64,000 nucleotides of DNA, from the NCBI RefSeq assembly GCF_053078305.1, contig NZ_CP166879.1. One strand, given 5' to 3'. The notes beneath the pieces were generated by a model. It saw only the letters and a program-made list of their open reading frames with translations. It made no database searches and was not told where the DNA came from. Made by a program: the position numbers and the translations under genes. Numbering within the stretch: the first letter of the stretch is position 1; the number at the start of each line of letters is the position of its first letter. This document shows, one piece after another, positions 1-64,000 of this stretch.

Positions 1-935
1 GCCTTTAGCCAGGATTCAATAAAGTCGGCCTGGCTATAGATCTCCGCAAGCTGCTCAATGGTTAACAGAGGTACACGTGCGCTGGCATTGGTGATTATTT
101 CGCTGACAGGCTTTGTCAGATCTTCAAAATCGCTGGCCGCTGTTTGTAAATGCTGCATTTTCTGGGCAGTGCAAATAGCTTTTGCTTTACAGAAGCGGCA
201 CTGTTTTTCTCCAGGTATGAAGTTTTCCAGCGGTAGTGTCTCAATGCCTTCGCATTCAGCAATATTGAGAACAAGGATCGCACTGGTTGCGGCCTCCTGT
301 GCCCGTTCACCGAAAGACTGAAGTTCCTGTACGGTTAACGACCATTCTGAAACGTGGTTGAGCCTTGGCTGGTGAATAAATAATCTTACAGTCTCAAAGT
401 CATACAGCATGCTGAATTGTTCGAGCGCACCCAGAGCATACAGTTGTAGTTGCTCATTTTGTTCTGCATCAATGCGGACGCCTTTGCCATATTTCAGGTC
501 GTGGATTTGTAATTCGTTACCAGCGATGATTATGCCGTCGGCAGTTCCGAAAGATTCTTCCACCCCCGTTATATGTGAGAAATCAACACGTTGTTCAACC
601 AATAGTTCATTATTCTGTGCAAGAGTCCAGACCGTATCAACATACCGGCCAACGGCTTCGACCATTTCATCATCCACCTGTGGGCCAGATGTATCATCAG
701 GATTTTCGCGAAGGGGGTATGAGCCGAGAAACATAGAAACATTGCATCCGGCGTAGTGTTCCGGGTGGCTTTGCCTGTTTCGTAGAACTTTTTCAGCAAG
801 CGCGTGCGCTGCAGTGCCCTCGATTGCAAAAGTTGTTTCTTTATCCGGTTGTGTGGCCTCCAGCGCCAGACTTCCTGGGCAGCGCATCCATCGATGCGCT
901 GATGATGGAGAAAGTTGTGCATGAACGTCTGGCAT
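1..935 (-). CDS. PD-(D/E)XK / Cas4-like phage exonuclease (DUF2800-like from memory). The 3' end lies beyond the window edge.
   Basis: This ORF is absent from the ORF track because it has no stop inside the window. I checked every minus-frame codon from ATG 935 down to base 3 and found no stop (311 codons). The translation is [22 protein letters not shown]...[23 protein letters not shown]...[13 protein letters not shown]. It shows a D...(D/E)xK nuclease motif and a C...CxxCxxxxxC cysteine set. GGAGGG lies 6 nt upstream, and the start is 3 nt after the stop of the upstream gene. Confidence 0.75.
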
Positions 936-937
936 GA

Positions 938-1840
938 TTAACCCTCCAGTGCTTTTTCAGCCAGGGTGATTACTTCAGCGAGATTTTCATCCGTTACTTC
1001 ACCAAGTTTCCTGGCTCCCTGTTTTTCCAGAATTGCAATAGCTTCTGCCCGGTAACCCCCTTTTGCTAACTGGAGGATCAACCCTTCAGCTTGTTTGCGT
1101 AGTGCCGCGAAATCAATTGTATGGTCATCTTTGGCGTCATTATTCTGGCTGGAATTTGCTGCGTCTCTGCGTGCAAATTCTTCCTGCAGCTGAAGGTACT
1201 CAACACGGTTGATCTCGATATGGCCTTTTTTAAGCATCTCGTTCAACTTGCGTAAGGTGTGGAGTTCACTGGCTGCTGTGCCGGATACATTTTTGACGTA
1301 AAACGGCCCCGTGCGTTCTCCATCTTTGTTACTGGCCTTTTTCGGCTTAACTTCATCACGCCCATCTGCAGGTGCATCAAGTAGTTGCTCGGCAAAAGCA
1401 CGTCGCTCGCCGATGGTTGGCAGGTCGTCCCAGAACTTAAGAATGTTACGGGACAGGTCCAGAAGAGCGGGTTTATGCAGTGCCCTGGCTCGTTTGACGC
1501 CCTGCAATGCGCTGTCGAGAGCATCAATCTGAACTACTCGTTTATCGCCTTCAGCATCACGGTAGGCAACAGCACGTTGCAGCATGTCTTCTGTGATAGG
1601 GGTGGCTACCGGGTAGAAACCAGCCAGTGCGATAACGTCGCTGAACTCCAGATCATCCAGTGTCATTGCCGCTGACATATTTTCAGTTTCAGTTGCTGTA
1701 TCCCGACATTCCTGCACTCGTGAAATCGTGTCAGGATGCATAACAATACCTGATGCCATTGTGCGGATAAGACGTTCAAGCAGCGCATTATGTTGTGCCA
1801 GAAGTTGATTATTAAGTTCGAGACTGGTTTCTAAACTCAT
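938..1840 (-). CDS. Hypothetical early-left phage protein, 300 aa (acidic, helical), function unknown
   Basis: A long ORF on the same strand as, and tightly packed with, the downstream nuclease gene. Its start ATG overlaps the stop of the upstream small ORF (ATGA). I recognise no motif. Confidence 0.6.
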
Positions 1841-1986
1841 ACTGTGGTCCTCGCAACAAGGAGAATGAAAGTGATGATCAGACCGAGCGCAGTGGCAACG
1901 GCCAGACCGGTCATCAAATCGAAGTTTTTACGGCGATAACGGAGAACATCGCGCCCCGTCAGTCGATAGAGGTGTTCAGGTTTCAT
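1837..1986 (-). CDS. Small membrane protein, 49 aa (below the ORF-track cutoff)
   Basis: Hand translation gives [49 protein letters not shown], with one clear hydrophobic helix. AAGGA lies 8 nt upstream. Its stop overlaps the next start (ATGA), suggesting translational coupling. Confidence 0.4.
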   Translation of the reverse strand: MKPEHLYRLTGRDVLRYRRKNFDLMTGLAVATALGLIITFILLVARTTV

Positions 1987-2045
1987 CGGTTGTATTCCTT
2001 TTTTCATATCGGGGAGCGCGCTGTTGCGAGTGCGCTTTCAGACAT

Positions 2046-2071
2046 AAAAAAGCCCGTCACTTGCGGCGGGC
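2046..2071 (-). terminator. Rho-independent terminator downstream of the zinc-ribbon gene
   Basis: The minus strand reads GCCCGCC-GCAAGT-GACGGGC followed by TTTTTT. Confidence 0.55.
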
Positions 2072-2102
2072 AAAGACTACACACAGCAATTACATGGATG
2101 AT

Positions 2103-2297
2103 TCAGTTGGTATTGTGCGTACGTGGTACCACAAGGTTGAAGCGGACACGCCAGTGCGTTGCAATGGTATGCAGGAAAGCACCACATCCAGGGCAGTGCT
2201 CATAACATTCGTTGATTTGGTATCGTTTTGGCTTTGGTGTCTGAAGCTGTGTTTGGCAAGCAGGGCATTCACCTTTGAGCGGTTTATATGTTTTCAC
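2103..2297 (-). CDS. Small zinc-ribbon protein, 64 aa (two CxxC pairs)
   Basis: GTG start with GAGGA 6 nt upstream. CPAC and CPGC motifs lie 27 residues apart. A terminator follows. Confidence 0.55.
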   Translation of the reverse strand: MKTYKPLKGECPACQTQLQTPKPKRYQINECYEHCPGCGAFLHTIATHWRVRFNLVVPRTHNTN

Positions 2298-2580
2298 GCC
2301 GTTTCCTCATTCAGTTCACTTTGGTGGTTCGGCGGCTTCGACTTGTATCAGTAGGCAGTGCTTCGCCGCACCCCAAAGGGAACTTACTGACCCGTATTGC
2401 CGACATCCTGTCCCGCCACGGTCCCGACGCATGGTTTAGAGTCGCGCCGTTCGACTTGTGGCTAAAGATACAATTTGAGTTGTATTGTGTAAACCACAAA
2501 CGTGGTATTTTGTGGGGTGTGAATACTACTTTATTGATATTTAAGTGAATTTAATTTGTAAGACTTTACAAATGGGGTAA

Positions 2581-2600
2581 GGGAGGCTGTTACGCCTCCC
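2581..2600 (-). terminator. GC-rich stem-loop just downstream of the repressor gene (weak terminator candidate)
   Basis: GGGAGGC-tgttac-GCCTCCC is a perfect 7-bp stem. There is no strong U-tract on either strand. Confidence 0.35.
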
Positions 2601-2619
2601 GATATTTACGGTGGGAATA

Positions 2620-3243
2620 CTAACGTTTACGGCGGTAAATACGGTGTTCGATCATTACACCTATGATCTGTAAGTTCATATCTGCACTACGAAAAATAGG
2701 GTAATCAGGATTTAGGGGGATTAATTCAAAGTCGTCGATGCCGATTCCTAATGGACGGTATTTTTTAAATGTAGCTTCGTGACCGTCGTTTTTGGCGACA
2801 ACAAACTCCCCTGGTGCAGGACATAGTTCAGGATCGATGATAACAATGTCTCCTTCTTTAAACTCTGGTTGCATGCTGTCGCCATCAATACGTAATGCGA
2901 AGCATGTTTCTGGAATGTCAGAGTCTGCCAAAATATATTCAAATTCCCCTGTCAGATCTGTTATGTCTCTTGCTTCTGTAAGCTCTCCTGCCTGAACGTA
3001 ACTTAATATAGGTATGCGTCTGGTACTTATCTCCGCGAGAGGCATAATATTTTTACCGTTCAGTAGCCAGTCTGGGCTACATTTCAAGGCCTTAGCCAGA
3101 TCCAGAAGATTGCGTGGCTTTCTGGTTCGTCCACTTTCGATGGATTCTATGGATTGTTGGCTAACCCCTGCAGAATTCGCTACTTCCACTTGAGTCATTC
3201 CTAATTCCAAACGACGTGCTTTAAAACGGGCTGCGAGAGACAT
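2620..3243 (-). CDS. CI-like prophage repressor (XRE-type HTH plus S24 LexA-like autopeptidase domain)
   Basis: The N-terminal HTH is MTQVEVANSAGVSQQSIESIESG. The C-terminal S24 signature is IDGDSMQPEF with a downstream FKKY lysine. I chose ATG 3243 (MSLAARF...) because AAGGA precedes it. The track start at 3294 adds 17 unlikely residues. The gene is divergent from a cro-like gene. Confidence 0.85.
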   Translation of the reverse strand: MSLAARFKARRLELGMTQVEVANSAGVSQQSIESIESGRTRKPRNLLDLAKALKCSPDWLLNGKNIMPLAEISTRRIPILSYVQAGELTEARDITDLTGEFEYILADSDIPETCFALRIDGDSMQPEFKEGDIVIIDPELCPAPGEFVVAKNDGHEATFKKYRPLGIGIDDFELIPLNPDYPIFRSADMNLQIIGVMIEHRIYRRKR

Positions 3244-3363
3244 GGGATTAGTCCTTCTGGGTTGTATTAATGTGTATACCCACATTAAAAACAATTTTTG
3301 TTGTATTTGACAAACCTCATTTGTTGTTGCTAAATACCACTAAAATTGTATGAGGTGAAAGCA
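3244..3363. promoter_or_regulatory. Immunity switch region: divergent promoters and candidate operators
   Basis: TTGACA (3307-3312), an 18-nt spacer and TAAATA (3331-3336) face cro. There is a 22-bp palindrome TTAATGTG-N6-CACATTAA at 3267-3288. GTTGTATT is repeated at 3261 and 3300. Confidence 0.5.
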
Positions 3364-3576
3364 ATGACCTTAGCGACCCGAGTAAAAGAACGACGTAAAG
3401 AACTCAAAATGACGCAAGTTACGTTGGCTGAGCTCACAGGAGTGAGCCAGCAGGCAATAAACAGAATTGAAAGTGGTGTTATTGCTCGGCCACGTTATCT
3501 TCTTGAAATGTCTATAGCATTGGATTGCGACCCTAATTGGCTGTTGTATGGCTCACAAAACGATAAAAAGGCTTAA
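3364..3576 (+). CDS. Cro-like HTH regulator
   Basis: The HTH is MTQVTLAELTGVSQQAINRIESG. GAGG precedes ATG 3364. The gene is divergent from the repressor and is first in the rightward operon. Confidence 0.75.
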   Translation: MTLATRVKERRKELKMTQVTLAELTGVSQQAINRIESGVIARPRYLLEMSIALDCDPNWLLYGSQNDKKA

Positions 3577-3579
3577 CCC

Positions 3580-5772
3580 ATGTCCGATAGCAAACCATGG
3601 GGAGCTACGCCTGATGAGTGGTTTCATTTCGACCTGGTATTGGGGAGAACTGATCATCTTCTCCCAGTTGTATGTAACCCCGGTGCGACCATATCCCCTG
3701 ATAGTAAACTGAAAGCGCTGGGTAAGACGCCAAGTCGCTATAACCGGGACCGCCAGGTCACCGGTATTGCTCAATGGACCGGGTATGTTGTTACTGAGCA
3801 TGATTTTGCCCGCTGGTCGAATGAACCGGATTATGGCATCTGCGTGCGTACAGGCCATGGCTGGCTGGCGCTGGACGGCGATAGCGAAGATGAAGACATT
3901 CAGGCAGATATTCGCAAAACGCTTGTGCAACTTCTGGGGGAGTTGCCGCCGCGACGCTGGCGAGCAAACAGTAATAAGTGTCTGTATCTGCTGGCCGTTG
4001 ATGGTGATTTCCGTAAGCGTATCCATCGCCTGGCGGGGGATATGGGCATTATCGAGTTGCTGGCGAACGGGCAGCAGTTCGTTGCCTGTGGTACGCACAG
4101 CAGCGGCGCGCGTATTGAATGGGACGGTGGTTTGCCGGATGAACCTCCGGCTATTACTGGTGAGCAGCTTGAAACGCTGTGGCAGCGCCTGGCTGAACAA
4201 CTCCCTGTGTCGGTAACCACCGAAGCGGGCAACACGAAGATGCGCGACCGATCAGCATTCACGCCCGGCGCGACGGATGATACAGCTGAATATCTTGATG
4301 CCAATGGCTGGACGCTGCTGGATGGCGCAAATGGTGAACGATATATCCGCTGTCCGTTTGAAGACGGCCACAGTAGCGGGGGCGATCCAACAAGCACAGC
4401 TTATTTTCCTGCGGGAACCGCGGGCTTTGAGCAGGGGCATTTTAAATGCCTGCATGCCAGTTGTGCGCATCGTGATGACGGAGATTTCCTTAATGCCATC
4501 GGGATCCGCAACGACGATTTCGAAGATCTGACCAGCACCGAAGTGGCGGAACCTTTACCGCTGCCTGCTTTCGAGCGTGATAAATGGGGGCGTATCGAGG
4601 CAACCATCAGCAACGCAGCCAAAGCAGTAGTACGCCCTGATTTTGTGGACATCGATATTCGCTTTGACCAGTTCCGCGACGAAATCATGTTTGCCTCTGC
4701 AGGATCCGGACAATGGCGAGCATTCACCGATGCGGATTATGCGCGCCTGCGCATCACGATGGAAAAGCGGGGATTTAAACCTGTTGGTCGTGAACTTATT
4801 CGCGATGTGGTGTTACTTGCAGCCGATGAACAACCATTCGATTCAGCGATTACCTGGCTGAACGGGCTGGAGTGGGATGGCGTGCCGCGCATCGAATGTT
4901 TCTACCATACGCACTTCGGTACAGCCGACACGCCTTATACCCGTGCGGTGTCTATGTACATGTGGACCGCGTTGGCGGGGCGAGTACTGGAGCCAGGCAT
5001 CAAAGCGGATATGGTGCCGATCCTCGTTGGTCCGCAGGGCTGCGGTAAGTCTTCCGGAGTGGAGGCACTGAGCCCTGATCCTGCGTTTTTTACTGAAATC
5101 TCTTTTGCCGAAAAAGACGATGATCTCGCTCGAAAAATGCGTGGTCGGCTGGTGGCAGAGATTGGTGAACTGCGCGGACTTAATACCAAAGAGCTGGAGT
5201 CAATCAAAGCGTTTGTGACGCGTACTCACGAAAACTGGATCCCGAAATACCGGGAGTTCGCCACCCAGTTTCCTCGTCGCCTGGTGTTCGTTGGTACCAC
5301 CAATGAGGACGAATTCCTTGCGGACAAGACTGGTAACCGTCGCTGGCTCCCCGTGGAAGTGTCGAAAGTCGACGTGAAAGCGATAAAAAGAGATCTCCTT
5401 TTACTTTGGGCTGAGGCTCGTGAGGTGTTTCAGCGTCTGGGGGGTATCCAGTTCCGTGAGGCTGAACAACTGGCAGCGAGTGTCCATGAACAGTACACCA
5501 TCAAGGATGCTTGGCTTGAAACGGTAGAGAAATGGCTCGACACGCCAGACCTGATGACTAATGAACTTCCGCGAAATTGCGAATTTTTACGCGCAAGTGA
5601 TGTTTTGCGTGATGCGATTGGGCTAAATCCTGACCGCATCGGAAAACGCGAAGAAATGCGAATTAGTAATGTTTTGCAAAATTGCGGGTATAAGCGTGTC
5701 CAAAGGCGAATTGGGGGGAAAATGACTCGAATTTTTGAGGCGGTGTCCCAACCTGTACCAGCCTCAAAATAG
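3580..5772 (+). CDS. Replication protein: primase-polymerase N-terminal domain, Cys/His zinc motif and VirE/P4-alpha-like P-loop NTPase
   Basis: 730 aa. Contains CPFEDGHS...FKCLHASCAH and the Walker A motif GPQGCGKSS. It sits directly after cro and before an iteron cluster. Confidence 0.8.
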   Translation: MSDSKPWGATPDEWFHFDLVLGRTDHLLPVVCNPGATISPDSKLKALGKTPSRYNRDRQVTGIAQWTGYVVTEHDFARWSNEPDYGICVRTGHGWLALDGDSEDEDIQADIRKTLVQLLGELPPRRWRANSNKCLYLLAVDGDFRKRIHRLAGDMGIIELLANGQQFVACGTHSSGARIEWDGGLPDEPPAITGEQLETLWQRLAEQLPVSVTTEAGNTKMRDRSAFTPGATDDTAEYLDANGWTLLDGANGERYIRCPFEDGHSSGGDPTSTAYFPAGTAGFEQGHFKCLHASCAHRDDGDFLNAIGIRNDDFEDLTSTEVAEPLPLPAFERDKWGRIEATISNAAKAVVRPDFVDIDIRFDQFRDEIMFASAGSGQWRAFTDADYARLRITMEKRGFKPVGRELIRDVVLLAADEQPFDSAITWLNGLEWDGVPRIECFYHTHFGTADTPYTRAVSMYMWTALAGRVLEPGIKADMVPILVGPQGCGKSSGVEALSPDPAFFTEISFAEKDDDLARKMRGRLVAEIGELRGLNTKELESIKAFVTRTHENWIPKYREFATQFPRRLVFVGTTNEDEFLADKTGNRRWLPVEVSKVDVKAIKRDLLLLWAEAREVFQRLGGIQFREAEQLAASVHEQYTIKDAWLETVEKWLDTPDLMTNELPRNCEFLRASDVLRDAIGLNPDRIGKREEMRISNVLQNCGYKRVQRRIGGKMTRIFEAVSQPVPASK

Positions 5773-5773
5773 A

Positions 5774-5925
5774 GGTTGGTACATTTTAACTAATTGAATT
5801 TAAAGGTCAGTACCAACTGTACCAACTGTACCAACCTAATTACTAAGAACCCCATATATATATATAAGTCGCTTGGGGAAAAGGTTTGAAAAGAGCTGGT
5901 ACAGGTGGGTACAGGTTGGTACAGG
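5774..5925. repeat. Iteron cluster flanking an (AT)n tract; candidate phage replication origin
   Basis: GTTGGTACA is at 5775-5783. Three tandem 9-bp repeats (A/T)GTACCAAC span 5809-5836. ATATATATATATA is at 5854-5866. Three GGTACAGG repeats with 10-bp spacing, in the opposite orientation, span 5898-5925. Confidence 0.55.
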
Positions 5926-6053
5926 CCGAACAAGGAATTTTTTGCACATAACAGCGTGTAATAAGCGAATCGGAACTGCGTTATCCACACCCACGGATAA
6001 ACAGACGTGGTTCTCAGAAAATTTTTTCGTAGCAAAACGTAGAGGTCAGAGCT

Positions 6054-6476
6054 ATGCGTAATATTCAACAGGTTTTAGAGCGCTGGGGTGGCTGGGCAGC
6101 GAGTGAAGGTGGTAGCGTCTACTTTCCTCCTGTTGCAGCCGGGTTTAAGAATCTGCTACCCGCGACGCAGTCTGGAAGGCTGAAATGCAGTGACAATGAC
6201 GGTCTTATCATCAACTCCGCTATGAGCTGCCTGAAGAAAAAAGATCCGTATCTGTGCACGCTCCTTGAGTGGCATTACGTCCAGGCCATGCCCGTGCGGG
6301 CGATGGGTGAGAAGCTCGGCGTATCTCACACCCACGTTCTGAAGAGGCTTCAGGCGGCAGAGGGATTTATTGACGGTTGCTTAGCCATGCTGGATGTGGT
6401 GCTCGAAATGGATCAGTCGGTTCAGTCAAAGCCTCAGGCTATCAGGACTTTGCGTAGGAGCTGCTCGGCGGCATAA
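6054..6476 (+). CDS. Late-gene antiterminator Q (phage 21/82, QuuD-like type)
   Basis: MRNIQQVLERWGGWAA...AAGFKNLL...CSDNDGLIINSAMSCLKK...KRLQAAEGFIDGCLAMLDVVLEMD matches my memory of the lambdoid Q / QuuD family. It lies upstream of a terminated leader and the lysis genes. Confidence 0.75.
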   Translation: MRNIQQVLERWGGWAASEGGSVYFPPVAAGFKNLLPATQSGRLKCSDNDGLIINSAMSCLKKKDPYLCTLLEWHYVQAMPVRAMGEKLGVSHTHVLKRLQAAEGFIDGCLAMLDVVLEMDQSVQSKPQAIRTLRRSCSAA

Positions 6477-6507
6477 TATCCAGCAATCAATCACGTAAGG
6501 GAACCAG

Positions 6508-6684
6508 ATGGCTCTGATCAGCGTTCGCAACAGATTTGAAAGCTTCATGGAACAGAGGTACCCAGACCTGTCGTTGCAGGTCAAAGGTAATATTGGCGCA
6601 TCAATGAAGGCCCAACTTGGCATCGGATTGAACGAGAATTGTACAGTGAAGATGTTACTTACTGTGATTCAGCAGTTCAGTTGA
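6508..6684 (+). CDS. Small hypothetical ORF, 58 aa (below track cutoff)
   Basis: Hand translation gives MALISVRNRFESFMEQRYPDLSLQVKGNIGASMKAQLGIGLNENCTVKMLLTVIQQFS. Its stop overlaps the next ATG (TGATG). Confidence 0.3.
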   Translation: MALISVRNRFESFMEQRYPDLSLQVKGNIGASMKAQLGIGLNENCTVKMLLTVIQQFS

Positions 6685-6848
6685 TGTGGACACTCTTTCA
6701 GGCAGGTGTTCTGGCCGAACGAAGAGCTACCAGCGTTACGCTTCCTGCGCTGAAGGCAAAGCCGGATAGCTTCTACGATGCGGGTTATAACGAAGGTATT
6801 CAGGACTGTCGTAAACATCTGACGGCATCAGGCATCAAGGTAAGATAA
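6684..6848 (+). CDS. Small hypothetical ORF, 54 aa
   Basis: An ATG internal to track ORF 6639..6848 (which starts at TTG), coupled to the preceding small ORF. Confidence 0.3.
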   Translation: MWTLFQAGVLAERRATSVTLPALKAKPDSFYDAGYNEGIQDCRKHLTASGIKVR

Positions 6849-6915
6849 AAAATAGTTGTGGAATTCCAAAAAGCCGATTAGCCTGATATCTGTTGAAAAC
6901 AGTTCATCACGAAGA

Positions 6916-6940
6916 GGCTTCCGCAAGGGGGCCTTTTTTA
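6916..6940 (+). terminator. Rho-independent terminator ending the early-right (Q) transcription unit
   Basis: The stem is GGCUUCC / GGGGGCC (7 bp, two G-U pairs). It has a GCAA tetraloop and a T6 tract. Confidence 0.7.
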
Positions 6941-7169
6941 TTGCCCCATTCTGGGGAAAAGTTAATAAAACAGGGCTTTCGCTGCGAAAAAACGCTATGC
7001 AGTTTTTGCCCTTTTTTATGCACCTTTTATTCACTCGAATTTCGTCATTCTGGACCACTTAAGTTGATTAAATAGGCCTTTCATCGCAAATCTATTGCGA
7101 GCGGGGATCGTGTGGTTCCTATAACGTACATTATGTTAAATAACTTCCTTTTTTAACAAATTTAACAAG

Positions 7170-7193
7170 GTTCGCTATGGCGAACTTTTTTTT
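7170..7193 (+). terminator. tR'-like terminator of the late leader, target for Q antitermination
   Basis: GTTCGC-TATG-GCGAAC followed by T8, about 100 nt upstream of the holin start. Confidence 0.7.
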
Positions 7194-7294
7194 GTATTCA
7201 GGGCCCACCGAAGGACGGCTCATAACCCAATCCTACGGGCGTATACGCAGGGCCCGCCTTTCAACAACACCCCGTAATGGCGGAGGTGGGAAGT

Positions 7295-7636
7295 ATGAAA
7301 ATGCACAATGCTCCTCATTCCTGGCCTGACTTACTGGAACTCTTACAAAGTTGGTGGCGTGGAGATACGCCGTTGGGCGCAGTGGTTATGTCAATTGTTA
7401 TGGCTGGCTTGCGCATTGCCTATTTTGGCGGTGGCGGCGGCTGGAAACGAAAAACGCTTGAGATTTTGCTCTGTGGTGCTCTGACGCTGACCTTTGCATC
7501 CGCTCTTGAGTATGTTGGATGGCCTAAATCTCTTTCTGTTGCCATTGGTGGTGGTGTTGGGCTGATCGGTGTCGATGCTATTCGTGGGGCTGCAATGCGA
7601 GTAATCGGTAACAAGTTTGGTGGCTCTAAGGAGTAG
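7295..7636 (+). CDS. Class I holin with MKM dual-start motif
   Basis: Three hydrophobic segments are present. GGAGG (7282-7286) lies 8 nt before ATG 7295. A second ATG at 7301 is separated from the first by one Lys codon, as in lambda S107/S105. It is the first gene of the lysis cassette. Confidence 0.7.
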   Translation: MKMHNAPHSWPDLLELLQSWWRGDTPLGAVVMSIVMAGLRIAYFGGGGGWKRKTLEILLCGALTLTFASALEYVGWPKSLSVAIGGGVGLIGVDAIRGAAMRVIGNKFGGSKE

Positions 7637-7639
7637 TTC

Positions 7640-8116
7640 ATGCAGACACTAAATTCCCAACGTAAAGCTTTCCTGGATATGGTGGCATGGTCAGAAGGAA
7701 CGGATAACGGGCGACAACCGACACGTAATCACGGTTATGACGTTATCGTCGGAGGTGAGTTGTTCACTGATTACTCCGATCACCCTCGCAAACTTGTCAC
7801 GCTAAACCCGAAGCTTAAATCAACAGCCGCAGGCCGGTATCAGCTTCTTTCACGCTGGTGGGATGCCTACCGCAAGCAGCTTGGCCTGAAAGATTTTTCG
7901 CCAGAAAGTCAGGACGCTGTGGCGCTGCAGCAGATTAAAGAGCGTGGCGCTTTACCGATGATTGACCGTGGCGATATTCGTCAGGCAATCGACCGTTGCA
8001 GCAATATCTGGGCGTCGTTACCTGGTGCAGGTTACGGTCAGTATGAACATAAAATCGGTGACCTGATTTCCAGGTTTAAAGATGCTGGTGGGGTGGTAAA
8101 TGAAGCTGACTTATAA
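7640..8116 (+). CDS. R: Endolysin, lambda R-type lytic transglycosylase
   Basis: Near-identical over most of its length to my memory of lambda R (NQRKAFLDM-AWSEGTDNGRQ-TRNHGYDVIVGGELFTDYSDHPRKLVTLNPKL...). Confidence 0.95.
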   Translation: MQTLNSQRKAFLDMVAWSEGTDNGRQPTRNHGYDVIVGGELFTDYSDHPRKLVTLNPKLKSTAAGRYQLLSRWWDAYRKQLGLKDFSPESQDAVALQQIKERGALPMIDRGDIRQAIDRCSNIWASLPGAGYGQYEHKIGDLISRFKDAGGVVNEADL

Positions 8117-8624
8117 GATTGTTATCGCGGCATTTTTCTTCTCTGCCTTTGGGGCGCTCGTCTGGTCTGCAAACCATTACCACAGCAAGTATCAGGCAGA
8201 AAAGTTGCGGGCTGATAAAGCGGAAGGTGAAGCTGAATATCAAGGGAAAGTGATAGCTAATCAGGCATTAAACTTCAATCGTTTTAACCAGATAGCAGAA
8301 AAAGCAAGCCGATTAAATTCTCTGGTCGACATCGGTCACGAGAAGACAGTCATCAAATACCGTGAGGTTCTGCTCCGTGAAAAGAACTGTGATTTCCCTG
8401 TTCCTGTTGATATTGCTGTCGGGGTGCTCAACTACGCGAACCGTTTACGCGCCAGCGCATTGCACGCCGATTCCGGGGACATTGACTCAGCCGGTGATCG
8501 TGCCACTACCACCAGAACGTTGACATATTGCCAGGCTGTTCTGTGGATTAACCCACTGTTGGCAGCCATCGAGAAGGCGAATAACCAGTTGGCTGGTGTC
8601 CGACAAATAGAACAGTCCCGGTAA
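8100..8624 (+). CDS. Rz: i-spanin (Rz-like)
   Basis: N-terminal TM anchor (IVIAAFFFSAFGALVW) followed by a coiled-coil region. It follows the endolysin and contains an embedded lipoprotein ORF in the +1 frame. Confidence 0.8.
   Translation: MKLTYKIVIAAFFFSAFGALVWSANHYHSKYQAEKLRADKAEGEAEYQGKVIANQALNFNRFNQIAEKASRLNSLVDIGHEKTVIKYREVLLREKNCDFPVPVDIAVGVLNYANRLRASALHADSGDIDSAGDRATTTRTLTYCQAVLWINPLLAAIEKANNQLAGVRQIEQSR
8377..8523 (+). CDS. Rz1: o-spanin (Rz1-like lipoprotein) embedded in Rz, 48 aa
   Basis: Hand translation of the +1 frame gives (GTG)KRTVISLFLLILLSGCSTTRTVYAPAHCTPIPGTLTQPVIVPLPPER. It has the lipobox LLSGC and a Pro-rich mature part. GAGG lies 9 nt upstream of GTG 8377. It is too short for the ORF track. 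Confidence 0.7.
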   Translation: MKRTVISLFLLILLSGCSTTRTVYAPAHCTPIPGTLTQPVIVPLPPER

Positions 8625-8685
8625 TAGCATTACAGAAGCTCTTCCAGGAGGGGCTTCGATAATGACCTGATAACTGGAAAATAAA

Positions 8686-9258
8686 ATGACTAAGAAGCTG
8701 AAAGCAAAACACGAGGTGTTTTGTCGCGAGTTTCTTGTCGATCTGAATGCTACACAAGCAGCTATTCGCGCAGGCTACGTCTCCAGGCGAGCACATGTTA
8801 CGGGGGCTGAACTATACGGTAAACCTGAGATACGCGCCCGTATTAACGAGCTAAAGCAGGAGCGTATTGATCAACTGGGCATTGATGCGAATTATGTGCT
8901 GATGCGACTGGTTGAGATCGACAGGCTCGATGTGGCTGACATCCTGGAGGACGATTTAAGTATTAAGCCTCTGTCTGCGTGGCCGGAATCGTGGCGTCGG
9001 TACCTGAGTGGATTTAACCTCGCTGAAATGTTTGAGGGGCGAGGAGATGACAGAGAAATGGTCGGGATCCTTAAAAAGATTAAGTGGCCTGATAAGGTTA
9101 AAAACCTTGAGTTGCTTGGGCGTCATGTTTCTGTTCAGGCGTTTAAAGACAACGTCAAAAATGAAGTGACTGGCGCTGATGGAGGACCCGTCAGAACAGA
9201 AATTACCAACTTAACGCCGGAGCAGGCTGCAGAAGCGTATAAAAAAATGATGGGCTAA
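8686..9258 (+). CDS. Terminase small subunit
   Basis: The N-terminus [24 protein letters not shown] is typical of the Terminase_2 family (from memory). It lies directly upstream of the large subunit. Confidence 0.8.
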
Positions 9259-9260
9259 GT

Positions 9261-10883
9261 ATGCCGTTACCATTTCACTTCGATTTTAAACATCCTGATT
9301 ACCAGATGGTTTTTGAATGGCGGATGGAACGCTTACAGCGCATTCGCCAGAACCCTGAAATATTGCCCGTATTGAAGCAGTTTTACCGAACCAATCCGGC
9401 TCAGTTCATCATCGACTGGGGCATGACAACGGACCCGCGTAATATTGATTATGGCCTGCCGGTGACCATTCCGTTTTTACTCTTCCCTAAGCAGGAGGAG
9501 TGGATCCACTGGATTATGGAACGCTGGGGCAATCGGGAGAATGGTATTACCGAAAAATCCCGTGAAATGGGGCTCAGTTGGACCGCGATCGGACTGGCCT
9601 GCTCGCTTTGTCTCTTCAACAAAGAAATGGTTATCGGTTTCGGCTCCCGTAAAGAGGAATACGTCGACAGCACCGGTGACCCGAAAGCATTGTTCTGGAA
9701 GGCACGCAAGTTCGTGGAAACGCTACCTGTAGAGTTTCGCGGTTCGTGGAGCGAGAAGAAGCACGCGCCATATATGCGTGTTGAGTTTCCTGAAACTGGT
9801 GCCGTTATCAAAGGCGAGGCTGGCGATAATATTGGTCGTGGTGACCGTACCACGCTTTATCTGGTTGATGAGGCTGCATTCCTTCAGCGTCCTCTGCTGA
9901 TTGATGCGGCGTTGTCACAAACGACGCGTTGCCGTATCGACCTGAGTTCAGTTAACGGCATGGCTAACCCGTTCGCTCAGAAGCGTCATGGCGGGAAGAT
10001 ACCGGTATTCACATTCCACTGGCGGGATGATCCTCGCAAGGATGAAGAGTGGTATCGCAGGGAATGCGAGAAAATCGATAATCCGGTGGTGGTGGCACAG
10101 GAACTTGATCTGAACTACAGCGCATCAGCGGAAGGCGTTCTGATTCCATCCGAATGGGTACAGGCTGCCGTTGATGCGCATATCAAACTGGGTATCCAGC
10201 CAACAGGCAAACGACTTGGCGCGATGGATGTCGCCGACGAAGGCAGGGACAAAAATGCCTTTTCCACCCGTCATGGCTTCCTCCTGGAAAATGTGCGGGA
10301 ATGGTCCGGTGTGGGCAGCGACATTTATCAGTCCGTCGAGAAGGTTTTCGGCTTTTGCGAACAGGACAACCTCGAAGAGTTTCGCTTTGACGAGGACGGG
10401 CTGGGCGCTGGCGTTCGCGGCGATGCACGCGCTATCAACGAACTGCGTAACGCTGCGCGTCGACCGTCAATACTTGCCACACCGTTTCGAGGTAGTGGCG
10501 CGGTATTTGATCCGGATGATGAAGCTGTTCGCGGGGACAACGGGCAAGCCGCGCGTCTGAACAAGGACTTCTTCGCTAACGCCAAAGCCCAGAGCTGGTG
10601 GCGGTTACGTAAACTTTTTCAGAATACCTGGCGCGCCGTGGTTGAAGGTATGGCTTACAACCCGGACGAAATCATCTCAATCAGCAGTAGCATGGCACTC
10701 AAAGATCAACTCATCATCGAGCTTTCGCAGCCGACCTATTCCATTAATGGTGTGGGAAAAATCGTTATTGATAAACAGCCTGATGGGACCCGGTCGCCAA
10801 ATCTTGCCGACTCGGTGATGATCAACTATGCCCCAATGAATTCAGCCCTGAACATCTGGGAGTTGCTAGGGAGACAGGCCTGA
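9261..10883 (+). CDS. Terminase large subunit
   Basis: 540 aa. Walker B-like [11 protein letters not shown]. It lies between the small subunit and the portal. Confidence 0.8.
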
Positions 10884-12349
10884 TGGCACGAAACAAACAA
10901 GCCCTGCGGCGAACTGCGCAGGCCACAGCTGATGGTTATGAGAATTTTATCGCCCGCGTAGGGATGCAGACACCTAACCAGCACTCAGCATCCACCTACC
11001 GGGCTAATTTCACCAGTCGTAACCGCATGCTGGTGGAATGGTCCTATCGTTCTTCCTGGATCATCGGCGAAGCAGTCGATGCTATCCCGGATGATATGAC
11101 CCGCAAAGGCATTCGCATCACTTCGGAAATTGATGCAAAAGATCGTGGCATTCTCGAATCACAACTGGATGAGTTGCAAATCTGGGATGCGCTGAATGAC
11201 GTGCTGAAATGGTCGCGCCTCTACGGCGGCGCGGTGGGTTTCATCATGATTGAGGGGCAGGCACCAATGACCCCGCTGCGACCCGAAACCATCGGTAAGG
11301 GCAAGTTTAAGGGGATTCTCCCGCTCGACCGCTGGATGATTGACCCGGTACTGACCCGCCGCATTAAAGATATGGGGCCGGACCTGGGTAAACCTGAGTT
11401 TTATGATGTGGTGACCACAGCAACGGGAATTCCTGCCTGGCGCATTCATCACAGTCGCCTGATTCGCTTTGATGGCGTCACGCTGCCATTTCAGCAGAAG
11501 ATGACCGAGAACGAATGGGGAATGTCGGTTGTAGAGCGTATCTGGGATCGTCTTACCGCGTTCGACAGCGCTACTGTCGGTGCGGCGCAGCTGGTCTACA
11601 AGGCGCATTTGCGTACCTACAGCGTGGAGAAGCTACGCGAGCTTATCGCACTTGGTGGTCCTGCGTATGAAGCGTTGCTGAAGAATATTGACCTGATTCG
11701 ACAGTTCCAGAGCAATGAAGGCATGACTCTCATGGACTCGCGGGATAAGTTTGAAACCCATCAGTACAGCTTCAGTGGTCTGGATGACATCCTTTCACAG
11801 TTTGCAGAACAGATTAGTGGAGCTGTTGGTATCCCACTGGTGCGGTTGTTCGGACAGTCCCCGAAGGGATTTTCTACCGGCGATGCAGACCTTGCCAACT
11901 ATTACGACCGGGTAAGTTCGTTGCAGGAGAGGCGTTTACGTCTTCCGGTGCGGCGGATACTGGACATCATGCATCGTTCGGAACTTGGCAAGCCGCTCCC
12001 GGATGATTTCACATTTGAGTTTAACCCGCTCTGGCAAATGTCTGATGTCGATCGTTCAACGGTGGCATTAAATACCACCAACGCAATCAGTACAGCGCTG
12101 GGTGATGGTCTGATGACACTGAAAGCTGCTATGACTGATTTGCGCGAAAATTCTGACGTAACCGGCATCGGGGCATCCATTACCGACGAGGACATCGAGA
12201 ATGCCGAAGACGAAGCGCCGCCCGGCATCGGCGAACCTGATGACGAACCGCAGGAACCGTCAGGCGGAAATCCGCTATCGAACCAGCCTACGCAGGATAG
12301 CGCGGGCGGTCGGGGACATCGTAAATGGTCGCTACGATGGTTCAAATGA
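10883..12349 (+). CDS. Portal protein
   Basis: 488 aa. Its start overlaps the terminase stop (ATGA). It has an acidic C-terminal tail. The size and position are canonical. Confidence 0.75.
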   Translation: MARNKQALRRTAQATADGYENFIARVGMQTPNQHSASTYRANFTSRNRMLVEWSYRSSWIIGEAVDAIPDDMTRKGIRITSEIDAKDRGILESQLDELQIWDALNDVLKWSRLYGGAVGFIMIEGQAPMTPLRPETIGKGKFKGILPLDRWMIDPVLTRRIKDMGPDLGKPEFYDVVTTATGIPAWRIHHSRLIRFDGVTLPFQQKMTENEWGMSVVERIWDRLTAFDSATVGAAQLVYKAHLRTYSVEKLRELIALGGPAYEALLKNIDLIRQFQSNEGMTLMDSRDKFETHQYSFSGLDDILSQFAEQISGAVGIPLVRLFGQSPKGFSTGDADLANYYDRVSSLQERRLRLPVRRILDIMHRSELGKPLPDDFTFEFNPLWQMSDVDRSTVALNTTNAISTALGDGLMTLKAAMTDLRENSDVTGIGASITDEDIENAEDEAPPGIGEPDDEPQEPSGGNPLSNQPTQDSAGGRGHRKWSLRWFK

Positions 12350-12974
12350 CAGTATCACGGAAATTATTGAGACGCTGGAACGCTACAGTGAAATCATAAC
12401 CCCCTGGGCGACAAAGGTCGCGGAAAACTTTACCGCCGACATTGTACGCAAGAATGATGAGCAGTGGCGTAAACACAGCAAAACCATCAGCCGTGAGCTA
12501 CGCAATCTGGTAAACAGTGCCCCTCCAGGGCAGGTGATGAAATCCATCGTTGCTGAACAGGTTAAGTACATCAAATCGCTACCCCTCGAGGCGGCTGACA
12601 GGGTGTACGACATCCAGAATCGGGCGATAGAAGCTGTTGTTACCGGTGGGAGAGCGGAACATTTTGCTAAAGAAATAGCCGCATCGGGTGATATAGCAAA
12701 GTCCAGAGCTGACCTGATTGCCCGTACTGAACTTGGACGTGCAACCGGCGCGCTGGATCAGGCGCGTGCGCTGTCAATTGGTTCGAATGGTTATATCTGG
12801 CGTACAGCCGAAGATGGTGATGTCAGGCATTCTCATCGGGAAATGGAAGGTAAATTTGTCGAATGGGGCAAACCTCCAACGCTTGACGGCATGACAGGTC
12901 ACGCTGGCGAGCTCCCGAATTGTCGCTGTTATAAAGAAATTGTTTTTCCCACCTCCCATTCTTACCCCGCCTGA
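12201..12974 (+). CDS. Head morphogenesis protein (Mu F / SPP1 gp7 family)
   Basis: The C-terminal signature is HSHREMEGKFV...ELPNCRCY. The N-terminal RRNRQAEIRYRTSLRRIA looks genuine, which implies a 149-nt out-of-frame overlap with the portal gene. The start is uncertain (12201 or 12240). Confidence 0.7.
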   Translation: MPKTKRRPASANLMTNRRNRQAEIRYRTSLRRIARAVGDIVNGRYDGSNDSITEIIETLERYSEIITPWATKVAENFTADIVRKNDEQWRKHSKTISRELRNLVNSAPPGQVMKSIVAEQVKYIKSLPLEAADRVYDIQNRAIEAVVTGGRAEHFAKEIAASGDIAKSRADLIARTELGRATGALDQARALSIGSNGYIWRTAEDGDVRHSHREMEGKFVEWGKPPTLDGMTGHAGELPNCRCYKEIVFPTSHSYPA

Positions 12975-12988
12975 ATCGCAGGTAACAC

Positions 12989-14209
12989 ATGAAATATTTT
13001 TTCAATACCCGGCTGGGGGAAACCCGCTATCAGCTGGCTGACGGCTCGTTGCTGTGCAAAGACGTGCCGATAGGACGAACAGGTAAGCAGCTCTATGGTG
13101 CTGATGACCTGCCAAAACTGAAACCCGATAAGTTCGGTGAAATAGTCGTCACGCGTTCTCCTGAGCAGGTATTCCATCCCGCCACGCTTGCCTCATTCGA
13201 AGGAATGAGTATCACGGTGTTGCATCCCGAGGATGAAAACGGGGATGTGCGGCTGGTGAATCCAGAGAACTGGAAAGAGCTCGCGGTCGGGCATCTTCAG
13301 AATGTCCGGCGCGGGGCGGGTGTGCAGTCTGATTTGATGCTGGCTGACCTTATCGTCAAAGACGAAAACGCCATTCAGCTGATCGAAGATGGCCTGCGCG
13401 AAGTGTCGTGTGGCTATGACGCGGAATATAAACAGGCTGAGCCGGGTAAGGCTCAGCAGGTCGCTATTACCGGAAACCATGTGGCTCTTGTCCCTAAAGG
13501 CAGAGCCGGAAATCGTTGTGCAATTGGAGACAGAGACACAATGGCAAATCAAAAGAAAAGCTGGTGGACCCGCATGCGCACGGCCATCAAAACGGGTGAC
13601 GCTGACACCATGAACGAACTGGTGGAGTCGGCTCCCGCATCGGTTACAGGAGATGAGGGGGATTTGCCGCAGGGCGTTAATCTCAACATCAACCTGTCCC
13701 CGCAGCAACCGCTACCGGACAAAGCACCAGAGATGGGCGGAGGTCCAACCGGCGACAGTGATGATGACCTCAAAACATTACTGAAAGCCCTGCTGGCTAA
13801 GCTGGAAGGAAATGCGACGGGCGATAACGACAATAAGCCTGACGATAATCCGACCGGTGACGGCGAGGACGATGAAGAGGAAACCACGATTACTGGTGAC
13901 TCAGCCTGGCGTGCCGAAGTTATCGTTCCGGGTATCGATCTGAGCCGTAAGATGAAACCGACCGCGTTCAAACGTGAGGTTCTGGCTTCTGCTGACAAAA
14001 CGCTGGTTCGCCAGATAGTCGGTGATGCGGATATCCGCAAATTGCCGAAACAATCGGTCGACATGGCGTTTAATGCCGTGTCTGAGATTGCCAAAGGGCG
14101 AAACACCCGCGCCACCACCGGCGATGCACAGCGCCCAAACATGGGCATGACCAGTATCGCTTCCCTGAACAAACAAAACGCTGAATTCTGGGCAAACCGT
14201 AAAGGGTAA
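12989..14209 (+). CDS. Putative scaffold/prohead-processing protein (DUF2213-like from memory)
   Basis: 406 aa with an acidic, Pro-rich low-complexity centre. It lies between the head-morphogenesis and capsid genes. Confidence 0.5.
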   Translation: MKYFFNTRLGETRYQLADGSLLCKDVPIGRTGKQLYGADDLPKLKPDKFGEIVVTRSPEQVFHPATLASFEGMSITVLHPEDENGDVRLVNPENWKELAVGHLQNVRRGAGVQSDLMLADLIVKDENAIQLIEDGLREVSCGYDAEYKQAEPGKAQQVAITGNHVALVPKGRAGNRCAIGDRDTMANQKKSWWTRMRTAIKTGDADTMNELVESAPASVTGDEGDLPQGVNLNINLSPQQPLPDKAPEMGGGPTGDSDDDLKTLLKALLAKLEGNATGDNDNKPDDNPTGDGEDDEEETTITGDSAWRAEVIVPGIDLSRKMKPTAFKREVLASADKTLVRQIVGDADIRKLPKQSVDMAFNAVSEIAKGRNTRATTGDAQRPNMGMTSIASLNKQNAEFWANRKG

Positions 14210-14212
14210 AAA

Positions 14213-14719
14213 ATGAATAATGTATTTCTGTACCGGATGCCTGTTGGCATTGCCGGGGCCGTCTCTCGCCCGCAGGACTTAACCGTCGAACCGGTGGTCC
14301 TTAAATCCGATAACGCCTTCGCTGCCTATGGCCTGGCTGGTAAATACGATGATGACGGTTTTTTCGTGCCGCTGGCAGATGGTGATACCGCAGACAAGGT
14401 GAAGGGGATCTACGTGCGCCCTTATCCGACCACTTCGCAGCCGGACATGGTTCGCCAGGTGGGGACTGGCAAGAACTTCCCGGGCGACGCCATGAAGCGT
14501 GGCTACGTGACCGTTAATCTCGGTTCTGATTTTGATGCCAGCACCATCAAAAAAGGCGACCCGGTATACGTTGTCGTCTCCACTGATGAATCCATCAAAG
14601 TGCCGCTGGGTGGATTCATGGCCACGTCAGTCAGTGGCAAAAACGTGGTGCTGACCAACGCTGAATTCACAGGTGCCGGAGATGCTGACGGCAATGCAGA
14701 AATTTCCTGGAAGATTTAA
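14213..14719 (+). CDS. Putative head decoration/cement protein
   Basis: 168 aa, immediately upstream of the major capsid gene. The function is assigned by position only. Confidence 0.4.
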   Translation: MNNVFLYRMPVGIAGAVSRPQDLTVEPVVLKSDNAFAAYGLAGKYDDDGFFVPLADGDTADKVKGIYVRPYPTTSQPDMVRQVGTGKNFPGDAMKRGYVTVNLGSDFDASTIKKGDPVYVVVSTDESIKVPLGGFMATSVSGKNVVLTNAEFTGAGDADGNAEISWKI

Positions 14720-14730
14720 GGAACAGACGA

Positions 14731-15672
14731 ATGATTACTTTTGATCAGGCAACCGTTGACAGCTCTGGTGCCTTTCTCATCGGGGAGCTGGAGCGACTCG
14801 ACCAGACGCTGAACCTGCCACTGGTGGGGTACACCTGGACCCGCGATATTCAGTTGCGTGAAGATGTCTCCATCGCAGATGACATTTCCAGCTGGACGAA
14901 TACCAGCTTCGCCGCTGCGGGTACTGGTGCAAATCCGAATGGCAAAAACTGGGTAGGCAAAGACTCAACCGCTATTGCTGGCGTGAACGTGGATATCGGC
15001 AAATCCGGTAACCCGATGAACCTGTGGGGGATGGAACTTGGCTGGACGGTCATAGAATTGCAGGCTGCTCAGCAGATCGGACGCCCGATTGATACGCAGA
15101 AGTATGACGGGATGCAACTGAAATGGCAGATGGATAACGATGAACAGGTATATGTTGGCGATTCCGCATTAAACCTGAAAGGTCTTGTTACCCTGGACGG
15201 CGTGCCTGTCAACAACGCTGCCAAAACGTGGGCAACCTCAACACCGGACGAAATCCGCGCAAGCATTAACCAGGTGCTGTCTGATGCGTGGGCCGCTTCC
15301 GGTTACTCTGTGGTTCCGCGTGATTTGCTGATCCCGCCTGAGCAGTTTGCTCTGTTGTCCAGCATCATCGTTTCATCTGCGGGTAACCAGTCCCTGTTGA
15401 CGTACCTTCAGACCAACACCATCAGCTATCACCAGAACGGTGTTCCGCTGAATATCCGCGCGGTTAAATGGCTGAAAGGCCGTGGTGTGGGGAATAAGGA
15501 TCGCATGGTTGCGTACACCAACGATAAAAAATACGTCCGCTACCCGCTGGTTCCGCTTCAGAGCGTGCCGGTGCAGTATCGCGGTCTGTATCAGATCGTC
15601 ACTTACTACGGCAAGCTGGGTGCGGTTGAGCCAGTGTACAAAGAAACCATTTCGTACGTTGATGGCATTTAA
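14731..15672 (+). CDS. Major capsid protein (DUF2184-type from memory)
   Basis: 313 aa in the canonical position. A strong stem-loop follows. Confidence 0.7.
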   Translation: MITFDQATVDSSGAFLIGELERLDQTLNLPLVGYTWTRDIQLREDVSIADDISSWTNTSFAAAGTGANPNGKNWVGKDSTAIAGVNVDIGKSGNPMNLWGMELGWTVIELQAAQQIGRPIDTQKYDGMQLKWQMDNDEQVYVGDSALNLKGLVTLDGVPVNNAAKTWATSTPDEIRASINQVLSDAWAASGYSVVPRDLLIPPEQFALLSSIIVSSAGNQSLLTYLQTNTISYHQNGVPLNIRAVKWLKGRGVGNKDRMVAYTNDKKYVRYPLVPLQSVPVQYRGLYQIVTYYGKLGAVEPVYKETISYVDGI

Positions 15673-15679
15673 CAGCCAC

Positions 15680-15700
15680 ATGGCCCCCTGGCGGGGCCAT
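15680..15700 (+). promoter_or_regulatory. GC-rich RNA stem-loop after the capsid gene (no U-tract)
   Basis: ATGGCCCC-ctggc-GGGGCCAT is a perfect 8-bp stem, 8 nt after the capsid stop. Confidence 0.5.
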
Positions 15701-15713
15701 TAAGGATGACCCG

Positions 15714-15935
15714 ATGGCAAAAAATAATGCAGTAATACACGTACATACCCCGTTTGTGCTCACGCTTCCCGACGGTTCACGGCGCGAGTTTGTTAAAGGC
15801 CGTCATGCTGTGGAGGAAGACGTTGCCACGCACTGGTTCACTCGTGCGCACGCGGAAGTATCCGTTGGCAAAGCCACAGACGCGCGTAACGAGGTAAAAA
15901 ATGCCAAAGAATCAAAGTCTGCCAGCGGTAAGTGA
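15714..15935 (+). CDS. Small head-associated hypothetical protein
   Basis: 73-aa ORF in the operon. No motif recognised. Confidence 0.45.
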
Positions 15936-16308
15936 TTTTCGCCGCGACTTCCCGCAGTTTGCTGACCCTGCCAAATATCCCGAAGCGCAAATCCAGTTTC
16001 GTCTGAATCTGGCCGATGAACTGCTGAGCGAAAACGTCACCGGCAAAAAGTTGTTTCCGTACTTTGCCGGGTTGTTCGTTGCGCACTACATGACGCTCTG
16101 GGCGGCAGACAGCCGGGCGATGCTGGCTGGCGAGCCGGGCGGTTCAACCAATGGAGTTCAGTCCTCAAAGTCCGTGGATAAGGTAAGCGTCAGTTATGAC
16201 ACCAGCGCGACGCTGAATCCTGATGCAGGTTTCTGGAATAACACCCGATATGGCGCTGAATTTTATCAGTTGATCACGATGTTCGGTGCAGGTGGTCGCC
16301 AGCTATGA
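15901..16308 (+). CDS. Head-tail connector protein (DUF4054-like from memory)
   Basis: The N-terminus is ...[25 protein letters not shown]. It lies after the capsid gene. Confidence 0.55.
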
Positions 16309-16859
16309 GTTTCAAAAGCGGTGTAACAACGAGGGTGGATAACGCTAAGGCTATTCTGGATGCGCTCAGGTCGTTAACCAAAAAAGATGTGCTGGTCGGC
16401 ATCCCTTCGGAAGACAGCGAGCGGGATGATGTTCCGTTTGGTAATGCGGGCATCGGTTACCTCAACGAATACGGCTCACCAGAGCAGAACATCCCGCCAC
16501 GACCTCACCTGGTCCCCGGCGTTAAATCGGCAGAAGAGCAGACGGTGCCGCAGCTCAAAGCCGCGGCGCAGGCTGCACTTGATGGTAATGCTGCGGGAGC
16601 AGAAAGCGCACTCAACCGTGCCGGAACACTGGCCGCTAATGGCGTCAGGCGTTACATGACCATTACCGGCTTTACGCCGCTTGCTGACAGTACTGTTGAA
16701 GCCCGGGCTCGTCGGGGGCGCAAGGGGGCAACACTGGAACTTGCCCGGCGTGCTGCTGGCGAATCCCCGGGAACCGAACTGGCGAAACCATTAATTGACA
16801 CCGGGCAATATCGCAGAGCGATTACCCATGTTGTGAGGGATAAAAATGCCGACTCTTGA
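16305..16859 (+). CDS. Head-tail joining protein (HK97 gp10-like)
   Basis: Contains an [10 protein letters not shown] motif resembling the gp10-family PaRPFl motif. The start overlaps the upstream stop. Confidence 0.45.
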
Positions 16860-17235
16860 TGTAACAGATGTGCTTTTTGACCCCGATTTTTGCGACTTCA
16901 ATTTGTGGGTAACACGCCGTGTGCAAACGGTGGATGAGGACGGGATCGGCAGCGACAGCGAAGTTAAAAAGCAGTTTGCCGGAGTCGTAACTGTTGATCG
17001 CTCTCTGGAAAACCGTCGTATGCAGGCCGGGCAGGTAATCAGCGGTGCAATTCTGATTGTGACGACTGAGCGACTGACGCAGGGACAGACTGGCCGTGAT
17101 GCCGATATCGTGACGTATCAGGGCCGTGATTATCGTGTGACTTTCGTCGACCCGTATACAGCGTATGGTGCCGGATTCGTTCAGGCGCATTGTGAGTTGC
17201 TGCCGTTTGATGGGGGAATTCCGGTTGAGCAATAA
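16846..17235 (+). CDS. Head-tail/tail completion protein, hypothetical
   Basis: 129-aa ORF, overlapping-coupled within the operon. Confidence 0.45.
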   Translation: MPTLDVTDVLFDPDFCDFNLWVTRRVQTVDEDGIGSDSEVKKQFAGVVTVDRSLENRRMQAGQVISGAILIVTTERLTQGQTGRDADIVTYQGRDYRVTFVDPYTAYGAGFVQAHCELLPFDGGIPVEQ

Positions 17236-17773
17236 CACCAGCACAGAGCGCGGATGGCTGATACCAACCAGTGGCGATCCGGATTATGACGAAGCGCTCG
17301 ACAGGCTGTTAAGCCAGTGGATGCGTAACGTTTCCGGTCTGTCTGCCGGGATGGTTCGCCCGCGCTGGCAGAAAGAGCAGCCGCCACTGCTACCGGCTGA
17401 AACGAACTGGTGTGCGTTTGGGGTTATCGGATGGTCAGGTGATGACAGTCCGGCATTCACCAGACAGACTGATGATGGCTCTCAGCTCTGGCGGCATGAA
17501 ACGATTGAGTGTATGGCTTCGTTTTATGGTCCGGCGGGGATGGTGTATGCGTCCCGGTTTCGTGACGGTATATCTGTACCGCAGAACAACGCAGCACTGA
17601 ATGTGCTGGGGCTGTCTCTTGGCGATTACACAGGTCTGACTCCCTTCCCTGAACTTATTAATCAGCAATGGGTCCGCCGCTACGATATGACGGTGCGTCT
17701 GCGCCGGAAGGTTGTGCGCGAGTACGGTATTAAATCGCTGGTGGAAGCACCAGTCATCTTTTTCGGAGATTAA
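17225..17773 (+). CDS. Tail completion/neck protein, hypothetical
   Basis: This is the track ORF 17165..17773. I prefer TTG 17225, preceded by GGGGGA. ATG 17210 and ATG 17165 are alternative starts. Confidence 0.4.
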   Translation: MSNNTSTERGWLIPTSGDPDYDEALDRLLSQWMRNVSGLSAGMVRPRWQKEQPPLLPAETNWCAFGVIGWSGDDSPAFTRQTDDGSQLWRHETIECMASFYGPAGMVYASRFRDGISVPQNNAALNVLGLSLGDYTGLTPFPELINQQWVRRYDMTVRLRRKVVREYGIKSLVEAPVIFFGD

Positions 17774-17776
17774 GCT

Positions 17777-18922
17777 ATGGCACAGGGCTTGCCTGTATCA
17801 AACGTTGTTAATGTTGATGTGATCATGTCGCCGCGTGCAGCATCAGGGCGAAATTTTGGTGCATTACTCATTCTCGGCCCGTCCACAATCATTCCGGTAA
17901 GTGAGCGCATTCGCCGTTATTCTGCCGCGGAAGATATTGGAAAAGATTTTGGCGTGGAATCACCAGAATATAAGGCTGCGCAGGTGTTTTTCTCTCAATC
18001 ACCGAAACCTCAGGAGGTTTTTGTTGGTCGTTGGGTGAAAACGAAGGGAGACAGCGAACAGGCCACGCCTGAGACGCTGGAGCAGGCTGTGAATGCCATG
18101 CTCGATTATACTTCATGGTATGGGCTGGGGATTGCAGACGATGCAGATATTCCGGATGCAGACTGGCTGAAAGTGGCTGCGGCGATCGAATCCTCTTCTG
18201 TAAGCCGTATTCTGGCGATTACGACAAGCGATGAGAAATGCCTGCAGACTGCATCCAGCGATGATTTGGCATCAAAACTGAAAACCGCCGGATATTCACG
18301 CAGTTTTATTCAGTATTCATCGGGTAATAAATACGCTGCGTTATCTGCATTTGGCCGGGCATTCACGGTTAATTTCAATGGCAGTAATACCGCGATTACG
18401 CTCAAGTTTAAGCAGGCGCCGGGCGTCGGGTATGAAACACTGACAGTCAGCCAGGCATCGGCACTTGATGCAAAAAACTGCAATGTGTTCGTGTACTACC
18501 AGAATGATACGGCTATCCTCCAGCAGGGAGTGATGGCTAACGGCGATTTCTTTGATGAACGCCACGGCCTGGACTGGTTACAGAATTATGTGCAGACCAA
18601 CCTCTATAACCTGCTTTATACCAGCACCACGAAAGTACCCCAGACTGAAGCCGGTATTACCAGACTGTTATCAAGTGTTGAAAAATCACTGGATCAGGCC
18701 GTTCAGAATGGACTGATTGCTCCGGGCGTATGGAACGGTGGCGACCTGGGTCAGTTGTCATCAGGTGACACGCTGCCCAAAGGTTATTACGTATACGCCC
18801 AGCCACTGGATGAACAGGCACAATCAGAACGTGAAGCCCGTAAGGCTCCGGTGATTCAGGCTGCAATAAAACTTGCAGGCGCGGTTCATTACGCTGACGT
18901 ACAGATTAACGTTGTTCGCTAA
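17777..18922 (+). CDS. Tail sheath protein (DUF3383-like from memory)
   Basis: 381 aa, first gene in the canonical sheath - tube - chaperone(frameshift) - tape-measure order. Confidence 0.7.
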
Positions 18923-18932
18923 GGGGAAGTGA

Positions 18933-19373
18933 ATGTCTACCTATTCTTTTATGGATGTCACTGCGACGCTGACCGGGCCGACCGGTTCGATTGACCTCGG
19001 GTACGGTTCGGCAAGTTCTGAAGAGGGGATTGTGGTTGCGATGGGCGGTCCTAAAAACACCATGACCATCGGTGCTGATGGCGAAGTGATGCACAGTCTC
19101 CATGCAGATAAAAGCGGGACGATTACCGTTAACCTTCTGAAGACATCACCGACAAATAAAAAATTGTCGCTGGCGTATAACGCACAGAGCCAGTCTTCTG
19201 CCACATGGGGGAATAACGTTATCGTGATCCGCAACAAGGTCAGCGGCGACATCATCACGGCACGCAGTGTTGCGTTCCAGAAACAACCGGATAACGCCAA
19301 CGCTAAAACCGGTAATACGATGCCGTGGGTGTTTGACTGCGGCAAGATTGACCAGGTTCTCGGGGAGTTTTAA
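18933..19373 (+). CDS. Tail tube protein (DUF3277-like from memory)
   Basis: 146 aa, directly after the sheath gene. Confidence 0.65.
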   Translation: MSTYSFMDVTATLTGPTGSIDLGYGSASSEEGIVVAMGGPKNTMTIGADGEVMHSLHADKSGTITVNLLKTSPTNKKLSLAYNAQSQSSATWGNNVIVIRNKVSGDIITARSVAFQKQPDNANAKTGNTMPWVFDCGKIDQVLGEF

Positions 19374-19376
19374 TAC

Positions 19377-19829
19377 ATGGAGTTCGAAATCAAAGGCGTG
19401 AAATATCGCGTGGCAAAACTCAGCGTTTTTGACCAGCTGAAAGTGACCCGCAAACTTCTGCCGGTGCTGGCAGGAATGATGTCAGATTTCGGGAGCATTC
19501 GCTCCCGTTTGCCTGCTGATGGCAAAATCGACACCGTGAAATTCGAGCAGTTAAAACCGGTGTTTGAAACCATGCTCCCGCGTATCGCTGAGGAACTGTC
19601 TTCCCTGACCGAAGATGACACCAGTGCGATTATTCATCCCTGTCTTGCGGTGGTATCGCGGCGTCATATGGACGGATGGGTTCCGGTATTTACCCAGGGC
19701 GAACTGATGTTTGATGATATTGACTTGCTGGTCATGCTGCAGCTGGTGGCGCGGGTGGTCGCCGATTCGCTGGGAAATTTTTTGCCTACACCCCTTACCA
19801 GCACGACGCAGAGCCTGCAACAGGGCTGA
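19377..19829 (+). CDS. Tail assembly chaperone (G-like, zero-frame product)
   Basis: 150 aa, between the tube and tape-measure genes. It contains a slippery heptamer near its 3' end. Confidence 0.65.
   Translation: MEFEIKGVKYRVAKLSVFDQLKVTRKLLPVLAGMMSDFGSIRSRLPADGKIDTVKFEQLKPVFETMLPRIAEELSSLTEDDTSAIIHPCLAVVSRRHMDGWVPVFTQGELMFDDIDLLVMLQLVARVVADSLGNFLPTPLTSTTQSLQQG
19772..19778 (+). promoter_or_regulatory. -1 programmed ribosomal frameshift site G GGA AAT
   Basis: This is an X XXY YYZ heptamer in the correct zero-frame phasing (ctG GGA AAT), one base different from lambda G/GT GGGAAAG. The -1 frame is open from here to 20017. Confidence 0.6.
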
Positions 19830-20017
19830 CGTTTAACAGCCTGCCGGACGGGCTGTCCTACCTTCTCAATCCGGTTGACGCCGGGTTAATTCCTTATACA
19901 GCACTTAAAGATGGCTCTGTCGATTTGTACGATATTGCTCTTTTGAATGACCATCTGGCGGTAAAAGCGGATAACCAGCGGCGCATTGAGAAATGGAGAG
20001 AGGATAATGAACGCTGA
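19778..20017 (+). CDS. T-like extension of the chaperone, reached only by a -1 frameshift (fusion about 213 aa)
   Basis: The -1 frame has no start codon of its own but encodes 79 sensible residues (...LTFNSLPDGLSYLLNPVDAGLIPYTALKDGSVDLYDIALLNDHLAVKADNQRRIEKWREDNER). It ends 11 nt into the tape-measure gene. Confidence 0.55.
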   Translation, partial: FFAYTPYQHDAEPATGLTFNSLPDGLSYLLNPVDAGLIPYTALKDGSVDLYDIALLNDHLAVKADNQRRIEKWREDNER

Positions 20018-21995
20018 AACTATTAAAGATTTCCTCGTCTCGCTTGGCTTCAGTGTGGATGATGCAGGAGCGAAAAAGTTCGGTTCTGTCCTCGCCGGTA
20101 CAACTGCAAATGTCATCAAAATGGGGCTGGCCGTTGAAGGAGCCGCGCTGTCCGTGGTGGCCTTCACGGCTAAGATCGCCTCCGGTCTGGATAATCTTTA
20201 CTGGGCGTCACAGCGCACTGGAGCGACAGTCCAGGGAATTCAGTCTATTGGCTATGCGGTTTCGCAGGTTGGCGGCAGCGTGGACGCTGCGCGATCTTCT
20301 CTGGAAAGCCTCTCCCGGTTTATTCGTAATAATCCCGGTGCAGAGGGATTTCTGAATCGCCTGGGGGTACAGACACGGGATGCCAGCGGTAACATGCGTG
20401 ACATGGCCGCTATTTTTACAGGTGTAGGCCAGAAGCTCAGCGGCATGCCGTATTACCGGGCTAACCAGTATGCGCAGATGCTGGGCATTGACGAAAATAC
20501 CCTTATGGCGATGCGTCGGGGTGTGGGTGGTTTCTCCGGGCAGTACAGCGCAATGGCGAAAGCTATCGGCTTCAATGCTGACGAGGCGGCCAGAAGCTCC
20601 AACAAATTTATGACCTCCCTGCGTGAGTTTAGCGCGATGGCAGGCATGGCCCGTGACAAAATCGGCTCTAATCTTGCGGGTGGACTTGCGGGGTCGCTGG
20701 ACACCCTGCGCCGCCATATCCTGGACAACTTCCCGCGCATCGAGCAGACTCTGACGAAAGCCATAAAAGGCATTCTGGCGCTCGGGGATATTATCGGGCG
20801 GCTGTTCTTCAGACTGATTGAGGGGACATCAGGCCTTATCACCTGGTGGCAATCGCTGGATAAGCAAACGCGGGAGTTGATCTCGCTGTTTGGCGCACTG
20901 ACGATTGCGCTGCGCATTCTGAACAGTACGTTCTGGATGTCGCCGATTGGCCTCATTACCGCGCTGGCGGCGGGGATTGCCCTCCTGTGGGAGGACTATC
21001 AGACCTGGAAGGAAGGCGGCGACAGCCTGATTGACTGGGGCAAGTGGAAACCGGAGGTCGATGCCGCGCTGAAGATGGTTCGTGACCTTAAAACAACCGT
21101 TAACGACCTGGTGAAAGCGCTGGCGAAACTGCTCAATATTGACCTCAAATCATGGTCCCTGAAGTGGGATTTCAGCAACTTCATCGACCAGATGGGCGAA
21201 TTCAGCAAAATGCTGAACATGATCGCCGACCTGCTCAACGCTATCAAAGATGGCCGCTGGGCTGATGCCGTCAGCATCGGCAAACAGATACTTAATCAGG
21301 GCAGCGAAAATCCGTCAGCGATGCCGATGGTTACAGACAGCGCTAACAGTACTGCCGACTGGATTAAAGAGCACTGGGGATTCGATCCCCGCAGCGTGGG
21401 CCGGACGGTACGCGGCTGGTTTGGTGATGATGAGCCGGAACAACATGCACAGGCTACGAAACGAGGAGAACGGAATAACAATCCGGGAAACCTTAATTTT
21501 GCTGGTCAGGCAGGGGCTTCTCTTGAACGCCCGGGCGGGCGATTTGCCAGATTTGAAACTGCCTTTGATGGATTACGGGCTCTTGCTCGTCAGTTAATGC
21601 TGTACGCCGGACGGGGAATAAACAGTGTGGAGAAAATTATCTCTACCTGGGCACCTGCGTCTGATAATAACAACACAACTGCGTATATCAGGGCTGTATC
21701 GCAACGACTGGGAGTGGATCCCCGGGCTGCCCTGAATATGAGCGATCCGCAAACCATGTCAGCATTGATGAGCAGCATTATCCAGCATGAAAATGGAAGA
21801 AATATCTATTCTCGAGAGCTGATTAATAAGGCTGCCGTGGCGGGAATTAGTGGCAAAATGACAGAGGTTAACCAGCAAAATACTTACCACATTTACGGTG
21901 GCGGAGATCCGCACGCTGTCGGTAATGAGGTTGCACGTCGGCAACAGTCTGCAAATGCTCAGGTCATGCGAAGTAATCAGGTGAGGGTGGGTTAG
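20007..21995 (+). CDS. Tail tape measure protein
   Basis: 662 aa, helical and Ala/Gly/Leu-rich, with hydrophobic segments. I chose ATG 20007 (MNAETIKDF...) because GGAGAGAGG precedes it. Confidence 0.8.
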   Translation: MNAETIKDFLVSLGFSVDDAGAKKFGSVLAGTTANVIKMGLAVEGAALSVVAFTAKIASGLDNLYWASQRTGATVQGIQSIGYAVSQVGGSVDAARSSLESLSRFIRNNPGAEGFLNRLGVQTRDASGNMRDMAAIFTGVGQKLSGMPYYRANQYAQMLGIDENTLMAMRRGVGGFSGQYSAMAKAIGFNADEAARSSNKFMTSLREFSAMAGMARDKIGSNLAGGLAGSLDTLRRHILDNFPRIEQTLTKAIKGILALGDIIGRLFFRLIEGTSGLITWWQSLDKQTRELISLFGALTIALRILNSTFWMSPIGLITALAAGIALLWEDYQTWKEGGDSLIDWGKWKPEVDAALKMVRDLKTTVNDLVKALAKLLNIDLKSWSLKWDFSNFIDQMGEFSKMLNMIADLLNAIKDGRWADAVSIGKQILNQGSENPSAMPMVTDSANSTADWIKEHWGFDPRSVGRTVRGWFGDDEPEQHAQATKRGERNNNPGNLNFAGQAGASLERPGGRFARFETAFDGLRALARQLMLYAGRGINSVEKIISTWAPASDNNNTTAYIRAVSQRLGVDPRAALNMSDPQTMSALMSSIIQHENGRNIYSRELINKAAVAGISGKMTEVNQQNTYHIYGGGDPHAVGNEVARRQQSANAQVMRSNQVRVG

Positions 21996-22582
21996 TGGAT
22001 ATTCTCTCTACACTTTTTCATCAGCAGAGCAGAAAAATAGGAATGATTGTTCCCAGTGTTGTTATTTCAGAGAAGCATACAGATATGCTTGAAATAACAG
22101 AGCATCCGGTAGAGGTTGGGGCCGCTGTCGCTGATCATGCCTATAAAAAACCGTCAGAAGTGGTGATGGAGGTTGGTTTCGCCGGTGGCGGCGCATTGCT
22201 GGATTTTGCCAGTAATCTGACGGCTACCAGCCTGCTCGGCCTGAGTCCTCAGCAGACGTATCAGGAGCTACTGGATCTGCAGGAAAGCCGTATCCCCTTC
22301 GATGTGGTAACCGGTAAACGACTGTACAGCAACATGTTGATCCGGGCGTTGGAAGTGACGACGGACAAGACAACCGAAAACGTCCTGTCCGCCGTCCTCA
22401 CCCTGAGGGAGGTCATTATCTCCCGGACACAGCAGATTACCGTCGCGGATAAAACCAACATGAAGGAAGGGGCCAGCACGTCGGCGGTACAGAACAGCGG
22501 CAACAAAACCACAAAGCCTCCAGATACTTCACTGCTGAAAAGCATCACGGGTAACGTGGCGTCATTACTGGGGGGCGGCTAA
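21995..22582 (+). CDS. Tail-tip/baseplate protein, hypothetical
   Basis: 195 aa. Its start overlaps the tape-measure stop. Function is assigned by position only. Confidence 0.4.
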   Translation: MDILSTLFHQQSRKIGMIVPSVVISEKHTDMLEITEHPVEVGAAVADHAYKKPSEVVMEVGFAGGGALLDFASNLTATSLLGLSPQQTYQELLDLQESRIPFDVVTGKRLYSNMLIRALEVTTDKTTENVLSAVLTLREVIISRTQQITVADKTNMKEGASTSAVQNSGNKTTKPPDTSLLKSITGNVASLLGGG

Positions 22583-22884
22583 TGACAATTCAGGAAATTC
22601 CGCTGACAGCGGACAACCAGCAGTTCAGCATCGTCCTGGGGGGTGTCACCTGGCGGATTAGCATCATATGGCGCGATCTGTACTGGATTATGGACCTGCA
22701 GAACGACAGAGGGGAGCCGGTAATCTCCGGTATTCCTCTTGTCACTGGTGCTGACCTGCTGGCGCAGTACGCCTGTATGGGGCTTGGTTTTAAGCTGGTG
22801 GTGGTCTGTGATGACAACACACAGGATTACCCCACAAAAACTGACCTGGGCGGTCGCAGCCATTTACTGGTATCAACGGAGTAA
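22582..22884 (+). CDS. Small baseplate-module protein, hypothetical
   Basis: 100 aa, with an ATGA-type overlap with the upstream gene. Confidence 0.4.
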   Translation: MTIQEIPLTADNQQFSIVLGGVTWRISIIWRDLYWIMDLQNDRGEPVISGIPLVTGADLLAQYACMGLGFKLVVVCDDNTQDYPTKTDLGGRSHLLVSTE

Positions 22885-22886
22885 GC

Positions 22887-23951
22887 ATGTCACAGAACTG
22901 GATGAGACATTTCGAGCTGCAGCTTGTGGACGGGAACGGTCAGGGAATTGAGCTAAGTGATTTCAAAGTCACCTTTACGATCGACTGGTTCAACATCAGC
23001 AGCGCGTCCCGGGTAGGGACTATCAAAATTTATAACCTCTCGGCAGATACTGTGAACCGAATTACCGGGCAGGAGTTTTCGAAAGTGCGTCTGATTGCCG
23101 GTTACGACGGTATCGCGCCGGAGGTGTCAGCAAGCGACGTAGGGACCGTGCGGGGAGTTGACGCGGCGGACGTGGGCCAGAGAGATGGCCGCAACTACGG
23201 ACTGATTTTCAGCGGTGAAATTCGCTACTCGGTCACAGGAAAAGACAGTCCGGTTGATACCTACGTCCTGATTCAGGCAGCAGATACTGATCTGGCTTTT
23301 GCCACCAGTATAACCTCACAGACGCTGGCTGCCGGTTACACGGTCGCTGATGTGAACCGTGCGCTGATGAAAGACTTCGAAGCCAAAGGCGCGACCGAAG
23401 GCCTGACGCCTGAAATGCCTGCTACTGTATTCCCCCGGGGGCGGGTACTCTTTGGCATGACGCGGCATCTAATGGATAACGTAGCCGGACAATGTGGCGC
23501 AACATGGCAATTCGTGGACGGTCAGCGCCAGATGGTGGCGAATAACGAATATGTTCACGAAGCGATTGTGCTCAACAGCGCTACCGGGCTTATTGGCATG
23601 CCGCAGCAGACTATCGGTAACGGCGTAAACGTCCGCGCGCTTATTAATCCGAACATCCGGGTTAACGGGCTCATTCAGCTGGATCAGGCTTCCGTCTATC
23701 GTACCGCGTTGTCGAACAACGATATTGCGATGGCTGGTGGTCAGATCACCGACCAGAACACGGACGGAAATATCACGCTCAGCGGCACCACATCGCAGCC
23801 TGCCTGCATCGCAACGGATGGCGTTTATATTGTGCGCGGGATTATGTACACTGGCGACACAAGGGGCCAGGCGTGGTACATGGATATGATGTGTGAAGCG
23901 CGTGGCGCGGCGGATCTTGTTTCCTCATCAGCGAGGGAAAGAGGGCTTTAA
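22887..23951 (+). CDS. Baseplate hub protein (Mu gp44 / P2 gpD-like position)
   Basis: 354 aa. It lies after the tape-measure-proximal genes and before the spike gene. Confidence 0.55.
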   Translation: MSQNWMRHFELQLVDGNGQGIELSDFKVTFTIDWFNISSASRVGTIKIYNLSADTVNRITGQEFSKVRLIAGYDGIAPEVSASDVGTVRGVDAADVGQRDGRNYGLIFSGEIRYSVTGKDSPVDTYVLIQAADTDLAFATSITSQTLAAGYTVADVNRALMKDFEAKGATEGLTPEMPATVFPRGRVLFGMTRHLMDNVAGQCGATWQFVDGQRQMVANNEYVHEAIVLNSATGLIGMPQQTIGNGVNVRALINPNIRVNGLIQLDQASVYRTALSNNDIAMAGGQITDQNTDGNITLSGTTSQPACIATDGVYIVRGIMYTGDTRGQAWYMDMMCEARGAADLVSSSARERGL

Positions 23952-24286
23952 TGAAACGGTTATGTTTGGCGTTAGTTATGATGGTTACTGCTCCGGCGAT
24001 GGCTGCAATTCAGTGCGGCAACTACACGATGACCGGTGACGGAATGACTGTTATTAACGGTGAAACTGTCACATCACAGAAGATAAAATTTCTGGGAAAA
24101 GATGGTGACTATTCAAACATGAAAATGGACATGGGCCTGATGCCTTCCCGTGATGGTAACAATTACGGCTTTGAGTTTGTGAAACGTAACGGAAAAGCTT
24201 TCCTGAACGTCCAGCTGCTGCAGAACAGCATGGACGCGCCGAAAATCATTGGATCTTTCCCGTGTAAAAAAGTGAGCAGCAAGTGA
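23951..24286 (+). CDS. Secreted small protein, 111 aa (cargo gene, function unknown)
   Basis: Sec signal peptide MKRLCLALVMMVTAPAMA|A. The mature part is beta-rich with two Cys. GC is lower than in the flanking genes. It is inserted between the hub and spike genes. Confidence 0.6.
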   Translation: MKRLCLALVMMVTAPAMAAIQCGNYTMTGDGMTVINGETVTSQKIKFLGKDGDYSNMKMDMGLMPSRDGNNYGFEFVKRNGKAFLNVQLLQNSMDAPKIIGSFPCKKVSSK

Positions 24287-24795
24287 CAGTTGATGATGAT
24301 CCTTTGAATTCATTTCAAGACCCTGACTTTCAGGAACTTCTCGGCGGAATTGATATTACTCTTGTTATAAGGTTTTTTAATTATTTTTCGCGTTTCGAAT
24401 ATGCGTTAAAAAGAATTAATTTCAAAAAAACTGATCGTAGAAATTATCTAATCGGTGCTGACTGGAGCCGCTACGCTACTGATGATACGCGGCCTTTATA
24501 TCCTACTGGAAATAGAAATGTCGATAGGGCAGTTGAGTATCTATGTCAGCAACCTGTGAAGCAGCAGAGGCATGATTTTTCGTGGGAGGATAAACCTCCA
24601 ATCGAACCTCATTCTCTTGCTGAAGCATTAAAGCAGATCCCGTATATAAGAAATAATCTCTTTCACGGCGGGAAGTATTTACGTCCCGACCCCGTTCGTG
24701 ATGAAAAGTTATTGAAATACTCTATTTATTTGATGCAGTTGTGTTTGATAACTGATAATCAGCTTTCTGAATACTTTAATACTATCCACCGATAG
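24283..24795 (+). CDS. HEPN-motif protein, 170 aa (cargo gene; candidate RNase/abortive-infection effector)
   Basis: IPYIRNNLFHGGK contains R-N-x-x-x-H, the HEPN Rx4-6H signature. The gene is AT-rich (14 G+C in 24361-24420). It uses a GTG start overlapping the upstream stop, so the start is uncertain. A strong terminator follows. Confidence 0.5.
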   Translation: MTVDDDPLNSFQDPDFQELLGGIDITLVIRFFNYFSRFEYALKRINFKKTDRRNYLIGADWSRYATDDTRPLYPTGNRNVDRAVEYLCQQPVKQQRHDFSWEDKPPIEPHSLAEALKQIPYIRNNLFHGGKYLRPDPVRDEKLLKYSIYLMQLCLITDNQLSEYFNTIHR

Positions 24796-24813
24796 TCATT
24801 CTTCATGAGATAA

Positions 24814-24837
24814 AACCTGCCACCCGGCGGGTTTTTT
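24814..24837 (+). terminator. Rho-independent terminator closing the cargo insert inside the late operon
   Basis: AACCTGCC-ACCC-GGCGGGTT followed by TTTT. Confidence 0.75.
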
Positions 24838-24855
24838 GCTTTTTGGAGCCTAACA

Positions 24856-25608
24856 ATGGCAGTAACTGACCAGACCCGCAGTGGCGATCTTGCCGAAACA
24901 TTTAAATCTGAACGGGAAACAACAAAGAACCAGATCCGTGTCGCCTTGCCTGGCATTATTCAGTCATTCGATCCTGACGCGGTGACGGCGGTTGTGCAGC
25001 CAGCTATCCGGTCGGTTGAAAAGGATAACGACGGTAACCGCATTACCAAAAATTACCCATTGCTGGTGGATGTGCCAGTGGTATTCCCGCGCGGCGGAGG
25101 CTGTACGTTGACTTTTCCGGTAAAAGCTGGGGATGAGTGTCTTGTCGTTTTTGCCGATCGTTGTATTGATTTCTGGTGGCAGAGCGGCGGGATACAGGAG
25201 ACGGTTGATGACAGAATGCATGATTTATCGGATGCGTTTTGTATTGTCGGTCCCCAGTCGCAGGCAAGGAAGATTAGCGGTATTAATACCAGTGCCACAC
25301 AGTTGCGTAGTGACGACGGCAGCACCTATTTTGAGCTTAATCCTGATACCCGGAAAATTAAAATTGTCGCTCCGGGGGGGCTTGATGTGGTTGCCCCCCT
25401 GGCTGATTTTTCTGAGAAAGTAACCATTCATGGCCTGTTAACCTGGATGGGGGGCATGGTGGGGTCTGTTGTTTCTGGTGTGGCTTCAAAAATCACTGGT
25501 GCTGTTGAGTTTTTGGGTAGCGTGAAGGCTAACGGCAAGCCAATCGATGATACGCACACTCATGGTGGTGTTCAGCGCGGTGGAAGCAATACCGACGGAG
25601 TAAACTGA
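24856..25608 (+). CDS. Baseplate central spike (Mu gp45 / gp138-N / gpV-like)
   Basis: IRVALPGIIQSFDPD...PLLVDVPVVFP...GDECLVVFADRCID is typical of spike OB-fold N-domains (from memory). Confidence 0.65.
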   Translation: MAVTDQTRSGDLAETFKSERETTKNQIRVALPGIIQSFDPDAVTAVVQPAIRSVEKDNDGNRITKNYPLLVDVPVVFPRGGGCTLTFPVKAGDECLVVFADRCIDFWWQSGGIQETVDDRMHDLSDAFCIVGPQSQARKISGINTSATQLRSDDGSTYFELNPDTRKIKIVAPGGLDVVAPLADFSEKVTIHGLLTWMGGMVGSVVSGVASKITGAVEFLGSVKANGKPIDDTHTHGGVQRGGSNTDGVN

Positions 25609-25961
25609 TGCGATACAGACGTGAAGACGCCGATGGCGATTACACCTTTGGCAGCGGTGATGACACCTGGCTGATTAACTCACCGGAGGCCGTGGCGCAG
25701 GCGGTAAAAACGCGATTCGAATTGTGGTATGGGCAATGGTTTCTCGACACCACCGAGGGGACTCCGTGGATCCAGTCCGTACTCGGTAAGCAGAAGCCGG
25801 AAACCTACAACCTGGCGATCCGTAAGCGCATCCTCGAAACGCGGGGCGTTAAATCAATCCTCTCTTTCAATACGACGGTGGATACCACGACCCGACGTGT
25901 CATGTTTTCCGCTGAAATCGACACTCTTTATGGAATAACGACTGTTACATCGGAGGCGTAA
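25608..25961 (+). CDS. Baseplate wedge protein (gp25/W or Mu gp46-like position)
   Basis: 117 aa, between the spike and the J-like gene, with overlapping starts. Confidence 0.5.
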   Translation: MRYRREDADGDYTFGSGDDTWLINSPEAVAQAVKTRFELWYGQWFLDTTEGTPWIQSVLGKQKPETYNLAIRKRILETRGVKSILSFNTTVDTTTRRVMFSAEIDTLYGITTVTSEA

Positions 25962-27160
25962 TGGCTCTGAACCTTGATTCTCTCGGTTTATCTGCAAAGG
26001 TAACCGCGGAGGGGATCAGTGCGCCTGATTATCAGACGATACTCAGCACCCTGATTAGCTATTTTCAGCAGATTTATGGCAGTGATGCCTACCTCGAACC
26101 GGACAGCAAAGACGGCCAGATGGTGGCTCTGATGGCGCTGGCGATTCATGATGCCAATAATATGGCGATAACTGTCTACAACTGTTTTTCACCGGCAACC
26201 GGCTATGGGGCTGCACTGACCAGTAACGTGAAAATAAATGGTATTTCACGTAAAGGCGCGACGAACTCTACGGTTGATTTGCTTCTTACAGGAACTGCCG
26301 GAACAACCATCATTAATGGCAGCGTGAAAGACAGTAATAATGTGATATGGCGTTTGCCTGCTTCAGTAGTGGTCGGCGTGGATGGTACAGTGATGGCGAC
26401 CGCAACATGTTCCGTCAGTGGTGCAGTGGCGGCGCTGGCTGGAACTATCACTGAAATTAATACGCCAACCCGTGGCTGGGTTTCGGTAACTAATCCTGCT
26501 GCGGCTACTGTGGGCACTCTGGCAGAAACTGACGCGGAGTTACGTATCCGTCAGTCGCAAAGTGTTGCGTTGCCATCAATAACCCCATTTGAAGCACTGG
26601 ATGGTGCTGTTTCTAATGTTACCGGTGTAACCCGCCACAAACTCTATGAAAACGATACTGGTTCGGAGGACGGTAACGGGTTACCGCCACACTCTGTTGC
26701 TGTAATTGTGGATGGCGGTGATGTGACGGATATTGCTCAGGCTATCAGAGGGAATAAAGGCCAGGGGACAGCCACTCACGGTACAACATCCGTTACGGTT
26801 CCGGATAAATACGGCAATCCCCATGTAATCAAATTCTCGCGTTCCAGTGATGTGCCTGTTTATGCCCGGATTAAATTAAAAGTTTTTACGGGTTATACCT
26901 CACAGATAGGGCAGCAGATCCAGCAGGCTATTTCCGACTATATCAATAGTTTGACGATTGGTGATTCGGTCCTTTTAAGTCGCATTTACTCACCGGCGAA
27001 TCTTGGCGTGGTGAGTGGCGGGAATGCACGCTATTACGATATTCAGGAACTGACGATTGGGAAATCCCCGGGGGCTTTGTCGTCATCAAACATTGATATC
27101 AGATACAACGAATCTGCGTCCTGTACCCCGGAAAATATCGTTATAACGGTGGAGTCATGA
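25961..27160 (+). CDS. Baseplate J-like protein (Mu gp47-like)
   Basis: 399 aa. The position and N-terminal region are consistent with the Baseplate_J family (from memory). Confidence 0.65.
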   Translation: MALNLDSLGLSAKVTAEGISAPDYQTILSTLISYFQQIYGSDAYLEPDSKDGQMVALMALAIHDANNMAITVYNCFSPATGYGAALTSNVKINGISRKGATNSTVDLLLTGTAGTTIINGSVKDSNNVIWRLPASVVVGVDGTVMATATCSVSGAVAALAGTITEINTPTRGWVSVTNPAAATVGTLAETDAELRIRQSQSVALPSITPFEALDGAVSNVTGVTRHKLYENDTGSEDGNGLPPHSVAVIVDGGDVTDIAQAIRGNKGQGTATHGTTSVTVPDKYGNPHVIKFSRSSDVPVYARIKLKVFTGYTSQIGQQIQQAISDYINSLTIGDSVLLSRIYSPANLGVVSGGNARYYDIQELTIGKSPGALSSSNIDIRYNESASCTPENIVITVES

Positions 27161-27837
27161 GCAAATACACCGAACTAATCACGAACTACCACGCCACCAA
27201 ACCTAAATTTCTTGCGCATGTTGATCTGATGACCCGGCCGCTTATTGATGTTGCGGCTGCCACCAGAGGGCTGATTACTGCATTTGATATTGACTCTGCG
27301 GTTGGTGTGCAACTTGACATTCTGGGATTGTGGATCGGACGTAGCCGTGTTGTCAGCCAGCCTATCTCAGGTGTCTATTTCAGCTGGGATACCGACGGGC
27401 TTGGATATGATCAGGGGGTATGGCAGGGACCATACGATCCTGATTCCGGATACATGTACCTCAGCGATGAAACTTATCGTGTCATTCTTAAAGCGAAGAT
27501 TGCGATTAATAACTGGGATGGACGGAATGATTCGCTTCCGGCAATTCTTGACGCTGCAACAGCAGGATCCGGGCTGCGAATGCAGATAGTCGATAACCAG
27601 GACATGACGATATCGGTCTGGGTCTTTCCTGATACTGATATTTCAGATGTATCGCGTGAGTTAATTGCGGCAATTAAACAGGGGTATCTCACAGTAAAAG
27701 CCGCCGGGGTATGGGCGGGTGGCATTGAAACACCTTCGGTGGAAACCCCATCGGAAGGCTCAAAATTTTTTGGTTTTGATATGGATAACGAATTCATCAG
27801 TGGTTTTGATGTAGGAGCATGGGGAGTATTACTCTGA
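27157..27837 (+). CDS. Baseplate protein (DUF2612 / Mu gp48-like from memory)
   Basis: 226 aa, directly upstream of the tail fibre gene. Confidence 0.55.
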   Translation: MSKYTELITNYHATKPKFLAHVDLMTRPLIDVAAATRGLITAFDIDSAVGVQLDILGLWIGRSRVVSQPISGVYFSWDTDGLGYDQGVWQGPYDPDSGYMYLSDETYRVILKAKIAINNWDGRNDSLPAILDAATAGSGLRMQIVDNQDMTISVWVFPDTDISDVSRELIAAIKQGYLTVKAAGVWAGGIETPSVETPSEGSKFFGFDMDNEFISGFDVGAWGVLL

Positions 27838-28292
27838 TGGCGAAAAATGACTTTAAAGCGTTTGCAACGGATCGAAATGCCAATGTTATATCGCAGGAGG
27901 AATGGGAAGCGTTGCCCGCGCTTTTATCCGGATTTACAGCAGGGAAAGCCTCCAGTGCGCAAGTCAATAAGGTTATTCGGCAGGTCAGCTTTATTGCTGC
28001 AGCTCTGGCCCAGTTTGTAAGTGATAAAACGCAACGGGATGTGCTTGATAATGGTGATCTGCCCGGTTTTGTTGAATTGCTGGGATCGGGGTTTGCTGTT
28101 GAATACCTGAGCCGCAAGAATCCGTTTGGTGATATCAAATCGGATGGCACGGTGAAAACGGCTCTCGAAAACCTTGGTTTGGGAGAAGAGCACAGCGTTA
28201 AGCCGGGTTGTTTCTGCCTGCGTCAGCTTCCGCCCGGCCTGCAATTTCAGCTGAATCAGACTAATGGAAGCCATAGCCGCATCAATCAGTGA
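27837..28292 (+). CDS. Tail fibre, constant N-terminal part (Sc). In this orientation it is not joined to a receptor-binding domain.
   Basis: ATG 27837 overlaps the upstream stop (TGATG). The sequence is sensible up to ...KTALENLGLGE at the crossover site (28162-28187). It then reads antisense tfa DNA (EHSVKPGCFCLRQLPPGLQF...) to a stop at 28292. Confidence 0.65.
   Translation: MAKNDFKAFATDRNANVISQEEWEALPALLSGFTAGKASSAQVNKVIRQVSFIAAALAQFVSDKTQRDVLDNGDLPGFVELLGSGFAVEYLSRKNPFGDIKSDGTVKTALENLGLGEEHSVKPGCFCLRQLPPGLQFQLNQTNGSHSRINQ
28162..28187. repeat. Invertase crossover site, left (hix/gix/pix-like, 26 bp)
   Basis: CTCTCGAAAACC-TT-GGTTTGGGAGAA. Its reverse complement shares TTCTCCCAAACCAA with the right site. 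It resembles hix TTCTTGAAAACCAAGGTTTTTGATAA. Confidence 0.7.
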
Positions 28293-28715
28293 CTGGCGCC
28301 GTACTTCTGCCGCGTCTACTGCGGCGTTATGCTGTGCCTCAGTGTCGGTCACCCATTTCTCACCATCCCATTTATCGTATGACGTTAACGGGGCGATAGT
28401 GGTTGTATTTTCAGGGTAATCACCCGGAACTGTGATTTCTTTTGATTCTCCTGTTTCGGTGCTATAGACGATTTCACCGCGATGGTCTGGCACATATTCC
28501 CATGAGTTAAAATCTGCAGAACGGCAAATTGCATAACCAGCTTTATATGAGCCAGGAGCATCTAAACAGGAACATGCCGGGATACCGACACCCACAGCAA
28601 GATATTCAGTTGATGTGGAAATATATTCCCGTGTTTCACCATCATAATTATAAACGGTAATGTCTCCGGCCTTTGTGGCGATGAGTTCATTATTTAATAC
28701 AGCTTTACTTATCAT
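28188..28715 (-). CDS. Tail fibre assembly protein (Tfa/U-like), native C-terminus missing
   Basis: MISKAVLNNELIATKAGDITVYNYDGE...KLTQAETTRLNAVL is Tfa-like. The usual last ~25 residues (xYxxxVxxVDxSxAPDIxWP) are absent. The ORF instead runs through the crossover site into antisense fibre DNA down to 27924. Confidence 0.6.
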
Positions 28716-29183
28716 GCAGCCCTCACAATATAATTAAAGGCGATGTTACGGGAGCGGGTTTCAGATGCTGTGCGAACTGAGCGAGATGCGTCGAATGTCC
28801 AGTTATAAGCGCCATAACCCTCAATAATTTCGGCTTCCTTTAGACCTGTAGATAATACTTGCCCATGTTGACTAAATGGCCCTGAACTAAGTACGTCTCT
28901 AAAAAGCTGGGTACGCCCAAAAGAACCAACAATATTCTGAATTGCATCATTCTGTGCAGATAATAAGTTACGACCAGAGTCAATCCCGCGCCCATCATCC
29001 CAGCCACGAATAAATTCACCGCGTAAATCTGGTAATTTTAATGTTGGGTAAGCCTTTGCCAGATTTGGGTACTTTTCAGAAGAAAATACTGCTCCGTTAC
29101 ATTTTAGCCACCCCATTGGCGGAGTGGCTGAAGGCCACGGAACAGGCACACCAACCGGTAATGCAGAGCCTTCTCCCAAACCA
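28712..29183 (-). CDS. Tail fibre variable C-terminal cassette (tail-collar, receptor-binding), with no start of its own
   Basis: GLGEGSALPVGVPVPWPSATPPMGWLKCNGAVFSSEKYPNLAKAYP...LPDLRGEFIRGWDDGRG is the phage tail-collar motif. It begins inside the right crossover site in the same GLGE frame as Sc, so inversion would fuse it to Sc. Confidence 0.7.
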
Positions 29184-29196
29184 ACGTTTATGAAAA
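29171..29196. repeat. Invertase crossover site, right (26 bp), inverted relative to the left site
   Basis: TTCTCCCAAACC-AA-CGTTTATGAAAA. Confidence 0.7.
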
Positions 29197-29250
29197 TGCA
29201 GAAATAACGAGCAAATGGCATCATTCCTGCTTTTGTCAGGGAGATCTACC

Positions 29251-29805
29251 ATGCTTATTGGCTATGTACGCGTATCAACAAATGACCAGAATACCGATCT
29301 ACAACGTAATGCGTTGAACTGTGCAGGATGCGAGCTGATTTTTGAAGACAAGATAAGCGGTACAAAGTCCGAAAGGCCGGGACTGAAAAAACTGCTCAGG
29401 ACATTATCGGCAGGTGACACTCTGGTTGTCTGGAAGCTGGATCGGCTGGGGCGTAGTATGCGGCATCTGGTCATTCTGGTTGAGGAGTTGCGCGAACGTG
29501 GCGTTAATTTTCGCAGCCTGACGGATGCTATTGATACCAGCACACCGATGGGGCGTTTTTTCTTTCATGTGATGGGGGCCCTGGCTGAAATGGAACGAGA
29601 ACTGATTGTTGAACGAACAAAAGCTGGACTGGAAGCTGCTCGCGCACAGGGACGAATTGGTGGACGTCGTCCCAAACTTACACCAGAACAATGGGCGCAG
29701 GCCGGGCGACTAATTGCATCAGGAGTTCCTCGCCAGAAGGTGGCGATCATTTATGATGTTGGCGTATCGACTTTGTATAAGAAGTTTCCGGTCGGAGATA
29801 AATGA
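29251..29805 (+). CDS. Serine DNA invertase (Gin/Pin/Cin/Hin family)
   Basis: The sequence MLIGYVRVSTNDQNTDLQRNAL...GRRPKL... ending in a C-terminal HTH matches the family, including the catalytic Ser in YVRVSTNDQ. GGGAG lies upstream of ATG 29251. Confidence 0.9.
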   Translation: MLIGYVRVSTNDQNTDLQRNALNCAGCELIFEDKISGTKSERPGLKKLLRTLSAGDTLVVWKLDRLGRSMRHLVILVEELRERGVNFRSLTDAIDTSTPMGRFFFHVMGALAEMERELIVERTKAGLEAARAQGRIGGRRPKLTPEQWAQAGRLIASGVPRQKVAIIYDVGVSTLYKKFPVGDK

Positions 29806-29885
29806 AACCGTAGCACGTCGTATGCAAGAACGTGCCACGGCTGGCTGATAAGCTTGTAAAAATATTGAACAGGGAGTGGAGCATT

Positions 29886-30533
29886 CTATGAAGCTAATTT
29901 GTTTAATTTCATTTGTAGTGACTTTACTTCTTGGTCGATAATGTCGAATCCCTTATTGACAGCATCTCTTAGCTCTGCATCAATATTTTTTATCCCTTGA
30001 GCATAATCTACCATTATATTTATTTTTGCATCATGTAATCTCTTATACATGGTTTTATTTTTGTTATTGTCTGCCATGCCAATAAGGATTTTTTCATAAT
30101 CCTCAATGAGTTTGTTGTTTCCTTTAAATGATTGTATTAATGAGCGTGAATATGTGTATATGTTAATTATTGAGTCTCTAGCAGAATCATTTAGTTTTGC
30201 AATGACATTCGCATTTTGCTCATAGAATGTGAAATTATCATCCCCTACAGGGAATGTGAGAATCAACATTTGTCCCGGTTTTATATTATCAATGTGTGTT
30301 TTCATCCTTTTATTATATAAATTGATTAGGGTGAAAACTTCTCCCTTAACTCCTTTTAATACTGAAAGTTGTAATTCAAGGGATTCTCTTTCTGTCTCTA
30401 CTTTAGACAGCTTAGCTTGTTGGGTAACTCCTTTTAGGGTAAACCATCCGCCAATAAGAGTACCAACTAGAGCTGTGAGGGAGGAGGATAACCATCCAGG
30501 TATGCTATTTAAAAGATTACTAAATTCACTCAT
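29886..30533 (-). CDS. Membrane-anchored coiled-coil protein, 215 aa (cargo, function unknown)
   Basis: N-terminal hydrophobic helix LSSSLTALVGTLIGGWFTL, then QQAKLSKVETERESLELQLSVLKG, then an Asn/Lys-rich C-terminal domain. Very low GC (14 G+C in 30001-30060). Confidence 0.6.
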   Translation of the reverse strand: MSEFSNLLNSIPGWLSSSLTALVGTLIGGWFTLKGVTQQAKLSKVETERESLELQLSVLKGVKGEVFTLINLYNKRMKTHIDNIKPGQMLILTFPVGDDNFTFYEQNANVIAKLNDSARDSIINIYTYSRSLIQSFKGNNKLIEDYEKILIGMADNNKNKTMYKRLHDAKINIMVDYAQGIKNIDAELRDAVNKGFDIIDQEVKSLQMKLNKLAS

Positions 30534-30593
30534 TATAAGTACTCGCTAATATTGAACGATATATATATATCAAATTATTATAAAACTCGTCAG

Positions 30594-30935
30594 CTACTGG
30601 AGAAGGCTACCTGAACTTCGATCTATTCCTGCATCCATATAGTTGATGGTCTTCTGGAGCTCTTCGATTAGGGCAACAGCTTTTGCTCGAGAAATGCATA
30701 TTAGTTGATCCGGAAATTCTTGTAAGGGCCAGTTTGGTATACAGGCCATGTTATCAATGAAGGATGCAGACAAGTAAACTTCATTGGTAACCAGAGAATA
30801 GCTTACCTCAAAATTGGTGAGTTCCGGCAAACTGCTAACGTTTGACTCTTTTCTGCGCATAATATTATCCATGACTGTAATTATGTACAGGTGATGGTCT
30901 TCAATTTCGAAGAGGGAGTCAAGGGGGAGTCTCAA
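30594..30935 (-). CDS. Small acidic protein, 92-113 aa (cargo, function unknown)
   Basis: Low-GC ORF upstream of, and co-oriented with, the 215-aa gene. The start is ambiguous (TTG 30935 or ATG 30872), and neither has a good SD. Confidence 0.45.
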   Translation of the reverse strand: MRLPLDSLFEIEDHHLYIITVMDNIMRRKESNVSSLPELTNFEVSYSLVTNEVYLSASFIDNMACIPNWPLQEFPDQLICISRAKAVALIEELQKTINYMDAGIDRSSGSLLQ

Positions 30936-31062
30936 ATGAACCGTTATAGAAAAAGGGGGGGGATCTTTGTGTTGCTGAACTTATGCAAAATTTTTTTGCA
31001 CCATAAATCCAACAACACATTCAATAACACATTGCTGTATCACTATGAAAATAAATGTGTTT

Positions 31063-31119
31063 TTATTTGATTTCACACATATCACAATTGATGCATTTTT
31101 TAGTGATTAACAGCGCCAT
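31063..31119 (-). pseudogene. yfhL: 5' fragment of ferredoxin gene yfhL, truncated by the prophage junction
   Basis: Hand translation gives [18 protein letters not shown]-stop. The first 16 residues match my memory of K-12 YfhL ([24 protein letters not shown]...) and the CxxCxxC start of a 4Fe-4S motif. The frame then diverges into AT-rich phage DNA. Confidence 0.6.
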
Positions 31120-31174
31120 AAGGAAACTCTCAAAACAACACAAACCGGGCGGGCATTATACGCGCATTCTTTAC

Positions 31175-32023
31175 TCAGACCAGTTTTTTCACCAGCGCTT
31201 CACTATGACGAATACGTTCTGGTGCCAGTTCCAGATCCTGCTGAATCAGCGCAATGAACAGCAAATCCGTTAACATTCCCTGCGCGTGACAAGCAGAGAT
31301 TGAAGCACTGTTTGTCGCTTGTTCTTCGGCAATGGTATACAGGCAATGAGAAGCACGCTGTTGCAGGGCATTGGGAGTAAAGCCGGTAATCGCCAGCACT
31401 TTTCCGCCCACTCGCAGCATCTCATCTGCCGCCAGGTTTAACTCGCGTCGTACACCGGTGTAAGAAATGGCTAATAACAGATCGTCAGGGGACGACGCCT
31501 GTACGGTAGCGAGTAGCGCATGCATATCGCGCACTGCGGCAGCATTGAAGCCAATCTTCATCAGCTTCCAGGCAAAGTTTTGCGCCACCAGACCCGAAGC
31601 GCCAATACCGGTCAGAATTATCCGCCGCGCAGAGCGCAACATTGTTACGCATTCATGCAGTTTCTCTTCACTATTAACGTTTAGCGTTGCGTACATAGCG
31701 GCAGTATTTTCTTTAATCAGTTTTTCGCCGACCAGCCGTAACGGATCATCACCGCGGATTTGGTTATGAATGGGCACGGAGGGCGATTCCGGCTGGCTTG
31801 CCAGCGCTTCACTCAACGCCAACTTAAGCGCCGGAAAACCTTTATAGCCGAGTTTTTGCGCGAACTTCACGACGCTGGACTGACTGACTCCGGCTTCGTT
31901 GGCCAGTTGCTGAGAGCTTAAATGGCGCGCCGTATCAGGTTGTAGCAGCAGATAATCCGCCAGTTTTTTATCACTCTGGGCAAGCCCCTGGTAACGCTGA
32001 CGGATACGAAGTAAGCCGTTCAT
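31175..32023 (-). CDS. yfhH: RpiR/MurR-family transcriptional regulator (HTH plus SIS domain)
   Basis: 282 aa from MNGLLRIRQRYQGLAQSDKKLADYLL. This matches K-12 YfhH in size and synteny. The track start at 32095 is too long. Confidence 0.9.
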   Translation of the reverse strand: MNGLLRIRQRYQGLAQSDKKLADYLLLQPDTARHLSSQQLANEAGVSQSSVVKFAQKLGYKGFPALKLALSEALASQPESPSVPIHNQIRGDDPLRLVGEKLIKENTAAMYATLNVNSEEKLHECVTMLRSARRIILTGIGASGLVAQNFAWKLMKIGFNAAAVRDMHALLATVQASSPDDLLLAISYTGVRRELNLAADEMLRVGGKVLAITGFTPNALQQRASHCLYTIAEEQATNSASISACHAQGMLTDLLFIALIQQDLELAPERIRHSEALVKKLV

Positions 32024-32231
32024 ATCTTTCCTCGCGATGAAATAGTGGCGACAACAGGCAATATGAGACACACGCGAGTGAATTTTATATTCCATTGCCG
32101 CTAATTGCCATGAATTAAAAATTCCAGTTAGCCATGATGCGGTCGATTGTTGCCGGAAAAGTGATGATCTATCTGTTAGGCTATGTAGTAGCGAAAATTA
32201 ATCAGGATGTTTCAGTCCAGAGGAGTATGGT

Positions 32232-32867
32232 TTGGCAACTCACGAGCGTCGTGTGGTGTTTTTTGACTTAGATGGAACATTGCATCAGCAGGATATGTTC
32301 GGCAGTTTTTTGCGTTATTTACTGCGTCGCCAGCCGCTGAATGCGTTACTTGTCCTGCCGTTGTTGCCGATCATAGCCATTGCGTTATTGATAAAAGGTC
32401 GTGCGGCACGCTGGCCGATGAGTCTGCTTCTGTGGGGATGCACTTTTGGTCACAATGAAGCGCGTTTGCAGGCGTTGCAGGCCGATTTCGTACGCTGGTT
32501 TCGTGACAATGTTACCGCCTTTCCGCTGGTTCAGGAGCGATTAACCACCTACCTGTTAAGTTCCGATGCTGATATCTGGTTGATTACCGGCTCTCCGCAG
32601 CCGCTGGTTGAAGCGGTTTATTTCGATACGCCCTGGCTGCCGCGGGTTAATCTTATCGCCAGCCAAATTCAGCGTGGCTATGGTGGTTGGGTATTGACGA
32701 TGCGTTGTCTGGGACATGAAAAGGTCGCACAACTGGAGCGCAAAATCGGCACGCCGCTGCGGCTGTACAGTGGCTATAGCGACAGTAATCAGGACAATCC
32801 GCTGCTTTATTTCTGTCAGCATCGTTGGCGAGTAACCCCGCGCGGTGAACTCCAGCAACTGGAATAG
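32232..32867 (+). CDS. pgpC: Phosphatidylglycerophosphatase C
   Basis: MATHERRVVFFDLDGTL (HAD motif), 211 aa, TTG start, K-12 synteny (yfhB). Confidence 0.9.
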   Translation: MATHERRVVFFDLDGTLHQQDMFGSFLRYLLRRQPLNALLVLPLLPIIAIALLIKGRAARWPMSLLLWGCTFGHNEARLQALQADFVRWFRDNVTAFPLVQERLTTYLLSSDADIWLITGSPQPLVEAVYFDTPWLPRVNLIASQIQRGYGGWVLTMRCLGHEKVAQLERKIGTPLRLYSGYSDSNQDNPLLYFCQHRWRVTPRGELQQLE

Positions 32868-32879
32868 AGTAAAGCATAG

Positions 32880-34981
<2,102 letters not shown>

Positions 34982-35146
34982 TTAGTTAATTCTCTGTGTC
35001 GTGCGCGTCCCAGCTTGAAAAAACGTAATAATAGTGAAAGGTTTACTCATAAATGAGCGGCATTTTGCGTAAACCTGCGCCAGATGGCAACTTATTACAG
35101 CCATTGGCGGCACGCGTTGCTAATTCACGATGGTGATTTTATTTCC

Positions 35147-35162
35147 ACGCAAACGGTTTCGT
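35147..35162. promoter_or_regulatory. PurR operator (PUR box) of purL
   Basis: ACGCAAACGGTTTCGT matches the PUR box consensus ACGCAAACGTTTTCNT, about 80 nt upstream of the purL start. Confidence 0.7.
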
Positions 35163-35242
35163 CAGCGCATCAGATTCTTTATAATGACGCCCGTTTCCCC
35201 CCCCCCCTTGGGTACACCGAAAGCTTAGAAGACGAGAGACTT

Positions 35243-38200
35243 ATGATGGAAATTCTGCGTGGTTCGCCTGCACTGTCGGCATTCCGAATCAACAAACTGC
35301 TGGCACGTTTTCAGGCTGCCAGGCTCCCGGTTCACAATATTTACGCCGAGTATGTCCATTTTGCTGACCTCAATGCGCCGTTAAACGATGATGAGCACGC
35401 ACAACTTGAACGCCTGCTGAAATATGGCCCGGCACTCGCCAGCCACGCCCCGCAAGGCAAACTCCTGCTGGTGACCCCGCGTCCTGGCACCATCTCTCCC
35501 TGGTCTTCGAAAGCGACCGATATTGCCCATAACTGCGGGCTACAACAGGTAAACCGCCTTGAGCGCGGCGTTGCTTACTATATAGAAGCCGGTACGCTGA
35601 CCAATGAACAATGGCAGCAGGTTACCGCTGAACTGCACGACCGCATGATGGAAACGGTCTTTTTTGCTTTAGATGATGCAGAGCAGTTGTTTGCCCACCA
35701 TCAACCGACTCCGGTTACCAGCGTTGATTTGCTGGGGCAGGGCCGTCAGGCGCTGATCGACGCTAACCTGCGTCTTGGCTTGGCTCTGGCGGAAGATGAA
35801 ATTGACTATCTGCAGGATGCTTTCACAAAGCTTGGTCGTAACCCGAACGACATCGAGCTGTATATGTTCGCTCAGGCGAACTCTGAGCACTGCCGCCACA
35901 AAATTTTTAATGCCGACTGGATTATCGACGGTGAACAGCAGCCGAAATCGCTGTTCAAGATGATCAAAAATACTTTCGAAACCACGCCAGATCACGTTCT
36001 CTCTGCTTATAAAGATAACGCCGCCGTAATGGAAGGTTCTGAAGTGGGCCGCTACTTTGCTGACCACGAAACGGGCCGCTACGATTTCCATCAGGAACCG
36101 GCGCATATTCTGATGAAAGTCGAAACTCACAACCACCCGACGGCGATTTCTCCGTGGCCGGGCGCGGCGACCGGTTCCGGCGGCGAAATTCGTGATGAAG
36201 GCGCCACCGGACGCGGCGCGAAGCCGAAAGCGGGTTTGGTTGGTTTCTCCGTTTCCAACCTGCGAATTCCTGGCTTCGAACAGCCGTGGGAAGAAGATTT
36301 CGGTAAGCCTGAGCGCATTGTCACCGCGCTGGACATCATGACCGAAGGCCCGCTGGGCGGCGCGGCGTTTAACAACGAATTTGGTCGTCCGGCACTGAAT
36401 GGCTACTTCCGTACTTATGAAGAAAAAGTGAACAGCCACAACGGCGAAGAGCTGCGCGGTTATCACAAACCGATCATGCTGGCGGGCGGGATCGGCAACA
36501 TTCGCGCCGATCACGTACAAAAAGGCGAGATCAACGTCGGTGCGAAACTGGTCGTTCTCGGCGGCCCGGCAATGAACATCGGTCTTGGCGGCGGAGCGGC
36601 GTCTTCCATGGCGTCAGGTCAGTCTGATGCCGACCTCGACTTTGCTTCCGTACAGCGCGACAACCCGGAGATGGAGCGTCGCTGCCAGGAAGTGATCGAC
36701 CGTTGCTGGCAGCTTGGTGATGCCAACCCAATCCTGTTTATCCACGACGTCGGCGCTGGCGGTCTTTCTAACGCGATGCCGGAACTGGTGAGCGACGGCG
36801 GGCGCGGCGGTAAATTTGAACTGCGCGATATTCTAAGCGACGAACCGGGCATGAGCCCGCTGGAAATCTGGTGTAACGAATCCCAGGAACGCTACGTGCT
36901 GGCGGTTGCTGCCGATCAATTACCGCTGTTTGACGAACTGTGTAAGCGTGAGCGCGCACCCTACGCGGTGATTGGTGAAGCGACCGAAGAACTGCATCTT
37001 TCTCTGCACGATCGTCATTTTGATAATCAGCCGATCGATCTGCCGCTGGACGTCCTGCTTGGTAAAACGCCGAAGATGACCCGCGATGTACAAACGCTGA
37101 AAGCGAAGGGCGATGCGCTGGTCCGTGAAGGGATCACCATTGCAGACGCGGTGAAACGCGTACTGCATCTGCCGACCGTGGCGGAGAAAACTTTCCTGGT
37201 GACCATCGGTGACCGCAGCGTAACCGGCATGGTGGCGCGCGATCAGATGGTGGGGCCGTGGCAGGTGCCGGTCGCTAACTGCGCTGTCACTACCGCCAGC
37301 CTCGACAGCTACTACGGTGAAGCGATGGCGATTGGCGAGCGTGCGCCGGTTGCGCTGCTGGATTTCGCCGCCTCTGCCCGTCTGGCGGTCGGTGAAGCGT
37401 TAACCAATATTGCCGCAACACAGATTGGCGATATCAAACGCATTAAACTTTCCGCCAACTGGATGGCGGCGGCAGGCCACCCTGGTGAAGATGCGGGCCT
37501 GTATGAAGCCGTTAAAGCCGTGGGCGAAGAGCTTTGTCCGGCGCTGGGCCTGACGATCCCGGTGGGTAAAGACTCTATGTCGATGAAAACCCGCTGGCAG
37601 GAAGGTAACGAAGAGCGCGAAATGACGTCGCCGCTGTCGCTGGTGATTTCTGCATTTGCCCGCGTGGAAGATGTACGTCACACCATCACGCCGCAGCTTT
37701 CTACCGAAGATAACGCACTGCTGCTGATTGATTTGGGCAAAGGCAATAACGCGCTGGGCGCAACGGCGCTGGCGCAGGTTTATCGTCAGCTTGGCGATAA
37801 ACCGGCAGATGTACGCGATGTCGCGCAACTGAAAGGCTTCTATGACGCGATTCAGGCGCTGGTTGCACAGCGTAAGCTGCTGGCGTATCACGACCGCTCT
37901 GATGGCGGCCTGCTGGTAACGCTGGCGGAAATGGCCTTTGCTGGTCATTGTGGCATTGACGCTGATATCGCCACTCTGGGTGACGATCGCCTGGCGGCGT
38001 TGTTTAACGAAGAACTGGGTGCGGTGATTCAGGTTCGTGCCGCTGACCGTGAAGCGGTCGAATCCGTACTGGCACAGCATGGGCTTGCTGATTGCGTCCA
38101 TTATGTTGGGCAGGCGGTTTCCGGTGACCGTTTTGTGATTACCGCCAATGGGCAGACTGTATTCAGCGAAAGCCGCACTACGTTGCGTGTCTGGTGGGCA

Positions 38201-39130
38201 GAAACTACCTGGCAGATGCAGCGCCTGCGTGACAACCCGGAGTGTGCCGACCAGGAGCACCAGGCGAAATCAAACGACGCCGATCCTGGCCTGAATGTGA
38301 AACTGTCGTTCGATATCAACGAAGATGTGGCAGCACCGTATATTGCCACTGGCGCACGTCCGAAAGTTGCCGTGCTGCGTGAGCAGGGTGTGAACTCGCA
38401 TGTTGAAATGGCGGCAGCTTTCCACCGTGCGGGCTTTGATGCTATCGACGTGCATATGAGCGACCTGCTGGCTGGACGCACGGGCCTGGAGGATTTCCAC
38501 GCCCTGGTCGCGTGCGGTGGTTTCTCCTACGGTGATGTGCTGGGTGCCGGTGAAGGTTGGGCGAAGTCTATCCTGTTCAATGACCGTGTACGCGATGAGT
38601 TTGCAACCTTCTTCCACCGTCCGCAAACGCTGGCGCTGGGGGTATGTAACGGTTGCCAGATGATGTCTAATCTGCGTGAACTGATCCCAGGTAGTGAGTT
38701 GTGGCCACGTTTTGTGCGCAATACCTCCGATCGCTTTGAAGCGCGTTTCAGCCTGGTTGAAGTGACCCAAAGCCCGTCGCTGCTGTTGCAGGGGATGGTG
38801 GGCTCGCAAATGCCGATTGCTGTCTCTCATGGTGAAGGGCGCGTGGAAGTGCGTGATGCGGCGCATCTGGCGGCACTGGAAAGCAAAGGGCTGGTGGCAC
38901 TGCGCTATGTCGATAACTTCGGCAAAGTCACTGAAACCTACCCGGCTAACCCGAACGGTTCTCCGAATGGTATTACGGCGGTCACGACTGAAAGCGGTCG
39001 AGTCACCATTATGATGCCGCATCCGGAACGTGTTTTCCGTACTGTCAGCAACTCCTGGCATCCGGAAAACTGGGGCGAAGATGGCCCGTGGATGCGTATT
39101 TTCCGCAATGCGCGTAAGCAGTTGGGGTAA
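35243..39130 (+). CDS. purL: Phosphoribosylformylglycinamidine synthase
   Basis: 1295 aa from [23 protein letters not shown], matching the K-12 length. The track ORF starts 53 codons too early. Confidence 0.97.
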
Positions 39131-39190
39131 GCCGTCAAACCCATTGGTTTTGCAACCCGCATCCGGCATTAAACACCAACCACTATTATA

Positions 39191-39215
39191 AGCTCCCAAC
39201 TCCGGGAGCTTTTTT
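39191..39215 (+). terminator. purL rho-independent terminator
   Basis: AGCTCCC-aactcc-GGGAGCT followed by TTTTT. Confidence 0.75.
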
Positions 39216-39216
39216 G

Positions 39217-39330
39217 TGTCTGTAAATCACGACAATGGGTGGTTTGGCGCGTCGCTTTTTGGCGACACTTAACTGATTGATTTAACTGAAATATAATAAG
39301 TTTATCTTAAGCTGTCTCTTTTTAGCGACA
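39217..39330. promoter_or_regulatory. Three GlrR binding sites (TGTC-N10-GACA) upstream of glmY
   Basis: TGTCTGTAAATCACGACA is at 39217-39234. CGTCGCTTTTTGGCGACA is at 39250-39267. TGTCTCTTTTTAGCGACA is at 39313-39330. Confidence 0.75.
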
Positions 39331-39419
39331 CAGTGGCTGATTTACACCCAAATAGTGGAGAAGCCATAAACCCCTCAAAGCAACGTATAATCAGTACGTT
39401 ACCAAACTATTTTCTTTAT

Positions 39420-39436
39420 TGGCACAGTTACTGCAT
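39420..39436 (+). promoter_or_regulatory. Sigma54 (-24/-12) promoter of glmY
   Basis: TGGCAC-agtta-CTGCAT, with the GC of the -12 element 13 nt upstream of the glmY 5' end. Confidence 0.75.
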
Positions 39437-39446
39437 AATAGTAAGC

Positions 39447-39630
39447 AGTGGCTCATTCACCGACTTATGTCAGCCCCTTCGGGACGTGCTACATAAAATT
39501 CGAATGACGCACAACAAGGTGCCTGCCGTCCAACTTCTGATATCAGCGTAGCTATATCAACCATCGGGCGAAACGTCGAGTTAGGCACCGCCTTATTCCA
39601 TAACAAAGCCGGGTAATTCCCGGCTTTGTT
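39447..39630 (+). ncRNA. glmY: GlmY small RNA
   Basis: It starts AGTGGCTCATTCACCGACTTATGTCAGCCCCTTCGGGACG and ends in the terminator AAAGCCGGGTAATTCCCGGCTTTGTTGT. It matches my memory of E. coli GlmY and lies between purL and glrK. Confidence 0.85.
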
Positions 39631-39688
39631 GTATCTGAACTTCCCCTCGGTTAGCATCAGGCTATTCGCGTCTGACGAGAGTAACACC

Positions 39689-41116
39689 TTGAAACGCTGG
39701 CCCGTTTTTCCCCGCTCATTACGACAACTGGTAATGCTGGCATTTTTGCTGATTCTGCTACCCCTGTTGGTGCTGGCATGGCAAGCCTGGCAAAGCCTGA
39801 ATGCGCTTAGCGATCAGGCGGCGCTGGTTAACCGCACTACGCTTATTGATGCCCGGCGCAGTGAAGCGATGACCAACGCGGCACTGGAGATGGAGCGCAG
39901 CTACCGTCAGTATTGCGTGCTGGACGACCCTACGCTTGCGAAGGTTTATCAAAGCCAGCGCAAGCGTTACAGCGAAATGCTCGATGCTCACGCAGGCGTG
40001 CTGCCTGACGATAAACTTTACCAGGCATTGCGTCAGGACTTGAACAATCTGGCCCAACTTCAGTGTAACAACAGTGGTCCCGATGCTGCTGCCGCCGCGC
40101 GTCTTGAAGCCTTTGCCAGTGCCAATACCGAAATGGTGCAGGCCACGCGCACCGTGGTGTTCTCTCGTGGGCAGCAACTTCAGCGTGAAATCGCCGAACG
40201 TGGGCAATATTTTGGTTGGCAATCGCTGGTGCTATTTCTGGTGAGTCTGGTGATGGTGCTACTTTTCACGCGGATGATTATCGGTCCGGTGAAAAATATC
40301 GAGAGGATGATCAACCGGTTGGGGGAAGGGCGTTCACTGGGCAATAGCGTCTCGTTCAGTGGACCGAGCGAGTTACGCTCGGTTGGGCAACGTATTCTTT
40401 GGTTAAGTGAGCGCCTGTCATGGCTGGAATCCCAACGCCATCAATTTTTAAGACATTTATCTCATGAATTAAAAACGCCACTGGCGAGTATGCGCGAGGG
40501 CACTGAATTACTGGCTGACCAGGTTGTCGGGCCGCTTACGCCAGAGCAAAAAGAGGTGGTGAGCATTCTTGATAGCAGCAGCCGCAATTTGCAAAAGCTG
40601 ATCGAACAACTGCTTGATTACAACCGTAAACAGGCGGACAGTGCGGTGGAACTGGAGAATGTTGAGTTAGCACCGCTGGTGGAGACAGTAGTTTCTGCTC
40701 ATAGCCTGCCCGCACGGGCTAAAATGATGCATACCGACGTCGATCTCAAAGCAACAGCTTGCCTGGCGGAGCCAATGCTGCTGATGAGCGTACTGGATAA
40801 TCTTTACTCCAATGCGGTGAACTACGGGGCTGAATCCGGTAACATTTGCCTTCGCAGCAGTTTACATGGTGCGCGGGTTTATATTGATGTTATCAATACA
40901 GGCACGCCCATTCCGCAAGAGGAACGCGCCATGATCTTCGAACCCTTTTTTCAGGGAAGCCACCAGCGAAAAGGGGCGGTGAAGGGCAGCGGTCTGGGAT
41001 TAAGCATTGCCAGGGATTGTATTCGCCGTATGCAAGGGGAACTGTATCTGGTCGACGAGAGCGGGCAAGACGTTTGTTTCCGCATTGAATTACCGTCGTC
41101 GAAAAACACGAAATAA
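39689..41116 (+). CDS. glrK: Sensor histidine kinase GlrK (QseE)
   Basis: 475 aa from TTG 39689 (KRWPVFPRSLRQLVMLAFLL). It has the H-box RHLSHELKTPL. K-12 synteny. Confidence 0.9.
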   Translation: MKRWPVFPRSLRQLVMLAFLLILLPLLVLAWQAWQSLNALSDQAALVNRTTLIDARRSEAMTNAALEMERSYRQYCVLDDPTLAKVYQSQRKRYSEMLDAHAGVLPDDKLYQALRQDLNNLAQLQCNNSGPDAAAAARLEAFASANTEMVQATRTVVFSRGQQLQREIAERGQYFGWQSLVLFLVSLVMVLLFTRMIIGPVKNIERMINRLGEGRSLGNSVSFSGPSELRSVGQRILWLSERLSWLESQRHQFLRHLSHELKTPLASMREGTELLADQVVGPLTPEQKEVVSILDSSSRNLQKLIEQLLDYNRKQADSAVELENVELAPLVETVVSAHSLPARAKMMHTDVDLKATACLAEPMLLMSVLDNLYSNAVNYGAESGNICLRSSLHGARVYIDVINTGTPIPQEERAMIFEPFFQGSHQRKGAVKGSGLGLSIARDCIRRMQGELYLVDESGQDVCFRIELPSSKNTK

Positions 41117-41280
41117 TACTAACAGCCTATCCCATCAGGCTATTTTATTTGCCAGTTCGGCCCCGGGCAGTGCTCGAAATCCTCACGTACGACGTGTACG
41201 CTCCGGTTTCTCCGCGCTGTCCATGTCCAAACTGTCTGCAACAATTACGCCCACTGGGATAGGCTTTAAGTCTGGTGAAT

Positions 41281-41994
41281 ATGCGACACATTTTTCAACG
41301 ATTATTGCCCCGACGGCTGTGGCTGGCAGGGCTGCCATGTCTGGCATTGCTGGGTTGCGTGCAGAGTCACAATAAGCCAGCCATTGATACGCCAGCAGAA
41401 GAAAAAATTCCGGTTTATCAACTGGCTGACTATCTTTCTACTGAATGTAGCGACATCTGGGCGCTGCAAGGTAAATCAACTGAAACCAATCCGCTTTACT
41501 GGCTGCGGGCGATGGATTGTGCTGATCGTTTAATGCCTGCGCAGTCGCGTCAGCAAGCCCGCCAATATGACGACGGCAGCTGGCAAAATACCTTTAAACA
41601 AGGGATTTTGCTCGCCGACGCCAAAATTACGCCGTATGAGCGCCGCCAGCTGGTCGCGCGCATTGATGCGTTAAGTACCGAGATCCCGGCACAGGTTCGC
41701 CCACTGTATCAACTCTGGCGCGACGGTCAGGCGCTGCAACTGCAACTGGCGGAAGAGCGCCAACGCTACGGCAAACTCCAGCAGTCCAGTGACAGCGAGC
41801 TGGATACTTTGCGCCAGCAACATCACGTTCTACAACAGCAGCTGGAACTCACCACCCGCAAGCTGGAAAACCTGACCGATATTGAACGCCAGCTCTCGAC
41901 CCGCAAACCGGCTGGAAATTTCTCGCCGGATACGCCGCACGAGGGTGAAAAGCCCGCGCCATCCACCCATGAGGTCACTCCTGATGAGCCATAA
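41281..41994 (+). CDS. qseG: Outer-membrane lipoprotein QseG (YfhG)
   Basis: MRHIFQRLLPRRLWLAGLPCLALLGC with lipobox, 237 aa. Confidence 0.9.
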   Translation: MRHIFQRLLPRRLWLAGLPCLALLGCVQSHNKPAIDTPAEEKIPVYQLADYLSTECSDIWALQGKSTETNPLYWLRAMDCADRLMPAQSRQQARQYDDGSWQNTFKQGILLADAKITPYERRQLVARIDALSTEIPAQVRPLYQLWRDGQALQLQLAEERQRYGKLQQSSDSELDTLRQQHHVLQQQLELTTRKLENLTDIERQLSTRKPAGNFSPDTPHEGEKPAPSTHEVTPDEP

Positions 41995-43318
41995 ACCTGC
42001 GCATTTATTATTGGTCGATGACGATCCGGGATTGCTGAAACTGCTTGGCCTGCGCCTGACCAGCGAAGGCTACAGTGTGGTCACGGCGGAAAGTGGCGCT
42101 GAAGGATTACGGGTACTGAATCGCGAAAAAGTAGATTTAGTTATCAGCGACCTGCGGATGGATGAAATGGACGGTATGCAGCTGTTTGCTGAAATCCAGA
42201 AAGTGCAGCCGGGAATGCCGGTAATTATTCTTACCGCGCATGGTTCTATTCCCGATGCCGTTGCTGCAACACAGCAGGGCGTTTTTAGTTTCCTCACCAA
42301 GCCAGTCGATAAAGACGCGCTATATCAGGCAATTGATGATGCGCTGGAACAATCCGCGCCAGCCACCGACGAACGCTGGCGCGAGGCGATTGTCACCCGC
42401 AGCCCGCTGATGCTGCGTTTGCTGGAACAGGCGCGGCTGGTGGCGCAATCAGACGTCAGCGTTTTGATTAATGGCCAGAGCGGCACCGGGAAAGAGATTT
42501 TCGCCCAGGCTATCCACAACGCCAGCCCGCGCAATAGCAAACCATTTATTGCTATTAACTGTGGTGCATTGCCTGAGCAATTGCTGGAGTCGGAGCTGTT
42601 TGGTCATGCGCGTGGCGCGTTTACTGGCGCTGTCAGCAATCGCGAAGGTTTATTCCAGGCGGCGGAAGGCGGAACGCTATTTCTCGATGAGATTGGCGAT
42701 ATGCCTGCGCCGTTGCAGGTCAAACTGTTGCGCGTGTTGCAGGAGCGTAAAGTGCGCCCGCTGGGCAGTAACCGCGATATTGATATCAATGTACGGATTA
42801 TTTCTGCCACTCACCGTGATCTGCCAAAAGCGATGGCGCGCGGGGAATTCCGCGAAGACCTCTATTACCGCCTCAACGTTGTCAGCCTGAAAATTCCGGC
42901 ACTGGCGGAGCGCACAGAAGACATTCCGCTACTGGCAAATCACCTGTTGCGCCAGGCGGCAGAGCGACATAAACCGTTTGTCCGCGCGTTCTCTACCGAT
43001 GCGATGAAACGCCTGATGACCGCGAGCTGGCCGGGTAATGTGCGCCAGTTGGTCAACGTGATTGAACAGTGCGTGGCGCTGACCTCATCTCCGGTGATTA
43101 GTGATGCATTAGTAGAGCAGGCGCTGGAGGGCGAAAACACGGCGCTGCCAACCTTTGTTGAGGCACGTAATCAGTTTGAACTCAACTATTTGCGTAAGCT
43201 GCTGCAAATTACCAAAGGCAACGTCACCCATGCGGCGAGAATGGCGGGGCGCAACCGGACAGAATTTTATAAACTGCTTTCCCGACACGAGCTGGATGCA
43301 AACGATTTCAAGGAATGA
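41984..43318 (+). CDS. glrR: Sigma54-dependent response regulator GlrR (QseF)
   Basis: 444 aa from [14 protein letters not shown]. It has receiver, AAA+ (GESGTGKE-like GQSGTGKE) and HTH regions. It overlaps the qseG stop. Confidence 0.95.
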
Positions 43319-43342
43319 ATTGGCGTTATGTGTTACGTTTAG

Positions 43343-43717
<375 letters not shown>

Positions 43718-43729
43718 ACCGCGTCAAGG

Positions 43730-43755
43730 GTTGCCGGATGTTTCCATCCGGCAAC
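43730..43755. terminator. Bidirectional hairpin between convergent glnB and hmp
   Basis: GTTGCCGGATG-tttc-CATCCGGCAAC. Confidence 0.6.
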
Positions 43756-43761
43756 ATCAAA

Positions 43762-44952
43762 TCACAGCACCTTATGCGGGCCAAAGCATTCGTAATGAAT
43801 GTTTTCCTGCTTCACGCCCAGATCCACTAACTGTTTCGCGGCAAACTGCATGAAGCCAACCGGGCCGCAGAGATAGAACTGCATTGTCGGATCGCTGAAC
43901 GCACCTTCCAGTTTGCTCAAATCCATCAGACCTTCGCTATCAAACTGACCTTTAGCGCGATCGGCTTCGCTCGGCTGACGATACCAGGTGTGCGCGGTAA
44001 AGCGCGGCAGTGACTGCCCCAGTTCCTTAACTTCATCGGCAAAGGCGTGAACATCGCCATTTTCTGCCGCATGGAACCAGTTCACTTGTGCTGTGTGGCC
44101 TGCTTTTGCCAGCGTGTCGAGCATTGCCAGCATTGGCGTTTGACCAACACCGGCAGAGATTAACGTCACTGGTGTGTCATCTGCGACAGCCATAAAGAAA
44201 TCACCTGCCGGAGCGACCAGTTTCACGACATCGCCAACATTGGCGTGATTGTGCAACCAGTTGGATACCTGCCCACCCTCTTCGCGTTTCACCGCAATAC
44301 GATAGCCTTTGCCATCCGGTTTGCGAGTCAAAGAGTACTGACGAATTTCCTGATGCGGGAAACCTTCCGGCTTCAGCCAGACGCCGAGATATTGCCCCGG
44401 ACGGTATTCTGCCACTGCGCCACCGTCGACCGGCTCCAGTTCGAAGCTGGTGATAAGCGCGCTGCGCGGTGTTTTAGCCACAATGCGGAAATCGCGAGTA
44501 CCTTCCCAACCACCGGCTTTGCTGGCGTTTTCGTTATAGATTTCCGCCTCGCGATTGATAAATACATTAGCCAGTACACCATAGGCTTTACCCCACGCGT
44601 CCAGCACTTCCTGCCCCGGGCTGAACATTTCGTCCAGCGTTGCCAACAGGTGTTCACCGACGATGTTGTACTGTTCCGGTTTGATCTGGAAACTGGTGTG
44701 CTTCTGCGCGATTTTTTCTACCGCTGGCAGCAGCGCAGGCAGGTTTTCAATATTACTGGCGTAGGCGGCAATAGCGTTAAACAGGGCTTCACGTTGATCG
44801 CCATTACGCTGGTTACTCATGTTAAAAATTTCTTTGAGTTCTGGGTTATGAGTAAACATACGGTCGTAGAAATGGGCGGTTAACTTTGGCCCCGTTTCCA
44901 CCAGTAAAGGGATGGTGGCTTTTACTGTAGCGATGGTTTGAGCGTCAAGCAT
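43762..44952 (-). CDS. hmp: Flavohaemoglobin (NO dioxygenase)
   Basis: 396 aa from [17 protein letters not shown]. The track start at 44973 adds 7 residues. Confidence 0.95.
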
Positions 44953-44978
44953 ATGGTCTTCCTTTTTTTGCATCTTAA

Positions 44979-45001
44979 TTGATGTATCTCAAATGCATCT
45001 T
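44979..45001. promoter_or_regulatory. NsrR operator in the hmp promoter
   Basis: The minus strand reads AAGATGCATTTGAGATACATCAA, which is the inverted-repeat NsrR site as I remember it for hmp. Confidence 0.5.
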
Positions 45002-45279
45002 ATAAAAAATAGCCCTGCAATGTAAATGGTTCTTTGGTGTTTTTCAGAAAGAATGTGATGAAGTGAAAAATTTGCATCACAAACCTGAAAAGAAATCCGT
45101 TTCCGGTTGCAAGCTCTTTATTCTCCAAAGCCTTGCGTAGCCTGAAGGTAATCGTTTGCGTAAATTCCTTTGTCAAGACCTGTTATCGCACAATGATTCG
45201 GTTATACTGTTCGCCGTTGTCCAACAGGACCGCCTATAAAGGCCAAAAATTTTATTGTTAGCTGAGTCAGGAGATGCGG

Positions 45280-46533
45280 ATGTTAAAGCGTGAAATGAAC
45301 ATTGCCGATTATGATGCCGAACTGTGGCAGGCTATGGAGCAGGAAAAAGTACGTCAGGAAGAGCACATCGAACTGATCGCCTCCGAAAACTACACCAGCC
45401 CGCGCGTAATGCAGGCGCAGGGTTCTCAGCTGACCAACAAATATGCTGAAGGTTATCCGGGCAAACGCTACTACGGCGGTTGCGAGTATGTTGATATCGT
45501 TGAACAACTGGCGATCGATCGTGCGAAAGAACTGTTCGGCGCTGACTACGCTAACGTCCAGCCGCACTCCGGCTCCCAGGCTAACTTTGCGGTCTACACC
45601 GCGCTGCTGGAACCAGGTGATACCGTTCTGGGTATGAACCTGGCGCATGGCGGTCACCTGACTCACGGTTCTCCGGTTAACTTCTCCGGTAAACTGTACA
45701 ACATCGTTCCTTACGGTATTGATGCTACCGGTCATATCGACTACGCCGATCTGGAAAAACAAGCCAAAGAACACAAACCGAAAATGATTATCGGTGGCTT
45801 CTCTGCATATTCCGGCGTGGTGGACTGGGCGAAAATGCGTGAAATCGCTGACAGCATCGGCGCTTACCTGTTCGTTGATATGGCGCACGTTGCGGGCCTG
45901 GTTGCTGCTGGCGTCTACCCGAACCCGGTTCCTCATGCTCACGTTGTTACTACCACCACTCACAAAACCCTGGCGGGTCCGCGCGGCGGCCTGATCCTGG
46001 CGAAAGGTGGTAGCGAAGAGCTGTACAAAAAACTGAACTCTGCCGTTTTCCCTGGTGGTCAGGGCGGTCCGTTGATGCACGTAATCGCCGGTAAAGCGGT
46101 TGCTCTGAAAGAAGCGATGGAGCCTGAGTTCAAAACTTACCAGCAGCAGGTCGCTAAAAACGCTAAAGCGATGGTAGAAGTGTTCCTGGAACGCGGCTAC
46201 AAAGTGGTTTCCGGCGGTACTGATAACCATCTGTTCCTGGTTGATCTGGTCGATAAAAACCTGACCGGTAAAGAAGCAGACGCCGCTCTGGGCCGTGCTA
46301 ACATCACCGTCAACAAAAACAGCGTACCGAACGATCCGAAGAGCCCGTTTGTGACCTCCGGTATTCGCGTGGGTACTCCGGCAATTACGCGTCGCGGCTT
46401 CAAAGAAGCAGAAGCGAAAGAACTGGCTGGCTGGATGTGTGACGTGCTGGACAGCATCAATGATGAAGCCGTTATCGAGCGCATCAAAGGTAAAGTTCTC
46501 GACATCTGCGCACGTTACCCGGTTTACGCATAA
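45280..46533 (+). CDS. glyA: Serine hydroxymethyltransferase
   Basis: 417 aa from [22 protein letters not shown]. It matches K-12 GlyA. Confidence 0.97.
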
Positions 46534-46569
46534 GCGAAACGGTGATTTGCTGACAATGTGCCCGTTGTT

Positions 46570-46672
46570 CATGTTGGATGCGACATGAACACCTTCTCAG
46601 GCCTACAAAATCTTGCAAATTCAATATATTGCAATCTCCGTGTAGGCCTGATAAGCGTAGCGCATCAGGCAA
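46570..46672. repeat. REP/BIME-type extragenic palindromic elements
   Basis: Contains GCCTAC...GTAGGCCTGATAAGCGTAGCGCATCAGGC, typical of E. coli REP sequences, in the glyA-yphH gap. Confidence 0.6.
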
Positions 46673-46730
46673 TTTTTCGCTTATGATCATCAAGGCTTCC
46701 TTCGGGAAGCCTTTCTACGTTATCGTGCCA

Positions 46731-47924
46731 TCAAATCTGTCGTAACTGCGCCTCAACATACAAATAGCCAATTCCCAGCACCTGTTGTGCGCGGCTTAAT
46801 TGCCCGAAGCCAATTTGCGTCGCTTTCACGCTCGGTCCTTCGTCGCGGTCGAACGGGTTAAATCCTGTCTGGCGAATAATAGTATTAAGCCAGTTCTCAC
46901 CAAAGGCACAACTGCGACCGTACAACCAAATCTGATTAATATTGAGGATGTTGAGGAAGTTATACAGACTCAAACCAATGGCATTGGCAGAGCGATCAAC
47001 CCAGCTGGTGATCCACGGTTCTCCACTTTGCCAGGCAGCGATTAACTGCGCTGTAGTCAGTTTTTCAGGATCAAGCTGAGTATTAACCGGTTGTGATTTT
47101 AGCCATACCCGCGCCTGTTTTTTTAATGCGCTTAACGAGGCGACGGTTTCCAGGCAGCCGTAACGTCCACAGTCGCAGACGACGCCATCCGGATTAACGA
47201 TGGTGTGACCAATCTGTCCGCTACCATACAAACTGCCGCGATAAATTTGCTCGTTAATCACGAACGACGAGCCAATGCCGTAATCAACGTTGATCACGCA
47301 GAAATCCCGTTCCTGCGAATTATTTTGCCATTTTTCCGCCAGCGCCAGCATCACGCAGTCATTATCGACCATCACCCGAATGCCGAGCTTCTCTTCCAGC
47401 AGATACTTCACCTCAACCGGCGTTGTCCAGGGCGCTTGCGGCATGGTTTGCGACACTCCGGTCACAGGATCAACCTGACCGTGGATTGCCAGCGCCAGAT
47501 TGATGGTGCGGTCCGGCCACAATTTACGGTGGCGATGCCAGCATTTTTCGATTTCGGACAGCAGCGCCTGCGGCGTCGGTGCATCAATCTGTAAATACTC
47601 AAATTCACCTTTCGGACTTAAACAAGCATTAGCAACCTGACACTCAATACTGGTGGGCGTCACGTTCAGACACAGCGTCCAGTCACCCTCCGGCGCAATC
47701 AGCCATGTACCGCTACTATGCCCGCGCGTCTGGCTTTCATCGTCGATATTCACCACCCGTTTTTCGCTTTCCAGTTCCTGCAAAATATTACTGACTGCCG
47801 GAATCGAAATTTGCGCCAGCCGGGCCAGCGTTGATTTATTGGCGCGCTTTTGCCGGTACAGCAGTTCCAGAATCACGCATTTGTTATGGTGGCGAATCTG
47901 TTGATTGTTAATGCAGGCTCTCAT
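46731..47924 (-). CDS. yphH: ROK/NagC-family regulator
   Basis: 397 aa from MRACINNQQIRHHNK. K-12 synteny. Confidence 0.85.
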   Translation of the reverse strand: MRACINNQQIRHHNKCVILELLYRQKRANKSTLARLAQISIPAVSNILQELESEKRVVNIDDESQTRGHSSGTWLIAPEGDWTLCLNVTPTSIECQVANACLSPKGEFEYLQIDAPTPQALLSEIEKCWHRHRKLWPDRTINLALAIHGQVDPVTGVSQTMPQAPWTTPVEVKYLLEEKLGIRVMVDNDCVMLALAEKWQNNSQERDFCVINVDYGIGSSFVINEQIYRGSLYGSGQIGHTIVNPDGVVCDCGRYGCLETVASLSALKKQARVWLKSQPVNTQLDPEKLTTAQLIAAWQSGEPWITSWVDRSANAIGLSLYNFLNILNINQIWLYGRSCAFGENWLNTIIRQTGFNPFDRDEGPSVKATQIGFGQLSRAQQVLGIGYLYVEAQLRQI

Positions 47925-48041
47925 CTTCACTAAACCTTGTTTAGTTAATTGCGTGATTATTCCGCGAAAACATTGCCAGATTGTTCAATACACTGCCACA
48001 AATCTTTTAATTCAGTATGTCTTGTTAATATTGAGGGCACC

Positions 48042-51000
48042 ATGACTCCAGTAAAAGTGTGGCAAGAGCGCGTTGAGATCCCGACCTATGAAACCGGGCC
48101 GCAGGATATACATCCCATGTTCCTCGAAAATCGCGTTTATCAGGGATCGTCCGGCGCGGTTTATCCCTACGGCGTGACCGATACGCTGAGCGAGCAGAAA
48201 ACCCTGAAATCCTGGCAGGCGGTGTGGCTGGAAAACGACTACATCAAAGTGATGATCCTGCCGGAATTGGGCGGTCGGGTGCATCGCGCATGGGATAAAG
48301 TGAAACAGCGCGATTTTGTCTATCACAATGAAGTCATTAAACCTGCGCTGGTGGGGCTGCTGGGACCGTGGATCTCCGGCGGGATTGAGTTTAACTGGCC
48401 GCAACACCATCGCCCGACCACCTTTATGCCCGTTGATTTCACCCTCGAAGCCCATGAAGACGGCGCACAGACGGTGTGGGTAGGCGAAACGGAGCCGATG
48501 CATGGTTTACAGGTGATGACAGGTTTCACCCTGCGCCCTGACCGGGCGGCGCTGGAAATCGCCAGCCGCGTCTATAACGGCAACGCCACGCCGCGTCATT
48601 TCTTGTGGTGGGCCAACCCGGCAGTGAAAGGGGGGGAAGGGCATCAGAGCGTCTTTCCGCCGGATGTAACGGCGGTGTTTGATCACGGCAAACGGGCCGT
48701 CTCCGCTTTCCCTATCGCCACCGGCACTTACTACAAAGTGGACTACTCCGCTGGAGTGGACATTTCTCGCTATAAAAATGTGCCCGTTCCAACCTCATAT
48801 ATGGCTGAAAAATCACAGTACGATTTTGTCGGCGCGTGGTGTCACGATGAAGATGGCGGTTTGCTACACGTTGCCAACCACCATATTGCGCCAGGTAAAA
48901 AGCAGTGGAGCTGGGGACACAGTGAATTTGGCCAGGCGTGGGATAAGAGCCTAACTGATAATAACGGCCCGTATATCGAACTGATGACCGGTATTTTTGC
49001 CGATAACCAGCCCGATTTTACCTGGCTTGATGCTTACGAAGAGAAGCGTTTCGAGCAGTATTTCCTGCCTTATCATTCTTTGGGCATGGTGCAAAATGCC
49101 TCCCGCGATGCGGTGATAAAACTCCAGCGTAGTGAGCGGGGGATTGAGTGGGGGCTGTATGCCATCTCTCCGTTGAACGGATACCGCCTGGCGATCCGCG
49201 AAATCGGCAAATGCAACGCGTTACTTGATGATGCCGTGGCACTGATGCCTGCGACCGCTATCCAGGGCGTGTTGCACGGTATCAATCCTGAAAGGCTGAC
49301 CATTGAGCTCTCCGATGCCGACGGCAATATTGTACTGAGTTATCAGGAACATCAGCCGCAAGAGTTGCCGTTGCCGGACGTCGCCAAAGCGCCACTGGCA
49401 GCACAAGACATTACCAGTACAGATGAAGCCTGGTTTATCGGTCAGCATCTGGAGCAATATCATCACGCCAGCCGTTCACCGTTCGATTACTACCTGCGCG
49501 GCGTGGCGCTGGATCCGCTGGATTACCGCTGTAATCTGGCGCTGGCGATGCTGGAGTATAACCGCGCAGATTTCCCGCAAGCGGTGGCGTATGCCACTCA
49601 GGCTCTGAAACGCGCACATGCGCTGAACAAAAATCCGCAGTGCGGACAGGCGAGTTTGATTCGCGCCAGTGCTTACGAACGTCAGGGACAATATCAACAA
49701 GCCGAAGAGGATTTCTGGCGTGCGGTCTGGAGCGGCAACAGTAAAGCCGGAGGCTATTATGGTCTGGCACGACTGGCGGCGCGTAATGGTAACTTCGACG
49801 CGGGTCTGGATTTTTGCCAACAAAGTCTTCGCGCCAGCCCAACCAATCAGGAAGTGCTTTGCCTGCATAATCTGCTGCTGGTGTTAAGTGGTCGTCAGGA
49901 CAACGCGCGTTTGCAGCGCGAGAAACTGCTGCGCGATTATCCGCTGAACGCCACTCTGTGGTGGCTGAACTGGTTCGATGGTCGTAGCGAATCAGCTCTC
50001 GCGCAGTGGCGCGGTCTGTGTCAGGGACGCGACGTTAACGCCCTGATGACCGCCGGGCAACTGATTAACTGGGGAATGCCCACCCTGGCGGCAGAGATGC
50101 TGAACGCACTGGACTGCCAGCGCACGCTGCCGCTTTACCTGCAAGCCAGCTTGCTGCCGAAAGCCGAACGTGGCGAACTGGTCGCAAAAGCCATTGATGT
50201 CTTCCCGCAGTTTGTCCGTTTCCCGAATACGCTGGAAGAAGTGGCGGCGCTGGAGAGTATTGAAGAGTGCTGGTTTGCTCGCCATTTACTGGCCTGCTTC
50301 TACTACAACAAACGTAGCTACAACAAAGCCATTGCCTTATGGCAACGTTGCGTAGAGATGTCGCCGGAGTTTGCCGACGGCTGGCGCGGGTTAGCGATCC
50401 ATGCGTGGAATAAGCAACACGATTATGAGCTGGCCGCGCGTTATCTTGATAATGCTTATCAGCTTGCGCCGCAGGATGCACGTCTGCTTTTCGAACGGGA
50501 TTTGCTTGATAAGTTAAGTGGAGCCACACCGGAGAAACGACTGGCGCGTCTGGAAAATAATCTGGAAATTGCGCTGAAACGCGACGACATGACCGCAGAA
50601 CTGCTCAATTTGTGGCATCTCACGGGGCAGGCAGACAAAGCGGCGGACATTCTCGCCACGCGCAAATTCCACCCGTGGGAAGGCGGGGAAGGGAAGGTCA
50701 CCAGTCAGTTTATCCTCAACCAGTTATTACGCGCCTGGCAGCATCTTGATGCCAGACAGCCGCAGCAGGCCAGCGAACTGCTTCATGCCGCGCTGCATTA
50801 TCCGGAGAATTTAAGCGAAGGCCGTTTACCGGGGCAAACTGATAACGACATCTGGTTCTGGCAGGCGATATGCGCCAACGCGCAGGGCGATGAAACTGAA
50901 GCGACGCGTTGTTTACGTCTGGCGGCGACCGGCGATCGCACCATTAACATCCACAGTTATTACAACGATCAGCCGGTTGATTATCTCTTCTGGCAAGGAA

Positions 51001-51323
51001 TGGCGCTACGACTGCTGGGCGAACAACACACCGCACAGCAACTGTTTAGTGAAATGAAACAGTGGGCGCAAGAGATGGCGAAAACCAGTATTGAGGCGGA
51101 TTTCTTTGCTGTTTCACAACCTGATCTGTTGTCGCTGTATGGCGATTTACAACAGCAGCATAAAGAAAAATGCCTGATGGTGGCGATGCTGGCGTCCGCG
51201 GGACTCGGGGAGGTTGCGCAATATGAGTCTGCTCGCGCTGAATTGACGGCGATTAATCCGGCCTGGCCGAAAGCGGCATTATTCACCACTGTGATGCCTT
51301 TTATTTTTAACTACGTTCGCTAA
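48042..51323 (+). CDS. yphG: Large TPR-repeat protein YphG
   Basis: ATG 48042 (MTPVKVWQERVEIPTYETG) is preceded by GAGGG. The track ORF starts at TTG 47949 (1124 aa), so the start is uncertain. Confidence 0.85.
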   Translation: MTPVKVWQERVEIPTYETGPQDIHPMFLENRVYQGSSGAVYPYGVTDTLSEQKTLKSWQAVWLENDYIKVMILPELGGRVHRAWDKVKQRDFVYHNEVIKPALVGLLGPWISGGIEFNWPQHHRPTTFMPVDFTLEAHEDGAQTVWVGETEPMHGLQVMTGFTLRPDRAALEIASRVYNGNATPRHFLWWANPAVKGGEGHQSVFPPDVTAVFDHGKRAVSAFPIATGTYYKVDYSAGVDISRYKNVPVPTSYMAEKSQYDFVGAWCHDEDGGLLHVANHHIAPGKKQWSWGHSEFGQAWDKSLTDNNGPYIELMTGIFADNQPDFTWLDAYEEKRFEQYFLPYHSLGMVQNASRDAVIKLQRSERGIEWGLYAISPLNGYRLAIREIGKCNALLDDAVALMPATAIQGVLHGINPERLTIELSDADGNIVLSYQEHQPQELPLPDVAKAPLAAQDITSTDEAWFIGQHLEQYHHASRSPFDYYLRGVALDPLDYRCNLALAMLEYNRADFPQAVAYATQALKRAHALNKNPQCGQASLIRASAYERQGQYQQAEEDFWRAVWSGNSKAGGYYGLARLAARNGNFDAGLDFCQQSLRASPTNQEVLCLHNLLLVLSGRQDNARLQREKLLRDYPLNATLWWLNWFDGRSESALAQWRGLCQGRDVNALMTAGQLINWGMPTLAAEMLNALDCQRTLPLYLQASLLPKAERGELVAKAIDVFPQFVRFPNTLEEVAALESIEECWFARHLLACFYYNKRSYNKAIALWQRCVEMSPEFADGWRGLAIHAWNKQHDYELAARYLDNAYQLAPQDARLLFERDLLDKLSGATPEKRLARLENNLEIALKRDDMTAELLNLWHLTGQADKAADILATRKFHPWEGGEGKVTSQFILNQLLRAWQHLDARQPQQASELLHAALHYPENLSEGRLPGQTDNDIWFWQAICANAQGDETEATRCLRLAATGDRTINIHSYYNDQPVDYLFWQGMALRLLGEQHTAQQLFSEMKQWAQEMAKTSIEADFFAVSQPDLLSLYGDLQQQHKEKCLMVAMLASAGLGEVAQYESARAELTAINPAWPKAALFTTVMPFIFNYVR

Positions 51324-51419
51324 ACCCTATTAACTGTAATATTTGAGCGGCACGTGCTGCCGCTCATCACAAAATAATTAGAATAAGCCGTTGTTAATAA
51401 AAACCCTACAGGAGGCTCT

Positions 51420-52403
51420 ATGCCTAAAAAAATGAGAACAACCCGTAATCTATTATTAATGGCTACGCTATTAGGTAGCGCACTATTTGCCAGAGCTGCG
51501 GATAAAGAAATGACCATTGGCGCAATATACCTTGATACTCAGGGATATTACGCTGGAGTGCGTCAGGGCGTTCAGGATGCGGCAAAAGATTCTTCAGTAC
51601 AGGTACAGTTAATTGAAACTAACGCCCAGGGTGATATTTCGAAAGAAAGTACCTTTGTTGATACCCTCGTGGCGCGTAATGTCGATGCTATTATTTTATC
51701 GGCAGTGTCTGAAAATGGCAGTAGCCGTACCGTTCGTCGCGCCAGTGAAGCGGGTATTCCGGTGATTTGCTACAACACCTGTATTAATCAAAAGGGGGTC
51801 GATAAATATGTCTCGGCGTATCTGGTCGGCGATCCGCTGGAATTTGGTAAAAAACTGGGTAACGCTGCCGCCGATTATTTTATTGCCAATAAAATTGACC
51901 AGCCGAAAATTGCCGTCATCAATTGCGAAGCCTTTGAAGTTTGTGTGCAGCGACGTAAAGGATTTGAAGAAGTATTAAAATCCCGCGTTCCCGGCGCGCA
52001 AATTGTCGCTAATCAGGAAGGGACTGTTTTAGATAAAGCGATTTCCGTTGGTGAAAAACTGATTATCTCCACGCCGGATCTCAACGCCATTATGGGGGAA
52101 TCGGGCGGTGCGACACTCGGCGCGGTAAAAGCGGTACGTAATCAAAATCAGGCCGGAAAAATTGCTGTTTTCGGTTCGGATATGACAACCGAAATTGCTC
52201 AGGAGCTGGAAAACAATCAGGTGCTGAAAGCGGTAGTGGATATTTCCGGTAAGAAAATGGGCAATGCTGTTTTCGCGCAAACATTGAAGGTTATCAATAA
52301 ACAAGCCGACGGTGAAAAAGTGATTCAGGTGCCAATCGATCTCTATACCAAAACGGAAGACGGTAAACAGTGGCTGGCAACGCACGTTGATGGTCTGCCC
52401 TAA
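51420..52403 (+). CDS. yphF: ABC sugar transporter, periplasmic binding protein
   Basis: 327 aa with a signal peptide. K-12 synteny. Confidence 0.9.
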   Translation: MPKKMRTTRNLLLMATLLGSALFARAADKEMTIGAIYLDTQGYYAGVRQGVQDAAKDSSVQVQLIETNAQGDISKESTFVDTLVARNVDAIILSAVSENGSSRTVRRASEAGIPVICYNTCINQKGVDKYVSAYLVGDPLEFGKKLGNAAADYFIANKIDQPKIAVINCEAFEVCVQRRKGFEEVLKSRVPGAQIVANQEGTVLDKAISVGEKLIISTPDLNAIMGESGGATLGAVKAVRNQNQAGKIAVFGSDMTTEIAQELENNQVLKAVVDISGKKMGNAVFAQTLKVINKQADGEKVIQVPIDLYTKTEDGKQWLATHVDGLP

Positions 52404-52425
52404 TCGCTGATTCGCAGAGGTCCCT

Positions 52426-53937
52426 ATGTTCACGGCAACAGAGGCAGTCCCGGTAGCAAAAGTGGTGGCAGGAAATAAGCGTTATCCCGGCGTCGTTGCG
52501 TTGGATAACGTTAACTTCACGCTCAATAAAGGCGAGGTTCGTGCGCTGTTAGGCAAAAACGGCGCGGGCAAATCGACCCTCATTCGAATGCTTACCGGTA
52601 GCGAACGTCCGGATAGCGGTGATATCTGGATTGGCGAGACGCGACTGGAAGGCGACGAAGCTACGCTGACTCGCCGTGCCGCTGAACTGGGGGTTCGTGC
52701 GGTTTATCAGGAGTTAAGTCTGGTGGAAGGGCTGACGGTGGCGGAAAACCTCTGCCTCGGTCAGTGGCCCCGCCACAACGGCATGATTGATTACCTGCAA
52801 ATGGCGCAGGATGCCCAACGTTGCTTACAGGCGCTGGGCGTTGACGTTAGTCCTGAACAACTTGTTTCAACACTAAGCCCGGCGCATAAGCAGCTGGTGG
52901 AAATTGCGCGGGTGATGAAGGGCGAGCCGCGCGTGGTCATTCTTGATGAACCTACCAGTTCGCTTGCGAGTGCGGAAGTTGAACTGGTGATCAGCGCGGT
53001 GAAAAAGATGTCGGCACTGGGCGTGGCGGTGATTTATGTCAGCCACCGGATGGAAGAAATTCGCCGCATTGCCTCCTGTGCCACCGTTATGCGCGACGGG
53101 CAGGTGGCTGGCGATGTGATGCTCGAAAACACTTCCACGCATCATATTGTGTCGCTAATGCTAGGGCGCGATCACGTTGATATTGCGCCGGTTGCCCCTC
53201 AGGAAATTGTGGATCAGGCCGTGCTGGAAGTCCGTGCGTTACGCCATAAGCCCAAGCTGGAGGATATCAGTTTTACGCTACGTCGTGGCGAAGTGCTCGG
53301 CATTGCTGGTCTGCTGGGGGCAGGGCGCAGTGAATTGCTGAAAGCGATTGTTGGGCTGGAGACGTATGAACAGGGCGAAATTGTTATCAACGGCGAGAAA
53401 ATCATGCGCCCCGATTACGGCGACATGCTGAAACGCGGCATTGGCTATACGCCAGAAAACCGCAAAGAAGCGGGGATCATTCCCTGGCTGGGCGTTGACG
53501 AAAATACAGTGCTGACCAATCGGCAAAAAATCAGCGCCAACGGTGTGCTGCAATGGTCCACCATCCGCCGCCTGACCGAAGAGGTGATGCAGCGGATGAC
53601 GGTCAAGGCCGCCAGTAGCGAAACACCCATCGGCACGCTTTCTGGCGGCAATCAGCAAAAAGTGGTGATCGGTCGTTGGGTCTATGCCGCCAGCCAGATT
53701 TTGTTGCTCGACGAGCCAACGCGCGGCGTCGATATCGAAGCCAAACAGCAGATTTACCGTATTGTCCGTGAGCTGGCTGCCGAAGGAAAAAGCGTGGTGT
53801 TTATCTCCAGTGAAGTGGAGGAGTTACCGCTGGTGTGCGACCGCATTCTGTTGTTACAGCACGGTACGTTCTCGCAGGAGTTTCACGCTCCGGTCAATGT
53901 GGATGAGCTGATGTCCGCCATTCTGTCTGTGCACTGA
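52426..53937 (+). CDS. yphE: ABC sugar transporter, duplicated ATPase
   Basis: 503 aa. Contains GKNGAGKST and LSGGNQQK motifs. Confidence 0.9.
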   Translation: MFTATEAVPVAKVVAGNKRYPGVVALDNVNFTLNKGEVRALLGKNGAGKSTLIRMLTGSERPDSGDIWIGETRLEGDEATLTRRAAELGVRAVYQELSLVEGLTVAENLCLGQWPRHNGMIDYLQMAQDAQRCLQALGVDVSPEQLVSTLSPAHKQLVEIARVMKGEPRVVILDEPTSSLASAEVELVISAVKKMSALGVAVIYVSHRMEEIRRIASCATVMRDGQVAGDVMLENTSTHHIVSLMLGRDHVDIAPVAPQEIVDQAVLEVRALRHKPKLEDISFTLRRGEVLGIAGLLGAGRSELLKAIVGLETYEQGEIVINGEKIMRPDYGDMLKRGIGYTPENRKEAGIIPWLGVDENTVLTNRQKISANGVLQWSTIRRLTEEVMQRMTVKAASSETPIGTLSGGNQQKVVIGRWVYAASQILLLDEPTRGVDIEAKQQIYRIVRELAAEGKSVVFISSEVEELPLVCDRILLLQHGTFSQEFHAPVNVDELMSAILSVH

Positions 53938-53960
53938 TGAATTTTACCGAGGAACCTAAG

Positions 53961-54959
53961 ATGTCTGCTTCGTCATTACCATTGCCGCAGGGCAAGAGCG
54001 TCTCGCTCAAACAATTTGTCAGTCGCCATATTAATGAGATCGGTTTGCTGGTGGTGATTGCCATTCTTTATCTGGTCTTCTCCCTGAACGCGCCTGGCTT
54101 TATCTCATTGAATAACCAGATGAACGTGCTGCGCGATGCCGCCACCATTGGGATTGCCGCCTGGGCGATGACGCTGATTATTATCTCCGGTGAAATTGAT
54201 GTCAGCGTTGGGCCGATGGTGGCTTTTGTCTCGGTGTGCCTGGCATTTTTGCTGCAATTTGAAGTTCCGCTGGCGGTGGCGTGTCTGCTGGTGTTGCTGT
54301 TAGGCGCGCTGATGGGAACGCTGGCCGGGGTGCTGCGCGGCGTGTTTAACGTACCAAGTTTCGTTGCCACACTGGGGCTGTGGAGCGCCCTGCGCGGAAT
54401 GGGGCTGTTTATGACCAACGCACTGCCAGTGCCGATTGACGAAAACGAGGTGCTGGACTGGCTGGGCGGACAATTTCTCGGTGTGCCGGTATCCGCGCTG
54501 ATCATGATGGTGCTGTTTGCGCTGTTTGTGTTCATTAGCCGAAAAACCGCCTTCGGGCGCTCGGTTTTTGCCGTTGGCGGTAATGCCACGGCGGCGCAGT
54601 TGTGCGGTATTAACGTTCGTCGGGTACGCATTCTTATCTTTACCCTTTCGGGATTATTAGCGGCGGTGACCGGCATTTTGTTGGCGGCGCGCCTCGGTTC
54701 TGGTAACGCAGGTGCGGCAAACGGTCTGGAGTTTGACGTCATCGCCGCGGTCGTGGTCGGCGGTACGGCACTTTCCGGCGGTCGCGGTTCCCTGTTCGGT
54801 ACATTGCTTGGTGTGCTGGTGATTACGCTAATCGGTAACGGTCTGGTGCTGCTCGGTATTAACTCCTTTTTCCAGCAGGTGGTACGCGGCGTCATCATCG
54901 TGGTGGCGGTGCTGGCGAATATCTTGCTGACCCAGCGAAGCAGTAAAGCGAAACGCTAA
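53961..54959 (+). CDS. yphD: ABC sugar transporter permease
   Basis: 332 aa from MSASSLPLPQ. Polytopic membrane protein. Confidence 0.85.
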   Translation: MSASSLPLPQGKSVSLKQFVSRHINEIGLLVVIAILYLVFSLNAPGFISLNNQMNVLRDAATIGIAAWAMTLIIISGEIDVSVGPMVAFVSVCLAFLLQFEVPLAVACLLVLLLGALMGTLAGVLRGVFNVPSFVATLGLWSALRGMGLFMTNALPVPIDENEVLDWLGGQFLGVPVSALIMMVLFALFVFISRKTAFGRSVFAVGGNATAAQLCGINVRRVRILIFTLSGLLAAVTGILLAARLGSGNAGAANGLEFDVIAAVVVGGTALSGGRGSLFGTLLGVLVITLIGNGLVLLGINSFFQQVVRGVIIVVAVLANILLTQRSSKAKR

Positions 54960-55024
54960 ACCTTAACGCCCCTGGCGCGGGTGCGGCAGGGATGAAAATT
55001 AATCGTATTGTTAATGAGGGATTT

Positions 55025-56086
55025 ATGAAAACGATGCTGGCAGCTTATTTACCAGGAAATTCGACCGTCGATCTGCGGGAAGTTGCGGTGCCGACGCCGG
55101 GGATTAACCAGGTACTGATCAAAATGAAATCCTCCGGGATTTGCGGAAGCGATGTCCACTATATCTACCATCAACACCGCGCCACGGCGGCGGCGCCCGA
55201 TAAACCGTTATACCAGGGCTTTATCAACGGTCATGAGCCGTGCGGGCAAATTGTGGCGATGGGGCAAGGCTGTCGCCATTTTAAAGAGGGTGATCGCGTG
55301 CTGGTGTATCACATTTCTGGCTGTGGTTTTTGCCCGAACTGCCGCCGCGGCTTTCCTATCTCTTGTACTGGCAAAGGAAAAGCGGCTTACGGCTGGCAGC
55401 GTGACGGCGGTCATGCCGAATATCTGCTGGCGGAAGAAAAAGATCTGATCCTCCTGCCGGATGCGCTGAGCTACGAAGATGGTGCGTTTATCAGTTGCGG
55501 CGTTGGCACGGCCTATGAAGGGATTTTGCGCGGCCAAGTTTCCGGCAGCGATAACGTGCTGGTGGTCGGTCTGGGGCCGGTCGGCATGATGGCGATGATG
55601 CTGGCGAAAGGTCGCGGTGCAAAACGGATCATCGGCGTTGATATGCTGCCGGAACGTCTGGCGATGGCAAAACAGTTAGGGGTGATGGATCACGGTTATT
55701 TAGCGACCACCGAAGGTCTGCCGCAGATAATTGCTGAACTTACCCACGGTGGCGCGGATGTTGCGCTCGATTGTTCCGGTAATGCCGCAGGTCGCTTGCT
55801 GGCACTGCAATCCACTGCTGACTGGGGGCGGGTGGTTTACATTGGTGAAACCGGAAAAGTGGAATTCGAGGTCAGCGCCGATCTGATGCACCATCAACGG
55901 CGGATTATTGGCTCCTGGGTGACCAGTCTGTTCCATATGGAAAAATGCGCCCACGATTTGACTGACTGGAAGCTGTGGCCGCGTAACGCCATTACTCATC
56001 GCTTCTCGCTGGAACAGGCAGGTGATGCCTATGCGCTGATGGCGAGCGGCAAATGCGGGAAAGTTGTGATTAACTTCCCGGATTAA
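55025..56086 (+). CDS. yphC: Zn-dependent alcohol/sugar dehydrogenase family protein
   Basis: 353 aa from MKTMLAAYLPG. Contains GHEPCG and Cys-cluster (CGFCPNC) motifs. Confidence 0.9.
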   Translation: MKTMLAAYLPGNSTVDLREVAVPTPGINQVLIKMKSSGICGSDVHYIYHQHRATAAAPDKPLYQGFINGHEPCGQIVAMGQGCRHFKEGDRVLVYHISGCGFCPNCRRGFPISCTGKGKAAYGWQRDGGHAEYLLAEEKDLILLPDALSYEDGAFISCGVGTAYEGILRGQVSGSDNVLVVGLGPVGMMAMMLAKGRGAKRIIGVDMLPERLAMAKQLGVMDHGYLATTEGLPQIIAELTHGGADVALDCSGNAAGRLLALQSTADWGRVVYIGETGKVEFEVSADLMHHQRRIIGSWVTSLFHMEKCAHDLTDWKLWPRNAITHRFSLEQAGDAYALMASGKCGKVVINFPD

Positions 56087-56097
56087 GGAGTTAGCGG

Positions 56098-56970
56098 ATG
56101 ACCATCTATACCTTATCTCACGGGGGGCTCACGCTGGACGTTTCTGACCAGGGCGGCGTAATCGAAGGCTTCTGGCGCGATACGACGCCGCTCTTACGTC
56201 CTGGTAAAAAAAGCGGTGTGGCAACCGATGCCTCCTGTTTTCCGCTGGTGCCATTTGCAAACCGGGTGAGCGGCAACCGTTTTGTCTGGCAGGGGCGTGA
56301 GTATCAACTGCAACCGAATGTTGAATGGGATGCGCACTATCTACACGGCGATGGCTGGCTGAGCGAGTGGCAATGTGTCTCGCACAGCGATGATAGTTTG
56401 TGTCTGGTGTATGAACATCGCAGCGGTGTCTATCACTATCGGGTAAGTCAGGCGTTTCATTTAACGGCGGATACGCTGACGGTGACGCTCTCTGTCACCA
56501 ATCAAGGGGCAGAGACGCTGCCATTTGGTACCGGCTGGCATCCTTATTTTCCGTTGTCGCCGCAAACGCGGATTCAGGCACAGGCGAGCGGTTACTGGCT
56601 GGAGCGGGAGCAGTGGCTGGCGGGTGAGTTTTGCGAGCAGCTACCGCAAGAACTGGATTTTAACCAGCTCGCGCCGTTGCCGCGCCAGTGGGTGAACAAT
56701 GGTTTTGCCGGATGGAATGGTCAGGCCCGCATCGAGCAGCCGCAGGAGGGTTATGCCATCATCATAGAAACGACGCCACCTGCACCGTGTTATTTCATCT
56801 TTGTTTCCGACCCGGCGTTTGATAAAGGATATGCGTTTGATTTCTTCTGTCTGGAGCCGATGAGCCATGCGCCGGATGACCATCATCGCCCGGAAGGGGG
56901 GGACCTCATTGCGCTTGCGCCGGGGGAATCAACAACCTCAGAGATGTCGTTGCGGGTAGAGTGGCTGTAA
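56098..56970 (+). CDS. yphB: Aldose 1-epimerase family protein
   Basis: 290 aa. K-12 synteny. Confidence 0.9.
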   Translation: MTIYTLSHGGLTLDVSDQGGVIEGFWRDTTPLLRPGKKSGVATDASCFPLVPFANRVSGNRFVWQGREYQLQPNVEWDAHYLHGDGWLSEWQCVSHSDDSLCLVYEHRSGVYHYRVSQAFHLTADTLTVTLSVTNQGAETLPFGTGWHPYFPLSPQTRIQAQASGYWLEREQWLAGEFCEQLPQELDFNQLAPLPRQWVNNGFAGWNGQARIEQPQEGYAIIIETTPPAPCYFIFVSDPAFDKGYAFDFFCLEPMSHAPDDHHRPEGGDLIALAPGESTTSEMSLRVEWL

Positions 56971-56978
56971 TTTATAAA

Positions 56979-57013
56979 ATGCCGGATAAGGCGTTCACGC
57001 CGCATCCGGCATC
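56979..57013. repeat. REP element
   Basis: AATGCCGGATAAGGCGTTCACGCCGCATCCGGCAT. Confidence 0.7.
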
Positions 57014-57017
57014 TTTC

Positions 57018-57440
57018 CTAACGGCGATCGAGAGAAATTGCCCCCGGCCCGGTAATTGCCAATAGCAAGAACGCGCCAGCGATACTGACATTCTTCCAGA
57101 AATTAATCATATTTGGCCCGACGGCATCGCCGGTCATATCCCAGTAATGGTGACCAATCACCGCCGTACCCAGCGTGTAGAAAATAAACAGTACCGCCAG
57201 CGGACGGGTGAAAAAGCCAAGCACGATTAATATCGCGGCGGGCACTTCCATAACTACCGCAATAATCGCTGCCAGCATCGGCATTGGTGCGCCCAGCGAG
57301 GCCATATATTGGACCGTACCGTCAAAGCCCATCATTTTGGGAAAACCAAAAATAATGAAAATTAGGACCACGGCGATACGGGCAATTAATAACAAAACGG
57401 GGCGGGCAGCACCAAAATCAAAATAACGTAGTGAGTTCAT
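57018..57440 (-). CDS. yphA: DoxX-family inner membrane protein
   Basis: 140 aa from [14 protein letters not shown]. Confidence 0.85.
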
Positions 57441-57536
57441 AACCAATCCCTTTGCAAGATAATGTGATTTAAACGTAATACACACTCTGGTACCTCGCCA
57501 CGCCCCAGGCGTTGAGATATTCGCTAATTATCCTGG

Positions 57537-58748
<1,212 letters not shown>

Positions 58749-59561
58749 TTAAAGATCCAACCCAGCCGCTACGTGGCGAATGCCGCGAATCGCTAAACCC
58801 GCATCAGCGTTGATCATCACACCGCTTAATGCGCGATTATTGCGCCGCGATGCCAACATCACATACGGACCCGTAAAATCAGCCGGTTGCGGGAAAAATT
58901 GCAGCGGTAAAATGGCGGCAATTTTCTCCGGCGTCAGAGACTGCATTATCGAGGTTTCACTTTGCCCGAGCGCCTGTGGGCCGCGCAGGTCGCTGGCCAT
59001 ACCACACGGGCCGACGCCATTCACCCGCACTTTCGGTGCCAGTTCATAAGCCAGTTGGCGAATAAGTCCGGTTGCGGCATGTTTACTGGCGGTGTACAGC
59101 GGGCCACCGCCGCCGGGATACCAGGCGGCATTTGATAGTGTGAAAATCATGCTGCCTTCACCGGCGATTAACGCCGGAGCGCAGGCTTTTGCACCCAGCA
59201 GGTAACCGAGTACGTTGACGTTAAACAGCTCGTGGAAGCCGGTTTCGAGCGTCTCTGCGGGAGTATTAACCAGTGAGGCATTGTGATCCCAGATGCCCGC
59301 ATTGCCGATAAAACAATCCAGCTTGCCGGAACGAGTCAGGATCTGATCGACCGCGCGTTGATAATCGGCATAACAGGTCACGTTACCTTCCACCGCCAGA
59401 ATATGTTCGCCAAATCGCTGACGCAGACTGGCGACTTTTGCCGCCGACAGTTCCAACGTGGCAACCTGCGCGCCTTCTTCGATAAATCGCTCGACCAGCG
59501 CCAGGCCTAATCCCGATCCGCCGCCGGTAATAAAAATGGACTCGTTATGCAGATCGCTCAT
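58749..59561 (-). CDS. hcaB: 2,3-dihydroxy-2,3-dihydrophenylpropionate dehydrogenase (SDR)
   Basis: 270 aa, contains TGGGSGLG. Confidence 0.95.
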
Positions 59562-59877
59562 GGCTGCGCCTCCGGTAAGTCGATGAAAATGTCACCACCT
59601 TCAACGTGTACTGGATAAGTGGTGAGCGGATCGGTAGCGGGCAGGCATAACGCTTTCCCCGTTTTCAGGCAAAAACTGGCGGCGTGTAGCGGGCACTCCA
59701 CCGTGGCGTCATCTTCCAGATACCCTTCTGACATCGACGCATTACCATGGCTGCAACGATCGTTAATGGCATAAAACTCGCCGCCAACGTTGAACAGGGC
59801 GATGACGGGCGAGGTATCGATCCGGAGAGCCTCACCCTCCGGCACATCCGCAACGGGACACGCATAAATTCGATTCA

Positions 59878-59878
<1 letters not shown>
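59558..59878 (-). CDS. hcaC: Rieske ferredoxin subunit
   Basis: 106 aa with Rieske ligands CSH...CPLH. Confidence 0.95.
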
Positions 59879-61790
<1,912 letters not shown>

Positions 61791-61889
61791 CTATTTTTGT
61801 GCCATAAGGATGTTGCTGGTTGGTTGCTAATATGTGAAATAGTTAATTTCTACCAGCTGAGACGTTTTTTCGATAACAAGGGGAAGGTG

Positions 61890-62780
61890 ATGGAACTACG
61901 GCATTTACGCTATTTCGTCGCAGTGGCGCAGGCACTGAACTTTACCCGTGCGGCGGAAAAACTGCATACCTCACAGCCTTCGTTAAGCAGCCAGATCCGC
62001 GATCTTGAAAACTGTGTCGGTGTTCCGTTACTGGTGAGGGATAAGCGTAAAGTCGCGTTGACGGCGGCGGGAGAATGTTTTCTCCAGGACGCGCTGGCAA
62101 TCCTCGAACAAGCGGAAAATGCCAAATTACGGGCGCGGAAAATTGTTCAGGAAGACAGACAATTAACCATTGGCTTTGTGCCATCGGCGGAAGTGAATTT
62201 ACTGCCAAAAGTATTACCGATGTTTCGTCTCAGACAGCCAGACACCTTGATTGAGCTGGTGAGTTTAATCACCACGCAACAGGAGGAAAAAATTCGCCGT
62301 GGTGAACTCGACGTCGGCTTAATGCGCCATCCTGTTTATAGCCCGGAGATTGATTATCTGGAGCTTTTTGACGAACCATTAGTGGTGGTGTTACCGGTTG
62401 ATCACCCTTTAGCACATGAAAAAGAGATCACCGCCGCGCAACTGGATGGCGTGAATTTCGTCAGTACCGATCCGGCGTATTCCGGTTCGCTTGCGCCGAT
62501 CGTTAAAGCGTGGTTTGCACAAGAAAACAGCCAGCCAAATATCGTCCAGGTGGCAACGAATATTCTGGTGACCATGAATCTGGTGGGCATGGGGCTGGGC
62601 GTCACTTTGATACCCGGTTATATGAATAATTTTAATACCGGGCAGGTTGTTTTTCGTCCCATTGCCGGAAATGTGCCTTCCATTGCTTTACTGATGGCGT
62701 GGAAGAAAGGGGAGATGAAGCCGGCATTACGCGATTTCATCGCCATTGTGCAGGAACGTTTGGCAAGCGTAACGGCATAA
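61890..62780 (+). CDS. hcaR: LysR-type activator of the hca operon
   Basis: 296 aa from MELRHLRYFVAVAQALNFTRAAEKLHTSQPSLS. It is divergent from hcaE. The track start is 31 codons too early. Confidence 0.95.
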   Translation: MELRHLRYFVAVAQALNFTRAAEKLHTSQPSLSSQIRDLENCVGVPLLVRDKRKVALTAAGECFLQDALAILEQAENAKLRARKIVQEDRQLTIGFVPSAEVNLLPKVLPMFRLRQPDTLIELVSLITTQQEEKIRRGELDVGLMRHPVYSPEIDYLELFDEPLVVVLPVDHPLAHEKEITAAQLDGVNFVSTDPAYSGSLAPIVKAWFAQENSQPNIVQVATNILVTMNLVGMGLGVTLIPGYMNNFNTGQVVFRPIAGNVPSIALLMAWKKGEMKPALRDFIAIVQERLASVTA

Positions 62781-62939
62781 TTACGCATTATCTTTGCAAC
62801 ATGCGTCACGGATCGCAGTTTTTGAGTGCTTGTGAACTGGCGTTACGGACATCGGGAAGCAGGCTCGAATATTCTTATTTTTCAACTTGCACCAACATTC
62901 GATTAACTCCAGACTAACGCCTCCTGACGGGAGGGACTC

Positions 62940-64000
62940 ATGGTTTTGCAATCCACGCGCTGGTTGGCGCTCGGCTATTTCACATACTTTTTTAGTTACG
63001 GCATTTTTCTACCTTTCTGGAGCGTCTGGCTTAAAGGGATTGGTTTAACGCCAGAAACCATCGGCCTGTTATTGGGGGCAGGTCTGGTTGCCCGTTTTCT
63101 CGGGAGTTTGCTCATCGCGCCCCGCGTCAGCGATCCTTCTCGCCTGATTTCCGCCTTGCGCGTGCTGGCACTGCTGACACTTCTCTTTGCTGTCGCCTTC
63201 TGGGCGGGGGCGCACGTAGCGTGGCTGATGCTGGTGATGATTGGCTTTAACCTCTTTTTCTCACCGCTGGTACCGTTGACCGATGCACTGGCGAATACGT
63301 GGCAAAAGCAGTTCCCGCTTGATTACGGCAAAGTGCGACTGTGGGGCTCGGTGGCGTTTGTCATTGGCTCGGCGCTGACGGGCAAACTGGTCACTATGTT
63401 TGATTATCGGGTGATCCTCGTGCTGTTGACGTTGGGCGTGGCATCCATGCTGCTCGGCTTTCTCATCCGTCCGACGATTCAGCCACAAGGGGCAAGCCGC
63501 CAACAGGAGAGCACCGGTTGGTCAGCGTGGTTGGCGCTGGTTCGCCAGAACTGGCGCTTTCTGGCCTGCGTTTGTTTATTGCAGGGGGCGCATGCGGCCT
63601 ATTACGGTTTTAGCGCCATTTACTGGCAGGCAGCTGGCTACTCGGCCTCGGCGGTGGGGTATTTGTGGTCGCTGGGCGTGGTGGCGGAAGTCATTATCTT
63701 TGCACTGAGTAATAAACTTTTCCGCCGTTGTAGTGCACGCGATATGCTGTTGATCTCGGCGATTTGCGGCGTAGTGCGCTGGGGCATTATGGGAGCAACT
63801 ACGGCGTTGCCGTGGTTGATAGTGGTGCAAATTCTGCATTGCGGCACCTTCACGGTCTGCCACCTGGCCGCCATGCGCTATATTGCCGCTCGCCAGGGTA
63901 GCGAAGTCATCCGTTTACAGGCGGTTTACTCTGCCGTCGCGATGGGCGGCAGTATCGCTATCATGACCGTTTTCGCCGGTTTCCTGTATCAATATCTGGG
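62940..64000 (+). CDS. hcaT: MFS transporter HcaT, 3' end beyond the window edge
   Basis: This ORF is not in the ORF track because it has no stop in the window. ATG 62940 is preceded by GGGAGGG. The hand translation MVLQSTRWLALGYFTYFFSYGIFLPFWSVWLKGIGL... is polytopic and open to base 64000. Confidence 0.9.
   Translation, partial: MVLQSTRWLALGYFTYFFSYGIFLPFWSVWLKGIGLTPETIGLLLGAGLVARFLGSLLIAPRVSDPSRLISALRVLALLTLLFAVAFWAGAHVAWLMLVMIGFNLFFSPLVPLTDALANTWQKQFPLDYGKVRLWGSVAFVIGSALTGKLVTMFDYRVILVLLTLGVASMLLGFLIRPTIQPQGASRQQESTGWSAWLALVRQNWRFLACVCLLQGAHAAYYGFSAIYWQAAGYSASAVGYLWSLGVVAEVIIFALSNKLFRRCSARDMLLISAICGVVRWGIMGATTALPWLIVVQILHCGTFTVCHLAAMRYIAARQGSEVIRLQAVYSAVAMGGSIAIMTVFAGFLYQYL

Follow-up and report, generated by a model that had tools for sequence, protein, structure and literature searches.

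A candidate replication origin of the SaPI/PICI type at the 3′ end of a primase-helicase gene in a temperate Escherichia coli prophage

In SaPI origins, 6–12 iterons lie directly downstream of rep around an AT-rich centre, with at least two iterons per side in opposite directions, and they are bound by a winged helix in the C-terminal domain of SaPI Rep; binding and melting are ATP-independent, and Rep loads itself without a separate loader (PMC9371898). The SaPI1 Rep initiator-helicase has been seen bound to dsDNA in structure 7PDS (PMC9371898). Gram-negative PICIs have the same organisation, a plasmid can replicate in E. coli from the EcCICFT073 rep-ori fragment, and the pri-rep-ori layout has been considered exclusive to PICIs (PMC6092414, where P4 alpha and its ori are also mentioned). 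The preliminary description of the DNA studied here set its layout apart from that of lambda O, and this contrast holds, the closest model being the SaPI/PICI Rep-ori or P4 alpha. P4 alpha unites primase, helicase and a C-terminal origin-binding domain in one polypeptide and uses short 8-bp repeats in both orientations; its primase is of the DnaG/TOPRIM type, and P4 needs a second distant site, crr. The lambda iterons lie inside the O gene, and O, which is not a helicase, needs P and host DnaB. Iteron plasmids (pSC101, F, R6K, RK2, pPS10) have direct repeats of 17–22 bp on one side of the unwinding element, and their initiators recruit host DnaB.

In this study, we analysed a 64-kb stretch of DNA (the window). 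With a probability of roughly 0.85, positions 5744–5925 would be a replication origin of the SaPI/PICI pri-rep-ori type in a temperate E. coli prophage that has an APSE-like replication module, a reading that rests on sequence and its comparison among relatives.

The locus resembles the SaPI/PICI systems (SaPI1, SaPIbov1, SaPI5 PriRep, EcCICFT073) in its homologous helicase (7PDS, E=7e-34), in the fusion of the primase to Rep as in SaPI5 PriRep, and in a putative origin directly 3′ of rep with opposed iteron sets flanking an AT-rich region (PMC9371898, PMC6092414). A C-terminal winged helix, here predicted only, is the proposed reader, and Rep and origin specificities match (PMC9371898, PMC6092414). 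Unlike these satellites, the host of the present element is a complete temperate phage with its own DNA polymerase and structural genes. Its iterons measure 8–9 bp, where those of the satellites are penta- or hexanucleotides; it has an additional 2+1 set across the rep stop codon, and its central AT tract is a short (AT)n. With P4 alpha, the locus shares a single-polypeptide primase-helicase with a C-terminal domain (predicted to be origin-binding here) and short 8-bp repeats in both orientations. However, the N-terminal domain matches Prim-Pol (AEP) and not TOPRIM, the P4 origin-binding domain is not among the top structural matches of the C-terminal model, and no second, crr-like iteron cluster occurs in the 64-kb window, which begins inside the prophage. 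Lambda O and ori-lambda are similar in having iterons beside an AT-rich region, in the lambdoid gene context and in that the DNA-binding part of the initiator (predicted here) and the iterons are exchanged together among otherwise similar phages, whereas the initiator here is a primase-helicase and seven of the nine iterons lie past its stop codon. Iteron plasmids share a winged-helix initiator (predicted here), iterons adjoining an unwinding element and, in this locus, a perfect DnaA box about 60 bp away (5981–5989). They differ from the short iterons found here, which form opposed arrays on both sides, and from an initiator that is itself a helicase.

The repeat element and its initiator gene

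The features of the region, in window coordinates, are as follows.

3580–5772, + strand: replication initiator gene, 730 aa, with Prim-Pol (AEP), Cys/His motif, VapE-type helicase and predicted winged helix
5485–5769, + strand: C-terminal candidate origin-binding domain (aa 636–730), a predicted winged helix
5689–5742: predicted wing (aa 704–721), with a predicted recognition helix at about aa 689–701 and a disordered tail at aa 724–730
5723–5964: candidate specificity cassette of about 240 bp (window versus E. coli 2013C-4465), comprising the last 16 Rep codons and the nine iterons
5745–5752 and 5755–5762, + strand: iterons 1 and 2 (GTCCCAAC and GTACCAGC), direct repeats within the last nine codons of the gene
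5775–5782, − strand: iteron 3, inverted, reading GTTGGTAC on the + strand
5783–5805: first AT-rich stretch of low stability, ATTTTAACTAATTGAATTTAAAG, separating the outer iterons from the left array
5810–5835, + strand: iterons 4–6, three exact GTACCAAC copies starting at 5810, 5819 and 5828 (9-bp spacing), directed at the AT tract
5850–5878: candidate DNA-unwinding element, consisting of CCCC, (AT)6A, AGTCGCT and TGGGG
5875–5888: conserved GGGGAAAAGGTTTG (family consensus GGAAAGGTTA), present with every iteron type
5895–5922, − strand: iterons 7–9 (GTACCAGC, GTACCCAC and GTACCAAC) starting at 5895, 5905 and 5915 (10-bp spacing), directed back at the AT tract

Reading the sequence over 5500–6300 places the TAG stop of the 730-aa frame at 5770–5772 and gives a set of nine GTACCAAC copies with at most one mismatch, which spans 5745–5922. 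Within 5740–5930 (191 bp) these nine matches compare with 0.117 expected (Poisson P ~1e-14), the expectation being derived from the other 39 GTACCAAC matches at the same threshold across the 64 kb. The iteron cluster is non-random, and an automated repeat search of the sequence recovered the same repeat families. The order is two direct copies and one inverted, an AT-rich stretch, three direct copies, CCCC(AT)6A and three inverted copies. Every element that had been described for this stretch was found as stated: a single GTTGGTACA just past the stop codon (5775–5783), three tandem repeats at 9-bp spacing, a 13-nt AT tract (5854–5866) between CCCC (5850–5853) and TGGGG (5874–5878), and three repeats in the opposite orientation at 10-bp spacing, which on the + strand read GGTACAGG three times over 5898–5925. 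The count of seven copies beginning at 5774 has to be corrected to nine beginning at about 5744, with the copies at 5745 and 5755 inside the 3′ end of the gene. Seven of the nine lie outside the initiator gene, as described, and two overlap its last codons. Iterons 2 and 3 form a 12-bp inverted repeat across the stop codon, and relatives carry their own iteron type at the positions equivalent to iterons 1 and 2. The conserved GGGGAAAAGGTTTG may represent the invariant half of an iteron (AGGTTG) in orphan form.

Both of the least stable stretches in the region sit between iteron sets. The 20-mers at 5783–5802 and 5851–5870 each lie about 3 sd below the window mean of −27.4 (sd 2.8): the nearest-neighbour dG is −18.85 at 5783 (rank 62 of 63,980), and a second local minimum of −18.9 occurs at 5851. 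Melting could begin at either stretch. It should be weighed against the origin reading that the central (AT)6A is just 13 bp and variable in length; the SaPI paper describes its central region as AT-rich and does not give its length (PMC9371898). The position of the (AT)n tract is invariant among relatives, and E. coli prophages that otherwise hardly differ have roughly (AT)4 to (AT)8 at 5854–5866. These changes in length are probably due to replication slippage and may tune the ease of origin melting. The left array has a period of 9 bp and the right array one of 10 bp, an asymmetry common to most relatives whatever their iteron type; in some relatives the right array has mixed 9- and 10-bp steps or four copies.

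The only other close GTACCAAC pairs in the 64 kb, at 5290/5294 and 61658/61721, are chance-like. The exact copy at 5290 lies outside the swapped cassette, in DNA that is about 100% identical in E. coli 2013C-4465; as an isolated copy that presumably does not co-vary, it is treated as a chance occurrence. GC-skew and composition profiles reflected the strand asymmetry of the two arrays and nothing further. An Rfam scan of 5500–6300 gave a sub-threshold c4-a1b1 match inside the Q gene only (E=0.22), and no known RNA accounts for the region. The two open reading frames over the repeats (5790–6068, minus, and 5873–6061, plus), suspected from the start to be artefacts, have no Pfam match, are unannotated in the seven RefSeq records inspected and are broken in relatives by frame-breaking indels (+2 and −4 nt in (AT)n, and a 1-nt deletion in Sx181).

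The upstream gene had been called a primase-helicase, and the domain matches agree with this, as does its homology to SaPI1 Rep (7PDS). Pfam matches are to Prim-Pol (PF09250, aa 76–188, E=5e-9, 37.3 bits against a curated cut-off of 22.8) and VapE (PF05272, aa 427–639, E=2e-60), PHROGs matches are to DNA primase and DNA helicase families, and 7pds_A was the sole match among all PDB sequences in a phmmer search (E=7.3e-34, aa 384–657). Between the Prim-Pol and helicase domains, a Cys/His-rich stretch noted on reading the sequence may bind zinc. The ~95 C-terminal residues belong to no Pfam family, and the C-terminal part of Rep is ~71% identical to APSE P3. An AlphaFold2 model of aa 636–730 (pLDDT 78) has three helices and then a beta-hairpin (aa 704–711 and 714–721), with the last seven residues disordered. 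Foldseek returned no match for this C-terminal model in the PDB at E<=0.001 and did not recover the P4 alpha origin-binding domain. A model of aa 380–730 had a poor ATPase core (mean pLDDT 62) and was left unused. At Rep residue 100 (window 3877–3879) the window has LALDGDSED where L003, L004, YeP4 and L008 (the 2013C-4465 locus) have LALDCDSED. This substitution lies between the aspartates that we take to be the catalytic DxD motif of Prim-Pol and, though in the active site, is probably neutral.

The C-terminal tail of Rep, VSQPVPASK (window 5743–5772), is the translation of the iterons themselves (GTGTCCCAACCTGTACCAGCCTCAAAA). In iteron types that contain TAA or TAG (GTAACCAC, GTTACCAC, TAGACAAC), the stop falls inside or just before the first iteron and Rep is 8–14 residues shorter; thus, differences in Rep length within the family seem to follow from the origin sequence as a by-product.

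Prophage context and distribution of the layout

The genetic context is lambdoid, with a cI-like S24/HTH repressor (2620–3294, minus), a Cro-like HTH protein (3346–3576), the replication gene and a Q antiterminator (6054–6476). The window begins inside the prophage (1–3300 and beyond the left edge). In a near-identical prophage of strain FDAARGOS_144, the genes of a leftward operon that lies upstream of the repressor include those for a DNA polymerase, DUF2800, DUF2815, SNF2 and VRR-NUC proteins as well as an Nmad5 nucleotide-modification protein. Several replication genes of this operon have their best phage match to YeP4 in the APSE gene table (PMC8579659). The FDAARGOS_144 prophage also encodes terminase, portal, capsid, tail, baseplate, holin and lysozyme, and the annotations of its structural genes, for example baseplate J and tail-fibre proteins, are of the myovirus type. 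Since it has its own terminase, structural and lysis genes, the prophage is by gene content a complete phage that uses a predicted PICI-type replicon, and it falls outside the definition of a PICI satellite. No tRNA genes were found anywhere in the window. An AT-rich island at about 30000–30600 holds the least stable 20-mers of the whole window and another (AT)6 at 30559; comparison with FDAARGOS_144 places it close to the right end of the prophage, with tail-fibre genes, a recombinase pseudogene and a hypothetical gene as neighbours before yfhH.

Two further elements lie between the right array and Q. Directly past the array and inside the swapped cassette, 5936–5961 consists of a T6 run and then an imperfect palindrome, TTGCAC-N8-GTGTAA. 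Relatives keep a TTGCA...TGCAA palindrome there with different arms and spacers (TTGCATGT-N4-ACATGCAA in O103 and 2013C-4465; TTGCAC-N8-GTGCAA at the equivalent site of L059). It could be a site for a dimeric protein, a hairpin in ssDNA or RNA, or a promoter element. About 60 bp from the right array, TTATCCACA (5981–5989) matches the DnaA-box consensus perfectly, as no other site in the 64 kb does; it pairs with an inverted GGATAA (5995–6000) 8 nt downstream in a hairpin of −7.3 kcal/mol. This box belongs to the highly conserved leader of the Q-gene type present in the window, is degenerate in Sx181 (TTATTCACG) and is missing where the Q module is of another kind. Host DnaA may bind it, it may contribute to an RNA structure ahead of Q, or the match may be due to chance.

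The region is present in 139 of 5,426 complete E. coli genomes, as a single chromosomal copy in every case, with ~60 of these carriers just 80–90% identical. Loci were gathered from GTDB genomes (23) and IMG/VR (80), and 13 iteron types were distinguished among 104 analysable loci. The layout they have in common consists of two direct copies at the stop with one inverted, three direct copies at 9-bp spacing, CCCC(AT)n, GGAAAGGTTA and three inverted copies at mostly 10-bp spacing. Aligned as the 8-mer NNNNC[A/C]AC, the iterons keep their last four positions (C, A/C, A, C) and vary in the first four to five. Among aligned E. coli representatives, the same architecture is built from GGAACCAC in O103:H2 strain 12009 and from GTTACCAC in Sx181; APSE-3 has the same layout with GTACCAACC, and Yersinia phage YeP4 with AGACAACCT. 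The layout extends to a Burkholderiales MAG (L014, 51% protein identity), Caulobacter phage Jess A (46% identity, iteron TGTAACCAC) and Acidovorax phage ACF1 (iteron TGTTCCTAC). A lack of conservation of the repeats in related phages would have counted against the origin as initially described. Instead, the architecture is kept in ~100 loci and the repeat sequence co-varies with the C-terminal wing of Rep.

The same repeat layout occurs on 10–15 kb plasmids of E. coli and Yersinia that encode a VapE-only protein with 38% identity across the helicase and C-terminal domain; the typing line of the collection gives no replicon type for them. Their layout lends indirect support to the idea that a rep-ori fragment would suffice for autonomous replication. 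Plasmids of this kind, non-mobilizable, 10–15 kb and VapE-only (no Prim-Pol), are found in E. coli, Serratia, Klebsiella, Yersinia and Arsenophonus. In the two that were read, pLAO97 (L113, 2650–2990) and pYe4449-2 (L114, 5240–5540), many GTTCCACCC or GTGTCAC(A/G) repeats come after the gene, then ~100 bp of AT-rich DNA and inverted repeats. These plasmids probably constitute an undescribed replicon family related to the phage origin. The prophage of E. coli SMBL (L007, NZ_CP061914.1) has the same Rep C-terminal wing and tail and the same GTACCAAC origin in a region ~97% identical, and shortly after its Q gene come stx2b, with subunits A and B, and a tRNA-Arg. The presence of stx2b beside this Rep and candidate origin indicates that the replicon type also drives a Shiga-toxin-converting phage.

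Iteron type and the predicted Rep wing

Iteron type tracks a 7-residue motif of the predicted wing, GKxxR/KxF/W, and not the remaining protein. Among non-identical pairs with at least 95% helicase-body identity and differing wings, 900 of 910 have different iterons, and 106 of 134 pairs with less than 85% body identity but an identical wing have their iteron in common, both counts being made without phylogenetic correction. Thus the window Rep is 97% identical to the O103 Rep and the iterons differ, yet a Xenorhabdus locus (L013) and an IMG/VR contig (L101), whose Rep is only ~73–77% identical to that of the window, share with it GTACCAAC and the wing GK[M/V]TRIF. A near-rule links wings ending in F/Y to CAAC and those ending in W to CCAC: 9+14 of 26 iteron-wing types obey it (Fisher p=1.6e-4, without correction for phylogeny), and the exceptions are two types, both APSE-like. 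One further apparent exception was a scoring artefact, L014 having been mis-scored for the aromatic residue.

The wing codons are only 3–50 bp from the first iteron, and physical linkage therefore contributes to this association. Linkage does not, on the sequences compared, account for nine copies changing together across 180 bp or for the same pairings recurring in distant backgrounds. The clearest case is E. coli 2013C-4465, which is ~100% identical to the window over 2600–5700 and 6000–7000 and 47–84% identical over 5700–6000. Its Rep differs by V707A, the last 16 residues (MTRIFEAVSQPVPASK versus KCKVWEPLEPRGTT) and four scattered substitutions, and all nine iterons switch from GTACCAAC to GGAACCAC. 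In the repressor, Cro and Q regions, the DNA of the two prophages matches at ~100%, and the Rep C-terminus is the only coding difference inside the swapped cassette. TerS of the window is 99% identical to that of L006, another prophage with GGAACCAC iterons. Since these genes are nearly unchanged next to another iteron type, the repressor, Cro, Q and TerS are excluded as readers of the repeats. The matching specificity of Rep and origin is seen here in comparative evidence of two kinds, the 13 types that track the wing and the near-isogenic cassette swap.

A wider interpretation is offered tentatively, and we hold it with less than even confidence. An exchangeable cassette of ~240 bp might set replicon identity across a large family of Proteobacteria phages and plasmids, a few wing residues might constitute a recognition code, and at least 13 specificities might be under diversifying selection; the PICI-type origin might then be a general phage replicon that PICIs may have acquired, and Rep may gate read-through into Q. 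It is likewise only tentative that the cassette would comprise, according to the structural model, the beta-3 strand of the wing and the disordered tail (the last ~16 codons) together with the nine iterons. Also conceivable, rather than probable, are the code pairings F/Y–CAAC, W–CCAC, Q–AGAC (Q being at the first variable position) and K–GTCCC or K–GGAAC. Possible pressures are the avoidance of cross-talk or of origin hijacking among co-resident prophages, satellites and plasmids. If the gating were true, origin-bound Rep would link the expression of late genes to replication.

Alternative readings, mechanism and meaning

The reading of the repeats as initiator-binding iterons with an unwinding element, proposed at the outset, is favoured by every available comparative test, and other functions have to be weighed against it. 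Rep-binding sites could be chiefly regulatory, for autoregulation of rep, for copy control by handcuffing or as a roadblock gating read-through into Q (6054), and such roles can coexist with an origin. Transcription from cro-rep to Q indeed has no other apparent route than through the element, a promoter scan found no sigma-70-like + strand promoter within 5773–6053, and iterons 1–3 straddle the rep stop codon. We nevertheless regard a chiefly regulatory role as unlikely: opposed arrays around an AT tract meet a need of helicase loading and not of an operator, small VapE plasmids have the same arrangement without a Q gene, and in the homologous SaPI/PICI systems this arrangement is the origin itself (PMC9371898, PMC6092414). 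The inverted pair at 5754–5783 could also be an intrinsic terminator or an mRNA-stabilising hairpin that ends rep, to which the other repeats would be secondary. The hairpin of iterons 2 and 3 is strong (−20.5 kcal/mol as folded RNA) and is followed by TTTT, so that it could act as a terminator, a point that has to be set beside the origin reading; the terminator scan reports a 12-pair stem with 6 GC pairs and then TTTTAA, and relatives preserve the hairpin through changes on both arms. Such changes are expected anyway, since both arms are iterons, and the T-run is missing in the O103:H2 variant (CCTTGCAG instead) and in the APSE variant (CTATTAAATA instead). With 3 terminators in the region against a shuffle expectation of 3.4, and with six further copies and opposed arrays left unexplained, termination as the primary function is quite improbable.

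Intergenic repeat arrays are also typical of operators and pac sites, and the repeats might bind another phage protein as repressor/Cro operators, as a Q-binding element or as a pac site for the small terminase. The cassette swap described above speaks strongly against this: the repressor, Cro and Q regions of 2013C-4465 and the TerS of L006 are conserved next to a different iteron type, and Rep alone changes its coding sequence in the cassette. We give such a protein very little credence. It is hardly credible at all that the element is a non-functional hypervariable tandem repeat or a recombination scar. Length polymorphism of (AT)n and the position of the region at a mosaic boundary would fit this, but repeat number, orientation, spacing and position are conserved in phages from Gamma- to Alpha- and Betaproteobacteria, and all copies within a locus change in concert.

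For the origin reading, a mechanism can be proposed for the prophage because of its homology to, and identical geometry with, the SaPI/PICI systems. After induction, the rightward early transcript (cro, then rep) would yield Rep, whose predicted C-terminal winged-helix domain would bind the iterons. The conserved iteron half (C[A/C]AC, often then CT) would probably be read by a conserved element of Rep and the variable 5-bp half by the variable wing (GKxxR/KxF/W). The opposed arrays would set up a pair of Rep hexamers, facing head to head, around the AT tract, and Rep would melt the tract and load itself as helicase without a separate loader. Primers would be made by the Prim-Pol domain and extended by the family-A DNA polymerase of the prophage itself.

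No earlier description of this origin was found in the literature (VapE with iterons, pYe4449-2, APSE origin), a search of incomplete coverage that leaves novelty unproven; two APSE comparative-genomics papers, one of them PMC8579659, do not describe the origin. The layout held to be exclusive to PICIs (PMC6092414) is, judging by gene order and repeats, shared by small plasmids and by complete phages from three classes of Proteobacteria, and this bears on the source of satellite replicons.

The most interesting by-product of the analysis is the exchangeable cassette of 16 residues and nine iterons. The window and E. coli 2013C-4465, a near-isogenic pair that is essentially 16 residues and nine iterons apart, provide a ready-made system for studying how the wing of a winged helix reads DNA and for building orthogonal replicons. 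For the biology of the family, the analysis gives a precise candidate origin for a widespread, unannotated group of enterobacterial prophages, whose close relatives include the APSE phages that underlie defensive symbiosis in aphids.

Follow-up and report, generated by a model that had tools for sequence, protein, structure and literature searches.

A hypervariable cargo slot in the baseplate operon of a temperate myovirus prophage and its putative solo HEPN-type occupant

The genes for the baseplate hub and the membrane-puncturing spike of a prophage are separated by 0.9 kb of DNA in the 64,000-nucleotide stretch analysed here (the window; contig NZ_CP166879.1 of NCBI RefSeq assembly GCF_053078305.1), which raises the question of what this DNA is and what its genes might do for the prophage or its host. 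The initial annotation took it for a low-GC, two-gene insert with its own terminator, lodged between two genes that are normally neighbours, and proposed that it encodes a defence or exclusion module pairing an envelope protein with a cytoplasmic HEPN effector. Both ORFs that it placed between hub and spike were verified at 23951–24286 and 24283–24795. The 0.9 kb is, however, a composite of two unrelated things, namely ORF1 and a cargo slot. The relevant features are as follows.

22887–23951, plus strand: baseplate hub gene (phrog_196 baseplate hub, E = 3.9e-89), the left backbone flank
23951–24286, plus strand: ORF1, 111 aa (phrog_3443, E = 2.7e-53; STY1065/STY2022 family)
23951–24004, plus strand: predicted Sec signal peptide of ORF1 (MKRLCLALVMMVTAPAMA, cleavage after A-M-A)
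24274–24812, no strand: variable cargo cassette of the hub–spike slot, consisting here of ORF2 only (blastn breakpoints and junction alignments)
24283–24795, plus strand: ORF2, 170 aa, GTG start (phrog_19013; unnamed family of solo HEPN-like proteins)
24385–24399, plus strand: helix-1 motif of ORF2, F35-S-R-F-E39 (alignments A1 and A4)
24649–24675, plus strand: putative HEPN Rx4H catalytic motif of ORF2, R123-N-N-L-F-H128-G-G-K131 (conservation and Csx1-Crn2 alignment)
24812–24845, plus strand: intrinsic terminator with a 10-bp stem, ACCC loop and T-run, conserved and bounding the cargo slot on the right, ahead of the spike gene
24856–25608, plus strand: membrane-puncturing spike gene (Pfam spike N-terminal domain, E = 5e-44, and Apex motif), the right backbone flank
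6054–6476, plus strand: Q-family antiterminator gene of the same prophage (ORF listing; name from the 14EC029 counterpart)

The genes are tightly packed: the TAA stop codon of the hub gene overlaps the ATG of ORF1 (TAATG), and the GTG start codon of ORF2 overlaps the stop codon of ORF1 (GTGA). The hub gene product also matches Pfam E217_GP41, below the cutoff.

In SEN34/Brunovirus-like temperate myoviruses of Enterobacterales, ORF1 is a fixed part of the backbone. It has 410 homologues, and each relative examined has one directly behind the hub gene, with the exception of a Salmonella remnant (L009) that retains a truncated 77-aa ORF1 only and no intact hub gene. Hub and spike genes are thus adjacent in no relative examined of this phage lineage, contrary to the arrangement assumed at first. 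The initial annotation had itself reasoned that homologues found universally between hub and spike would speak against its proposal, and for ORF1 this is the situation encountered. The gene belongs to phrog_3443, and its homologue WP_040063285.1, at the equivalent position in a relative, bears the PGAP family name STY1065/STY2022; the NCBIfam release searched holds no STY1065/STY2022 model, and Pfam, NCBIfam and PADLOC scans of ORF1 gave nothing usable. The product is a small secreted beta-protein, its secretion being a prediction: the AlphaFold2 model consists of a helix (residues 2–22) followed by an all-beta body, and the signal peptide proposed earlier agrees with a hydrophobic N-terminal helix ending in A-M-A. 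In the homologues, the N-terminal 18–25 residues vary in sequence but keep their hydrophobicity, mostly ending in a small-x-small pattern such as A-x-A. The two cysteines noted in the mature part, C22 and C105, are both invariant.

The borders of the variable region were mapped by blastn against relatives with other cargo. Homology ends at 24270–24274 and resumes at 24810–24856, mostly at 24810–24825. From breakpoints at about 24271–24274 and about 24810–24825, it follows that the mobile piece is ORF2 alone; the unit that differs among relatives (approximately 24274–24812) leaves ORF1 and the terminator to the backbone, so the two-gene insert with its own terminator has to be given up. At least nine other cargo types occupy the space between ORF1 and the spike gene, in a slot that spans Escherichia, Salmonella, Klebsiella, Yersinia, Pantoea and Citrobacter. 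They include DUF4282 and DUF2335 proteins, a YafO toxin preceded by another gene, a TPR protein accompanied by a gene weakly matching HEPN_IX, a protein weakly matching PycTM, and one minus-strand gene; only the YafO toxin, DUF2335 and DUF4282 among the cargo have an above-threshold family match. ORF2 was found in 24 of 5426 E. coli genomes and the backbone in about 351, so that more than 90% of the backbone-positive E. coli genomes lack ORF2. Replacement by unrelated genes in close relatives, the behaviour expected of a moron or cargo hotspot, is therefore what the comparison reveals: a hypervariable cargo (moron) slot lies directly after ORF1 and is closed by a conserved terminator before the spike gene. 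The idea that ORF2 is foreign, variable cargo inside a prophage tail operon is borne out. No RNA family was found by an Rfam search of 23400–25200, and a repeat search of the same region found no flanking repeats pointing to an integron-like or transposon-like cassette; with both searches empty, explanations by non-coding DNA or by such a cassette were dropped.

Base composition follows the same division. The counts given initially (14 G+C of 60 in 24361–24420, 33 of 60 in 23821–23880) are exact, and the sharp change holds strongly for ORF2 (GC 0.382, GC3 0.339), whose composition is unlike that of the neighbouring phage genes, as is typical of morons. It is less marked for ORF1, which is intermediate (GC 0.452, GC3 0.545), with a GC3 near the backbone value, the hub gene having GC 0.547 and GC3 0.617 and the spike gene GC 0.509 and GC3 0.498. 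A similar correction applies to the terminator. The hairpin and T-run at 24812–24845 were confirmed (–19.3 kcal/mol, z = –3.65 versus shuffles), but they are a backbone feature rather than the property of an insert: the hairpin is present in most relatives irrespective of cargo, and seven loci with unrelated cargo (L001, L003, L018, L019, L020, L022 and L023) have an equivalent hairpin, with loop variants, before the spike gene. Read-through of this internal terminator during lytic growth is plausible because the prophage has a Q-family antiterminator gene, whose counterpart in the near-identical prophage of E. coli 14EC029 bears the name "antiterminator Q family protein".

The cargo gene itself encodes a member of an unnamed and very large family, made up of helical stand-alone proteins of about 165 aa. 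Clustering gives 2413 representatives at the 50% level and no fewer than 6414 clusters at the 90% level, of which none has a name or a Pfam domain; PADLOC and Pfam have no model for the family. The R-N-x-x-x-H-G motif reported for ORF2 is present (IPYIRNNLFHGGK; R123-N124-x3-H128-G129 at 24649–24669). Residues E39, R123, H128 and G129 are invariant in an alignment of 126 diverse sequences (A4), RNxxxHG occurs in 147 of 148 representatives, and a regular expression for the FSRFE-type motif finds it in 103 of the 148. Some members are fused to DUF6884, a YaaA-like nucleic-acid-binding domain.

Is this a HEPN family? The stretch R123-N-N-L-F-H128 fits the conserved Rx4-6H motif of HEPN proteins (often R-N/H/Q/D-x3-H). 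No significant match to a curated model was obtained, neither from the Pfam HEPN clan nor from the PADLOC HEPN models, and the ORF2 protein of the window has no Pfam match at E <= 1 and no NCBIfam or PADLOC match even at E = 10. The best sequence-profile match of the family is to Csx1/Csm6-type HEPN proteins, for example Marinitoga Csx1-Crn2 (8y7f, PMC11317161), at a sub-threshold E = 0.017–0.07 for the HEPN domain; in it, RNNLFH aligns with the catalytic R401-N402-H406, and the family pattern R-N-x3-H-G-G with R401-N402-H406-G-G. ORF2 differs from these proteins in having neither a CARF/HTH sensor domain nor a CRISPR context. Family members also give sub-threshold matches to the Pfam models HEPN_Apea (0.0075), Abi_2 (0.042) and HEPN_Swt1 (0.044), as well as to Cas13a (0.0033) and CARF_HEPN (0.0025). 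Ten of the 13 weakly matched PADLOC families are HEPN-bearing (Cas13a, CARF_HEPN, Csx1, Cas13-ApeA); HEC-05, weakly matched by two family members, is BrxU (GmrSD-like) and was counted as non-HEPN. With hhalign, the family profile showed no significant similarity to single HEPN sequences from the fetched loci (AbiV-type, HepT-type and HEPN_IX-like), the comparison with HepT aligning the RxxxxHG stretch only (E = 0.051), and a Foldseek search of the ORF2 model against the PDB produced no meaningful match. The proposed HEPN nature of ORF2 thus gains from a signature conserved throughout the family but loses from profile and fold matches that all stay below threshold, with no curated model passed; the links are weak but convergent.

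Most members of the ORF2 family are solo genes on bacterial or archaeal chromosomes, and several lie beside known defence genes. Distant homologues were found beside HEPN_AbiV, TIR_2 and a type ISP restriction enzyme (L011), after an nSTAND3 NTPase (L016), beside an integrase and a TIR protein (L033), in a mobile element (L031), and within the cargo region that an unrelated Klebsiella phage has in its tail module (L030). Another (L014) is near an MNT/HepT pair, which is itself separate and complete, and one (L032) sits among housekeeping genes, which counts against a defence reading. Distant homologues are thus often found in defence or mobile contexts, in support of the connection with defence suspected at first.

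Taken together with what is known of similar proteins, ORF2 is probably a solo HEPN-type latent RNase carried as a moron, in the manner of HepS or Tha. HepS is a partner-less HEPN abortive-infection protein of the Salmonella prophage Gifsy-1; it is constitutively expressed and tetrameric, is triggered by the tail-tip protein J, cuts tRNA anticodon loops, and can be cloned and overexpressed alone without toxicity (PMC13043305). Tha is a tail-activated HEPN system of Staphylococcus aureus prophages, controlled by ith, a small overlapping antisense gene, at the lysogeny module (PMC11087260). By analogy with HepS, Tha, ApeA and AbiV, ORF2 would be a latent HEPN ribonuclease whose oligomerisation would bring two Rx4H motifs into one active site. 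It would stay inactive without an antitoxin until turned on by an infecting phage, and the active form would then cut tRNA or other RNA, abort the infection and so protect the lysogen population. For each of these properties, that is, RNase activity, oligomerisation, latency, trigger, defence phenotype and expression in the lysogen, we infer the state of ORF2 from the better-known proteins only.

The likeness has its limits. ORF2 lies inside a myovirus baseplate operon, whereas HepS is encoded in Gifsy-1, and profile searches of PDB sequences with the ORF2 family found no HepS-like chain at E <= 10 in a set from which the HepS structure is possibly absent. A direct comparison through the LT2 Gifsy-1 record was abandoned, as no gene there has an R100-x4-H105 motif; HepS (STM14_3211) therefore appears to be specific to strain 14028. 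ORF2 and Tha are alike as prophage-encoded single HEPN effectors (putatively so for ORF2) that must avoid self-targeting while their prophage expresses its late genes, but they differ in host phylum and sequence family, and no conserved antisense gene was found at ORF2.

How ORF2 is expressed bears on the strongest alternative, by which it would be an RNase for the lytic cycle of the phage itself, made late with the tail genes instead of serving as a lysogen-expressed defence; its role could then be host shut-off, superinfection exclusion during lysis, or degradation of a host defence RNA or signal. The start of ORF2 abuts or overlaps the ORF1 stop codon in the window and at four of five enterobacterial-clade loci. 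Since there is neither an intergenic space nor a good promoter match upstream of it, ORF2 may be expressed chiefly alongside the late tail genes, and not in the lysogen. The one promoter-like site upstream of either ORF is a 9/12 match inside ORF1 (24060–24089), and promoter-like matches are not above expectation (4 observed versus 2.6 +/- 1.5 in shuffled sequence). The tight coupling of ORF2 to ORF1 and of ORF1 to the hub gene, with no gap and no strong promoter match, argues for a lytic-cycle function, as do the retention of the tight junction in a diverged enterobacterial clade and the distant homologue within the tail module of another phage. We nevertheless regard such a function as unlikely, given that most of the family are chromosomal solo genes, several of them next to known defence genes, and that a terminator directly after ORF2 suits the layout of a moron. 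Moreover, ORF2 is found in just 24 of about 351 related E. coli prophages and is therefore dispensable for the phage cycle.

A second alternative, which we consider improbable, makes ORF2 the toxin of an addiction or toxin–antitoxin module that mainly stabilises the prophage, with an antitoxin that has escaped recognition, either a small antisense RNA or ORF or the protein product of a gene at another site in the prophage. HEPN toxins of type II/VII toxin–antitoxin systems (7ae2, 8xdj, 5yep) are the nearest small solved structures, a YafO toxin occupies the slot in other strains, and an antisense-encoded inhibitor is known for Tha (PMC11087260). Two promoter-like sites on the minus strand within the 5' region of ORF2 point in the same direction, but matches of this kind are no commoner than in shuffled sequence, and Rfam is empty in the region. 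The minus-strand ORF at 24113–24313 was rejected as a candidate inhibitor; it lies mostly over the conserved ORF1 and has nothing specific to ORF2-type loci. The earlier statement that no MNT-type or other antitoxin accompanies the gene stands: 23951–24855 contains no antitoxin-like ORF and none of the NTP_transf_2/Polbeta type, so that the adjacent MNT gene of HEPN/MNT toxin–antitoxin pairs is missing. Likewise, none of the 14 homologue loci examined has an MNT gene or any other partner next to the homologue, and no neighbour recurs between them.

Of comparably low probability is the proposal that ORF2 is no nuclease at all, but a helical domain in which the R/H motif binds a nucleotide or protein ligand, as in non-catalytic HEPN proteins, or else a protein of another fold. 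This would accommodate the fact that every structural or profile link to HEPN falls below threshold, and that two family members weakly match BrxU/HEC-05, a non-HEPN model. Against it stand the complete or near invariance of the motif's R, N, H and G in thousands of clusters, a pattern typical of catalytic sites, the residue-by-residue alignment of the motif with the experimentally proven catalytic site of Csx1-Crn2, and the DUF6884 fusions, which point to a nucleic-acid substrate.

Finally, the original concept of a periplasmic protein and a cytoplasmic HEPN protein as one two-component defence or exclusion system on a joint 0.9-kb insert has in its favour that ORF1 runs straight into ORF2, its stop codon overlapping the start of the next gene, and that an ORF1 homologue precedes every enterobacterial-clade ORF2 homologue examined. 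It is very improbable nonetheless and already largely refuted by gene distribution, in that ORF1 is present in all relatives irrespective of cargo (97–99.7% nucleotide identity to E. coli relatives with different cargo, up to the cassette border), occurs together with nine or more other cargo types, and has no counterpart next to the ORF2 homologue at any of the eight distant loci (0/8). Its GC3 is also near that of the backbone.

Independently of ORF2, the interval from ORF1 to the spike gene is well defined as a cargo site, with sharp borders and a conserved terminator, and could be mined in the same way as the P2/P4 hotspots. With these hotspots (PMC9122126) and classic morons it shares a fixed site, conserved flanks, swapped AT-rich toxin-like or defence-like genes and closure by a terminator; it differs from the P2/P4 hotspots in belonging to a SEN34/Brunovirus-like lineage and in where it lies, flanked on one side by the ORF1 that follows the hub gene and on the other by the spike gene. 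A literature search for a hub–spike hotspot, STY1065, the PHROG identifiers and the accessions retrieved nothing relevant. More speculatively, the conserved secreted ORF1 might act as a periplasmic exclusion factor against the incoming tail tip, in which case the slot would concentrate anti-phage functions.

We tentatively entertain a joint reading, in which ORF2 would stand for a new and very widespread family of HEPN immune effectors that work without a partner and have a trigger and RNA target of their own, and the slot would be an undescribed defence hotspot of Enterobacterales. The family would comprise no fewer than 2400 clusters (50% level) from many bacterial phyla, and the mostly unannotated cargo of the slot could be mined for new systems. 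No new principle is involved; what is of value is the family and the hotspot, both new. Should ORF2 prove to be an active solo HEPN defence protein, a large unnamed family (at least 6400 clusters at the 90% level) would acquire a function, and prophage-borne latent RNases without partners would have a third, unrelated example after HepS and Tha. The baseplate-operon site and the seeming coupling to late genes would then raise the question of how a prophage escapes its own effector during induction.

The prophage in the window is a temperate myovirus of the SEN34/Brunovirus type, 99.5-99.8% identical to prophages of E. coli chromosomes and to the induced phages vB_EcoM-689R2, -606R2 and -611R5, and 99.0% identical to vB_EcoM-683R1. 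Its baseplate hub and spike genes are separated by an STY1065/STY2022-family gene for a predicted secreted protein (ORF1) and a HEPN-like gene (ORF2), which the initial annotation had described as a two-gene insert with its own terminator and tentatively interpreted as a defence, abortive-infection or exclusion module. The observation is real but its borders were wrongly drawn. The interval is arranged as follows:

22887-23951, baseplate hub gene (phrog_196, E = 3.9e-89), GC3 0.617
23951-24286, ORF1, 111 aa, GC3 0.545
24283-24795, ORF2, 170 aa, GTG start, GC3 0.339
24812-24845, hairpin and T-run with a terminator-like score, -19.3 kcal/mol, z = -3.65
24856-25608, spike gene (spike N-domain, E = 5e-44, and Apex motif), GC3 0.498

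The ORF1 start overlaps the hub stop (TAATG), and the GTG start of ORF2 overlaps the ORF1 stop (GTGA); this ORF2 start agrees with the RefSeq annotation, and homologues align from residue 1. The borders were mapped by comparing 23400-25400, with blastn, to relatives in which other genes take the place of ORF2. Homology covers the hub gene and continues into ORF1 (97-99.7% for the nearest E. coli relatives), breaks at 24270-24274, 3-5 codons short of the ORF1 end, and returns at 24810-24856, mostly at 24810-24825, which is the terminator hairpin. The mobile unit, at approximately 24274-24812, is thus ORF2 alone, in agreement with the GC3 pattern. The G+C counts reported earlier (14/60 and 33/60) were exact and the hairpin was found, but it does not belong to the insert: in junction alignments the hairpin and the ribosome-binding region before the spike gene are the same in relatives with unrelated cargo, the differences in the hairpin being confined to the loop and 1-2 stem positions. 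ORF1 and the terminator are therefore parts of the backbone. In a lysogen this terminator would block transcription initiated in the slot, the interval from the ORF1 end to the terminator, from entering the baseplate genes, and Q-modified polymerase would pass it in lytic growth; the prophage encodes a Q-family antiterminator.

The backbone is present in approximately 351 of 5426 complete E. coli genomes, 24 of which carry ORF2. Relatives of the prophage (L numbers denote loci) hold the following in the slot:

L018, 190-aa gene and a YafO-family toxin (clear match)
L019, DUF4282 protein
L020, DUF2335 membrane protein
L021, slot with no annotated gene
L022, TPR protein and a 140-aa protein with a weak HEPN_IX match
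L023, 184-aa protein with a weak PycTM match and a 56-aa ORF
L001, 257-aa protein
L002 (Yersinia phage YP3), 266-aa protein
L003 (SEN34), 138-aa protein
L034 (Klebsiella phage Mulock), 148-aa protein
L035 (Klebsiella phage ST405-OXA48phi1.2), 222-aa gene on the opposite strand

The slot is hypervariable, as in a moron, or cargo, hotspot, and can be likened to the P2/P4 hotspots (PMC9122126); no description of the ORF1-to-spike hotspot was found in the literature searched.

ORF1 falls in phrog_3443 (E = 2.7e-53). Its homologues in Enterobacterales number 410; one of them, WP_040063285.1, found at the same position in a relative, is named by PGAP as an 'STY1065/STY2022 family phage-derived protein'. 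The hub gene is followed by an ORF1 homologue in every relative examined, including those from Pantoea (37% identity) and Klebsiella (35-38%). The N-terminal 18-25 residues of the homologues vary in sequence while keeping their hydrophobicity, and in most cases a small-x-small motif, for example A-x-A, closes them; C22 and C105 are invariant. These features fit Sec export and a disulfide bond. Phage exclusion proteins that are small and secreted suggest, by analogy, that ORF1 might act in periplasmic exclusion or receptor masking. The tape-measure-like protein (19986-21995, 669 aa) is annotated in relatives as 'lytic transglycosylase catalytic', and its counterparts in the relatives L006, L026 and L028 contain the Pfam SLT domain; if ORF1 excludes phage, this SLT-bearing protein is a possible periplasmic target.

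The RNxxxHG motif claimed for ORF2 was located in the sequence as IPYIRNNLFHGGK. It is present in 147 of 148 representatives of the family, throughout which the Rx4H motif, its R followed by N, is kept. Among 126 diverse members, E39, R123, H128 and G129 are invariant, and conservation reaches at least 90% at N124, N125, L126, F127, G130, K131 and R139. The family profile matched the HEPN domain of Csx1-Crn2 (residues 306-444; 8y7f and related entries) with E = 0.017, aligning RNNLFHGG with RNSVAHGG, in which R401, N402 and H406 are catalytic residues according to the structure (8y7f). Pfam scans of individual members gave weak matches concentrated on HEPN_Apea, Abi_2 and HEPN_Swt1, and 10 of the 13 families weakly matched in PADLOC bear HEPN domains (Cas13a, six CARF_HEPN, Cas13-ApeA and two Csx1 models). 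The HEPN assignment is plausible on this convergent, individually weak evidence, although Foldseek gave no meaningful match in the PDB, ORF2 passes none of the curated HEPN models, and hhalign gave no significant alignment of the profile to individual HEPN sequences. ORF2 lies outside every named HEPN family and, in our judgement, very probably represents a divergent, undescribed branch of the superfamily.

An initial search recovered 30 relatives of ORF2. When 1.84 billion representatives were searched with a profile, 2413 matched at E <= 0.001, 1802 of them at E <= 1e-10. The 90%-level clusters from a second indexed search number at least 6414; all that bear a name are 'hypothetical', and none contains a Pfam domain. 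Nearly every member is 155-190 aa long and stands alone; fusions to DUF6884, which is a YaaA-like nucleic-acid-binding domain, are few. In two of these, P0192 (332 aa) and P0204 (650 aa), the ORF2-like domain is joined C-terminally to DUF6884; Pfam curators connect this domain with the DNA-binding fold of YaaA and with how abasic or RNA-base lesions are recognised.

Members of the enterobacterial clade (50-75% identity) always occupy the same slot, right after an ORF1 homologue. ORF2 begins directly at the ORF1 stop or overlaps it in the window and in four of the five other clade loci (L009, L026, L028 and L029), and a 40-nt gap separates the two genes in L006. The distant homologues (30-38% identity) were found in these settings:

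L011, between a HEPN_AbiV gene and DUF4268, RNase_T, TIR_2 and a type ISP restriction enzyme
L014, MNT/HepT pair nearby
L015, TnpB-like gene nearby
L016, 3' of a 1257-aa nSTAND3 NTPase
L007, 3' of an HTH and ImmA/IrrE-peptidase pair
L031, mobile element with integrase and Mu-type transposase
L033, adjoining integrase and a TIR protein
L032, housekeeping genes
L030, tail-module cargo region of an unrelated Klebsiella siphophage

The proposed two-gene system of an envelope protein and a HEPN effector is not supported: ORF1 belongs to the backbone, and a survey for co-occurrence, including outside tail operons, found an ORF1 neighbour at none of the distant loci examined. These loci share no common neighbour and often lie in defence or mobile contexts, a distribution typical of a self-sufficient accessory gene. 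In L007 (5101-8270) and L008 the homologue is third, after XRE-type HTH and ImmA/IrrE (Peptidase_M78) genes and upstream of PnuC-like and NadR-like genes, a layout that hints at expression under protease/repressor control and possibly at a link to NAD metabolism. In Klebsiella phage ST101-KPC2phi6.1 (L030, 4971-5489; 30% identity) the homologue lies inside the tail module, where its neighbours are small genes without annotation and an HTH gene on the other strand, with the tape-measure gene after them, a second case of an ORF2-family gene in a tail operon.

Two solo prophage HEPN abortive-infection proteins offer analogues: HepS of Gifsy-1, a partner-less tRNA-cleaving protein whose default state is inactive and whose trigger is a tail-tip protein (PMC13043305), and Tha of S. 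aureus prophages (PMC11087260). By this analogy, ORF2 would oligomerise, pairing two Rx4H motifs, stay latent until a phage cue, and then cleave RNA and abort infection. There is no space for a dedicated promoter in front of ORF2. Its translation appears to be coupled to that of ORF1 and the hub gene, and the protein may be made mainly late; for this last reason, we retain the alternative that it acts in the phage's own lytic cycle. Two overlapping minus-strand sigma-70-like matches (24380-24425), in the AT-rich 5' part of ORF2, point to a 66-aa antisense ORF (24113-24313, minus strand) over the ORF1/ORF2 junction. They probably arose by chance in AT-rich DNA, since their count is not above the shuffled expectation; the point of comparison is Tha, which has an antisense inhibitor.

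Elsewhere in the prophage and just beside it, the following features were recorded:

938-1840, minus strand, 300-aa ORF with no Pfam match, in the lysogeny-side region upstream of the repressor gene
2620-3294, LexA-like repressor gene (HTH_3 and Peptidase_S24)
27924-28715, minus strand, tail-fibre assembly protein
28712-29224, minus strand, tail-collar-domain fibre fragment
29215-29805, plus strand, serine recombinase/invertase (Resolvase and HTH_7), adjoining the two fibre ORFs
29886-30533, minus strand, 215-aa ORF with no Pfam match, at the right end of the prophage
31175-32095, host yfhH/murR-like gene, just after the 215-aa ORF

The region 27924-29805 looks like an invertible tail-fibre segment, and the orientation of its minus-strand fibre ORFs against the plus-strand fibre genes suggests Gin/Cin-type host-range switching. 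The near-identical 14EC029 prophage has other hypothetical genes at the position of the 215-aa ORF, which may be another cargo gene.

A solo HEPN effector of a prophage, placed in a cargo hotspot, is an already known kind of element; what appears to be new is the ORF2 sequence family itself and the apparently undescribed hotspot. The alternative cargo of the slot is mostly unannotated (257, 266, 184, 148 and 138 aa, and the TPR and 140-aa pair), and so offers a possible source of new defence or toxin genes.

Follow-up and report, generated by a model that had tools for sequence, protein, structure and literature searches.

The window analysed here, a stretch of 64 kb of DNA, contains the constant part of a tail-fibre gene, a pair of crossover sites enclosing a single variable cassette and a single chaperone gene on the opposite strand, and an invertase gene. 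The features are as follows:

27837-28187, plus strand: Sc, the constant N-terminal part of the fibre, 117 aa, ending in ...ALENLGLGE (from the reading of the ORF; 100% identical to L007, a locus of the sister assembly described below)
28162-28187, no strand: left crossover site, CTCTCGAAAACC TT GGTTTGGGAGAA, base for base the left pix site of e14
28188-28189, no strand: junction of a deletion of 936 bp relative to two-cassette relatives, from alignment (the missing sequence is 4033-4968 of locus L001 and 6034-6969 of locus L010)
28189-28715, minus strand: tfa', a truncated TfaE-type tail-fibre assembly chaperone with residues 1-176 kept (Pfam Caudo_TAP)
28712-29170, minus strand: Sv', the variable tail-collar receptor-binding cassette, ~152 aa after GLGE (Pfam Collar, E=1.9e-15)
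29171-29196, no strand: right crossover site, TTCTCCCAAACC AA CGTTTATGAAAA, base for base the right pix site of e14
29251-29805, plus strand: pin, an intact serine DNA invertase of 184 aa (Pfam Resolvase, 8.7e-52; HTH_7, 3.6e-14)

The original prediction had described a Gin/Pin-type invertible fibre segment bounded by two 26-bp crossover sites that are inverted copies of one another, and the sites proved to be real. The arms of the inverted repeat (28169-28188 and 29170-29189) measure 20 nt and are 95% complementary, and the 14-mer TTCTCCCAAACCAA, common to both sites, occurs exactly twice in the 64 kb, once per strand, against a chance expectation of 0.01. The two 26-mers, CTCTCGAAAACCTTGGTTTGGGAGAA and TTCTCCCAAACCAACGTTTATGAAAA, were the sole matches in the window to the Hin/Gin-type palindromic consensus, which in a positive control also recovered the annotated boundaries of the Mu G segment. 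Their central dinucleotides, TT on the left and AA on the right, show that the sites are inverted relative to each other; 26-bp imperfect palindromes, inverted and with matching central dinucleotides, are what the Hin/Gin/Cin/Pin systems require. Both sites encode GLGE in frame, as had been predicted and as translation bore out, and the interval between them (~1 kb, a spacing of 1009 bp) holds one cassette and one tfa on the minus strand.

The invertase confirms the assignment to the Pin type, sharing 95.7% identity with PinE and 78.3% with Gin, next to sites that are those of e14. It is a full-length small serine recombinase, with an N-terminal resolvase domain carrying the catalytic-serine motif YVRVSTNDQ and a C-terminal HTH, and its exact sequence is a very common allele, found on 1000 contigs or more. 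Against K-12 pinE, the one sequence used for this comparison, pin has 4 differences in its first 200 nt, and the Fis-bound recombinational enhancer at the 5′ end of the gene is probably conserved, because experiments show the PinE/P-segment system to be active. Neither PADLOC nor Pfam gave a match for the AT-rich ORFs beyond pin.

The segment lies in the uncoupled orientation, as the original prediction had it: the plus-strand fibre ORF continues past GLGE to 28292 through 34 antisense-derived codons and then stops, giving a dead-end product of 151 aa in total, whereas annotations of relatives make the counterpart of Sc the 5′ portion of a fibre of 229-269 aa. A tail-collar domain is present downstream of the GLGE joint of the minus-strand cassette, and when the inversion of the ~1 kb segment was simulated in silico, it yielded the expected intact fibre, 269 aa long and identical to KFD75474.1, a tail fibre protein deposited from the sister assembly, followed by the tfa, which is truncated. 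As judged from the reading frames, Sv' is expressible only after inversion. The cassette had been said to have no start codon of its own; in the strict sense this is not so, as in-frame ATGs lie 5′ of it at 29224/29221 and PGAP calls the equivalent ORF in relatives a 169-aa 'phage tail protein', but the position lies across the crossover site, and a real gene start there is unlikely.

The chaperone is clearly recognizable and clearly incomplete. Its match to Caudo_TAP (E=1.9e-19) spans positions 1-106 of a 131-position profile, its retained residues 3-174 share 90.7% identity with K-12 TfaE, and the variable N-terminal fibre-binding domain of the Caudo_TAP proteins is present. The conserved C-terminal helical module (…LDYxDAxxxxDxSxAPDxxWPxxP) is missing and read-through sequence stands in its place. 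The original prediction of a loss of ~25 C-terminal residues at the left site, in either orientation, could be sharpened by comparison with relatives to exactly 25 codons, i.e., the last 25 residues (DYIDAVTATDISTAPDVIWPELPEA) of full-length proteins of 200/201 aa. In the present orientation the frame runs through the left site to 27924, making 263 aa with 87 junk codons, and in the flipped orientation it acquires 48 junk codons. According to PMC9608196 (which cites North et al. 2019), trimerisation and fibre assembly are mediated by the conserved C-terminal domain of Tfa, and we infer from the truncated frame that this Tfa is defective. The loss of the module is no proof of a loss of function, since natural short Tfa-like proteins without it exist, occurring with another Sv type.

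Alignment to related prophages, suggested earlier as a check for a second Sv/tfa pair, found such a pair in every relative examined, while the window has one Sv and one tfa; the contrast that had been drawn with the two Sv+tfa sets of Mu, P1 and e14 therefore held. Two cassettes are present in CD45, OkiPb01695, pro483, e14, Mu, the nine loci L007 to L015 and the two most compact of the diverse loci; L016 and L017, on contigs too short to show the layout, were left outside this count. The prophages in the sister assembly GCA_000736735.1 (JPQG01000003.1 / JPQG01000017.1), CD45 (99% identical to the window), OkiPb01695 and vB_EcoM-606R2 are of the same type as that of the window, and all but CD45 of these four share its murR-side insertion site; unlike the window, all four keep the 936 bp with Sv, tfa and the tfa' C-terminus. 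Among 25 diverse Pin loci with at least two recognizable sites, the 24 two-site loci are spaced at 1274-2283 bp, as against 1009 bp here; the two with the shortest spacing still have two cassettes each. The sole comparable interval (1099 bp, one cassette) belongs to the pin-proximal site pair of a three-site locus, L076 of Pantoea allii.

The sister assembly is the closest comparison. Its locus L007 contains the full segment and shows no substitutions relative to the window, and L007 and L010, both from this one assembly, differ in one respect, the orientation of the 1957 bp that the sites enclose. Since the sister assembly carries both orientations, inversion is, on the evidence of these contigs, active in the lineage of the present genome.

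The window aligned to L001 in two blocks, 27157-28188 and 28189-29849, with the 936 bp absent between them. What is lost is Sv, tfa and, from the opposing tfa', the final 25 codons. On the left the deletion ends 1 bp inside the inner edge of the left site, which is kept complete; on the right, where undeleted relatives read …CGTCAATGTAATCC|AGCAC…, it coincides with the start of the conserved Tfa C-terminal module. This coincidence of both endpoints, with a repeat edge and with a module start, is not explained by a random deletion. A microhomology-mediated event was considered and rejected, as 0 nt are shared at the junction, and so was a quasi-palindrome formed by the two tfa 3′ ends, whose arms resemble each other only weakly as DNA. 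BLAST ran across the junction (hits H49 onwards) on account of an 8-nt resemblance (CAGCGTTA), lying away from the breakpoint, of tfa' antisense to the beginning of some Sv' alleles. The junction 31-mer was absent from the collections genome_contigs, metagenome_contigs and viral_contigs, the junction had no single-piece match among 5426 complete E. coli genomes, and the exact read-through proteins (151, 263 and 224 aa) were found nowhere among about 15 billion proteins. Searches with blastn and tblastn found no second copy of the deleted 936 bp or of its proteins anywhere in the window. As far as these sequence searches reach, the deletion is private to the present genome among the collections searched.

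These observations are best read as an ordinary e14/Pin-type tail-fibre switch, in an E. coli prophage, from which a 936-bp deletion has taken one cassette and the end of a tfa, i.e., as a decaying prophage rather than an evolved ON/OFF device, a reading to which we assign a probability of roughly 0.8. The region would be a host-range switch closing the tail module of a prophage, a SEN34-like myovirus, located beside murR/yfhB/tadA. The ancestral layout would have been Sc, site, Sv and tfa in the forward direction, then tfa' and Sv' in reverse, the second site and pin, so that a flip by Pin would join Sc to either Sv or Sv', each with its own chaperone downstream. A single non-homologous deletion would then have removed Sv, tfa and 25 tfa' codons while leaving both sites and pin intact, and the remnant should still be mechanically invertible; we infer from the intact sites and enzyme that Pin still flips the shortened segment. 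With the segment as it now lies, the fibre gene would be a 151-aa dead end and no fibre would be made, whereas in the flipped state a 269-aa tail-collar fibre would be followed by a Tfa without its C-terminal module and with 48 junk residues. ON/OFF switching as a mechanical consequence of the deletion is thus plausible, with an ON state that is probably crippled by the truncated Tfa and that, because this Tfa is presumed defective, would probably depend on another prophage for a compatible Tfa. The region is a decayed copy of a well-known switch and no new kind.

An artefact of assembly or consensus calling would place the error in the join itself: a culture of mixed orientation with a normal two-cassette segment, wrongly joined by the assembler. 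It would account for a junction seen in no other collection searched and for a sister, GCA_000736735.1, that in about 11.7 kb has no substitutions and otherwise differs by one G8/G7 homopolymer only, and that holds both orientations as separate contigs. The join itself speaks against it. It is clean, free of Ns and of any run of low-quality indels, and offers neither a repeat nor microhomology for a graph or overlap assembler to collapse; mixed orientations should break contigs or invert a block, and would not be expected to yield an internal deletion that ends inside tfa'. An artefact is for these reasons unlikely.

A little less likely still is that the shortened segment flips as a genuine ON/OFF phase switch with consequences for the phage or its host. 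A subpopulation of lysogens would then produce infectious particles that carry fibres, or else a fibre protein active at the surface and affecting superinfection (as reported for the inversion products of e14), and folding would be rescued by the truncated Tfa or by the TfaE-type chaperone of another resident prophage. If it is true that the remnant flips and affects particle infectivity or superinfection, it would provide a natural 'locked-cassette' control for studies of Pin-type switches.

The original proposal was an invertase-mediated deletion, which would have Pin act on the left site and a directly oriented quasi-site, and the distance from the deletion's left end to the inner edge of that 26-bp site is indeed 1 bp. 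Deletions at quasi-sites are also known for Cin, reportedly from work by Iida and Hiestand-Nauer in the 1980s. Serine invertases exchange strands at the central dinucleotide, but this point is 13 bp from the observed junction. Moreover, the retained inner half-site would have to be that of the quasi-site, yet the undeleted, otherwise identical relatives show CGTCAATGTAATCC there, and a conservative crossover is expected to leave a hybrid site, whereas the window keeps a complete left site. No third or quasi crossover site was detected in the window and the undeleted relatives with the 26-mer consensus at ≤7 mismatches of 20, and the sequence at the right endpoint bears no likeness to a site. 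A Pin-made deletion is thus unsupported, because half of a quasi-site should adjoin the junction and yet the complete left site is kept, and we regard it as very improbable.

Equally hard to credit is a native, selected ON/OFF phase switch for the fibre (or for a host-beneficial fibre protein), with the short Tfa as its normal form: although the two sites and the invertase are undamaged, the ON state encodes a complete fibre, phage defence is reported to follow from inversion of the e14 P segment (PMC12529663) and a one-cassette interval exists between adjacent sites of the three-site Pantoea allii segment, the layout is private to the present genome, the substitution-free sister has two cassettes, the frame of Tfa has no clean end and continues into nonsense codons (48 or 87), the close TfaE-type relatives are all 200-201 aa, and the reported adsorption blocker of e14, StfE2, ends in the StfP variable part, the equivalent of which is the cassette deleted here.

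In the decay reading preferred here, the locus would record one stage in how a classic phage host-range switch decays, with little weight for biology at large: one deletion would have turned an A/B switch into a toggle between a dead end and ON with a damaged chaperone, its recombination machinery intact. For annotation it means that the 151-aa, 263-aa and 169-aa ORFs are to be treated with caution as artefacts of orientation and deletion, and the sister assembly, in which the orientations appear as separate contigs, calls for similar caution in the quality control of assemblies over invertible regions.

The nearest known system is the P segment of e14 with PinE in E. coli K-12, which is said to go back to Plasterk and van de Putte in 1985. 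Both of its 26-bp sites are identical to those of the window, the gene order tfa'-Sv'-site-pin is the same, and the final 27 residues of the fibre's constant part (SRKNPFGDIKSDGTV.TALENLGLGE) agree at 26/27 positions. It differs in having two cassettes (stfP-tfaP and tfaE-stfE) on 1797-1827 bp, as against one on about 1.0 kb with a truncated tfa' in the window; e14 is lambdoid and the window a SEN34-like myovirus, so that the fibre N-terminus and the whole backbone differ, and the receptor-binding part of Sv' is just 57% identical to that of StfE. Experiments have shown that the e14 P segment inverts at its inverted repeat, and a phage-defence phenotype of the host was reported for this inversion (PMC12529663). 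The Mu G segment with Gin (and the P1 C segment with Cin) follows the same logic as the window, with the constant part outside, the variable parts and chaperones inside and the invertase past the right site, but the G segment is 3 kb long with two full S/U sets, its gix sites differ from those of the window, and the Tfa proteins are about 22% identical. The Salmonella H segment, which underlies flagellar phase variation, shows that a spacing of 1 kb is workable for this invertase family. With ~1 kb between its two 26-bp sites it resembles the window, and it is a true ON/OFF switch; unlike the window, Hin flips a promoter and not a coding cassette, and the enhancer and the hin gene lie inside the H segment (for the mechanism of Hin, see PMC3798978).

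The features of the segment and its flanks, in window positions, are as follows.

24856-25608: spike protein, of the upstream myovirus baseplate set
25608-25961: 117-aa ORF without a Pfam match in the window; its counterpart in L007 (JPQG01000003.1, sister assembly GCA_000736735.1) is tagged Sheath_initiator
25961-27160: Baseplate_J protein, of the upstream myovirus baseplate set
27157-27837: DUF2612/wedge protein, of the upstream myovirus baseplate set
27837 (start): fibre gene, whose first 117 codons end ...TALENLGLGE inside the left 26-bp site
28162-28187: left crossover site, a 26-bp imperfect palindrome, CTCTCGAAAACC-TT-GGTTTGGGAGAA
Between the sites, minus strand: tail-collar cassette, beginning at the right site with ...GLGEGSALPVGVPVPW (Pfam Collar, 1.9e-15)
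Between the sites, minus strand: chaperone gene tfa' (Caudo_TAP, 1.9e-19; the match ends at profile position 106 of 131)
29171-29196: right crossover site, an inverted copy of the left, TTCTCCCAAACC-AA-CGTTTATGAAAA
29251-29805: full-length serine invertase gene pin, beyond the right site (Resolvase and HTH_7)
29886-30533, minus strand: 215-aa AT-rich ORF with an N-terminal hydrophobic stretch, between pin and murR
30594-30935, minus strand: 113-aa AT-rich ORF, between pin and murR

In the present orientation, the fibre frame passes the left site into tfa antisense and stops after 34 codons, giving a protein of 151 aa. Simulated inversion of 28188-29170 produced a 269-aa fibre with tfa directly after it, and this fibre is an exact match to KFD75474.1, encoded on JPQG01000003.1. 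The tfa' frame retains residues 1-176 and then continues across the crossover site into junk codons, 87 in the present orientation and 48 in the flipped one. The anatomy put forward in the original prediction, a fibre switch in the uncoupled orientation with a truncated tfa, was confirmed. A repeat finder gave inverted-repeat arms of 20 nt that are 95% complementary, and a 14-mer common to both sites is present in exactly two copies in the 64 kb, on opposite strands, with 0.01 expected. Only two sites in the whole window matched the Hin/Gin-type consensus in a scan that recovered the annotated Mu G-segment boundaries as a positive control, and both are identical to the 26-bp sites flanking the P segment of e14, the cryptic prophage of K-12. 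The two ORFs past pin had no matches in Pfam or PADLOC; in two related loci, L004 and L006, the same slot is occupied by other genes (281 aa and 88 aa), and because of this variable content it resembles a slot for moron or defence genes at the end of the prophage.

In all relatives examined, the order is Sc-site-Sv-tfa (forward), tfa'-Sv' (reverse), site and pin, where Sc is the constant fibre part and Sv and Sv' are the variable cassettes, so the second Sv/tfa pair, for which alignment to related prophages had been proposed, was present in all of them. These two-cassette relatives are CD45, OkiPb01695, the P2-like phage pro483, e14, Mu, L007 and L008 to L015; the last eight belong to 10 further loci with an identical Sv' ORF, the contigs of the other two (L016 and L017) being too short to display the layout. 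In 5426 complete E. coli genomes, all 34 places with at least 80% query coverage were ~600-940 bp longer than the window. Window positions 27157-28188 align with 3001-4032 of the CD45 locus and 28189-29849 with 4969-6629, and the gap between the two blocks means that 936 bp are missing from the window, encoding an Sv part, an entire 147-aa tfa and the final 25 codons of tfa' (DYIDAVTATDISTAPDVIWPELPEA). Neither this DNA nor its proteins were found elsewhere in the window. Among 25 Pin loci that come from other Enterobacterales and have at least two recognisable sites, the spacing was 1274-2283 bp in the 24 two-site loci, compared with 1009 bp in the window, and the two most compact loci retained two cassettes; a one-cassette interval was seen only between the pin-proximal pair of sites in the three-site locus L076 (1099 bp). 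The one-cassette state of the window is a loss, not a native design.

L076 itself, from Pantoea allii LMG24248, has a pin homologue preceded by crossover-like sites at 2560, 4811 and 5910, together with two tfa genes and three alternative C-termini for the fibre; a single Sv and tfa lie in the pin-proximal interval, and the locus looks like a Min/p15B-like multiple-inversion segment. A truncated pin beside an otherwise complete two-cassette segment was observed in L003 (E. coli CFS3292, 5970-6062), L004 (4734-5000) and L006 (3983-4297); with pin truncated there and a cassette lost here, the route by which the switch decays differs between strains.

The 1.42-Mb contig L007 matches the window at 100% identity across 22000-28188 and across the cassette, and carries the full two-cassette segment (6333-8289), oriented so that the tail-collar cassette is joined to the constant part. 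Downstream, it differs only in a G run at ~30955 (G8 at 30948-30955 in the window, G7 in the sister), the sole difference in ~11.7 kb besides deletion and orientation, which may reflect a sequencing error or a tract prone to slippage, lying upstream of the 113-aa ORF; an apparent mismatch at 29185 is the natural difference between left and right sites. A second contig of the same assembly, L010 (JPQG01000017.1, 17.6 kb), represents the same chromosomal site with only the 1957 bp between the sites inverted, plus several indels. Two opposite orientations in one assembly are the footprint of a mixed-orientation culture, which argues that the sites, the invertase and probably the enhancer are functional in this lineage. 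Many draft contigs (L025, L027, L028, L030, L037, L038, L040 and others) end 64-205 bp upstream of pin, at or beside the right crossover site, as would follow if assembly breaks where the segment was heterogeneous in the sequenced culture.

The junction at 28188|28189 joins the left site plus one base to ...AGCACAGCGTT of tfa' antisense. Its 31-mer, orientation-independent since it spans only the inner half-site and internal sequence, was absent from genome_contigs, metagenome_contigs and viral_contigs; complete E. coli genomes had no single-piece match through the junction into downstream sequence, and the exact read-through proteins were absent from a collection of 15 billion proteins. That the deletion is an assembly artefact is a live but improbable rival reading: it gains weight because the one sister known matches the window in all other respects and was itself a mixed culture, but no repeat at the join explains a mis-join, and comparison with undeleted relatives revealed no microhomology there. 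The 936-bp loss is classed as an illegitimate deletion. Both of its endpoints coincide with a boundary: on the left the break comes at the first variable base past the repeat, for which replication stalled at a Pin-bound site is a speculative cause, and on the right at the codon that opens the conserved C-terminal module of Tfa. The invertase-mediated deletion first proposed is not supported: the central dinucleotide is where serine invertases cut, so that recombination with a quasi-site would have exchanged the left site's inner half, which is unreplaced, while the bases preceding the right endpoint in undeleted relatives (CGTCAATGTAATCC) bear no half-site resemblance and the consensus scan found no third site in the region. 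The original interpretation stands for the anatomy and falls for the origin.

As read from sequence, the inversion machinery of the remnant is mechanically complete, and the ~1-kb spacing equals that of the Hin H segment, so inversion should switch the remnant between a no-fibre and a complete-fibre state. The conserved C-terminal domain of Tfa is reported to drive fibre trimerisation and assembly, and the variable N-terminal domain to bind the fibre (PMC9608196, citing North et al. 2019). The window chaperone, with junk in place of its C-terminal module, is probably crippled, barring a TfaE-type substitute from another prophage; a different Sv type is accompanied by short Tfa-like proteins that lack this module, so we infer its loss of function rather than observe it. 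These form a conserved family of 65-84-aa ORFs in tfa's place after that Sv type (L004 3385-3582, L039 4924-5178, L079 4956-5189), and may represent either a chaperone in minimal form or a truncated relic that spread.

The window backbone is that of a SEN34-like myovirus inserted beside murR/yfhB/tadA, closest to vB_EcoM-606R2-type prophages (97.9% identity) and Salmonella phage SEN34 (81.6%). Its exact Pin sequence is found on at least 1000 contigs. In e14, inversion of the segment with the same inverted repeat under PinE and PinQ was seen by sequencing and qPCR (PMC12529663; also PMC4272514), and e14 StfE2 blocks T2 adsorption, a precedent for host benefit (PMC12529663), although this needs an StfP-type variable part, the equivalent of which is the cassette deleted here. 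The window invertase shares 95.7% identity with PinE and 78.3% with Gin of Mu, the retained part of Tfa is 90.7% identical to TfaE, and StfP agrees with the constant part at 26 of its final 27 residues, whereas the phage backbone of e14 is unlike that of the window; the segment, in a SEN34-like prophage, is an e14/Pin family member that has decayed.

Follow-up and report, generated by a model that had tools for sequence, protein, structure and literature searches.

A swappable single-gene cargo module at the end of a SEN34-like Escherichia coli prophage and its widespread, unnamed family of predicted membrane proteins

The rexAB genes of phage lambda lie downstream of cI, in a region that is transcribed in the lysogen, and encode a two-protein system of which RexB is polytopic. 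In the Sa2-type prophages of Staphylococcus aureus, PdpSau is the product of a lone accessory gene that alternates with other cargo, the PVL toxin genes, in a variable slot at one end of the prophage (PMC10127798). The protein combines an N-terminal membrane helix with a cytoplasmic C-terminus, and on its own gives membrane depolarisation and abortive infection (PMC10127798). SieA of P22, an inner-membrane protein expressed from the prophage, is alone necessary and sufficient and exists in several very divergent sequence types (PMC10883804). It measures 162–164 aa, has three predicted transmembrane (TM) helices and targets the ejection-protein conduit (PMC10883804).

The locus described here belongs to a SEN34-like E. 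coli prophage with a myovirus tail, inserted in yfhL, and lies in a window of 64,000 nucleotides from contig NZ_CP166879.1 (assembly GCF_053078305.1). The right end of this prophage runs from an invertible tail-fibre segment through pinE, a cargo slot and an 88-aa backbone gene to the att arm and an 18-bp core (Table 1). A preliminary description of the same DNA had correctly placed two minus-strand open reading frames (ORFs) here, oriented convergently with the invertase pinE (end at 29805), and had taken them for a small cytosolic partner and a membrane effector acting as one system. We find instead that the gene for a 215-aa protein is a swappable single-gene cargo module, which stands beside a fixed backbone gene.

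Table 1. Features at the right end of the prophage, in window coordinates.
Feature	Position	Strand	Remarks
pinE-type DNA invertase	29251–29805	+	left flank of the slot; RefSeq genomes that match annotate it as pinE
Likely intrinsic terminator of the 215-aa gene	29806–29842	-	minus-strand RNA: 14-bp stem, 9-nt loop, then UUUCAUUUAU
AT-rich single-gene cargo module (moron), 772 bp	29807–30578	-	hairpin, 215-aa gene and 45 bp upstream
Gene for the 215-aa protein (WP_044190168.1)	29886–30533	-	ORF list, alignments, structure model, dN/dS
Intergenic spacer, 60 bp	30534–30593	-	holds the cargo/backbone junction 30578/30579
Gene for the 88-aa acidic protein (phrog_17793, SEN34 gp31 family)	30594–30860	-	constant last gene before att
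G8 homopolymer (A5G8)	30953–30960	.	upstream of the small ORF; length differs among near-identical prophages
attR phage arm	30961–31071	.	between the small ORF and the core; AACACA/TGTGTT motifs from a repeat search
yfhL' stub	31063–31119	-	native start and first 16 host yfhL codons, then 2 phage codons and a stop
attR core TTCACACATATCACAATT	31072–31089	.	18 bp, same at attL (attL/attR alignment)

The two ORFs are indeed the last coding DNA before attR, as E. coli genomes with an empty site match the window again from 31072, where the core (31072–31089) starts. At attL an intact YfhL is restored, its 5′ end phage-supplied and diverged. The stub left at attR translates as MALLITKKCINCDMCEIK and points in the direction of the small ORF and, beyond it, the 215-aa gene. 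The AACACA/TGTGTT repeats in the attR arm are candidate binding sites for the integrase or an accessory factor. The neighbouring G-tract measures 7 nt in one near-identical prophage, 8 in the window and two others, and 9 in a further one. An Rfam scan of the region returned just a sub-threshold match to CssrB (31.7 bits vs a gathering score of 76).

Both junctions of the cargo can be placed to the base. On the left, the 90% DNA identity between pinE and the stfE'-pinE region of the cryptic K-12 prophage e14 ends one base past the pinE stop codon, at window position 29806. On the right, homology to prophages with alternative cargo resumes at 30579, and the insert fits exactly between the stop codon of pinE and the small ORF. 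GC content falls to 0.30–0.34 across 29850–30600, against about 0.5 on either side and 0.51 for the prophage. The 14 G+C first counted in 30001–30060 were exact on recount, and the very low GC originally ascribed to both genes holds for the 215-aa gene (0.329) but not for the small ORF, whose value of 0.427 is thus not far below its flanks. The insert bears the marks of a moron: it interrupts otherwise adjacent phage genes, differs in base composition (GC 0.33 vs 0.51) and ends in a likely terminator of its own, a hairpin with an imperfect U-tract.

The suspicion that the prophage end is a variable cargo slot was borne out by a survey of 36 SEN34-like prophage ends, in which we recorded what separates the small ORF from the genes for the invertase or the tail fibre; in e14, the slot holds mcrA. 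The 215-aa gene fills the slot in 11 of the 36 ends, an uncharacterised 281-aa protein in six, and an 84-aa protein together with a 240-aa lipoprotein in another six. Further contents are Acyl_transf_3 O-antigen-type acyltransferases, a hexapeptide acetyltransferase with HtrL_YibB, and an IS3 element. Seven ends have an empty slot, and the invertase then lies 0–9 bp from the small ORF. None of the alternative cargos matched PADLOC. The small-ORF end is present in 122 E. coli genomes, the 215-aa gene in only 79. Some Salmonella ends carry a PagK-like virulence factor just past the 215-aa gene.

Since the slot also holds LPS-modifying enzymes and a PagK-like protein lies nearby, slot membership does not imply intracellular defence. 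These contents (Acyl_transf_3, Hexapep with HtrL_YibB, the lipoprotein) favour an unlikely but by no means negligible alternative, in which the 215-aa protein would have nothing to do with intracellular phage defence and would serve lysogenic conversion or fitness by altering envelope physiology, stress tolerance or host interaction, in the manner of lambda bor/lom or Salmonella pagK-type morons. The empty PADLOC results throughout, and a protein that lacks nuclease, NTPase and other domains typical of defence, point in the same direction. However, most of the protein is predicted to be cytoplasmic, which fits poorly with a role at the surface or in virulence. The spread of its family over plant-pathogenic, environmental and clinical Enterobacterales, satellites and plasmids argues against a niche-specific virulence function, and the family also occupies the slot right after cI and that of mcrA in e14.

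The small ORF is the constant element of this prophage end: across the 36 ends it stays beside att with at least seven slot contents as well as with the empty slot. Its encoded protein is acidic (pI 4.5), as first described. The description of both proteins as lacking a recognised family stands for the 215-aa protein in Pfam, NCBIfam, PADLOC and PHROGs, but not for the small one, which matches phrog_17793 with an E-value of 1.3e-43 (residues 26–113, 88/91 profile positions). At the DNA level the small ORF is 79% identical to SEN34_31, a gene located between cargo and integrase in the circular phage genome. Three starts are possible, TTG at 30935 (113 aa), ATG at 30869 (92 aa) and ATG at 30860 (88 aa); the homologues, 61 clusters confined to E. 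coli, Salmonella and Citrobacter, measure 87–88 aa. Versions of 113–145 aa were rejected, as the extensions differ in frame between assemblies; the unconserved, frame-dependent N-terminal extensions of 140–145 aa in other assemblies result from homopolymer indels. The 88-aa protein is predicted, in a confident model, to adopt a beta-beta-beta-alpha fold. Its likeness to the COMM domain (identity 8–20%, no Pfam match at E ≤ 0.01) is at fold level, concerns a small domain and gives no indication of function. In our reading, the 88-aa protein has a backbone role separate from the cargo gene.

This separation bears directly on the proposal of a two-gene abortive-infection or toxin–antitoxin-like system made up of the membrane protein and its small acidic neighbour. 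The two genes are co-oriented and 60 bp apart, no terminator was called between them in our scan, and they occur together in E. coli and Salmonella-type backbones (11/36 ends), at a constant distance of about 60 bp. Yet the small ORF accompanies every other cargo and the empty slot too, and the recombination junction 30578/30579 falls between the two genes. Seen from the other side, the small ORF adjoins the 215-aa family in only 2 of 18 flanking contexts, both SEN34-like prophages, and is absent from the remaining 16; its family is narrow, whereas that of the 215-aa protein is far wider. The pair hypothesis thus fails because the ORFs are not conserved as a pair, an outcome that the preliminary description had named beforehand as a refutation, and we regard a two-gene system as very improbable.

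Both ORFs are genuine genes and not chance ORFs, and both are under purifying selection, as judged by the median dN/dS: 0.09 over 83 pairs of the small ORF, 0.12 in the 215-aa family. Doubts on this point could arise from annotation, as PGAP leaves 30594–30935 uncalled in the E. coli RefSeq genomes NC_013353 and NZ_CP180607, and from truncated copies of the 215-aa gene (~139–142 aa) in some E. coli. However, a reading of one or both ORFs as non-functional remnants or annotation noise is refuted for the intact alleles of the window and retains a negligible probability. Besides the dN/dS values, lengths are kept across genera at 87–88 aa and 213–223 aa, both proteins have confident structure models, and the small ORF has its PHROG match (E 1e-43).

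The 215-aa protein is basic (pI 8.9). Its sole hydrophobic segment spans residues 15–33, in agreement with the single N-terminal TM helix proposed initially, and a second one is absent. The coiled coil and the Asn/Lys-rich C-terminal domain of that proposal are redrawn by our AlphaFold2 model (pLDDT 83.5, pTM 0.70), which predicts one continuous stalk helix running into a four-helix bundle; Asn and Lys make up 8.8% and 9.8% of the residues. The protein is predicted to be a bitopic inner-membrane protein of N-out/C-in topology, with about 14 residues in the periplasm and a bundle of about 180 residues in the cytoplasm. This orientation follows from the positive-inside rule, as Lys and Arg are more abundant in the C-terminal flank of the TM helix than in the N-terminal flank in 80 of 82 sequences, with means of 3.2–4.0 and 0.1–0.2, respectively.

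Conservation within the family is concentrated at recognisable sites. The TM helix has a conserved face of small residues (A21/G24/G28/G29) that resembles a GxxxG motif, and a loop of the bundle carries the conserved aromatic/acidic motif FP(V/I)GDDNFTFYEQNA. In the superfamily alignment E65, F101 and Y177 are invariant, G24 and G29 nearly so. No catalytic-looking motif is evident in the protein. Several known architectures were considered, namely T4-type class III holins, Rz-type spanins, LemA and PspA; they were rejected on the predicted N-out/C-in topology, the lack of a Pfam or PHROG match and the distance of the gene from the lysis genes.

The family of the 215-aa protein is large, unnamed and travels alone, typically near an integrase or an att site. 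We found 216 close homologues across Enterobacterales (60–74% identity), and a profile search yielded 665 clusters at 50% identity from Proteobacteria-type hosts. Carriers include ETEC H10407, O103:H2 strain 12009, Salmonella, Klebsiella and Enterobacter, and every source annotates the family members as "hypothetical". The only common neighbours over the 18 distinct flanking contexts are integrases and satellite regulators. In Citrobacter and Proteus, no further gene lies between the homologue and the icd att site. A Providencia lambdoid prophage has it directly after a cI-like repressor and an HSDR_N protein, ahead of the early-left genes. Capsid-encoding satellite-like elements carry it in Klebsiella, Pantoea and one metagenome, while further copies lie in an ICE-like region with CcdAB (Dickeya), in an islet beside HigBA (Enterobacter) and on plasmids of ~110 kb. 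The GC content of the homologous genes stays at 0.31–0.37, with host loci ranging from 0.36 to 0.58. A tblastn search with the 215-aa protein found no relative in 50,697 sequenced phage genomes, so that the evidence is drawn entirely from integrated elements. The defence-type genes within a few kb of a homologue were limited to toxin–antitoxin pairs, at several loci, an HSDR_N-domain protein and an AbiTii gene.

Integrative and extrachromosomal elements of every kind carry the family, often by an integrase, and this would also suit a protein that serves the element itself. It could be tethered to the membrane as a regulator or a sequestering factor, could provide entry exclusion or addiction, or could modulate the division or the membrane of the host during induction. 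The toxin–antitoxin modules near several homologues agree with such a role, and bitopic N-out/C-in proteins with cytoplasmic helical domains include scaffolds and regulators. Against it, the small-ORF end occurs in 122 E. coli genomes but the gene in only 79, and seven slots are empty; being missing from many otherwise near-identical prophages, the gene is dispensable for the life cycle of the element. The lone gene moreover moves among unrelated element types. We consider an element-serving role improbable.

Homology searches did not link the 215-aa protein to phage defence in PADLOC v2, Pfam, NCBIfam or PHROGs. It had no match in Pfam, NCBIfam or PADLOC and none at E ≤ 0.1 in PHROGs v4; when both window proteins were searched against these four collections, the PHROGs match of the small ORF was the only one. 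The suggestion to look for known defence systems with PADLOC came out negative: neither window protein had a match at E ≤ 1 in PADLOC-DB v2.0.0, ten distant relatives gave sub-significant noise only, and ten immediate neighbours from six contexts had no match, so that these surroundings do not qualify as a defence island. Three of 43 superfamily members weakly match an unannotated PHROG, and the four collections were otherwise uninformative for distant relatives and neighbours. A profile search of PDB sequences found no relative at E < 0.1. A literature search by accession and locus tag returned no paper, and the 215-aa protein is absent from the DefensePredictor supplementary tables when looked up by three accessions and two sequence motifs.

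At its 3′ end, the 215-aa gene is followed by the likely terminator hairpin, 44 nt past the stop codon (RNA fold –22.5 kcal/mol, z = –2.5 vs shuffles); its U-tract is imperfect, which is why the consensus scan did not pick it up. Upstream, the spacer contains a perfect TATAAT 36–41 nt before the ATG, with a weak –35 element. No promoter passed the consensus scan of the minus strand at the spacer, and no convincing sigma-70 promoter was found for the 215-aa gene. Several homologues share an upstream AT-rich motif that is absent in the window allele, where cargo DNA begins 45 bp before the ATG; in the search for a conserved promoter, the window spacer was not conserved with the regions upstream of the homologues. 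Transcription of the 215-aa gene could begin at a weak AT-rich promoter within the 60-bp spacer. It could also result from read-through, both from the small ORF and from a host yfhH-yfhL' transcript that would enter the prophage at attR.

We hypothesise that the 215-aa protein is most likely a lysogen-expressed, single-protein phage-exclusion or abortive-infection factor, a role suggested by its position and architecture only. The protein would be made in the lysogen and would guard the cell and its prophage against other phages. The cytoplasmic bundle may sense a phage component, or a change induced by infection, at the inner face of the membrane. The TM helices would then self-associate, and genome entry would be blocked or the membrane depolarised, resulting in abortive infection. 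The complete reading, which combines a single-gene cargo, a lysogen-expressed exclusion or abortive-infection factor acting as a single protein and a separate 88-aa gene, seems to us evenly poised between right and wrong. A more specific proposal is possible, though we lean somewhat against it: the 215-aa protein would be the founding member of a large, as yet unnamed group of anti-phage proteins that act singly, in which the bundle senses infection and a GxxxG-type anchor oligomerises to block entry or collapse the membrane potential. Its gene would be a 0.7-kb plug-in that circulates among prophages, ICEs, phage-like plasmids and satellites with capsid genes.

If the 215-aa protein proves to exclude phages, the defence-finding tools in current use would be missing a very widespread system made up of one compact gene (0.65 kb). 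With clinically relevant bacteria among its carriers, such a factor could affect host range in phage therapy. Should no phage phenotype appear, the 215-aa gene would be an ordinary prophage moron. The slot from pinE to att, now resolved to the base, offers a place to mine more cargo, such as the 281-aa and 84+240-aa alleles, which are equally uncharacterised.

When comparing the predicted structure with known proteins, the four-helix-bundle match is generic, since de novo designed bundles score almost equally. The ligand-binding domain of Tsr/Tar (4HB_MCP) and DUF3829 share only 7–11% identity with the bundle, with no Pfam match. Moreover, chemoreceptors hold their bundle in the periplasm between a pair of TM helices; that of the 215-aa protein is predicted to be cytoplasmic and to follow a single one.

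Among the exclusion systems, the Providencia homologue shares a rexAB-like place, after a cI-like repressor and on the same strand. Unlike RexAB, however, the family consists of one bitopic protein, with no homology between the two. The 215-aa protein also differs from SieA in its one TM helix and cytoplasmic domain of ~180 residues, and does not qualify as a member of that family. PdpSau offers a parallel in architecture: the 215-aa protein is likewise a lone prophage gene product with a predicted N-terminal membrane helix and cytoplasmic domain, a likeness of architecture only. The host of PdpSau is Gram-positive, unlike those of the 215-aa gene. On homology between the two, the absence of a tblastn relative from the 50,697 phage records gives an indirect answer, which assumes that a PdpSau-encoding staphylococcal phage is in the collection.

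With regard to position, the counterpart is mcrA of e14. McrA is a type IV methyl-directed restriction enzyme with no relation in sequence or fold to the 215-aa protein, and its gene reads in the opposite direction. Whereas the window prophage is inserted in yfhL and has the 88-aa gene, e14 integrates in icd and lacks it. Nevertheless, mcrA occupies the same slot between pinE and the prophage end as the 215-aa gene and is, like it, a single cargo gene.

The gene encoding the predicted membrane-anchored 215-aa protein (WP_044190168.1) is a lone, mobile gene under purifying selection, and it occupies a precise cargo slot together with a terminator-like hairpin. The preliminary description had paired it with the small ORF upstream, as a two-gene cassette with an architecture seen in many abortive-infection systems. 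Both minus-strand ORFs are present as described (see table), and the median dN/dS values of 0.12 for the 215-aa family and 0.09 for the small ORF indicate that both are real genes. The reported composition also held, with a GC content of 0.30–0.34 across 29850-30600 versus ~0.5 on both sides and exactly 14 G+C on recounting 30001-30060. The small protein is indeed acidic (pI 4.5), and the 215-aa protein (pI 8.9) is hydrophobic in one segment only, residues 15-33. The pairing itself, in contrast, is rejected on comparative slot and context data. Among 36 SEN34-like prophage ends the small ORF is found with other cargos and with an empty slot. Of 18 distinct flanking contexts of the 215-aa family, the small ORF adjoins the gene only in the two that are SEN34-like.

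The 42-kb prophage sits between yfhL and yfhH in the E. coli chromosome, and the window starts ~9 kb inside it. RefSeq genomes matching 29700-31200 at 99.2-99.8% identity are annotated with lambda-like early genes and a myovirus-type tail and baseplate, followed in order by an invertible tail-fibre segment, pinE, one "hypothetical protein" and yfhH. Among sequenced phages, the prophage comes closest to three E. coli vB_EcoM isolates and to SEN34 (Brunovirus), a Salmonella phage. From 31072 onwards the window is matched by prophage-free E. coli genomes. The phage has integrated within the coding sequence of yfhL, past codon 16; since it brings its own diverged version of codons 1-16, attL has a restored, intact YfhL (L004, a near-identical prophage, 659-919). 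This YfhL is slightly altered (MSLLITKR... versus native MALLITKK...) and lies behind phage DNA. AACACA/TGTGTT repeats are abundant in the 110 bp from the G8 tract to the core, as would be expected for an att arm. Relative to NZ_CP180607, the tail-fibre/assembly segment beside pinE is inverted and the rest of the prophage is collinear, a pattern compatible with an active Pin-type switch of host range. The baseplate gene block contains a second variable stretch, also AT-rich (GC 0.38-0.43), that finds no match in the corresponding region of NZ_CP180607 and may be another moron slot.

Features of the prophage right end and related sequences (window positions unless stated)
Feature	Position	Remark
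Variable stretch	23906-24811	baseplate gene block
111-aa protein	23951-24286	signal peptide; in variable stretch
170-aa protein	24283-24795	in variable stretch
Inverted segment	28189-28762	tail-fibre/assembly
CssrB-like match	29783-29839 (+)	sub-threshold
Cargo module	29807-30578	215-aa gene, 45 bp upstream DNA and hairpin; from left and right junctions
215-aa gene	29886-30533 (-)	
Small ORF	30594-30935 (-)	113 aa maximal
G8 homopolymer (A5G8)	30953-30960	93 nt upstream of small-ORF start
yfhL' stub	31063-31119	at attR; native start, promoter-proximal, 18 codons, MALLITKKCINCDMCEIK then stop; points into prophage, towards both ORFs
18-bp core TTCACACATATCACAATT	31072-31089	common to attL and attR
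281-aa slot allele	L019 2550-3714	comparison sequence
281-aa slot allele	L002 3550-4714	comparison sequence

For the small ORF, the ATG at 30860 (88 aa) is the best-supported start; the PHROG profile begins at this codon, as does every homologue from Salmonella and Citrobacter. Longer forms in other assemblies (140-145 aa) were rejected, as their reading frame differs between assemblies, with homopolymer indels as the source; these N-terminal, frame-dependent extensions lack conservation. Near-identical E. coli prophages have 7, 8 or 9 G at the G8 tract, which Salmonella-type ends lack. The variation may be noise from strand slippage, or the tract may act as a phase-variable element on expression of the small ORF.

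On the left side of the slot, the window and K-12 e14 are 90% identical up to one base after the pinE stop codon; beyond pinE, e14 carries mcrA, whereas the window carries the 215-aa gene. On the right, the junction follows from an alternative E. coli allele, whose similarity to the window breaks off at 29511 and restarts at 30579, 15 bp past the stop codon of the small ORF. Between these two points this allele holds an uncharacterised 281-aa gene, and its pinE is truncated. The module hairpin, on the minus strand, has a 14-bp stem and a U-rich tail (-22.5 kcal/mol, z = -2.5), and the whole has the anatomy of a moron. Rfam scored a resemblance to CssrB, a Shigella sRNA, below threshold (31.7 bits; gathering score 76; E 3e-4). 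The matched stretch overlaps both the hairpin and the stop codon of pinE, and the hairpin probably accounts for it.

The slot had been proposed to be variable, and it proved so, with its limits now mapped to the base. Classifying the DNA after the small ORF in the 36 ends (IMG/VR plus the window) yielded the 215-aa gene in 11, the 281-aa gene in 6, an 84-aa protein with a 240-aa lipoprotein in 6, Acyl_transf_3 acyltransferases in SEN34 itself and one more, a hexapeptide acetyltransferase with an HtrL_YibB protein in 2, an IS3 element in 1 and another arrangement in 1. The remaining 7 have no cargo, the invertase lying 0-9 bp from the small ORF. Only 79 of the 122 complete E. coli genomes with the small-ORF end also contain the 215-aa gene. 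About 43 E. coli genomes carry the 281-aa allele (WP_001039127.1; no Pfam or PADLOC match), as do three vB_EcoM phages that have been sequenced. Its insertion took out the 3' half of pinE, and thus tail-fibre inversion should be lost in those prophages. The 84- and 240-aa proteins (L036, L042-L045; ~20-1040 bp past the small ORF) match no family; the latter has a lipobox (MIGC). A lipoprotein encoded in this slot of a prophage is a candidate exclusion factor that would block a receptor.

The 215-aa protein belongs to a new family of cargo, as yet without a name, that is widespread on mobile elements. Its close homologues share 60-74% identity, are 213-223 aa long and are all named "hypothetical protein"; they come from Dickeya, Pectobacterium, Yersinia, Serratia, Enterobacter, Klebsiella, Citrobacter, Cronobacter, Pantoea, Providencia, Morganella, Proteus and Salmonella. 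When 1.84 billion representatives were searched with a profile, 665 clusters scored E <= 1e-3 and 253 scored E <= 1e-10; almost every match was full-length, at 190-220 aa. No member tested matched Pfam, NCBIfam or PADLOC, 3 of 43 weakly matched an unannotated PHROG, and none of the sequenced phage genomes searched encodes a relative. Relatives at 31% identity reside on 29 plasmids, most ~110 kb and non-mobilisable; both of the two examined carry phage genes. The GC content of the gene stays at 0.31-0.37, in host loci of 0.36-0.58.

Across the 18 distinct flanking contexts (ORFs within 2 kb), only integrases and a satellite regulatory protein recur in at least three, and PADLOC found no match among immediate neighbours. 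The gene is the last before the icd att site in Citrobacter and Proteus prophages, accompanies CcdAB and a coupling protein in a Dickeya ICE-like region, and lies beside HigBA in an Enterobacter islet and within an integrase-bearing island of Klebsiella grimontii. In a Salmonella region it is flanked by an upstream DUF927 protein and resolvase and a downstream phage portal gene. In a Providencia lambdoid prophage it directly follows a cI-like repressor and an HSDR_N-domain protein, a slot that corresponds to that of rexAB on the lambda map. In small capsid-encoding, satellite-like elements of Klebsiella, Pantoea and a metagenome (L084-L089 and L093, 6001-6666; 48-57% identity) it occupies the accessory region beside the integrase. 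With their Phage_cap_E capsid protein and HTH_36/DUF6945 regulators, these elements look like capsid-forming phage satellites; those of Klebsiella have a 140-142-aa ORF 36 bp downstream of the homologue. In two related viral contigs (L064, L071) the homologue has the same neighbourhood in apparently opposite orientation to the flanking genes, which would fit a self-contained module inserting or inverting independently.

AlphaFold2 (39-sequence alignment; pLDDT 83.5, pTM 0.70) predicts a membrane-tethered four-helix bundle: one helix continues from the TM segment up to residue 82, residues 83-115 make a structured loop, and two long helices span 116-154 and 160-214. Counts of K+R in the 15 residues on either side of the TM segment average 0.1-0.2 (N side) and 3.2-4.0 (C side) in 82 members, the C side being richer in 80. 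An N-out/C-in topology with a cytoplasmic bundle is therefore predicted; model and positive-inside rule together describe a putative bitopic architecture. Throughout the superfamily G24 and G29 of the TM segment hardly vary, and within the close family A21/G24/G28/G29 are invariant, giving a GxxxG-like face typical of helix-helix association. E65, F101 and Y177 are invariant superfamily-wide, Y73, N107, I122, Y126 and N139-N140 nearly so, and the loop bears the motif (F/Y)P..(D/Q).(N/D)(Y/F)FT.Y..N. No catalytic-looking constellation is evident.

We propose that the 215-aa protein would be produced in the lysogen and work on its own, on the cytoplasmic side of the inner membrane, countering incoming phages either by blocking genome entry or by depolarising the membrane once infection is sensed. 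The weakest point of this proposal is expression: between the ORFs, the 60-bp spacer has a perfect TATAAT and a poor -35. Transcription may instead start upstream of the small ORF, or a host yfhH-yfhL' transcript may enter at attR and read on; a minus-strand scan from 31250 to 29850 called no terminator. The main rival, a non-defence role in lysogenic conversion, is favoured by the LPS-modifying cargo in the same slot and by a PagK-like protein that neighbours the 215-aa gene at some Salmonella ends. Single-gene phage exclusion is plausible but unproven, and its plausibility stems from two published precedents: P22 SieA, which resides in the inner membrane and suffices for exclusion (PMC10883804), and S. 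aureus PdpSau, which combines an N-terminal membrane helix with a cytoplasmic domain and causes abortive infection (PMC10127798).

Follow-up and report, generated by a model that had tools for sequence, protein, structure and literature searches.

The DNA analysed here, a window of 64,000 nucleotides from contig NZ_CP166879.1 (NCBI RefSeq assembly GCF_053078305.1), contains the integrase-distal end (attR) of a ~43 kb prophage that uses a tyrosine integrase, and the native start of the ferredoxin gene yfhL is stranded at this end as an orphan. In the reading that we prefer, to which we assign a probability of about 85%, a gene start carried by the phage rebuilds a full-length chimeric YfhL at the integrase end of the prophage. 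The parts of it that are shown are the anatomy of the junction, the core of the attachment site, the attP sequence, the full-length chimeric reading frame in related lysogens and the coding constraint on the phage-borne codons. All positions refer to the window unless another sequence is named. The junction joins the following features:

31066-31119, minus strand: native start region of yfhL left as an orphan: 16 codons of the host gene, then a phage-derived I-K-stop (from translation and alignment with attB)
31175-32023, minus strand: yfhH, host flank gene encoding a MurR/RpiR-family regulator (RefSeq annotation of identical DNA in many genomes)
1-31071: right-hand ~31 kb of the prophage (collinear with the prophage of strain O103:H2 12009)

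The 16 native residues of the fragment are 100% identical to residues 1-16 of K-12 YfhL, a protein of 86 aa, as the original prediction had it when it recognized in them the native N-terminus and the start of the CxxCxxCxxxCP motif. Its placement of a prophage junction inside yfhL was likewise borne out: in a BLAST comparison with the K-12 yfhH-yfhL region, similarity extends from window position 35786 down to exactly 31072, with phage DNA to the left. On the right side of the junction yfhH, pgpC (yfhB), tadA and mltF follow each other in K-12 order, and the fragment lies downstream of yfhH at a K-12-like distance of 55 bp. The fragment extends over no more than residues 1-16 and cannot function as a YfhL-family ferredoxin alone; tblastn of the 64-kb window found no pieces of yfhL other than codons 1-16. 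A search of 5426 complete E. coli genomes with a 701-bp query spanning the attR junction gave 123 genomes with at least 80% coverage, among them O103:H2 12009, O55:H7 CB9615 and ETEC H10407. This recurrence marks a reproducible, site-specific junction and excludes a chance match.

The window prophage is collinear with the prophage of O103:H2 12009 (locus L001, ~42.7 kb) at 94-99% identity, with window position 1 corresponding to position 35161 of L001; the closest prophage in the complete-genome collection shares 99.0% identity with that of the window. By this collinearity the integrase and attL of the window lysogen would lie ~9.8 kb beyond position 1, which agrees with the earlier expectation of a second prophage end outside the window. 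In O103:H2 12009 the gene for a 465-aa tyrosine-type integrase is divergently oriented and located 214 bp from a complete yfhL CDS (WP_000054752.1). The integrase is named tyrosine-type recombinase in RefSeq and matches Pfam PF00589 with 28 bits (cut-off 27.1) and phrog_1 with E=6e-26, and candidate catalytic residues were located by eye (R in ITGVRP, R in MCRKF, H in LHHS, Y in AEHY); searches against the NCBIfam models and, by sequence, against solved structures gave no match.

The attL of O103:H2 12009 reads ATG TCT TTA CTA ATT ACT AAA CGC TGT ATT AAT TGT GAT ATG TGT GAA, after which host CCC GAA TGC CCG follows. The chimeric YfhL encoded there comprises 86 aa, differs from K-12 YfhL only by A2S and K8R, and matches the NCBIfam YfhL equivalog NF033683 (2[4Fe-4S] ferredoxin) with 135 bits, the cut-off being 86. 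Among the matches listed, yfhL is annotated under the integrase-junction match in 40 of 40 genomes. With a full-length yfhL at attL in O103 and in these 40 lysogens, the insertions do not count as gene-disrupting in the sense of leaving the cell without a full-length target. The original prediction had named two outcomes, an inactivated yfhL or a remainder of the gene at the other prophage end; the second is seen in the relatives, with the correction that their other end carries a complete 86-aa yfhL rather than a remainder. An intact yfhL contiguous with the fragment, which would contradict that prediction, does not occur in them either, the intact copy being located ~42.7 kb away at the other junction.

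For the window lysogen, the left junction is expected to consist of the integrase, ATGTCTTTACTAATTACTAAACGCTGTATT, the core and CCCGAATGCCCG in this order, so that the left end would run from the integrase over ~214 bp into ATGTCTTTACTAATTACTAAACGCTGTATTAATTGTGATATGTGTGAACCCGAATGCCCG, continuing as an ORF of 86 codons. We infer from the sequence relationship to O103 that the window lysogen has such a left end with an intact yfhL; since this junction falls outside the window, the intactness of yfhL in the window strain is extrapolated from its relatives.

The attachment site and the phage genes next to it are located as follows:

31072-31089, minus strand sequence AATTGTGATATGTGTGAA: 18-bp common core, encoding N11-C12-D13-M14-C15-E16 (four-way att alignment)
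30965-31071: P' arm, contiguous with the integrase-side arm in the attP contigs L004 and L005
30594-30860, minus strand: phage ORF1, 88 aa, member of the function-unknown family phrog_17793 (PHROG match, E=1.3e-43)
29886-30533, minus strand: cargo ORF2, 215 aa (from the ORF list; a hypothetical protein in O103)
29215-29805: Gin/Pin-like DNA invertase

The four sequences aligned were attB (K-12), attR (window), attL (O103:H2 12009) and attP (two IMG/VR viral contigs). The core, which occurs a single time in the window, at 31072, coincides with yfhL codons 11-16 and thereby with a part of the first CxxCxxCxxxCP 4Fe-4S motif. Judged from the alignment, strand exchange must fall within these 18 bp. 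The earlier position of attR at about 31060-31075 thus caught the phage-side edge of the core and has to be replaced by 31072-31089. The predicted attP junction was found as an exact and contiguous stretch of 32 nt in both viral contigs (L004 and L005), and L004 carries the invertase, ORF2, ORF1, attP, the integrase and a helicase in this order on one DNA; the contiguous attP in these contigs means that the excised or free form of the phage is real. Candidate arm-type repeats of the sequence TGTGTT(G) are present in two copies in the P arm, where they are conserved across genera, and in four copies of both orientations in the P' arm (at 30968 and 31056 on the plus strand, and as AACACA at 31014 and 31026). 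The P' arm also holds the AT-rich palindrome TGCAAAAAAATTTTGCA.

Several further phage sequences were considered as sources for the attachment site. A megablast of the integrase and P arm against the phage collection gave no match. The junction is also matched by vB_EcoM-606R2, 611R5 and 683R1, which are recorded as 'phage'; of these, 611R5 was inspected and proved to be a predicted prophage with yfhH, pgpC and tadA of the host still attached, so that it provides no true attP. Salmonella phage SEN34 has ORF1 in common with the window prophage but a different integrase and is therefore uninformative for the att site. A side observation concerns the native yfhL leader, which at 31126-31139 (minus strand, host 5' UTR) holds GGTTTGTGTTGTTTTG and there resembles the phage P-arm repeat GCGGTTTTGTGTTGCTGG (TGTGTTG motif); this likeness may be due to chance, to an accessory integrase site in attB, or to a trace of the origin of the phage-borne yfhL mimic.

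The integrase/att module is portable between phage types. STEC1590, a published Stx2b lysogen (PMC12029490), carries a lambdoid prophage at the same chromosomal site with the integrase, P arm and core of the window-type prophage; on its yfhH side the same orphan yfhL start, core and ~107-bp P' arm (window 30965-31071) are found, followed by divergence into lambdoid tail-fibre DNA. Beyond the att arms the two prophages differ, the Stx2b prophage being lambdoid with other cargo, whereas the window prophage is of the myovirus type with an ORF1 matching the Brunovirus SEN34. The integrase-side junction was detected in 159 of the 5426 complete E. coli genomes, which is more than the 123 with the window-type right end. 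With its myovirus-type tail module and a Gin/Pin-like invertase near the end, the prophage superficially resembles the right end of Mu, and the junction could be regarded as a one-off disruption without an att site, caused by Mu-like transposition or illegitimate recombination. The chance that a non-specific insertion of this kind took place is negligible: the junction is identical in 123 genomes from many lineages, the 18-bp core is common to attB, attP, attL and attR without a target-site duplication, a tyrosine integrase is located at the other end, no transposase is annotated in the O103 prophage, and a lambdoid Stx2b prophage uses the same integrase/att module. A Mu-type insertion in particular is refuted by the fixed insertion point and the common core.

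Relatives of the integrase (58-99% identity) were compared at 17 genome loci from more than 12 genera of the Enterobacterales, including Kluyvera, Citrobacter, Shimwellia, Sodalis, Pantoea, Symbiopectobacterium, Providencia, Serratia, Erwinia, Raoultella, Escherichia and Shigella. At 15 of the 17 loci a full-length yfhL starts ~215 bp from the integrase. Locus L016 (Raoultella) has the integrase relative in another context without an adjacent yfhL, and L017 (E. coli ECMA0423) has the core together with a yfhL copy containing many frameshifts. The integrase match ends at residue 366 both in L017 and in L018 (Shigella flexneri SFBU1023), and the chimeric yfhL of the latter encodes an altered C-terminus (…MHARIKF); either the two loci are remnants in decay or their assemblies are of low quality. 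The N-terminus of native YfhL reads MALLITKKC in E. coli, Salmonella and Klebsiella, while the chimeric protein, in its MSLLITKRC form, was encountered on at least 1000 public contigs.

The phage-borne codons carry a protein-coding signature. Between the native start (window allele) and the phage-borne start, the first 30 nt contain 11 differences upstream of the core, by which seven codons are changed, five of them synonymously and two conservatively. When 10-11 random substitutions were placed in the 27 nt of codons 2-10 by simulation, two or fewer amino acid changes in combination with the lack of a stop codon resulted in 6e-5 to 2e-4 of the trials. Across 15 integrase-linked loci, the phage-borne codons 2-10 show pairwise differences per site of 0.19, 0.07 and 0.38 at codon positions 1, 2 and 3, respectively, and codons 11-20 vary at position 3 only, whereas the 60 nt upstream of the phage-borne codons are evenly divergent (0.36-0.47). 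All 15 loci retain an ATG or GTG start at an unchanged position. The third-position bias could in part stem from the capture of a yfhL orthologue in a different host, without selection within the phage.

Tyrosine integrases generally bind imperfect inverted repeats that flank the overlap region, and the segment of phage/host similarity directly adjoins the core on its left side. It might therefore have been kept for core-site binding by the integrase, with the chimeric ORF as a by-product of no value to the host. We hold this to be very improbable as the explanation, because a constraint from DNA binding would not track codon phase, whereas the differences observed are mostly located at third codon positions, the start is retained at every one of the 15 loci, and the DNA just upstream diverges freely. 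Integrase binding and coding do not exclude each other.

According to the preferred reading, in which yfhL is rebuilt, the temperate phage integrates by tyrosine-recombinase site-specific recombination at the core within yfhL codons 11-16. Its attP contributes, just upstream of the core, an own ATG and nine further codons that mimic yfhL (16 codons together with the core), and in the free phage this mimic forms a mini-ORF. At the integrase end, as seen in the relatives, the phage-borne start is joined to host codons 17-86 to form a complete YfhL with A2S and K8R, while the native start with the native upstream region is stranded at the far end, where it reads two phage codons and then a stop. 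Since the phage supplies a substitute start and N-terminus, yfhL is rebuilt in these lysogens and not split. The codons of the invariant Fe-S ligands would offer a target that is conserved across the Enterobacterales, and the replacement of the gene start would avoid the cost of losing a low-potential ferredoxin; in P. aeruginosa the orthologous protein is essential (PMC2984482).

Two sequence elements bear on the expression of the genes at the junction:

31155-31160, minus strand: perfect TATAAT, candidate native -10 element, 36 nt upstream of the native yfhL ATG (read from the sequence)
30873-30892: LexA-box-like palindrome GACTGTAATTATGTACAGGT of the form CTGT-N8-ACAG (motif scan)

The simple promoter scan made no call at the native TATAAT, where a -35 match is lacking; promoter activity of the yfhL 5' region is mentioned at second hand in a passage of one paper (PMC2984482). 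In the lysogen the TATAAT points into the prophage, towards ORF1 and ORF2, and the stretch from the yfhL remnant to ORF1 contains no predicted intrinsic terminator. For the chimeric gene, the simple scan of the yfhL strand of the phage arm returned no consensus sigma-70 promoter, a weighted hexamer scan across genera returned no convincing or positionally conserved one, and the ribosome-binding region appears weak by eye. In the preferred reading, the chimeric gene would be transcribed from phage DNA and would yield a working ferredoxin.

These expression data also bear on the possibility that yfhL is inactivated, either by deletion or mutation of the left end, or because the rebuilt gene is silent after the loss of the native promoter and of co-transcription with yfhH. 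The window holds only codons 1-16 of yfhL, the native upstream region with its perfect TATAAT stays with the orphan fragment, and a convincing promoter was not found upstream of the chimeric gene. The literature adds that yfhL is named among the genes disrupted by phage integration in a passage of the survey by Bobay et al. 2013 (PMC3603311) and that the gene can be deleted in E. coli (PMC12047441, a paper that also describes YfhL-dependent electron donation to NifH). We nevertheless consider inactivation unlikely, as yfhL is annotated under the integrase junction in each of the 40 listed genomes, and as the conservation of the phage-borne start, frame and residues, with third-position-biased divergence in more than 12 genera, is hard to explain for a protein that is never made.

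The LexA-like box precedes the annotated start of ORF1 (30860) by 13 nt and adjoins an upstream in-frame ATG (30872-30870). It matches the consensus at 14 or more of 20 positions, which holds for no other CTG-N10-CAG site of the 64-kb window, shuffled sequences giving ~0.15, and the SEN34 homologue of ORF1 is preceded at the same position by a box of different sequence (L023 3755-3774). These features suggest that ORF1 may be SOS-controlled. By analogy it is possibly an antirepressor, for which Tum of phage 186 provides the comparison as an SOS antirepressor. A second LexA-like box was noticed in the P arm outside the window (L001 44819-44838), between the integrase and the yfhL mimic. It reads CACTGGATCAACATACAGTA in E. 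coli and CTGT-N8-ACAG in other genera, and occupies the same position in L006-L010, L014, L017-L019 and L021. This box overlaps the -35 element of a candidate promoter (TTGATA-18-TAAACT, up to 12.6 bits) that is directed towards the integrase and conserved in position, and the overlap suggests SOS-controlled int expression. The two are the only LexA-like boxes in the 42.7-kb prophage, and both flank attP. A reciprocal swap of control is conceivable, by which the chimeric yfhL would come under the phage arm with its conserved LexA box and the yfhH/yfhL upstream region would be aimed at ORF1 and the cargo gene, but we regard it as a quite doubtful proposal. If true, the host redox gene and prophage induction or cargo expression would be wired differently in lysogens than in the free phage.

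The original prediction recommended yfhL for recording as an att site; as such it had already been published. Besides its listing in the 2013 survey (PMC3603311), passages of two papers from 2023 and 2025 give yfhL as the insertion site of Stx2b prophages in O112:H8 STEC (PMC10675304, PMC12029490). There the site is described as integration into the yfhL coding sequence, and it is called newly identified in the 2023 paper (PMC10675304). The passages on yfhL in these three sources (PMC3603311, PMC10675304, PMC12029490) make no mention of a rebuilding of the gene. The published accounts, as far as these passages go, thus speak of disruption or of insertion into the coding sequence, whereas reconstitution was observed in the lysogens examined here. 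A passage by Bobay et al. also describes a hotspot at which the 3' end is duplicated and the ORF length remains unchanged (PMC3603311). A Morganella paper that names yfhL together with an integrase was set aside, as yfhL serves there only as the label of a neighbouring gene.

The closest known analogue is the dusA-associated integrases (DAI), which are found in prophages and genomic islands (Farrugia et al. 2015, PMC4482086); the assignment of the yfhL phage to a mechanism of this kind is made by analogy of the att anatomy, not by the integrase sequence. In both systems a tyrosine integrase is directed at a conserved motif within the 5' part of a protein-coding housekeeping gene, the element brings along a 5' end by which the ORF next to the integrase regains its full length, the former 5' end becomes the outer boundary of the element, and the family extends over many genera (PMC4482086). 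The hallmarks of the dusA type are present here as an in-frame substitute start and N-terminus (O103 attL; 15 of 17 loci) and as the orphan original 5' end (window). Unlike the DAI, the yfhL phage targets a ferredoxin gene instead of dusA, and the replaced segment of yfhL includes the metal ligand C9, with C12 and C15 encoded by the core.

Phage 21 and e14, which integrate into icd (isocitrate dehydrogenase), are similar to the yfhL phage in that the insertion lies inside a protein gene and a diverged duplicate of the gene end keeps the ORF length. The arrangement is a mirror image: in icd the 3' end is replaced and the native promoter and start are retained, whereas in yfhL the phage substitutes the 5' end together with its start codon and the control region upstream. 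Elements of active lysogeny, such as Listeria phi10403S in comK and skin and SPbeta of B. subtilis, are not known to leave a functional copy of the target while integrated. They share with the yfhL phage the location of the prophage inside a protein gene and the restoration of the native gene by precise excision, but differ from it in that a full-length yfhL copy is present in the lysogen.

Neither the yfhL site nor the kind of mechanism is new: an invariant coding motif is targeted and the gene repaired, as in dusA and icd. What the analysis usefully adds is the precise extent of the core and arms, an attP shown as contiguous DNA, the change of status of yfhL from disrupted to reconstituted with A2S/K8R, and the association of an integrase family with yfhL across more than 12 genera. 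The presence of a prophage junction within yfhL is not to be equated with loss of the ferredoxin, as related lysogens receive a phage-borne replacement start. Since a passage of the 2013 survey lists yfhL as disrupted, pangenome or core-genome counts that rely on this label may be slightly wrong. Lysogeny at yfhL, whether present or past, is simply recognized by the N-terminus MSLLITKRC in place of native MALLITKKC. As the Stx2b toxin phages use the same integrase/att module, the exact core and arms are useful for typing prophage insertion sites in STEC.

The prophage part of the window comprises modules for replication (VapE), lysis, head, myovirus-type tail, baseplate and tail fibre, the invertase and cargo. 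Counted from the junction, ORF1 comes first among the prophage genes, and it is oriented like the yfhL remnant; no match was found in Pfam, PADLOC or NCBIfam, and its homologue is SEN34_31 of Salmonella phage SEN34, a Brunovirus with a different integrase. The product of ORF2 has one N-terminal hydrophobic segment and is otherwise probably helical, and gave no match in Pfam, PADLOC, PHROGs or NCBIfam. In relatives the slot between the invertase and ORF1 is occupied by an 846-bp hypothetical gene (611R5) or an O-acetyltransferase (SEN34) and looks like a moron or cargo hotspot.

The tail-fibre C-terminal/assembly segment at 28189-28762 is inverted relative to the O103:H2 12009 prophage and adjoins the invertase; the position of an inverted segment beside a Gin/Pin-type invertase points to an invertible host-range switch in the other orientation. 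The O103 invertase is annotated as frameshifted. The segments 2100-3566, 15647-15897, 23915-24815 and 28762-29170 are without a counterpart in the O103:H2 12009 prophage and represent mosaic replacements in an otherwise collinear phage. A G8 homopolymer at 30955-30962, reading C8 on the gene strand, is situated in the interval from the P' arm to ORF1; it has a length of 6, 8, 9 or 10 in otherwise near-identical genomes and is interrupted in 611R5. This length variation could be due to phase variation or to assembly error. In the C9T6 variant of IMG/VR contig L004 an upstream ATG is in frame with ORF1, which extends the product to 142 aa.
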